The notes under the pieces were generated by a model that worked only from the letters and a program-made list of their open reading frames with translations, was not told the DNA's origin and ran no database searches. From Candidatus Rokuibacteriota bacterium (lineage in GTDB: Bacteria > Methylomirabilota > Methylomirabilia > Rokubacteriales > CSP1-6): a DNA stretch of 17,685 nucleotides. The stretch lies in NCBI GenBank assembly GCA_016184305.1, contig JACPCX010000038.1, positions 1 to 17,685 on the forward strand. Direction: 5' to 3'. Both the position numbers and the translations under genes were made by a program. Of this stretch, positions 1-17,685 are shown one piece after another (the first letter of the stretch is position 1; each line of letters begins with the position of its first letter).

Positions 1-741
1 GTGGCACATCACGCCGCAGTACCCGCCGCGCACCAAAGTGTCGTCGATCTTGGTCGGCGCCTTTCCTGCGAGCCGCGTCGCTTCGTCGAGCCAGACATTG
101 GCCAGCTTGAGCAGATCCGCCGAGTAGAAGACGTTGTGGATGCCCTTGGCGAAGGTCACGAACCGCATGTTGAAGGCCGCGTCGTCCACGAGCTTGGCGG
201 CGCGGGCGTGCTTCGCGCTCTTCTGGTCGGCGGCCGCCAGCGCGGCCTGCGCATCCGAGAGCTTGGGCACGAGGATGTCGCGCATCCTGGCGAGGGTTCG
301 CGTCCACTGGTCGAGCATCCCCCGGTACTTCTCCCCGTGGCAGGTGATGCAAGCCTGCTCGCTCGGCCTGAAGGTTTGGCCGACGATCTTCGCGAGCCCG
401 GCCGTCTCCTTCGGCGCCACGTGGCACGCGATGCACTCCACGCGCACCTGGAACATGTGGCTGGGGATCATCGGGGTGCCCCGCCCGCCGAGCCCCAGGT
501 ACATCCGCACGACGCCCTGGTGCTCGTCCTCGTGACAGCCCCGGCAGTCGAGCTCGCCCTGCCGATGCGGCGGCGCCGGGGCCTCTTCGGGCTTGCCGCC
601 GGCGGGTGGCAGCCGGTGAAGCTGCCCGGGCATCACCCCGCCCGGCGCTGGCGCCGTCTGGCCCTGCGCCTCCCACACCCCGGACACTCCCCCCGCGCTC
701 AAGCCGAGCATGGCCGCGACCAGAACCGCCGCGGGCCTCAT
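1..741 (-). CDS. Periplasmic multiheme c-type cytochrome (3' end truncated by window edge; absent from ORF track)
   Basis: Manual translation from ATG 741 (ATGA overlap with upstream stop): MRPAAVLVAAMLGLSAGG signal-like N-terminus, CRGCH, CIACH, CITCH, a helical region with KGIHN, then CGVMCH at the edge. Frame is open to base 1. Confidence 0.88.
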   Translation of the reverse strand, partial: MRPAAVLVAAMLGLSAGGVSGVWEAQGQTAPAPGGVMPGQLHRLPPAGGKPEEAPAPPHRQGELDCRGCHEDEHQGVVRMYLGLGGRGTPMIPSHMFQVRVECIACHVAPKETAGLAKIVGQTFRPSEQACITCHGEKYRGMLDQWTRTLARMRDILVPKLSDAQAALAAADQKSAKHARAAKLVDDAAFNMRFVTFAKGIHNVFYSADLLKLANVWLDEATRLAGKAPTKIDDTLVRGGYCGVMCH

Positions 742-1667
742 GGCTTCACCAGTGCGGCGAGCCGCGCGACGTCGCCACTCCGCGCGGCCGACGGCACGCC
801 GATGCGCGGCGGCAGCTTGTGCTTGATCTCGGTGTGGCAGCGCTCGCACTCGATGTTGCGCTTGGCCACGTGGAAGTCGTGGATCATCGGGGTGTCGGGG
901 TAGCGGTCGAGCTTCTCCGGTTGGTTGTGGCAGGTGTAGCAGCGCGAGCGGGGCGCCTCCCCGTCCCCCTCGACGACGTTCAAATGGCAGCTCTGGCAGG
1001 CGATGCCGCGCCTCGTGACCTCCTCGTGGTTGAAGGTGATGGAGCCGACCCGGATGTCCCCCTTCGGGGCCTGGTGGCAGCCTGTGCAGCCGGCGATGGG
1101 CTGGAACGTCCGGGCGGTCTTCAGCCCCTTGAAGTGGCAGAGGAAGCAGGAGGAGTCCGTCACCTCGATGTGGCTGCCCACCACGATCTGCGAGTGGCAG
1201 GAGGTGCACCGGAGCTGCCGGCCCCGGCGCTCTTCCTCGAGGTGCGGCTTGTGATCGAAGATGATCCCGCGCTTGTAGACCACCTTGCCGTCCAGCAGCC
1301 GCCGGTCATGGCAGCCCGAGCGGAGGCAGGCGGCGTCCTCGATCTCGGCGTAGGGCTTCGACGAGTACGTCTGCGTGGCCCACTTCACCACCTGGGCCAT
1401 CGCCTGGTACTTGACCCAGAGGGTCTCGCGGAAGCCGGGCGGGTAATGGCACAGCACGCAGGTGACGTCCTTGTGCTTGGAGGTCTTCCAGGCGTCGACA
1501 TACGGCTTCATGATGTGGCAGCTATTGCAGAGGAGCGGGCTGGTGCTGAAATGCCAGAGCCCGGCCCCGCCGGCCCCGCCGGCCACCACCACGATCCCGG
1601 CGATGATGAGGATGGCAATGAGGCGGCGCCGGCGCCTCCCAGGCGCGGGCTCGGGCATGGACGTCAC
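738..1667 (-). CDS. Membrane-anchored multiheme cytochrome c with NapC/NirT-like N-terminus (8 CXXCH + 1 CX4CH)
   Basis: RRRRR followed by a TM helix; CNSCH, CVLCH, CLRSGCH, CTSCH, CFLCH, CTGCH, CQSCH, CYTCH, CERCH. Start is GTG 1667 or ATG 1658. Confidence 0.9.
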   Translation of the reverse strand: MTSMPEPAPGRRRRRLIAILIIAGIVVVAGGAGGAGLWHFSTSPLLCNSCHIMKPYVDAWKTSKHKDVTCVLCHYPPGFRETLWVKYQAMAQVVKWATQTYSSKPYAEIEDAACLRSGCHDRRLLDGKVVYKRGIIFDHKPHLEEERRGRQLRCTSCHSQIVVGSHIEVTDSSCFLCHFKGLKTARTFQPIAGCTGCHQAPKGDIRVGSITFNHEEVTRRGIACQSCHLNVVEGDGEAPRSRCYTCHNQPEKLDRYPDTPMIHDFHVAKRNIECERCHTEIKHKLPPRIGVPSAARSGDVARLAALVKP

Positions 1668-1719
1668 CGGGCGGGCCCCATCGTCACCGGACGGGGGGAA
1701 ACCTGCGCTCTCTTCGTCT

Positions 1720-1906
1720 CGCCTGAACGTGGAAGATCTCGGGTTGCGGTTCGGCCTCTTCGCCCTGACGGGCTCATCGGGACGCCTGAATGTGGATGAT
1801 TCCCGGTTGCGGTTTGGCCTCTTCGCCCTGACGGGCTCATCGGGACGCCTGAATGTGGATGATTCCCGGTTGCGGTTTGGCCTCTTCGCCCTGACGGGCT
1901 CATCGG
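1720..1906. repeat. Tandem repeat, about 3 copies of a 63-bp unit
   Basis: Unit cgcctgaatgtggatgattcccggttgcggtttggcctcttcgccctgacgggctcatcggga starts at 1720, 1783 and 1846. Copies 2 and 3 are identical over about 61 bp; copy 1 is diverged. Confidence 0.95.
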
Positions 1907-2721
1907 AGGAGTGCCGTCGCGATGATCAGGGAGGCGAGGACGAGGCCGATGCTCAGCGCGGTGAATCCCACCACTCGCGCGAAGTTGCGCATCCAGAGCG
2001 GCGGTGGGTCCGCCCTCCGCTCATCCAGCCGACCCTCGCGCTTCAGGCGCTCGTACTCCATCGGATGATCGTGCCGGAACTCCTCCTCTGACATCCTCCC
2101 CGTGAAGATCACCGGGTCCATCGGGAACTTCTCGGGCCGGATATGCGTGTTGAAGAAGTGGATCGTGAAGATGAAGCCCACCGCCAGGAGCGCCTCGTCG
2201 CTGTGGACGATGATCGCCACGTTGAACACCCATCCGGGCAGAAAGCGGGCGAAGAATGTCGGGTACCACAGGAGGAGCCCGCTGCTCCCGATGATCGCGA
2301 TGCCCCAGAACACTGCCCAGTAGTCGAACTTCTCCCAGTAGGCCCAGCGGTCGAAGCGCGGCCGCGGCCCCAGCCCCACGAAGTAGCGCATGTGCTGCAC
2401 CATCTGCGCGAGATCCCGCGGCTGCGGCACCATGGAGGTCGGGCCCCAGAAGATGCCGGGCTGCCGTGTGAGGATCAGGCGGGCCACGTAGCCGAGGTGC
2501 AAGGCGAAGTAGAGGAAGGTGATGACGGCGAAGAAGCGGTGGAGGTAGCCGGTGGTGAACGGCCCCCCGAGGGCGTGGGACAGCCCCTGGCCCCAGCCGG
2601 TCTGCGCGTACTTGAGCGGCAGGCCGGTGAGGGCGAGCCCGAGGAAGCTCACCATGACCATCCCATGCAGGATGCGGTGGTAGAGGTTGAGCCTGAAGTA
2701 GTGACGCTCGGGGGCGGTCAT
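1900..2721 (-). CDS. b-type cytochrome membrane subunit (FdnI/HydC-like; resembles the CbcL C-terminal domain)
   Basis: True start ATG 2721 (MTAPERHYFRLNLYHRILH), overlapping the upstream TGA. Several TM helices, His ligand candidates (HRILH, YLHR, ALH, IVHSDEA, TIHFFNTH) and WEKFDYWAVFWG motif. Confidence 0.9.
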   Translation of the reverse strand: MTAPERHYFRLNLYHRILHGMVMVSFLGLALTGLPLKYAQTGWGQGLSHALGGPFTTGYLHRFFAVITFLYFALHLGYVARLILTRQPGIFWGPTSMVPQPRDLAQMVQHMRYFVGLGPRPRFDRWAYWEKFDYWAVFWGIAIIGSSGLLLWYPTFFARFLPGWVFNVAIIVHSDEALLAVGFIFTIHFFNTHIRPEKFPMDPVIFTGRMSEEEFRHDHPMEYERLKREGRLDERRADPPPLWMRNFARVVGFTALSIGLVLASLIIATALLR

Positions 2722-4181
2722 GGCTCGGGGGTCCTCTCGGCCGGCCCGCGGCCGCGCCGGAATCGCTCGGCCAGGGACCGCGGCAGCCAGAGCGCCGTGT
2801 GCAGCCCGAAGAAGGCGAAGGTGCCCAGCAGGAGGCTCATCATGACGAAGTTCGTGTAGTAGAGGAACGGGAACCGGGCCTTGCTGTGCGGGTCGGCGTG
2901 CGGGTGGAACTGGGCGAAGGCCGCCGTGGCCGCCGGATGGCATTGCTGGCACGTGGACACGATGCTCGCCTGCGACACCTTCGAGCGCGGGTCGGAGGGC
3001 GGCTGGATGGTGTGCGATCCGTGGCAGTCCGAGCACTTGGCGACCCGGGTGAGCCCGAGCTGCGTTACCTTGCCGTGGAAGGTATCCCGGTAGGTCCTGA
3101 GCGACTCCTTGTGACAGGTGCCGCATTCCCGGATGACGTCGAGCTGCCACGGGGCCCCCTCGACCCGCCGGATCTGGTGAGCGCTGTGACAGTCGGTGCA
3201 GACCGGCGCCCCGCTGTCCCCCCTGGCGGCCGCCTTGCCGTGGATGGACTCCGCGTATTCCTTCTCCACTCCCGCGTGGCACGTCGCGCACGTCTTCGGG
3301 ATATTGGTGCGGTAGACGCGTGAGCCGGCGTCGGTGCGCGCCCGGATCTCGTGGGTCCCGTGGCAGTCCGAGCAGTTGGCCGCGACCAGCAACCCGCTCC
3401 GCGTCACGGCCCGGCCGTGGATCGAGTCCATGTATTGCTGATAGACGGCCCCGACCTGGATCCCGTGGCGCTTGGCCAGCTCGGGATCGGCGTGGCACTG
3501 GGCGCAGGTCCGCGGCAGGTTCAGGTGGTACACGGGCGACTCCGGGTCCGACCTGGCAACCACCGTGTGGGTCGCGCCGTGGCACGAATTGCACGTGGCC
3601 GCCTCGAGGTCCCCCCGCTGGCGCGATCGGCCGTGAACGCTCTCCCGGTAGAGGCTCACCTGCTTCTGGTGGCAGGCCGCGCAGGTCTGGGTGGACAGCG
3701 AGCCCGCCGGCTTGACATCGTGGGTCCCGTGGCAGGCCGCGCAGGTTGGCGGACGGCTCCCCGTCTCCGCCCTTCGGCTCCCGTGGATGCCCCCTCCCAG
3801 CACCGCGCGCTGCTTGTCGTGGCACCCGGCGCAGGACACGGCGGGCAGCCGCTCGTCGTGGGGCGCGGTCGCCGTCTTGTGGCAGGCCACGCACTCGAGC
3901 CGCGAGTGGGCAGACCCCTTCAGGAGCGCCTCGTCCACGAACAGCGACGGCGGCTTGCCCTTCGCGGGCGCACCACGGGTGAGGCCCTTGTCGGCGTGGC
4001 AACCCAGGCAGTCCTCGGCCTTCGGTTGTGCCTGCTCTGCCTTCGCCGCTGCCGGGGCTGCGGGGGCCCCGGCAGCGCTCGCGACGATGAGGAGCGCGCC
4101 GAAACTCAGGACGGCGCCCGAAAGGAGTTCCGCGCTACTTCTTCGTATGGCACTTCTCGCAGTTGGCCTTGTCTTCCACAT
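2718..4181 (-). CDS. 13-heme cytochrome c with C-terminal TM anchor (resembles the CbcL periplasmic domain)
   Basis: 13 CXXCH motifs counted, signal-like N-terminus, C-terminal HPHADP...FLYYTNFVMMSLLLGTFAFFGLHTALW. Start is uncertain: the only in-frame ATG/GTG/TTG before the signal is ATG 4181, inside the upstream gene. Confidence 0.88.
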   Translation of the reverse strand: MWKTRPTARSAIRRSSAELLSGAVLSFGALLIVASAAGAPAAPAAAKAEQAQPKAEDCLGCHADKGLTRGAPAKGKPPSLFVDEALLKGSAHSRLECVACHKTATAPHDERLPAVSCAGCHDKQRAVLGGGIHGSRRAETGSRPPTCAACHGTHDVKPAGSLSTQTCAACHQKQVSLYRESVHGRSRQRGDLEAATCNSCHGATHTVVARSDPESPVYHLNLPRTCAQCHADPELAKRHGIQVGAVYQQYMDSIHGRAVTRSGLLVAANCSDCHGTHEIRARTDAGSRVYRTNIPKTCATCHAGVEKEYAESIHGKAAARGDSGAPVCTDCHSAHQIRRVEGAPWQLDVIRECGTCHKESLRTYRDTFHGKVTQLGLTRVAKCSDCHGSHTIQPPSDPRSKVSQASIVSTCQQCHPAATAAFAQFHPHADPHSKARFPFLYYTNFVMMSLLLGTFAFFGLHTALWLPRSLAERFRRGRGPAERTPEP

Positions 4182-4506
4182 TGAAGACGACCGCGCTGCC
4201 CACCTTCGTCTTGCCGTTGTGGCAGGCGCCGCATTGCTCCCCGGCCTTCATCTTGTCCATGGTCGCCGTGCCCGTCTGCCCCTTCTTCATCTTGAAGATC
4301 TTGGTGTGGCAGCCCGTGCACTTCTCGACCTTCTCCTTGTGCTTCTCGTGGCTGAACGTCACCTTCCCGGGGCTGTCCTTGCCCTGGTCGAAGCCGAAGT
4401 CGGCCGGTACCTTGGGCTGCGCGAGGCCGGGTCCAGCGCCGAGTGATACCAAGGCGAAACCGGCGACGACCACGACAGCCACGATCCGTGTGAGCCGCAT
4501 GTCCAT
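4135..4506 (-). CDS. Triheme c7-type periplasmic cytochrome (GSU1996-domain-like)
   Basis: Signal peptide; VTFSHEKH, CTGCH, TMDKMKAGEQCGACHNG, CEKCH; RBS AAAGGAGG before the ATG. Confidence 0.9.
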   Translation of the reverse strand: MDMRLTRIVAVVVVAGFALVSLGAGPGLAQPKVPADFGFDQGKDSPGKVTFSHEKHKEKVEKCTGCHTKIFKMKKGQTGTATMDKMKAGEQCGACHNGKTKVGSAVVFNVEDKANCEKCHTKK

Positions 4507-4533
4507 GCCTCCTTTGCTCCCCGTTTTCCGGGG

Positions 4534-4653
4534 TTACCGCGGTGTACTCCTCAGAAATGAGATGAGGTTGCCCAGCTCCTCGCCCGCGAAGCGCGGAAAG
4601 AGCAACCCGTGCTCGGCCGCCTTGGCGGCCATGCGGGGCGAGTGGGTCCACAT
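4534..4653 (-). pseudogene. C-terminal remnant of a WNH-repeat class I cytochrome c gene
   Basis: MWTHSPRMAAKAAEHGLLFPRFAGEELGNLISFLRSTPR* aligns by eye with MWNHLPKMTDRMQQLGIPRPKLDSREAGDLIGFLY in 7485-8681, but has no CXXCH or signal peptide. Confidence 0.75.
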
Positions 4654-4656
4654 CTC

Positions 4657-5754
4657 TCATTTGGTCGCGCTCGCCGTGTACCCGAGGTAGGTCAGCACGA
4701 TCATGTAGAGGATGACAGCGACGCCGATCCATGTGAAGAGCCGGCTGGCTTCGCCCCTCGCCGTCCGCCGATCGAGAAACGGGATGAGCGCGAGGAACAG
4801 CCCGCCGACCCCGAAGCCCACGATGCCCACGATCTCGCCCTCGATGCCGAGGACGTAGGCCGGCAGGTACTTGAGGGTCTGGAACATGAACATGAAGTAC
4901 CACTCCGGCTTGATCCCGGCCGGCGCCGGCAGGAACGGGTCCGCCTTCTTGCCAAGCTCTGCCGGAAGGTACGCGGCCAGCGCCGCCAGGATCGCCAGCA
5001 CCGAGAGCCACCCCACCAGGTCTCTCAGGAGGAAATTGGGGAGGAATGGCATCGTGCGCCGGGACCCGCCCCGCTCCGCGACGCCGGGAGGCACGCTCAT
5101 GCCGTGTCGCTGGACGAGAAAGAGGTGGAGCCCCAGGAACAGGGTCGTGAGCGCGGGGAGCACCGCCACGTGGATCCCGTAGAAGCGGGTGAGCGTGGCC
5201 CCGGTCACCTCGTCCCCGCCCCGGAGGAGGCGGCCGAGGAATCCTCCGATCACCGGCATGGCCCCCGTGATCTCGGTCCCCACCTTCGTGGCGAAGTACG
5301 CCAGCTCGTTCCACGGCAGGAGATAGCCGGTGAAGCCGAAGCCCATCGCGAGGCCCATCAGCCCCATCCCCGAGAACCAGGTGATCTCCCGCGGGGGCGC
5401 GTAGGCCTTGAGGAGCAGGACGCTGAAGAGGTGGACGAACAGCGTGAAGATCATGAGGTTGGCCGCCCAGGCATGGATGGAGCGGATGAGCCAGCCAAAC
5501 TCCACCTCGGCCATCAGGAACTGAATCGACTCGAATGCCTCCTCGGCACTGGGCCTGTAGTAGAAGAGGAGGAGGATGCCCGTCGACACCTGGATCATGA
5601 ACAGGAAGAGCGTCATCCCCCCGAGGTAGTACCAGGCCGTGTGGCGGTGGACGGGGATCTCCTTCTTCCTGGCGAGCTTCTCCAGCTCCGCAAGACCGAC
5701 GCGCCTGTCGAGCCACGTCCAGAGCCGGCCGTGCCGCTTCTCGACCGTGGCCAT
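4657..5754 (-). CDS. petB: Cytochrome b of a Rieske/cytochrome b (bc-type) complex, b6+subunit IV fused form
   Basis: Start ATG 5754 (MATVEKRHG); [16 protein letters not shown]...[19 protein letters not shown]...LH and IKPEWYF Qo motif. Confidence 0.93.
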
Positions 5755-5756
5755 GC

Positions 5757-6212
5757 TCAGGCGCCCTTGCTCACCACGATCTGGTTCCCGCGGGCGTTGG
5801 CGACGTAGGCGTCGAGCGGCCGCGGCGGCGGTCCCTCGATGTTCTTGCCGTTGAGATCGTAGTGGCCGTTGTGGCAGGCGCACCAGATGTGGCTGATGTC
5901 GGACCGGTACTGGACGGTGCAGCTGAGATGCGTGCACACGGCCGAGAAGGCCTTGAGCTCCCCCTGGGCTGTCCGCACGAGAATGCCCGGGCGGCTGCCG
6001 AACTTGAAGATCTGCCCGGTGTTCGGCTTCACGTCGTCGGGCTTGATCGCCAGCGTCACCGTTCCCGCGGTGGACTCCCCGACTTCGGGCGGGATCAGAT
6101 AGCGGCCCACCGGGTAGAGCACGGAAAGCAGGAACGCCCCCGCGCTCGTGCCCAGAAACCAGTTGATGAACCGCCTGCGGGTTGCCTCCTGGTCCACCGC
6201 CTCGTCAGCCAT
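5757..6212 (-). CDS. Rieske 2Fe-2S protein of bc-type complex
   Basis: Tat-like TRRRFINWF plus TM helix; CTHLSC and CACHNGHY boxes; GPPPRPL; RBS GGAGG. Confidence 0.93.
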
Positions 6213-7476
6213 CGCGTCCCTCCTGCCTCCGGTCCACTTGGCGCATCTTGAGCACGAGCCCCACGATGAGCGCCAGTATGATCACCACGGACACCACCAG
6301 CCACTTGCGACGGAAGGCCAGCTCCTGCAGGGCGCGCACGCCGCGCGCGAAGGCCTTGCCGCTCACCGCGAGCCCGGGCTCGACCTCCTTCGCCACCGCG
6401 TCCACCGAGAAGGCGTGGACGGCGGTGCGCGCCTTGACCAGGGCTTCGCCGGCGGCGTTCAGGTCGAACGTCGCCTGGCTGACCTCCATGCCGGCATGCT
6501 CAGCCTTGAGCAGGATCGCCTGCGCCTTGTCGTGCTCGGTTCGCAGGGCGTCGATCCGCGCCCTCATCTCGGTGGCCGCCTTGCCGCCCTTGTCGGCGTC
6601 GGCGTGGCACCCGGCGCATACCGCCTTGTCGCCGAGCCCGAGCATCTCGTCGCTGGTCGGCTTGATCGCATGGTTCTCGTGGCAGGTCGCGCAGCCGGGG
6701 TTGCCCATCTCCACGAAGACCTTGTCGTGGACGCTCTTCTTGAAGAGGTCCGCCATGACCGTGTGGCACTGGCCGCAGACGTTCCCGACCCAGGAGATGC
6801 CCGGCGGCACGGCCCCGTGATTGCCGTGACAGTCGTTGCAGGTGGGCGCCGAGAGGTCGCCCTTCACCGTCATGGCCTGCGAGTGGACGCTGCTCTTGTA
6901 CTTCTGCAGCTGGTCGGTCGGGATCTTGTAGCCGGCCATGTACTTGGCATCGGCGTGACAGCGCCCGCACGTGTCGGCCACCCTGAGCGGGTGGACGCTC
7001 GACTTCGGGTCGGACGGCGGCCGGATCGAATGGGCGGGATGGCAGCTCACGCACGTGGCCACCTTCGAATCGCCCAGCTCCTTGAGCCGGCGGCCGTGGA
7101 CAGACGAGGCGTACTCGGTCACCTGATCGACCCGCAGCGAGGGGTTGTACCGCTTCATGAACCCGGCGTCCGAGTGGCACCGGCCGCAGACTTGCGGGAT
7201 CTGCTGGCGCTTGGGCTTGCCGATATACCCCTTGGCGGGGTCCATCGCCTCCAGCCCGCTCTCCCGCGCGTCGCCGCCGTGGCACGCGATGCAGCCCAGC
7301 CCCTTCGCCGCGTGGATGTCTCCGGGAAACTCCCTCGCCGGCCCGGCCAGGCGCTCGTCACCTGTCTCGAGGTGACAGGCCGCGCAACGGTCGGTAGGCG
7401 GCGAGGCTCCCTCCGCAGGCCAAGGCGCCAGCATCAGGAGAAGTACGAGGGCATAGCCCAGTCCCGTGAGTCTCAT
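6205..7476 (-). CDS. Nonaheme cytochrome c with helical domain and C-terminal TM anchor
   Basis: True start ATG 7476 (MRLTGLGYALVLLLMLA signal; RBS GAGG); 9 CXXCH; C-terminal WLVVSVVIILALIVGLVL. Confidence 0.9.
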   Translation of the reverse strand: MRLTGLGYALVLLLMLAPWPAEGASPPTDRCAACHLETGDERLAGPAREFPGDIHAAKGLGCIACHGGDARESGLEAMDPAKGYIGKPKRQQIPQVCGRCHSDAGFMKRYNPSLRVDQVTEYASSVHGRRLKELGDSKVATCVSCHPAHSIRPPSDPKSSVHPLRVADTCGRCHADAKYMAGYKIPTDQLQKYKSSVHSQAMTVKGDLSAPTCNDCHGNHGAVPPGISWVGNVCGQCHTVMADLFKKSVHDKVFVEMGNPGCATCHENHAIKPTSDEMLGLGDKAVCAGCHADADKGGKAATEMRARIDALRTEHDKAQAILLKAEHAGMEVSQATFDLNAAGEALVKARTAVHAFSVDAVAKEVEPGLAVSGKAFARGVRALQELAFRRKWLVVSVVIILALIVGLVLKMRQVDRRQEGRDG

Positions 7477-7484
7477 GGCATCCT

Positions 7485-8681
7485 CTACGGGATCTGCCGC
7501 GCGCGCCCGAGCGCCTGAAGCAGGGCCCCGATGTCGGCCATCTCTTGCGGCCGGAACTCGGGCCATGGGCGCTTCTTTCCACCTGGCGCAGCCGCCGTCA
7601 CCGTCGCGTGGTTCCACAGGCTCGCGACCACTCCCGCGGGAGAGTCGAGCCCCCTGGCGCGCGTCAGATCGCTCGCCGGCTTGCCCCGCTCCCCGTAAAC
7701 GCCGTGGCAGAAGAGGCACCCCTTGTCCACAGCCAGCGCCCATCCGCGGCTGACGCTGCCCGGCTCCGCGAAGTACTTCACCGAGTAGAGGTAGGCCACC
7801 AGATCGGCCATCTCCTCGGGGCGGAGCTGGGGGACGGGCACGCCCCGCGCTTGCATGGCCTGCGCCATGGCCGGAACCTTGTTCCAGATAGCCGCGGCAA
7901 ACTCCAGCGGGCTCCGCCTCACACCGAGCTCCACCAGGTCCGGGCCCACGCGCCCGCCCGCGCCGCCGGCCGCGTGGCACTCGATGCAGCGCTTCTCGGA
8001 GAAGAGCTGCCGCCCCACGTCGGCACGGCCGGGGAGCACGTAGAGCGGGCCTTCGCGCGGCCCGGCAGAGGCGGGCACAAGGAAGGCCAGGAGGTCGCGC
8101 AGCTCGGCGCCGGTGAAGGTCGGCCGCTCCACTCCCTTGGCCTTCATGGTCTCCGCCATCTGGGGCCCGTGGTTCCACAGGGCCGACGCCACGAACATCG
8201 GGGAGGCGAACTGCTTCGTGAAGTCCAGGTTCGGCCCCACGACGCCGCCGATCCCCCCGACCGTGTGGCAGAGGATGCACTTCTTGTCCGAGAAGAGCTT
8301 CCTGCCGGTCTCGACGCTGCCCGGCGGGTCGAAGTAGTTCAGTGTGTACAGGAACCCGATCAGATCTCCTGCCTCCCGGCTATCCAGTTTCGGGCGGGGG
8401 ATGCCCAGCTGTTGCATCCGGTCCGTCATCTTCGGCAGGTGGTTCCACATGGCCGTCGCGAGATCGTAAAAGGACCGGGGTCGCTGGATACGCCCGAGAT
8501 CGGGGCCGATCTTTCCTCCCACCCCATTGACCGAATGGCACTTGACGCATCCCTTGCCGCCGAACACCCGTGATCCGGCCAGGGGATCCTGGCTCGGGCT
8601 GAAGACGGGCTGCGCCCAGGCCGCACCGAGAGGCACGAGCAGGAACGCGGCGACGACGGTCCACTTCACGCTGCTCCGCAT
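7485..8681 (-). CDS. Cytochrome c with four tandem class I monoheme domains (WNH repeat type)
   Basis: True start ATG 8681 (MRSSVKWTVVAAFLLVPLGAAWA signal); CVKCH, CILCH, CIECH, CLFCH, each followed by a GPDL-like and a WN(H/K) motif. Confidence 0.9.
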   Translation of the reverse strand: MRSSVKWTVVAAFLLVPLGAAWAQPVFSPSQDPLAGSRVFGGKGCVKCHSVNGVGGKIGPDLGRIQRPRSFYDLATAMWNHLPKMTDRMQQLGIPRPKLDSREAGDLIGFLYTLNYFDPPGSVETGRKLFSDKKCILCHTVGGIGGVVGPNLDFTKQFASPMFVASALWNHGPQMAETMKAKGVERPTFTGAELRDLLAFLVPASAGPREGPLYVLPGRADVGRQLFSEKRCIECHAAGGAGGRVGPDLVELGVRRSPLEFAAAIWNKVPAMAQAMQARGVPVPQLRPEEMADLVAYLYSVKYFAEPGSVSRGWALAVDKGCLFCHGVYGERGKPASDLTRARGLDSPAGVVASLWNHATVTAAAPGGKKRPWPEFRPQEMADIGALLQALGRARQIP

Positions 8682-8708
8682 GGGCAACCCCTTCCGCCGG
8701 GTGACCGG

Positions 8709-8739
8709 CAGCCGCCGGGAAGAGGCCTCCCGGCGGCTG
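8709..8739. terminator. GC-rich intergenic hairpin (weak terminator or mRNA-stabilising stem)
   Basis: cagccgccggga-N7-tcccggcggctg, a 12-bp perfect stem; no U-tract. Confidence 0.4.
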
Positions 8740-8761
8740 GCTGCGACTGCTTCGACCGCTG

Positions 8762-8941
8762 CTACTCGAACTTCAGCTTGAGCACCCCCGGCGTGTAGGC
8801 GTGACGCACCTGCGTGTTGTCGAACACGGACACGCCGCAGGAGTATTCTTTCTTCAGATCGTTGAACTGTACATCGAACTGGCTGCCGGTTGAAAGCTTC
8901 CTCCAGAACACCGTCGTCCACACCCCGTCCTTCCAGGCCAT
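8762..8941 (-). pseudogene. C-terminal fragment of an ethylbenzene dehydrogenase gamma-like (EB_dh/DOMON heme-b) protein
   Basis: MAWKDGVWTTVFWRKLSTGSQFDVQFNDLKKEYSCGVSVFDNTQVRHAYTPGVLKLKFE* (59 aa). The WxDGxW..RKLxT..DVQF..FDN..H pattern was recognised from memory of the family; the N-terminal part is missing. Confidence 0.7.
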
Positions 8942-8951
8942 CTTGGCCAGA

Positions 8952-10892
8952 TCACATCCCGTGACGCATGCCCATCGGCTGGTTCAGCAGCACGATGCCC
9001 GCCACGGTGAATGCGAAGGAGAGCACGGCCATGGGCACAAGGGCGCGGCTGGCGGCTCGCGGATCGCCGTACACGCGGAGCGCCGTCCGCTGGCCCGCCA
9101 CCAGTGACAGCACGAAGAAGCCCGCGAGGATGCCCATCTGCAGGAGCCCGATCACCGCTTCCGAGGCCAGCGGCGCCTGCTTCCAGTCGGGGACGCCCAG
9201 CCACAGCGGGGTGTACAGCCCCACCGCCCGCTGCACCGCAGGCACGATGCCCCCGCCCTCGAGGAGCAGGTGGGCGAGGTTGTGGGCCAGGTGCAGGGCG
9301 AGTCCCACCGGGATGAACATGTAGCCGAAGGTGACGAAGGTGCGACGGGGCCCGAGCCCCTGCTGGCCTGCCAGCCGATCGGACAGCCGGGCGCCCCCGT
9401 ACACGACGGCGGGAATCGCCACCAGCGCCCCGACCAGGAGAATGCCCGTCTCGATCATTCCGAGATAGGTGACGGGCTTCAACGCGCCGCGCGCCCAGCC
9501 CGGCAGCCAGCGGGCCAACTGGGAGATCAGGCCCGGCCAGGCCGAGAGCATCTGCGCCGTCACCACCAGGGTGATGCCCACGAGGGCCACGGCCAGGTAC
9601 GACTCGTCGAGGAACCGCCGCCCCGACGCCCAGAGATCCTTGCCGAAGGCCCGGAAGCGCAGGGCCAGGTTGTCCCGCGAGCAGGCGTTGAGGCATTCGC
9701 CGCAGAGCGTGCAGTAGTTGTTGCGGTCGAGCGCCTGCGGAAACTCCAGCATCGGACAGCCGCGGCCGCCGGCGCCGCCCTGGTAGCACTCCTTGTCGCG
9801 GTGGGACCGGCACTGCAGCGCGTCCTTCGCTCGGAGCTCGACCGGCGCGGTCATGGAGTAGATCCCGATGAGCCCGCCAATCGGACAGAGGTACCGGCAA
9901 AAGCTCCGGCGCTCGAAGAAGAGGCCCACCGCCACCGCGAACACGGCGAAGAAGACGACGATCCACGCCGTCACCAGCGGCGAGCGCACCACGCCGAGCT
10001 GCTCGTCCGCCCAGGTGAGCAGGACGAACATCCCCGTGGCCCACCAGATATTGCGGAAGGGCTTCGGCAGCCGGCGGGCCGCCCTCGCCAGCCCCGAGGT
10101 CCACTCGTTGAGCGCGCCGAAGGGGCAACCCAGGCACCAGACGCGCCCGAGGAGCACGAAGGTGAAGATGATGCCGGCCCACCAGATCGTCCACGTGAGC
10201 TTGGTGGCGAGGTTGACGCCACCCTCCTGGACGTCGAAGAAGCCCAGGAAGACGATCACGCCCATGAGCAGGAGCAGCGGGACTTGCAGCGCCGGCTGGA
10301 ACAGGCGGGAGGTCAGGGTCCCGCGAAGCCACGGTGAGGCCAGGAGATCGACGGGCTCTCGCGAGGGCACACCGAGCCGCGCCCGCATCCCGACCAGGTA
10401 GAGCCCTGCCAGCGCGCCCCCTCCCAGCAGCGCCACCAGTGTCCACGCGGCCGCGCCCATGCCCGCCGCCCCCGAGACGGTGATAGGCAGATCCACCACC
10501 AGCCCAGGCTCGAAGCGTTGCCCCTCGAGGGAGGCGAGCACCACGCGCACGCGATGCTCGCCCATCCTGGAAGGGGTGACGGTGACGACGTAGCTGCCTG
10601 CCCACGTCACCTCGAGGGCCGGCCGCGGGTCCGGCGCTGCGCCATCGGCGCTGAGCCCGATCAGCACGGTCCCGCCGGAAACGGGATCGCCGGAGCCGCC
10701 GCGCCCGACCCTGGCCACCACCTGCCCCGGCTCTCCGAGCCGCAGCGGACCCGTCCCGCTCAGCAGCTCGATCTCGTACCCGGCCACCGTGGCGGTGGCC
10801 CCCAGCGGGACCGCCGAGCCATGCTCGCCATGGGCCGCGGCGAGGGCCGGCAGGAGCGTGACCAGCGCGGTCACCAGCACTCGGAGCATCAT
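8952..10892 (-). CDS. 4Fe-4S binding polytopic membrane protein (NapH/CcoG/RdxA-like) with N-terminal YtkA/FixH-like periplasmic domain
   Basis: True start ATG 10892/10889 (MMLRVLVTALV signal, AHGEHG); GRVWCLGCPFG, RSFCRYLCPIGG, GCPM...CTLCGECLNAC; many TM helices. Confidence 0.87.
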   Translation of the reverse strand: MMLRVLVTALVTLLPALAAAHGEHGSAVPLGATATVAGYEIELLSGTGPLRLGEPGQVVARVGRGGSGDPVSGGTVLIGLSADGAAPDPRPALEVTWAGSYVVTVTPSRMGEHRVRVVLASLEGQRFEPGLVVDLPITVSGAAGMGAAAWTLVALLGGGALAGLYLVGMRARLGVPSREPVDLLASPWLRGTLTSRLFQPALQVPLLLLMGVIVFLGFFDVQEGGVNLATKLTWTIWWAGIIFTFVLLGRVWCLGCPFGALNEWTSGLARAARRLPKPFRNIWWATGMFVLLTWADEQLGVVRSPLVTAWIVVFFAVFAVAVGLFFERRSFCRYLCPIGGLIGIYSMTAPVELRAKDALQCRSHRDKECYQGGAGGRGCPMLEFPQALDRNNYCTLCGECLNACSRDNLALRFRAFGKDLWASGRRFLDESYLAVALVGITLVVTAQMLSAWPGLISQLARWLPGWARGALKPVTYLGMIETGILLVGALVAIPAVVYGGARLSDRLAGQQGLGPRRTFVTFGYMFIPVGLALHLAHNLAHLLLEGGGIVPAVQRAVGLYTPLWLGVPDWKQAPLASEAVIGLLQMGILAGFFVLSLVAGQRTALRVYGDPRAASRALVPMAVLSFAFTVAGIVLLNQPMGMRHGM

Positions 10893-11368
10893 CGCCCGTA
10901 CTTGCGATCGATCTCGGCGCGGATGCGCGCCACGGAGTACCCCGCCTTCGCCAGTCGAGACGCGTCCAGCGCCTCGTCCATGCAGATGTCTCAGGTGGCG
11001 GCGTGGCCGTCGGTGTAGCACGACAGCAGGCTCTTGTGCCCCATGTGCTTGTCGCACTCGCAGTAGCAGTACAGCTGGTCGAGAATGCCGGGGATCTCGC
11101 GAGCGACCTGGTGCGCGACCCGCGCCTTGCCGACGAAGCGCGCCGGGTCCAGCGTCGGCCGCGTCTCCCGCCGCGCCACCCGCGCGACCGGAGCAGCCGC
11201 CGTCAGCGTCGGGGCCGGGCCGGTCGCCGTCGATTCACCCGTGCTCGCGCGCCACGCCACGGCTCCCGCCGCGCCGGCCAGCGCCACGGCGCCGATGATG
11301 ATCCAGAGCAGCGGACGCCGCGCTCCGCCTCGACGCCCTTCTGACCCAGAACGTTGGGTCCCAGCCAT
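10889..11368 (-). CDS. CYCxC/PCYCGC-family protein with probable selenocysteine (TGA 10991-10993, UDIC motif), 159 aa
   Basis: TM anchor, LYCYCECDKHMGHKSLLSCYTDGHAAT-TGA-DICMDEALDASRLAKAGYSVARIRAEIDRKYGR*. The family-like C-terminus continues in frame after the TGA, and the final TGA overlaps the next gene's ATG. RBS GGGAGG. Confidence 0.85.
10956..10976 (-). promoter_or_regulatory. Candidate bacterial SECIS element
   Basis: CGAGGCGC-UGGAC-GCGUCUCG: 8-bp stem (one G-U), 5-nt loop with G in position 2; 22 nt separate the UGA from the loop. Confidence 0.7.
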
Positions 11369-11412
11369 CGTGTCCTCCCACGCGGCTCATCCGGCCGCTC
11401 GCTGTGACTCCA

Positions 11413-11428
11413 CGCAACGTCTGTGCCA
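11413..11428 (-). promoter_or_regulatory. Sigma54 (-24/-12) promoter for the cytochrome operon
   Basis: Minus strand TGGCAC-AGACG-TTGCG matches TGGCAC-N5-TTGC, about 45 bp upstream of ATG 11368; a sigma54 activator is encoded divergently. Confidence 0.85.
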
Positions 11429-11590
11429 TTTCCAGGCGCTCGCTAACCATCTGGCACATAAGGCCTCAGTGGGCGAGCCCCGGCCGCCCGGCGCGGCGGC
11501 GGAGCCCCCCCTGGGGCGATGCCGCCCCAGGGGCGCAGCGGACTGGCCCCGAGGAGCCCATGGCGATGGGCCGAGACCCGCAGCGGTCTC

Positions 11591-11776
11591 ATGTCCTTAA
11601 CGAATGCTGCCAAGGAGTACCTCCCCGGCTTCACGGTGGAGACGGTACTGCCGTTCGCCGGCAGACGCATGCTCGCCTACCAGGCGGAGCTGAAAGGCCC
11701 CAAGGGAGAGGCGCGGACGCTCCACGTCAACCCGTGGGGGAACGTGATGCCCTTCCCGGGCCCCATGGGCCGCTGA
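11591..11776 (+). pseudogene. Possible remnant or small gene (PepSY-like C-terminal segment)
   Basis: MSLTNAAKEYLPGFTVETVLPFAGRRMLAYQAELKGPKGEARTLHVNPWGNVMPFPGPMGR* looks protein-like with GC3-biased codons, but has no clear N-terminus or signal. Confidence 0.4.
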
Positions 11777-11889
11777 AGGTTCGTCGAAGGCGGGGCGCCC
11801 GACGAGACCGCAGGGTAGCGCGGTCGACGCGGGCGCCCCCCGAGACGACCACTGATCCGCGAGTGATAGAATCCCGCGTTGAGGCCCTC

Positions 11890-13650
11890 ATGAAGCTCTC
11901 CTGGCTCCCCCGCTACTTCCTGGCTTCCCTCGCGCTCCTTCTGGTCCTCGTGGCGCTGCACACCGCCTGGGCCGCCCGCCGCACCCAGCGCGAGCTCCTC
12001 GCGCAGATGGAGGAGAAGGGCCTCGCGCTCGGCGAGGCGCTGGAGGCCTCGAGCCGCGCCGCGATCCGCGGCAACGCCCTGATGGAGGAGATGATCGCCC
12101 AGCGGCTCCTCGATAACGCGCGGCTCATCGATCAGCTCCTCTTCTCCCCGCGCTTTGACGCGGGGGACCTTCCGCGCATCGCGGCCATGAACCGCCTCCG
12201 GCGCGTGGACCTGCTCGACCCGCAGGGCGCCCCGTACCCCCTGGCCGCCCTGCGCCCGCCCATGGGCCGGCCGGGGGACATGGGCGCGATGATGCGCGGG
12301 ATGATGCCTCACCCGCCTGGCGCGGGAGGCCCCGCGGGGGAGCATCCGCCAATGCCCATGTACATGTGGGGACGCCGCTGGGGTGCCGGGGATGAGGACG
12401 CCCGCTCCGCCCCACCCGCCATCCAGGATCGCAAGTTCTGGGAGGGCAGCCTCTTCGGCGTGGCCGTCGGAGCCCGGGCCTTTTCCGGCATCATCGCCGT
12501 CCACGCCGACGCCGACTTCGTGCTGAACTTCAGAAAGGAGATCGGCGTCGACGCGCAGCTCCAGGAGCTGGCGCGCCGCTCCGGGATCGAGTCGGTGGCG
12601 CTCCTGGATCGGACCCTCACCGTGGTGGCGCACTCCGACCCGGCGCGGGTGGGCCGGCGCGAGGAGGACGCGGCGATCCGCGCCGCGCTCGACGGCGCCC
12701 GGACCTCGAGGCGCCTCGTCCGCGACGAGCATGGGGCGCAAGTCCTCGAGGTGCTCCACCCGGTGCTGGCGGCGGGAACACCCTCGGGGCTCCTGCGACT
12801 CCTGCTCTCCACGGAGCCCATGGAGCGCGCGTGGCTGCGCGACCGGAACGCGGGAATCCTCCTCGGCGCGGCTGTCCTGGCGCTCGGCACGATGGGTCTC
12901 GCGCTCATCTTCTACACACAGCACCGTCATCTGAAGGAAGTCCGGGCGCTCGAGGCAACCATGGACAGGCGGGAGCGGCTGGCGACGCTCGGCGACATGG
13001 CGGCGACGGTGGCACATGAGGTGAGGAACCCGCTGAACGCGATCTCCATGGGCCTCCAGCGGCTCGGCGCCGAGTTCCGGCACCCGGAGGACCAGGAATA
13101 CCCTCGCCTCGTCGGCCTCATGCAAGGCGAGGTGACGCGGCTCAACGGGATCGTGGAGGAGTTCCTCTCCCTCGCCCGTCCGCTCTCGCTCTCCGTGTCG
13201 CCCACCGAACCGGGCGATCTGCTTCGCAACGTGGCCGGGCTCGTGGAGGGTGAGGCAGCGCGCGCCAGCGTTCGGCTGGTCGTGAGCGTGCCGGATGGCG
13301 TTCCGGCACTCCAGGCGGATCGCGAGCGGCTCACCCAGGTCCTGCTCAACGTGGCGCTCAACGCCATCCAGGCCATGCCCGACGGCGGCACGCTCACCTT
13401 CCATGCTGCGGCCTCAGGGGGCACAGCCACCGTCACCGTCAGCGACACCGGCGCCGGCATCCCCGCCGACATCCTGCCGCGCATCTTCGAGCCCTACGTG
13501 ACGACCCGGGCGCGGGGGCTCGGCCTGGGGCTCGCCATCGCGCGGAGGATCGTGGAGGCGCATCGCGGCCGCATCGAGGCTGAGAGCGAGCCCGGCCGCG
13601 GAAGCCGTTTCATCATCAGGCTCCCGCTCGGCGGACCGGTCCGTGGCTGA
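11890..13650 (+). CDS. Sensor histidine kinase (ZraS/HydH/NtrB-like) with Met-rich periplasmic insert
   Basis: True start ATG 11890 (MKLSWLPRYF); two TM helices; H-box AHEVRNPL, N-box QVLLNVALNAIQAM, DTGAGI, GLGLGLAI. Confidence 0.93.
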   Translation: MKLSWLPRYFLASLALLLVLVALHTAWAARRTQRELLAQMEEKGLALGEALEASSRAAIRGNALMEEMIAQRLLDNARLIDQLLFSPRFDAGDLPRIAAMNRLRRVDLLDPQGAPYPLAALRPPMGRPGDMGAMMRGMMPHPPGAGGPAGEHPPMPMYMWGRRWGAGDEDARSAPPAIQDRKFWEGSLFGVAVGARAFSGIIAVHADADFVLNFRKEIGVDAQLQELARRSGIESVALLDRTLTVVAHSDPARVGRREEDAAIRAALDGARTSRRLVRDEHGAQVLEVLHPVLAAGTPSGLLRLLLSTEPMERAWLRDRNAGILLGAAVLALGTMGLALIFYTQHRHLKEVRALEATMDRRERLATLGDMAATVAHEVRNPLNAISMGLQRLGAEFRHPEDQEYPRLVGLMQGEVTRLNGIVEEFLSLARPLSLSVSPTEPGDLLRNVAGLVEGEAARASVRLVVSVPDGVPALQADRERLTQVLLNVALNAIQAMPDGGTLTFHAAASGGTATVTVSDTGAGIPADILPRIFEPYVTTRARGLGLGLAIARRIVEAHRGRIEAESEPGRGSRFIIRLPLGGPVRG

Positions 13651-15004
13651 GCCCTTCCGCATCCTCGTGGTGGACGACGAGCCCGCGCAGCGCGAGCTGG
13701 TCTCGGGCTTCCTCCGCAAGCGCGGTTTCGGCGTGGATGAGGCCGCCGGTGGACTGGCGGCGCTCGCGCGCTTCACCCAGGAGCCCTTCGATCTGGTCCT
13801 CACCGATCAGCGCATGCCCGATCTCTCCGGGCTCGACCTCCTCCAGCGCCTCCGGGCGGTGACGCCCGAGGCGGCGGTCATCGTCATGACGGCCTACGGG
13901 ACCATCGAGACGGCGGTGGGCGCCATCAAGGCGGGCGCCACCGATTATCTGAGCAAGCCGATCAACCTGGACGAGCTCCTCCACCGCATCGAGCGGGTGC
14001 GCGAGCGACAGCGCCTCCTCGGAGAGAATCTCGAGCTGCGCGCGGCGCTCGAGGAGCGGCACCGCGTCGAGGGGATCATCGGCGACAGCGGCCGGATGCA
14101 GGAGGTCCTCTCCCTGGTGAGACGGGTGGCTCCCAGCGACGCCACCGTCCTCATCCGCGGGGAGAGCGGCACCGGCAAGGAGCTCATCGCCCGCGCCATC
14201 CACCACGCGAGCCCGCGGGCCGGAGGTCCCCTGGTGGCCGTCAACTGCGCGGCGCTGCCCGAGGGCCTGCTCGAATCGGAGCTGTTCGGCCACGAGAAGG
14301 GCGCCTTCACGGGCGCCGCGGCCTCCCGCAAGGGGCGCTTCGAGCTGGCCGACGGCGGCAGCATCTTCCTCGACGAGATCGGCGACCTGCCGCTCCACCT
14401 CCAGGTGAAGCTGCTGCGCGTGCTCCAGGAGCGGCAGTTCGAGCGCGTGGGCGGCACCAGGACCATCCCCGTCAATGTCCGCGTGCTGGCCGCCACTCAC
14501 CGGAACCTGGAAGCCCTCGTGCGCGAGGGGCGCTTCCGCGACGACCTCTACTACCGCATCAACGTGGTGACGCTCCTCCTGCCGCCGCTCCGGGAGCGGC
14601 GCGAGGATCTGCCGCCGCTCATCGAACATTTCCTGACGCGCTTCGCCGGGAAGAACGGCAAGACGATCCGCGGTCTCACCCGCGAGGCGCGCGACGCCCT
14701 CCTCCGCTACGACTACCCCGGGAACGTGCGGGAGCTGGAGAATCTGATCGAGCGCGCCGTGGTGCTGACGCGCGACGAGGTAATCGGCAAGAGCGACCTG
14801 CCACTTTCCCTCGACGAGCAGGGGCCGGAGGGAGAGGCTCCCGCCGGGCTCGTGGCGGCCGTGGAGGGCCTCGAGCGCCGGATGATCCGCGACGCGCTGT
14901 CCCGCGCCGGCGGCGTCCAGACGCGCGCCGCCGAGCTCCTCGGCATCAGCGAGCGCGTGCTGCGCTACAAGCTCAGCAAGTACGGGCTGGCCGGCGATCG
15001 CTGA
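13643..15004 (+). CDS. Sigma54-dependent response regulator (ZraR/NtrC family)
   Basis: Receiver ILVVDDE..DQRMP, Walker A GESGTGKE, GAFTGA, FLDEIG, C-terminal HTH (RAAELLGISERVLRYKL). Confidence 0.96.
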   Translation: MAEPFRILVVDDEPAQRELVSGFLRKRGFGVDEAAGGLAALARFTQEPFDLVLTDQRMPDLSGLDLLQRLRAVTPEAAVIVMTAYGTIETAVGAIKAGATDYLSKPINLDELLHRIERVRERQRLLGENLELRAALEERHRVEGIIGDSGRMQEVLSLVRRVAPSDATVLIRGESGTGKELIARAIHHASPRAGGPLVAVNCAALPEGLLESELFGHEKGAFTGAAASRKGRFELADGGSIFLDEIGDLPLHLQVKLLRVLQERQFERVGGTRTIPVNVRVLAATHRNLEALVREGRFRDDLYYRINVVTLLLPPLRERREDLPPLIEHFLTRFAGKNGKTIRGLTREARDALLRYDYPGNVRELENLIERAVVLTRDEVIGKSDLPLSLDEQGPEGEAPAGLVAAVEGLERRMIRDALSRAGGVQTRAAELLGISERVLRYKLSKYGLAGDR

Positions 15005-15011
15005 CTCGGGA

Positions 15012-15039
15012 CCACGCTCGCCCGTGACACGGGGCGTGG
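15012..15039. terminator. Hairpin between convergent genes, possible bidirectional terminator
   Basis: ccacgc..cccgt-gac-acggg-gcgtgg imperfect stem; no U-tract. Confidence 0.3.
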
Positions 15040-15042
15040 GAA

Positions 15043-16488
15043 CTACCCCTTCACGTTGGCGATGGGCTTGAGCGAGACAACCTTGCGGGAGATGTCCAGG
15101 CGGTGGAGAACGTCCACCACCGCGTCGAGGTCCTTGTAGGCGAAGCCCGCCTCCTCCGCCACGCCGGACCTCGACGCCGCGCGCACCAGGATGCCGCGCG
15201 ACTCCATGTCCTTGAGCAGCGTCTCTCCCCGGACCCGCTTCTTCGCCTGAGCGCGCGACATGGTCCGTCCGGCGCCATGCGCGGTGGAGCCCCAGGTCTC
15301 CTCCATCGCATGCGCCGTGCCCACCAGGAGTGCGGACCCGGTCTCCATGGAGCCGCCGATGATCACCGGCTGGCCGATGTCGCGGTAGGCTTCGGGCACG
15401 TCCGGCGCGCCGGGGCCGAAGGCGCGCGTGGCGCCCTTCCGGTGCACGACCAGCTCGAGCCACTCCCCGCCGACGCGATGCCGCTCGACCTTGGCCGTGT
15501 TGTGGCAGACATCGTAGATCACCGAGAGCCCGAGGGCATGGGGGTCGCGGCCGAACATCTTGGCGAAGACCTCCCGGATGCGGTGGGTGATCAGCTGGCG
15601 ATTGGCGAAGGCGCTGTTGGCGGCAGCCGTCATGGCGGCGAAGTAGGCCTGCCCCTCTGGAGAGCGGAAGGGCGCGCAGGCCAGCTCACGGTCCGGCACC
15701 TTGATGCCGTGGCGAGGCATCACCTCGTCGAAGCGGCGGAGATAGTCCGTGGCGATCTGGTGGCCGAAGCCCCGCGAGCCGCAGTGGAGCATGACGAGCA
15801 CCTGCCCGGGCGCCTCGATGCCGAGCACCCTGGCGAGCCGCTCATCGTGGATGCCCTCGGGCGGCACCACCTGGATCTCGAGGTAATGGTTCCCCGAGCC
15901 GAGCGTGCCGAGCTGCTCCAGCCCACGCGAGACGGCGCGCTCGCTCACATGGGCCGCGTCGGCGCCCGGCAAACAGCCGCGCCCCTCGATGTGGTCCAGG
16001 TCCTCGGGCCAGCCGTAGCCCTCGGCCACGCACCACCCGGCCCCCTCCACCATGACCCGGCGGAAGGCCTTGTCGCTCAGGCGCAACAATCCCCTGGCGC
16101 CCACTCCCGACGGCACGGCACTGAACAGCGCGTCGATCAGCTCGCGGAGCCTGGGCCTCACCTCGGCCTCCGTGAGCCCGGTCCGCAGCACGCGCATGCC
16201 GCAGTTGATGTCGAAGCCGATGCCACCCGGGGAGATCACCCCGGTGTCGGCGCGGAAGGCCGCCACGCCCCCGATGGGGAAGCCATAGCCCCAGTGGCCA
16301 TCGGGCATGCAGAGGGCCGCCCGCACGATCCCCGGCAGACAGGCCACGTTGGTCACCTGCTCGAAGACGCCCTGGTCCATCTGGGCAAGCAAGGCCTCGG
16401 ACGCGTAGATCCGCGCGGGAACCCGCATGCCGGGTTTCTCCGTGAGCGGGATCTCCCAGATGCAGTCGCCGGCCGGTATCACCTTCAT
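15043..16488 (-). CDS. rtcB: RNA-splicing/repair ligase RtcB (long, archaeal-like type)
   Basis: MPDGHWGYGFPIGG, GFDINCG, GTLGSGNHYLEIQ, HCGSRG, HNTAK, HRKGAT, STAHGAGR, terminal NVKG. Confidence 0.96.
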   Translation of the reverse strand: MKVIPAGDCIWEIPLTEKPGMRVPARIYASEALLAQMDQGVFEQVTNVACLPGIVRAALCMPDGHWGYGFPIGGVAAFRADTGVISPGGIGFDINCGMRVLRTGLTEAEVRPRLRELIDALFSAVPSGVGARGLLRLSDKAFRRVMVEGAGWCVAEGYGWPEDLDHIEGRGCLPGADAAHVSERAVSRGLEQLGTLGSGNHYLEIQVVPPEGIHDERLARVLGIEAPGQVLVMLHCGSRGFGHQIATDYLRRFDEVMPRHGIKVPDRELACAPFRSPEGQAYFAAMTAAANSAFANRQLITHRIREVFAKMFGRDPHALGLSVIYDVCHNTAKVERHRVGGEWLELVVHRKGATRAFGPGAPDVPEAYRDIGQPVIIGGSMETGSALLVGTAHAMEETWGSTAHGAGRTMSRAQAKKRVRGETLLKDMESRGILVRAASRSGVAEEAGFAYKDLDAVVDVLHRLDISRKVVSLKPIANVKG

Positions 16489-16499
16489 CGCCCCCCCCG

Positions 16500-16549
16500 G
16501 GGGTCAGGTCTTGCAATCCAGCATTTGCGATAATGCAAGACCTGACCCC
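16500..16549. repeat. REP-like palindrome
   Basis: ggggtcaggtcttgca-N18-tgcaagacctgacccc, a perfect 16-bp inverted repeat with an AT-richer spacer. Confidence 0.85.
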
Positions 16550-16556
16550 ATCCGGC

Positions 16557-16985
16557 TCAGATGTCGATGACCACCTGGGCCCGCCACCCCGACCCGGCCG
16601 GCTCCACGGCGAACCTGTGGAACGTGACGGCCTTCGGGTCCGCCCTGAGCGCGGTGCGCTCCGGATCGATGCTCCCCCCTTCGAGCCGCGCCGCCAGTCG
16701 CCAGGGGCTGGCGGTGGTGACGCGGACCTGGGTCCGGATGAAGACCTCACGGTCGCGATCCTTGAGGAAGATCAGCTCCGAGAGCCAGTCGTAGAAGAGG
16801 AGGTCCACCGCCCCGGCGCCGAGGCTCACCGTGCGCTCGACGGTCGGCGCCACGGTGACCGGGTCCACCATCAGCTCGCAGAGCGCGCGGGCAGCAGTCT
16901 CGAAGAGGTCGTCGAGGCTGTCGCCCTCGACCTCGAGGGCGCAGTCCGCCACCGCGATCTCCTCGAGGACCGTGTAGCGCCCCAC
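16557..16985 (-). CDS. Archease (RtcB cofactor)
   Basis: Probable GTG start 16985: MGRYTVLEEIAVADCALEVEGDSLDDLFETAA...LFYDWLSELIFLKD...KAVTFHRF...AQVVIDI*; adjacent to rtcB. Confidence 0.9.
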   Translation of the reverse strand: MGRYTVLEEIAVADCALEVEGDSLDDLFETAARALCELMVDPVTVAPTVERTVSLGAGAVDLLFYDWLSELIFLKDRDREVFIRTQVRVTTASPWRLAARLEGGSIDPERTALRADPKAVTFHRFAVEPAGSGWRAQVVIDI

Positions 16986-17011
16986 GCCGGGCGCCGCTCG
17001 TGCTGCCGCGG

Positions 17012-17395
17012 CTACCCGGCGGCCTCGGCCATGATCGCTTCCAGCGTCCGCTCCACCTCCTCGGCGACGCCTCGGAGCTCGGGGTTCGGGTAGAGCGCGA
17101 TCATGGCCGTGGGCTTGATGGTGGCGAGCCTGGTGCCGCCCCCCTCCTCGTAGGCCGAGATGCGGCAGGGCAGCGCCGTCGAGATCTCGAGGTTGGCCTC
17201 GAGCACCTTCTTGGCCTGGTGCGGGTTGCAGACCTCGAAGATCCGGCACTGGCGGGCGAACTCCACGCCCTTCTTCGCCATGGTCTCCTGAAGGTCGTGC
17301 ACGCCGAGCACGCCGAACTTGTGGCGGACCACGGCGGCCTCCAGGTCCTTCGAGAGCTGCTCCATGGACTTCTTCGACTCGATGATGTGCAGCAT
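17012..17395 (-). CDS. DUF302 domain protein
   Basis: Start ATG 17395 after AAGGAGG; FGVLGVHDLQETM, IFEVCNP, LPCRISAYE motifs. Confidence 0.9.
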   Translation of the reverse strand: MLHIIESKKSMEQLSKDLEAAVVRHKFGVLGVHDLQETMAKKGVEFARQCRIFEVCNPHQAKKVLEANLEISTALPCRISAYEEGGGTRLATIKPTAMIALYPNPELRGVAEEVERTLEAIMAEAAG

Positions 17396-17421
17396 GGGTC
17401 GCCTCCTTGGGGTGATGGACC

Positions 17422-17685
17422 TCACGCGGCCGCCGGGGCCGGCGCGCTGCCATGCGCCCTGGCCCGGCCGCGCTCGGCCAGGTAGTAGAGCACCGGCACC
17501 GCCATGCGGGAGAGCAGCGTGGAGGCCACCTCCCCCGCCATGAGCGAGATCGCCAGGCCCTGGAAGATCGGATCGAACAGCATGACGGACGCCCCGACCA
17601 CCACGGCCGAGGCGGTGAGCAACATGGGACGGAAGCGCACGGCGCCCGCGTCCACCACGGCCTCGGCGAGCGGCATGCCCTGGCC
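17422..17685 (-). CDS. RND efflux transporter permease subunit (C-terminal part only)
   Basis: [11 protein letters not shown]...[32 protein letters not shown], typical AcrB/CusA-family last TM helices. Confidence 0.88.

Follow-up and report, generated by a model that had tools for sequence, protein, structure and literature searches.

Gene content of the locus

The window, i.e. the whole stretch of 17,685 nucleotides of a Candidatus Rokuibacteriota contig that we analysed, carries a small selenoprotein gene that is followed on the minus strand by a polyferredoxin gene (referred to as g2) and by a series of Rieske, cytochrome b and multihaem cytochrome genes, while genes for a sensor kinase and an NtrC-type activator point in the opposite direction. 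The single features are as follows:

13643..15004, plus strand: NtrC-type sigma-54 activator with receiver, AAA+ and HTH_8 domains (Sigma54_activat, E 6.5e-75)
11404..13650, plus strand: divergent sensor histidine kinase, open reading frame as listed, with in-frame start candidates (HisKA and HATPase_c; ZraS-like with 261 bits, below the cut-off of 479)
11414..11428, minus strand: putative sigma-54-type promoter TGGCAC-N5-TTGC (-24 GG / -12 GC), the only match in the window and kept in relatives
11373..11379, minus strand: GGGAGGA resembling a Shine-Dalgarno sequence, 4 nt upstream of the start codon ATG (11368..11366; direct sequence reading)
10889..11368, minus strand: CYCXC-family selenoprotein gene (translation, matches to NF041379 and PF13798, homologue alignment)
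11240..11320, minus strand: predicted N-terminal membrane anchor, residues 17-43, with four arginines before it (helix in the AlphaFold2 model)
10991..10993, minus strand: selenocysteine codon UGA, residue 126 (U-D-I-C), TGA kept in relatives
10956..10976, minus strand: SECIS-like hairpin with an 8-bp stem and the loop UGGAC (fold and conserved stem codons)
8952..10892, minus strand: g2, polyferredoxin of 646 aa (translation, Fer4_5, Foldseek of the N-domain)
8762..8941, minus strand: 59-codon remnant of an EB_dh-like haem protein gene (tblastn to longer genes)
7485..8681, minus strand: tetrahaem class-I cytochrome c with 4 CXXCH, start likely (Pfam Cytochrom_C, E 3e-29)
6205..7476, minus strand: nine-haem cytochrome c with 9 CXXCH, start approximate (Pfam multihaem families)
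5757..6212, minus strand: Rieske iron-sulfur protein (NCBIfam b6f/bc1 Rieske models, all below their cut-offs)
4657..5754, minus strand: cytochrome b, b6 / subunit IV type, fused (Pfam Cytochrome_B, E 2e-51; ExtP-like with 207 bits, below the cut-off of 290)
2718..4181, minus strand: thirteen-haem cytochrome c with a C-terminal helix (domain and family matches, motif count)
1900..2712, minus strand: b-type membrane cytochrome, FdnI/b561-like, start approximate (weak matches: Ni_hydr_CYTB, E 2.4e-4; TIGR01583, 34 bits)
738..1667, minus strand: membrane-anchored octahaem cytochrome c with 8 CXXCH and one CX4CH (motif count)

Selenocysteine at an in-frame UGA codon

The selenoprotein gene comprises 160 codons including the final stop and its translation yields a product of 159 residues. 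The first-pass annotation had described an in-frame TGA inside GHAAT-TGA-DIC, a read-through of 33 further codons (DICMDEA...IRAEIDRKYGR) and an overlap of the final stop with the next start, and all three were recovered: the TGA is codon 126 at 10993..10991, the extended frame ends at the TGA at 10891..10889, and this stop forms an ATGA with the ATG of the next gene at 10892..10890. At the G+C content of the window, a frame that stays open for 33 codons is nothing unusual, and this frame, the hairpin and the promoter motif each lie within chance when taken alone; it is their conservation in relatives that lifts them above chance.

For the TGA, this conservation is extensive. The same codon is TGA in 44 of 50 related loci from several phyla and TGC or TGT in four, the remaining two being cut or fragmentary and therefore unreadable, and full-length homologues carry Cys at the position of U126. 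Downstream of the TGA, C129, E132, A133 and D154 are invariant in 57 sequences, and all eight matches to the family model NF041379 that exceed its cut-off in 21 related genomes hold exactly one TGA. In contigs of four public runs from three studies, which inform on presence only, no other letter occurs at the TGA among the matches listed (86 further ones exist). Besides, the genome encodes a SelD (345.7 bits) that itself contains Sec at its active site. These observations weigh against a true stop, i.e. a truncated gene, a nonsense mutation or a sequencing error, with a downstream frame that is open by chance. Such a stop would agree with the behaviour of gene callers, which stop at residue 125 both in this genome and in the majority of database entries and thereby lose the UxxC pair and two helices, and with the selenocysteine genes not found in this assembly (see below), but we give it a very small chance. 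UGA-126 genuinely encodes selenocysteine.

Concerning the decoding machinery, this 88.8%-complete assembly yielded no match to selA, no match to selB above the cut-off and, for tRNA-Sec, a best match of 44 bits versus a cut-off of 47; Aragorn found 25 tRNAs, with tRNA-Sec not among them. At 3.2 Mb, compared with 4.7-5.4 Mb in genus mates, the assembly holds these 25 tRNA genes only. Among 21 related genomes, selA was above the cut-off in 17 and selB in 15, and the two genes stand side by side in all three genus mates.

An 8-bp hairpin with a G-containing loop had also been noted just 3' of the UGA, and it is present at 10976..10956 with the sequence CGAGGCGC / UGGAC / GCGUCUCG, its 5-nt loop containing GG. 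Bacterial SECIS elements follow a distance rule of 16-37 nt from the UGA; here, the hairpin begins 14 nt and its loop 22 nt past the UGA. For DNA of 69% G+C, the 72-nt stretch folds with an ordinary energy (z = 0.53; 140 of 200 shuffles fold at least as well). Conservation is more telling: none of the stem codons GAG GCG CTG / GCG TCT varies among the 31 sequences compared, as opposed to two to five codons in use at other conserved 4- to 6-fold degenerate positions, and the hairpin occurs in all 43 aligned Sec sequences with 94.2% of cells pairing and the loop UGGAY. A covariation test on these 43 sequences gave no compensatory pairs and shuffles do as well, and an Rfam scan of 10800-11450 returned four matches at chance level and no SECIS family. 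It is thus through conservation only that the sequences speak for this putative structure.

Family, layout and conserved residues of the selenoprotein

The assignment to the CYCXC/PCYCGC family as a UxxC selenoprotein, which the first-pass annotation had made, is supported by two profile models in addition to the Cys of homologues that aligns with the TGA. NF041379 "CYCXC family (seleno)protein", an equivalog model with a curated cut-off of 90 bits, matches the read-through protein with 132.2 bits (E 5.3e-39), aligning residues 69-157 to model positions 1-89 of 90, and a search of the genome with the same model gave 128.7 bits with one TGA inside the match. Pfam PF13798 (PCYCGC) reaches 36.1 bits versus a gathering threshold of 25 and matches all 57 aligned family members. 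Across these 57 sequences C101, Y102, C103, C105, H111, C117, H122, C/U126 and C129 are invariant, which makes eight invariant residues of ligand type (C101, C103, C105, H111, C117, H122, U126 and C129). A U-x-x-x-C variant is found in 11 related loci.

The family is already catalogued, and the gene is not new as to its kind. In the parts consulted, two reviews (one of them PMC13188914) list the CYCXC family as OS_HP4 with UxxC, and together with the NCBI model name "(seleno)protein" they confirm the statement of the first-pass annotation that Sec forms had been noted before. OS_HP4 is absent from the main text of PMC1976440, which names OS_HP1-3, and its supplements may hold the original description. 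In the literature searched, we found no experiment, metal assay or redox assay on any member of the CYCXC family.

The protein is probably membrane-anchored and extracytoplasmic. This reading, already part of the first-pass annotation, is based on the predicted helix at residues 17-43, the arginines that precede it and the fact that PCYCGC proteins of Firmicutes are lipoproteins, as far as the sources consulted describe them. Tat export was considered as a route and discarded, as the twin arginine before the helix varies among close homologues. Searching PDB sequences with the family profile resulted in one unrelated match (E 1.4) and no CcmH, and Foldseek of the selenoprotein model against the PDB gave no match at E 0.001.

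The polyferredoxin partner g2

The layout of g2 starts with a signal peptide and the mature N-terminus HGEHG, followed by a beta-sandwich, a NapH-like Fer4_5 polyferredoxin part with two CxxxCP and two 4Fe-4S motifs, and a 5-helix C-terminal part ending in PMGMRHGM, a tail rich in Met and His. Fer4_5 is matched with E 3.9e-10 (40 bits versus 22), while NapH/MauN (TIGR02163) stays at 41.7 bits under its cut-off of 213 and NosR is also below its cut-off; "CcoG/FtrD-like" is accordingly meant as an analogy of architecture and not as membership. Pfam has no match, and none to the P19 family, in the N-terminal domain, and no match in the C-terminal 215 residues. At the level of predicted structure (model pLDDT 87), the N-domain shows a CrdA/FtrA-P19-like fold: the top seven Foldseek matches are all CrdA or FtrA/P19 (E 8.6e-5 to 9.2e-4), with TM scores of 0.71 (on the target) for CrdA and of 0.53-0.58 for FtrA/P19, which denotes a match at fold level. 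Conservation in g2 covers the AHG-[ED]-H of the mature N-terminus, the residues E42 and E94, and PMGMRHGM at the C-terminus, which speaks for a metal theme. In the ESM Atlas, g2 falls among clusters of "4Fe-4S binding protein" only, one distant cluster having NosL on 20% of its members, which serves as a lead at most.

Selenoprotein and g2 form a conserved gene pair. Most of the 50 loci have a detectable g2 orthologue, the ATGA overlap with its 1-nt offset recurs in 23 of 45 loci examined, and in most of the others with room the distance is 90 nt at most. Records that contain the pair belong to Methylomirabilota and Binatia or are labelled Deltaproteobacteria; in several loci, e.g. L022, L028, L032, L049, L058 and L061, no g2 stands next to the selenoprotein gene. 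As a description of the selenoprotein, the "metal or redox chaperone" of the first-pass annotation still appears to be the best reading, and the CrdA/P19-like domain found in g2 now lends it support.

Sigma-54 promoter and divergent regulators

The window contains a single sigma-54 motif, upstream of the selenoprotein gene, versus 0.23 expected, and 43 of 200 shuffles hold at least one. Among the 42 related loci with 300 nt or more of upstream sequence, 24 have the motif at the corresponding position, and all 24 are of the UxxC/Rokubacteria type. With its GG-N10-GC consensus, an rpoN gene in the genome (429 bits) and an activator nearby, we regard it as a putative promoter as judged from sequence.

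The zraP / zraSR layout also consists of a divergent gene pair in which a sigma-54 promoter faces a sensor kinase and an NtrC-type regulator. Since the arrangement in the window matches this layout, the selenoprotein might be a periplasmic accessory or sink for metal-stress sensing like ZraP with ZraSR, and would then bind excess metal and modulate the divergent two-component system without direct electron transfer. The kinase is indeed nearest to ZraS among the NCBIfam models (261 bits), and L051 has a Metal_resist (PF13801) gene close to its homologue. However, the kinase fails to reach the cut-off of ZraS (479) and the regulator that of ZraR (760), AtoC and NtrC give the regulator higher scores than ZraR does, two-component genes are present at some loci only, and the tight coupling to g2 would be left unexplained. 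We consider a ZraP-like role very unlikely and continue with the metal or redox chaperone.

The downstream cytochrome cluster

Within Rokubacteria-type loci, the Rieske, cytochrome b and multihaem genes are syntenic. With tblastn, the remnant between g2 and these genes aligns C-terminally with longer genes at 12 loci, the gene of the relatives measuring ~350 aa; Pfam EB_dh matches its orthologue in L049, and ~0.9 kb of L019 is without counterpart in the window at this place. The first-pass annotation had seen the selenoprotein gene as the head of a sigma-54 respiratory cytochrome operon. This view is supported by the promoter motif, rpoN, the divergent NtrC-type activator and the syntenic cytochrome genes, with one caveat: as the remnant and a stem-loop stand between the second and the third gene, we infer one transcript for the whole cluster rather than observe it.

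The window encodes at least 37 CXXCH, one CX4CH and one CX3CH, which speaks for the main rival explanation, in which the selenoprotein is a CcmH/NrfF-like thiol (selenol)-disulfide oxidoreductase for the downstream cytochromes; its UxxC would reduce the apocytochrome CXXCH ahead of haem attachment, with electrons supplied across the membrane by g2. Profile-profile comparison (hhalign) of the family (57 sequences) with 19 CcmH from related genomes gave a probability of 60.9, E 8.2e-5 and a score of 33.8, with T-U126-D-I-C129 placed on R-C-V-V-C and a shared C-terminal G..[ST]...[IV][KR]A....[KR]YG; the controls are lower (22.5 and 23.5 for reversed profiles; mean 12.5, sd 3.1 and maximum 22.9 for 100 column shuffles). 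CcmH is also the top natural structural match, at Foldseek ranks 1 (2kw0) and 14 (2hl7), and VIA-align places 2hl7 at rank 2 of 48,161 (Z 5.3, rmsd 3.5 A, 69 residues). In L048, moreover, a DsbD_2/CcdA-type gene lies directly upstream.

All these CcmH signals are nevertheless weak. The Foldseek match has E 2.5 and a probability of 0.30, the Z of 5.3 is inside the chance range for helical bundles according to the note of the tool, the profile search of PDB sequences did not find CcmH, and Pfam CcmH (PF03918) matches none of the 57 family members even at E 10. In addition, the eight invariant Cys/His/Sec residues exceed the needs of a CXXC reductase, the neighbours at many loci are metal transporters instead of cytochromes, and two canonical CcmH genes are already in the genome, for which reason the idea of a substitute for a missing CcmH was also rejected. 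An involvement in cytochrome maturation is unlikely in our view. We also considered whether unusual haem motifs might call for a dedicated lyase; with one CX4CH and one CX3CH among ~39 motifs, they are not telling.

In terms of layout, the selenoprotein can be compared directly with CcmH (PF03918; 2hl7, 2kw0). What it appears to share is a small membrane-tethered periplasmic helical domain with a CxxC-type pair, the UxxC and the last two helices aligning with those of CcmH in the profile comparison. It differs by its N-terminal anchor, which is C-terminal in CcmH, and by an additional CYCxC-H-H-C-H loop that contributes six further invariant ligand residues.

A candidate periplasmic metal or redox module

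Coming back to the metal or redox chaperone, we lean slightly towards an explanation that, including the selenocysteine coding, treats the Sec/CYCXC protein and g2 as a periplasmic metal/redox module heading the sigma-54 cytochrome cluster. The ribosome would decode UGA-126 as Sec, aided by the hairpin that starts 14 nt downstream, and the resulting single-pass protein would expose a helical domain of ~95 residues, which holds the eight invariant ligand-type residues, to the periplasm on a Pro/Thr/Ala linker. The transmembrane polyferredoxin g2 (NapH/CcoG/FtrD type) would carry electrons across the membrane, and the Sec/Cys/His protein would then bind, reduce or pass on a metal ion, copper or iron; alternatively, it may maintain the redox state of the periplasmic site of g2. 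The pair would constitute the first unit of a sigma-54-controlled cluster with Rieske/cytochrome b and multihaem proteins. Topology, metal binding, electron flow and a physical contact between selenoprotein and g2 are presumed parts of this scheme.

The metal theme stems from the fold of g2 and from the loci of other organisms; the window contains no copper enzyme or iron transporter. An FTR1/FtrD-like permease follows g2 in three loci (L060, L062 and L063), DtxR-FeoA and FeoB together with a CDF exporter are found near the homologues in L043 and L047, an HMA P-type ATPase near the one in L056 and an RND pump in L052.

For a selenoprotein specialist, nothing here is surprising, given a catalogued family and Methylomirabilota being reported as selenoprotein-rich in the part of PMC13188914 consulted. 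The pairing with a polyferredoxin that has a copper/iron-protein fold, the recurrent metal-transport genes nearby and the weak likeness to CcmH nonetheless offer testable leads that point to a selenium-dependent redox handling of copper or iron in the periplasm. A more far-reaching version, which we offer tentatively and with considerable doubt, is that the selenoprotein and the P19/CrdA-polyferredoxin make up an Ftr/CcoG-like two-protein periplasmic module, undescribed in the papers searched, in which Sec reduces or hands over Cu or Fe. In Methylomirabilota, this module would be sigma-54-controlled and would couple metal supply or metal redox to the assembly or operation of the Rieske/cytochrome b and multihaem chain, and the CYCXC domain would be a distant, ligand-enriched relative of CcmH.

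Comparison with known systems

In the parts of the literature consulted, CcoG, a polyferredoxin of the same type, is described as a cupric reductase, and FtrD as the polyferredoxin component in iron uptake by Ftr. In comparison with FtrABCD/P19-Ftr1 and CcoG, the likeness of g2 lies in the FtrA/P19 and CrdA fold of the N-domain and, for FtrD and CcoG, in the Fer4_5 core, CxxxCP and the two 4Fe-4S motifs. In contrast to these systems, g2 combines a P19-like domain and a polyferredoxin in one polypeptide plus the 5-helix C-terminal part, and the FtrB cupredoxin and the permease are absent from the window. A selenoprotein partner is not mentioned in the consulted parts of the CcoG and FtrD literature.

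With the NF041379/PF13798 family, the selenoprotein shares the CYCxC motif, the H-x3-U/C-x2-C motif and the C-terminal IR..ID.KY helix, as well as Sec in place of the first Cys of CxxC, as given by the consulted entries of the reviews (UxxC), and there is no difference in the protein itself. What goes beyond the table entries of these reviews is the setting of the gene, with its putative sigma-54 promoter, the coupled polyferredoxin and the cytochrome cluster, and the U-x-x-x-C variant.

The CYCXC gene and its selenocysteine codon

The frame-level details of the first-pass annotation (a TGA inside the frame, a 33-codon read-through, an ATGA overlap with the next gene and a hairpin) were each found in the sequence. 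The two genes concerned are placed as follows:

11368..11366, minus strand: ATG start codon of the selenoprotein gene, preceded by GGGAGGA
8952..10892, minus strand: g2, the next gene downstream, a polyferredoxin of 646 aa

The first in-frame TGA (10993..10991) lies 125 codons into the selenoprotein gene, after GHAAT, and is followed by 33 more codons, DICMDEALDASRLAKAGYSVARIRAEIDRKYGR, up to a second TGA (10891..10889), which overlaps the ATG of g2 as ATGA; the g2 product begins with MMLRV. The read-through product matches NCBIfam NF041379, "CYCXC family (seleno)protein", with 132 bits (cut-off 90) and Pfam PCYCGC with 36 bits (cut-off 25). Of 688 relatives found in a protein search (E <= 0.001), the 120 listed fall into two length classes, ~110-125 and ~153 residues. 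Aligned short relatives end exactly at GHAAT, and the long, full-length homologues carry Cys opposite the TGA of the window, in agreement with the proposed Sec reading. Conservation of the TGA among relatives was confirmed in the DNA of 50 related loci (contigs from one genome per species).

Codon at the UGA site (residue 126) in the 50 related loci
TGA: 44 loci
TGC or TGT: 4 loci (L047, L048, L052, L057)
Unreadable: 2 loci (L066, cut; L068, fragment)

U-x-x-x-C replaces U-x-x-C, the spacing from Sec to the following Cys, in 11 loci labelled Deltaproteobacteria, Syntrophobacteraceae or Binatia (L050, L051, L053-L056, L060, L062-L065), where the same hairpin is displaced by one codon. Downstream of the UGA, residues C129, E132, A133 and D154 are invariant across 57 sequences. 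Among 21 related genomes, including the unpublished G012, eight contain family matches over the cut-off, all eight with exactly one internal TGA. The site 10991-10993 lies in contigs from four public sequencing runs (three studies), with no alternative letter among the matches listed. Judged from these comparisons, Sec coding and family membership are almost certain, with support as strong as comparative evidence can be. Weaker CYCXC-like matches below the cut-off (48-67 bits; in G005, G008, G009, G010, G012 and G015) have one in-frame TGA in seven of eight cases and may form a separate Sec-containing subfamily.

The read-through annotation is right, and it corrects a gene of an already catalogued selenoprotein family, listed as "hypothetical protein OS_HP4" or "CYCXC family protein, PF13798, UxxC" in the available excerpts of two reviews (PMC9312934, PMC13188914). 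Both attribute it to Zhang and Gladyshev 2007 (PMC1976440), whose main text, in the excerpts available, names OS_HP1-3 only. PMC13188914 also mentions one Methylomirabilota genome for which 63 selenoprotein genes are predicted. Full-text literature searches for a CYCXC or PCYCGC function returned nothing except one neighbour note, in an excerpt that places a Parageobacillus PCYCGC lipoprotein next to an Fe3+ binding protein. The context around the catalogued family, i.e. partner, cluster and promoter, is useful but unproven.

A conserved hairpin behind the UGA

A potential RNA hairpin begins 14 nt past the first UGA, with the stem CGAGGCGC, the loop UGGAC and the closing stem GCGUCUCG. Its fold energy is ordinary for 69% G+C DNA (z 0.53), and an Rfam search gave no family matching it. 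In 31 of 31 UxxC-type sequences the stem codons (E A L. A S) are GAG, GCG, CTG, GCG and TCT, a single codon each, compared with 2-5 codons at other conserved positions with four- to six-fold degeneracy; the loop codon alternates between GAC and GAT. The stem serine TCT stands out given the ~70% G+C of these genomes, and the remaining two conserved serines are encoded by AGC/AGT and TCC/TCG. Across 43 Sec sequences the stem pairs in 94.2% of cells, with no pair changed on both sides, and shuffles score equally well in the covariation test, so that the support for the hairpin is conservation beyond the needs of the protein and not covariation. The stem is altered in two of only four Cys-form loci (L052, GAA; L057, GAA and GCG-GCG), too few to carry weight.

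Selenocysteine machinery of the source genome

The source genome (G000) encodes selD (346 bits) with an in-frame TGA in ...AGUASK..., and selD is therefore itself a selenoprotein; the gene lies on contig C18 (locus L009), with the TGA at the active-site position. In the source assembly, selA gave no match, and selB and tRNA-Sec gave nothing over the cut-offs. This assembly is 88.8% complete and spans 3.2 Mb vs 4.7-5.4 Mb in three genus mates, and Aragorn found only 25 tRNA genes in all of it. All three genus mates have selA adjoining selB, and in the 21 related genomes, a set that contains G000 and G012, selA exceeds the cut-off in 17 and selB in 15. An assembly gap is the simplest reading of the missing genes.

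Protein architecture and weak likeness to CcmH

The AlphaFold2 model (57 sequences) has a helix at residues 17-43, then a disordered linker, and an all-helical region at residues 70-160 with pLDDT > 90. Since four arginines precede the predicted helix 17-43, the N-terminus is probably inside and the domain periplasmic. Eight ligand-type residues are invariant (C101, C103, C105, H111, C117, H122, U126 and C129), a pattern that suggests metal binding plus a redox pair.

Foldseek with this model found nothing at E 0.001, the top row being E. coli CcmH, a cytochrome c maturation thiol-disulfide oxidoreductase, at E 2.5. In an independent structure scan P. aeruginosa CcmH ranks 2 of 48,161 chains (Z 5.3, a range that the tool describes as common for helical bundles; rmsd 3.5 A over 69 residues). 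A profile of 19 CcmH sequences from related genomes places T-U-D-I-C opposite R-C-V-V-C of CcmH, together with the last helices (probability 60.9), and its score of 33.8 exceeds those of reversed profiles (22.5-23.5) and of 100 column shuffles (<= 22.9). The CYCXC domain is possibly a distant relative of CcmH. That the selenoprotein works as a CcmH-like apocytochrome reductase is nevertheless unlikely, as no family member matches Pfam CcmH and two ordinary CcmH genes are already present in the source genome.

The polyferredoxin g2, a proposed partner

In most loci the selenoprotein gene is followed by a g2 orthologue; of the 45 examined, 23 have the two genes overlapping as ATGA. The g2 product runs from a signal peptide and a mature N-terminus HGEHG through a beta-sandwich, a Fer4_5 polyferredoxin core with two CxxxCP and two 4Fe-4S motifs, and five helices with an invariant HLAHN..HLL.EG to the end PMGMRHGM. 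It can be described as a three-part fusion of a CrdA/FtrA-P19-like periplasmic domain, a NapH-like core and an uncharacterised 5-helix part, in the last of which one helix carries three invariant histidines and the tail is rich in Met and His. Pfam has no family for either end, and g2 scores below the NapH/MauN cut-off. All seven matches of the N-domain model (pLDDT 87) at E <= 0.001 are H. pylori CrdA and FtrA/P19 proteins. Among polyferredoxins, the available excerpts describe CcoG, which is of the type of g2, as a cupric reductase and FtrD as part of Ftr iron uptake.

Neighbours in other loci with the gene pair or with the selenoprotein gene alone
L060, L062, L063: FTR1/FtrD-like permease and FtsX permease
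L043, L047: DtxR-FeoA, FeoB, CDF exporter
L055, L064: citrate synthase, rhodanese, MtrC-like cytochromes
L056: HMA P-type ATPase
L052, L057: RND pump, ECF sigma pair
L048: CcdA-type gene
L022, L028, L032: NrfC/NrfD-type genes

L051, L055 and L056 have rhodanese genes in the vicinity of the selenoprotein gene. We infer, at about even confidence, that the selenoprotein is a periplasmic Sec/Cys/His partner of a transmembrane metal-handling polyferredoxin, which is the most likely reading; in this role it would take part in copper or iron reduction or hand-over.

Promoter, regulators and cytochrome cluster

The sigma-54 cytochrome operon of the first-pass annotation is supported as a probable context for this gene pair, although a gene remnant and a stem-loop lie between g2 and the cytochrome genes. 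A sigma-54-like motif, TGGCAC-N5-TTGC, lies at 11428..11414 (one in the window vs 0.23 expected) and is kept in 24, all Rokubacteria-type, of the 42 loci whose upstream DNA is long enough; rpoN is present in the source genome. Taken alone, neither the motif count nor the fold energy of the window's hairpin is above chance. Divergent from the selenoprotein gene are genes for a sensor kinase and an NtrC-type activator, and a role as metal-stress accessory of this two-component system is a further reading, which we consider improbable. On the RtcR model the regulator reaches 345 bits (cut-off 650), and directly after it, on the opposite strand, lie genes for RtcB RNA ligase (E 5.5e-170) and archease (15043-17453, minus strand), so that the promoter of the selenoprotein cluster is no more than a candidate target of this regulator.

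Downstream of g2 the cluster begins with a truncated gene:

8762-8952, minus strand: region with an EB_dh-like remnant (8762-8941), the last 59 codons of the gene, with an ATG

The remnant and a stem-loop, a GC-rich inverted repeat behind it, are followed by genes for a tetrahaem cytochrome c, a nine-haem cytochrome, a Rieske protein, cytochrome b, a thirteen-haem cytochrome, a b-type membrane cytochrome, an octahaem cytochrome and a further cytochrome clipped by the window end, an order common to Rokubacteria-type loci. In the closest relative, L019, an EB_dh-like haem protein of ~350 aa with CXXCH is encoded between polyferredoxin and tetrahaem cytochrome, and ~0.9 kb of L019 (8427-9319) has no counterpart in the window at this gene; the difference reflects either a deletion in this strain or a fault of the assembly. 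An 80-codon ORF between the b-type cytochrome and octahaem genes (1664-1903, minus strand) is built from a 21-residue unit, MSPSGRRGQTATGNHPHSGVP, that occurs three times in tandem, and is probably repetitive DNA that codes for no protein.

Compared with the Geobacter "selenite/tellurite reduction operon", the cytochrome b (4657-5754, minus strand) and the tetrahaem cytochrome (7485-8681, minus strand) of the window stay below the thresholds of ExtP (207 bits vs 290) and ExtS (54 vs 100), respectively.
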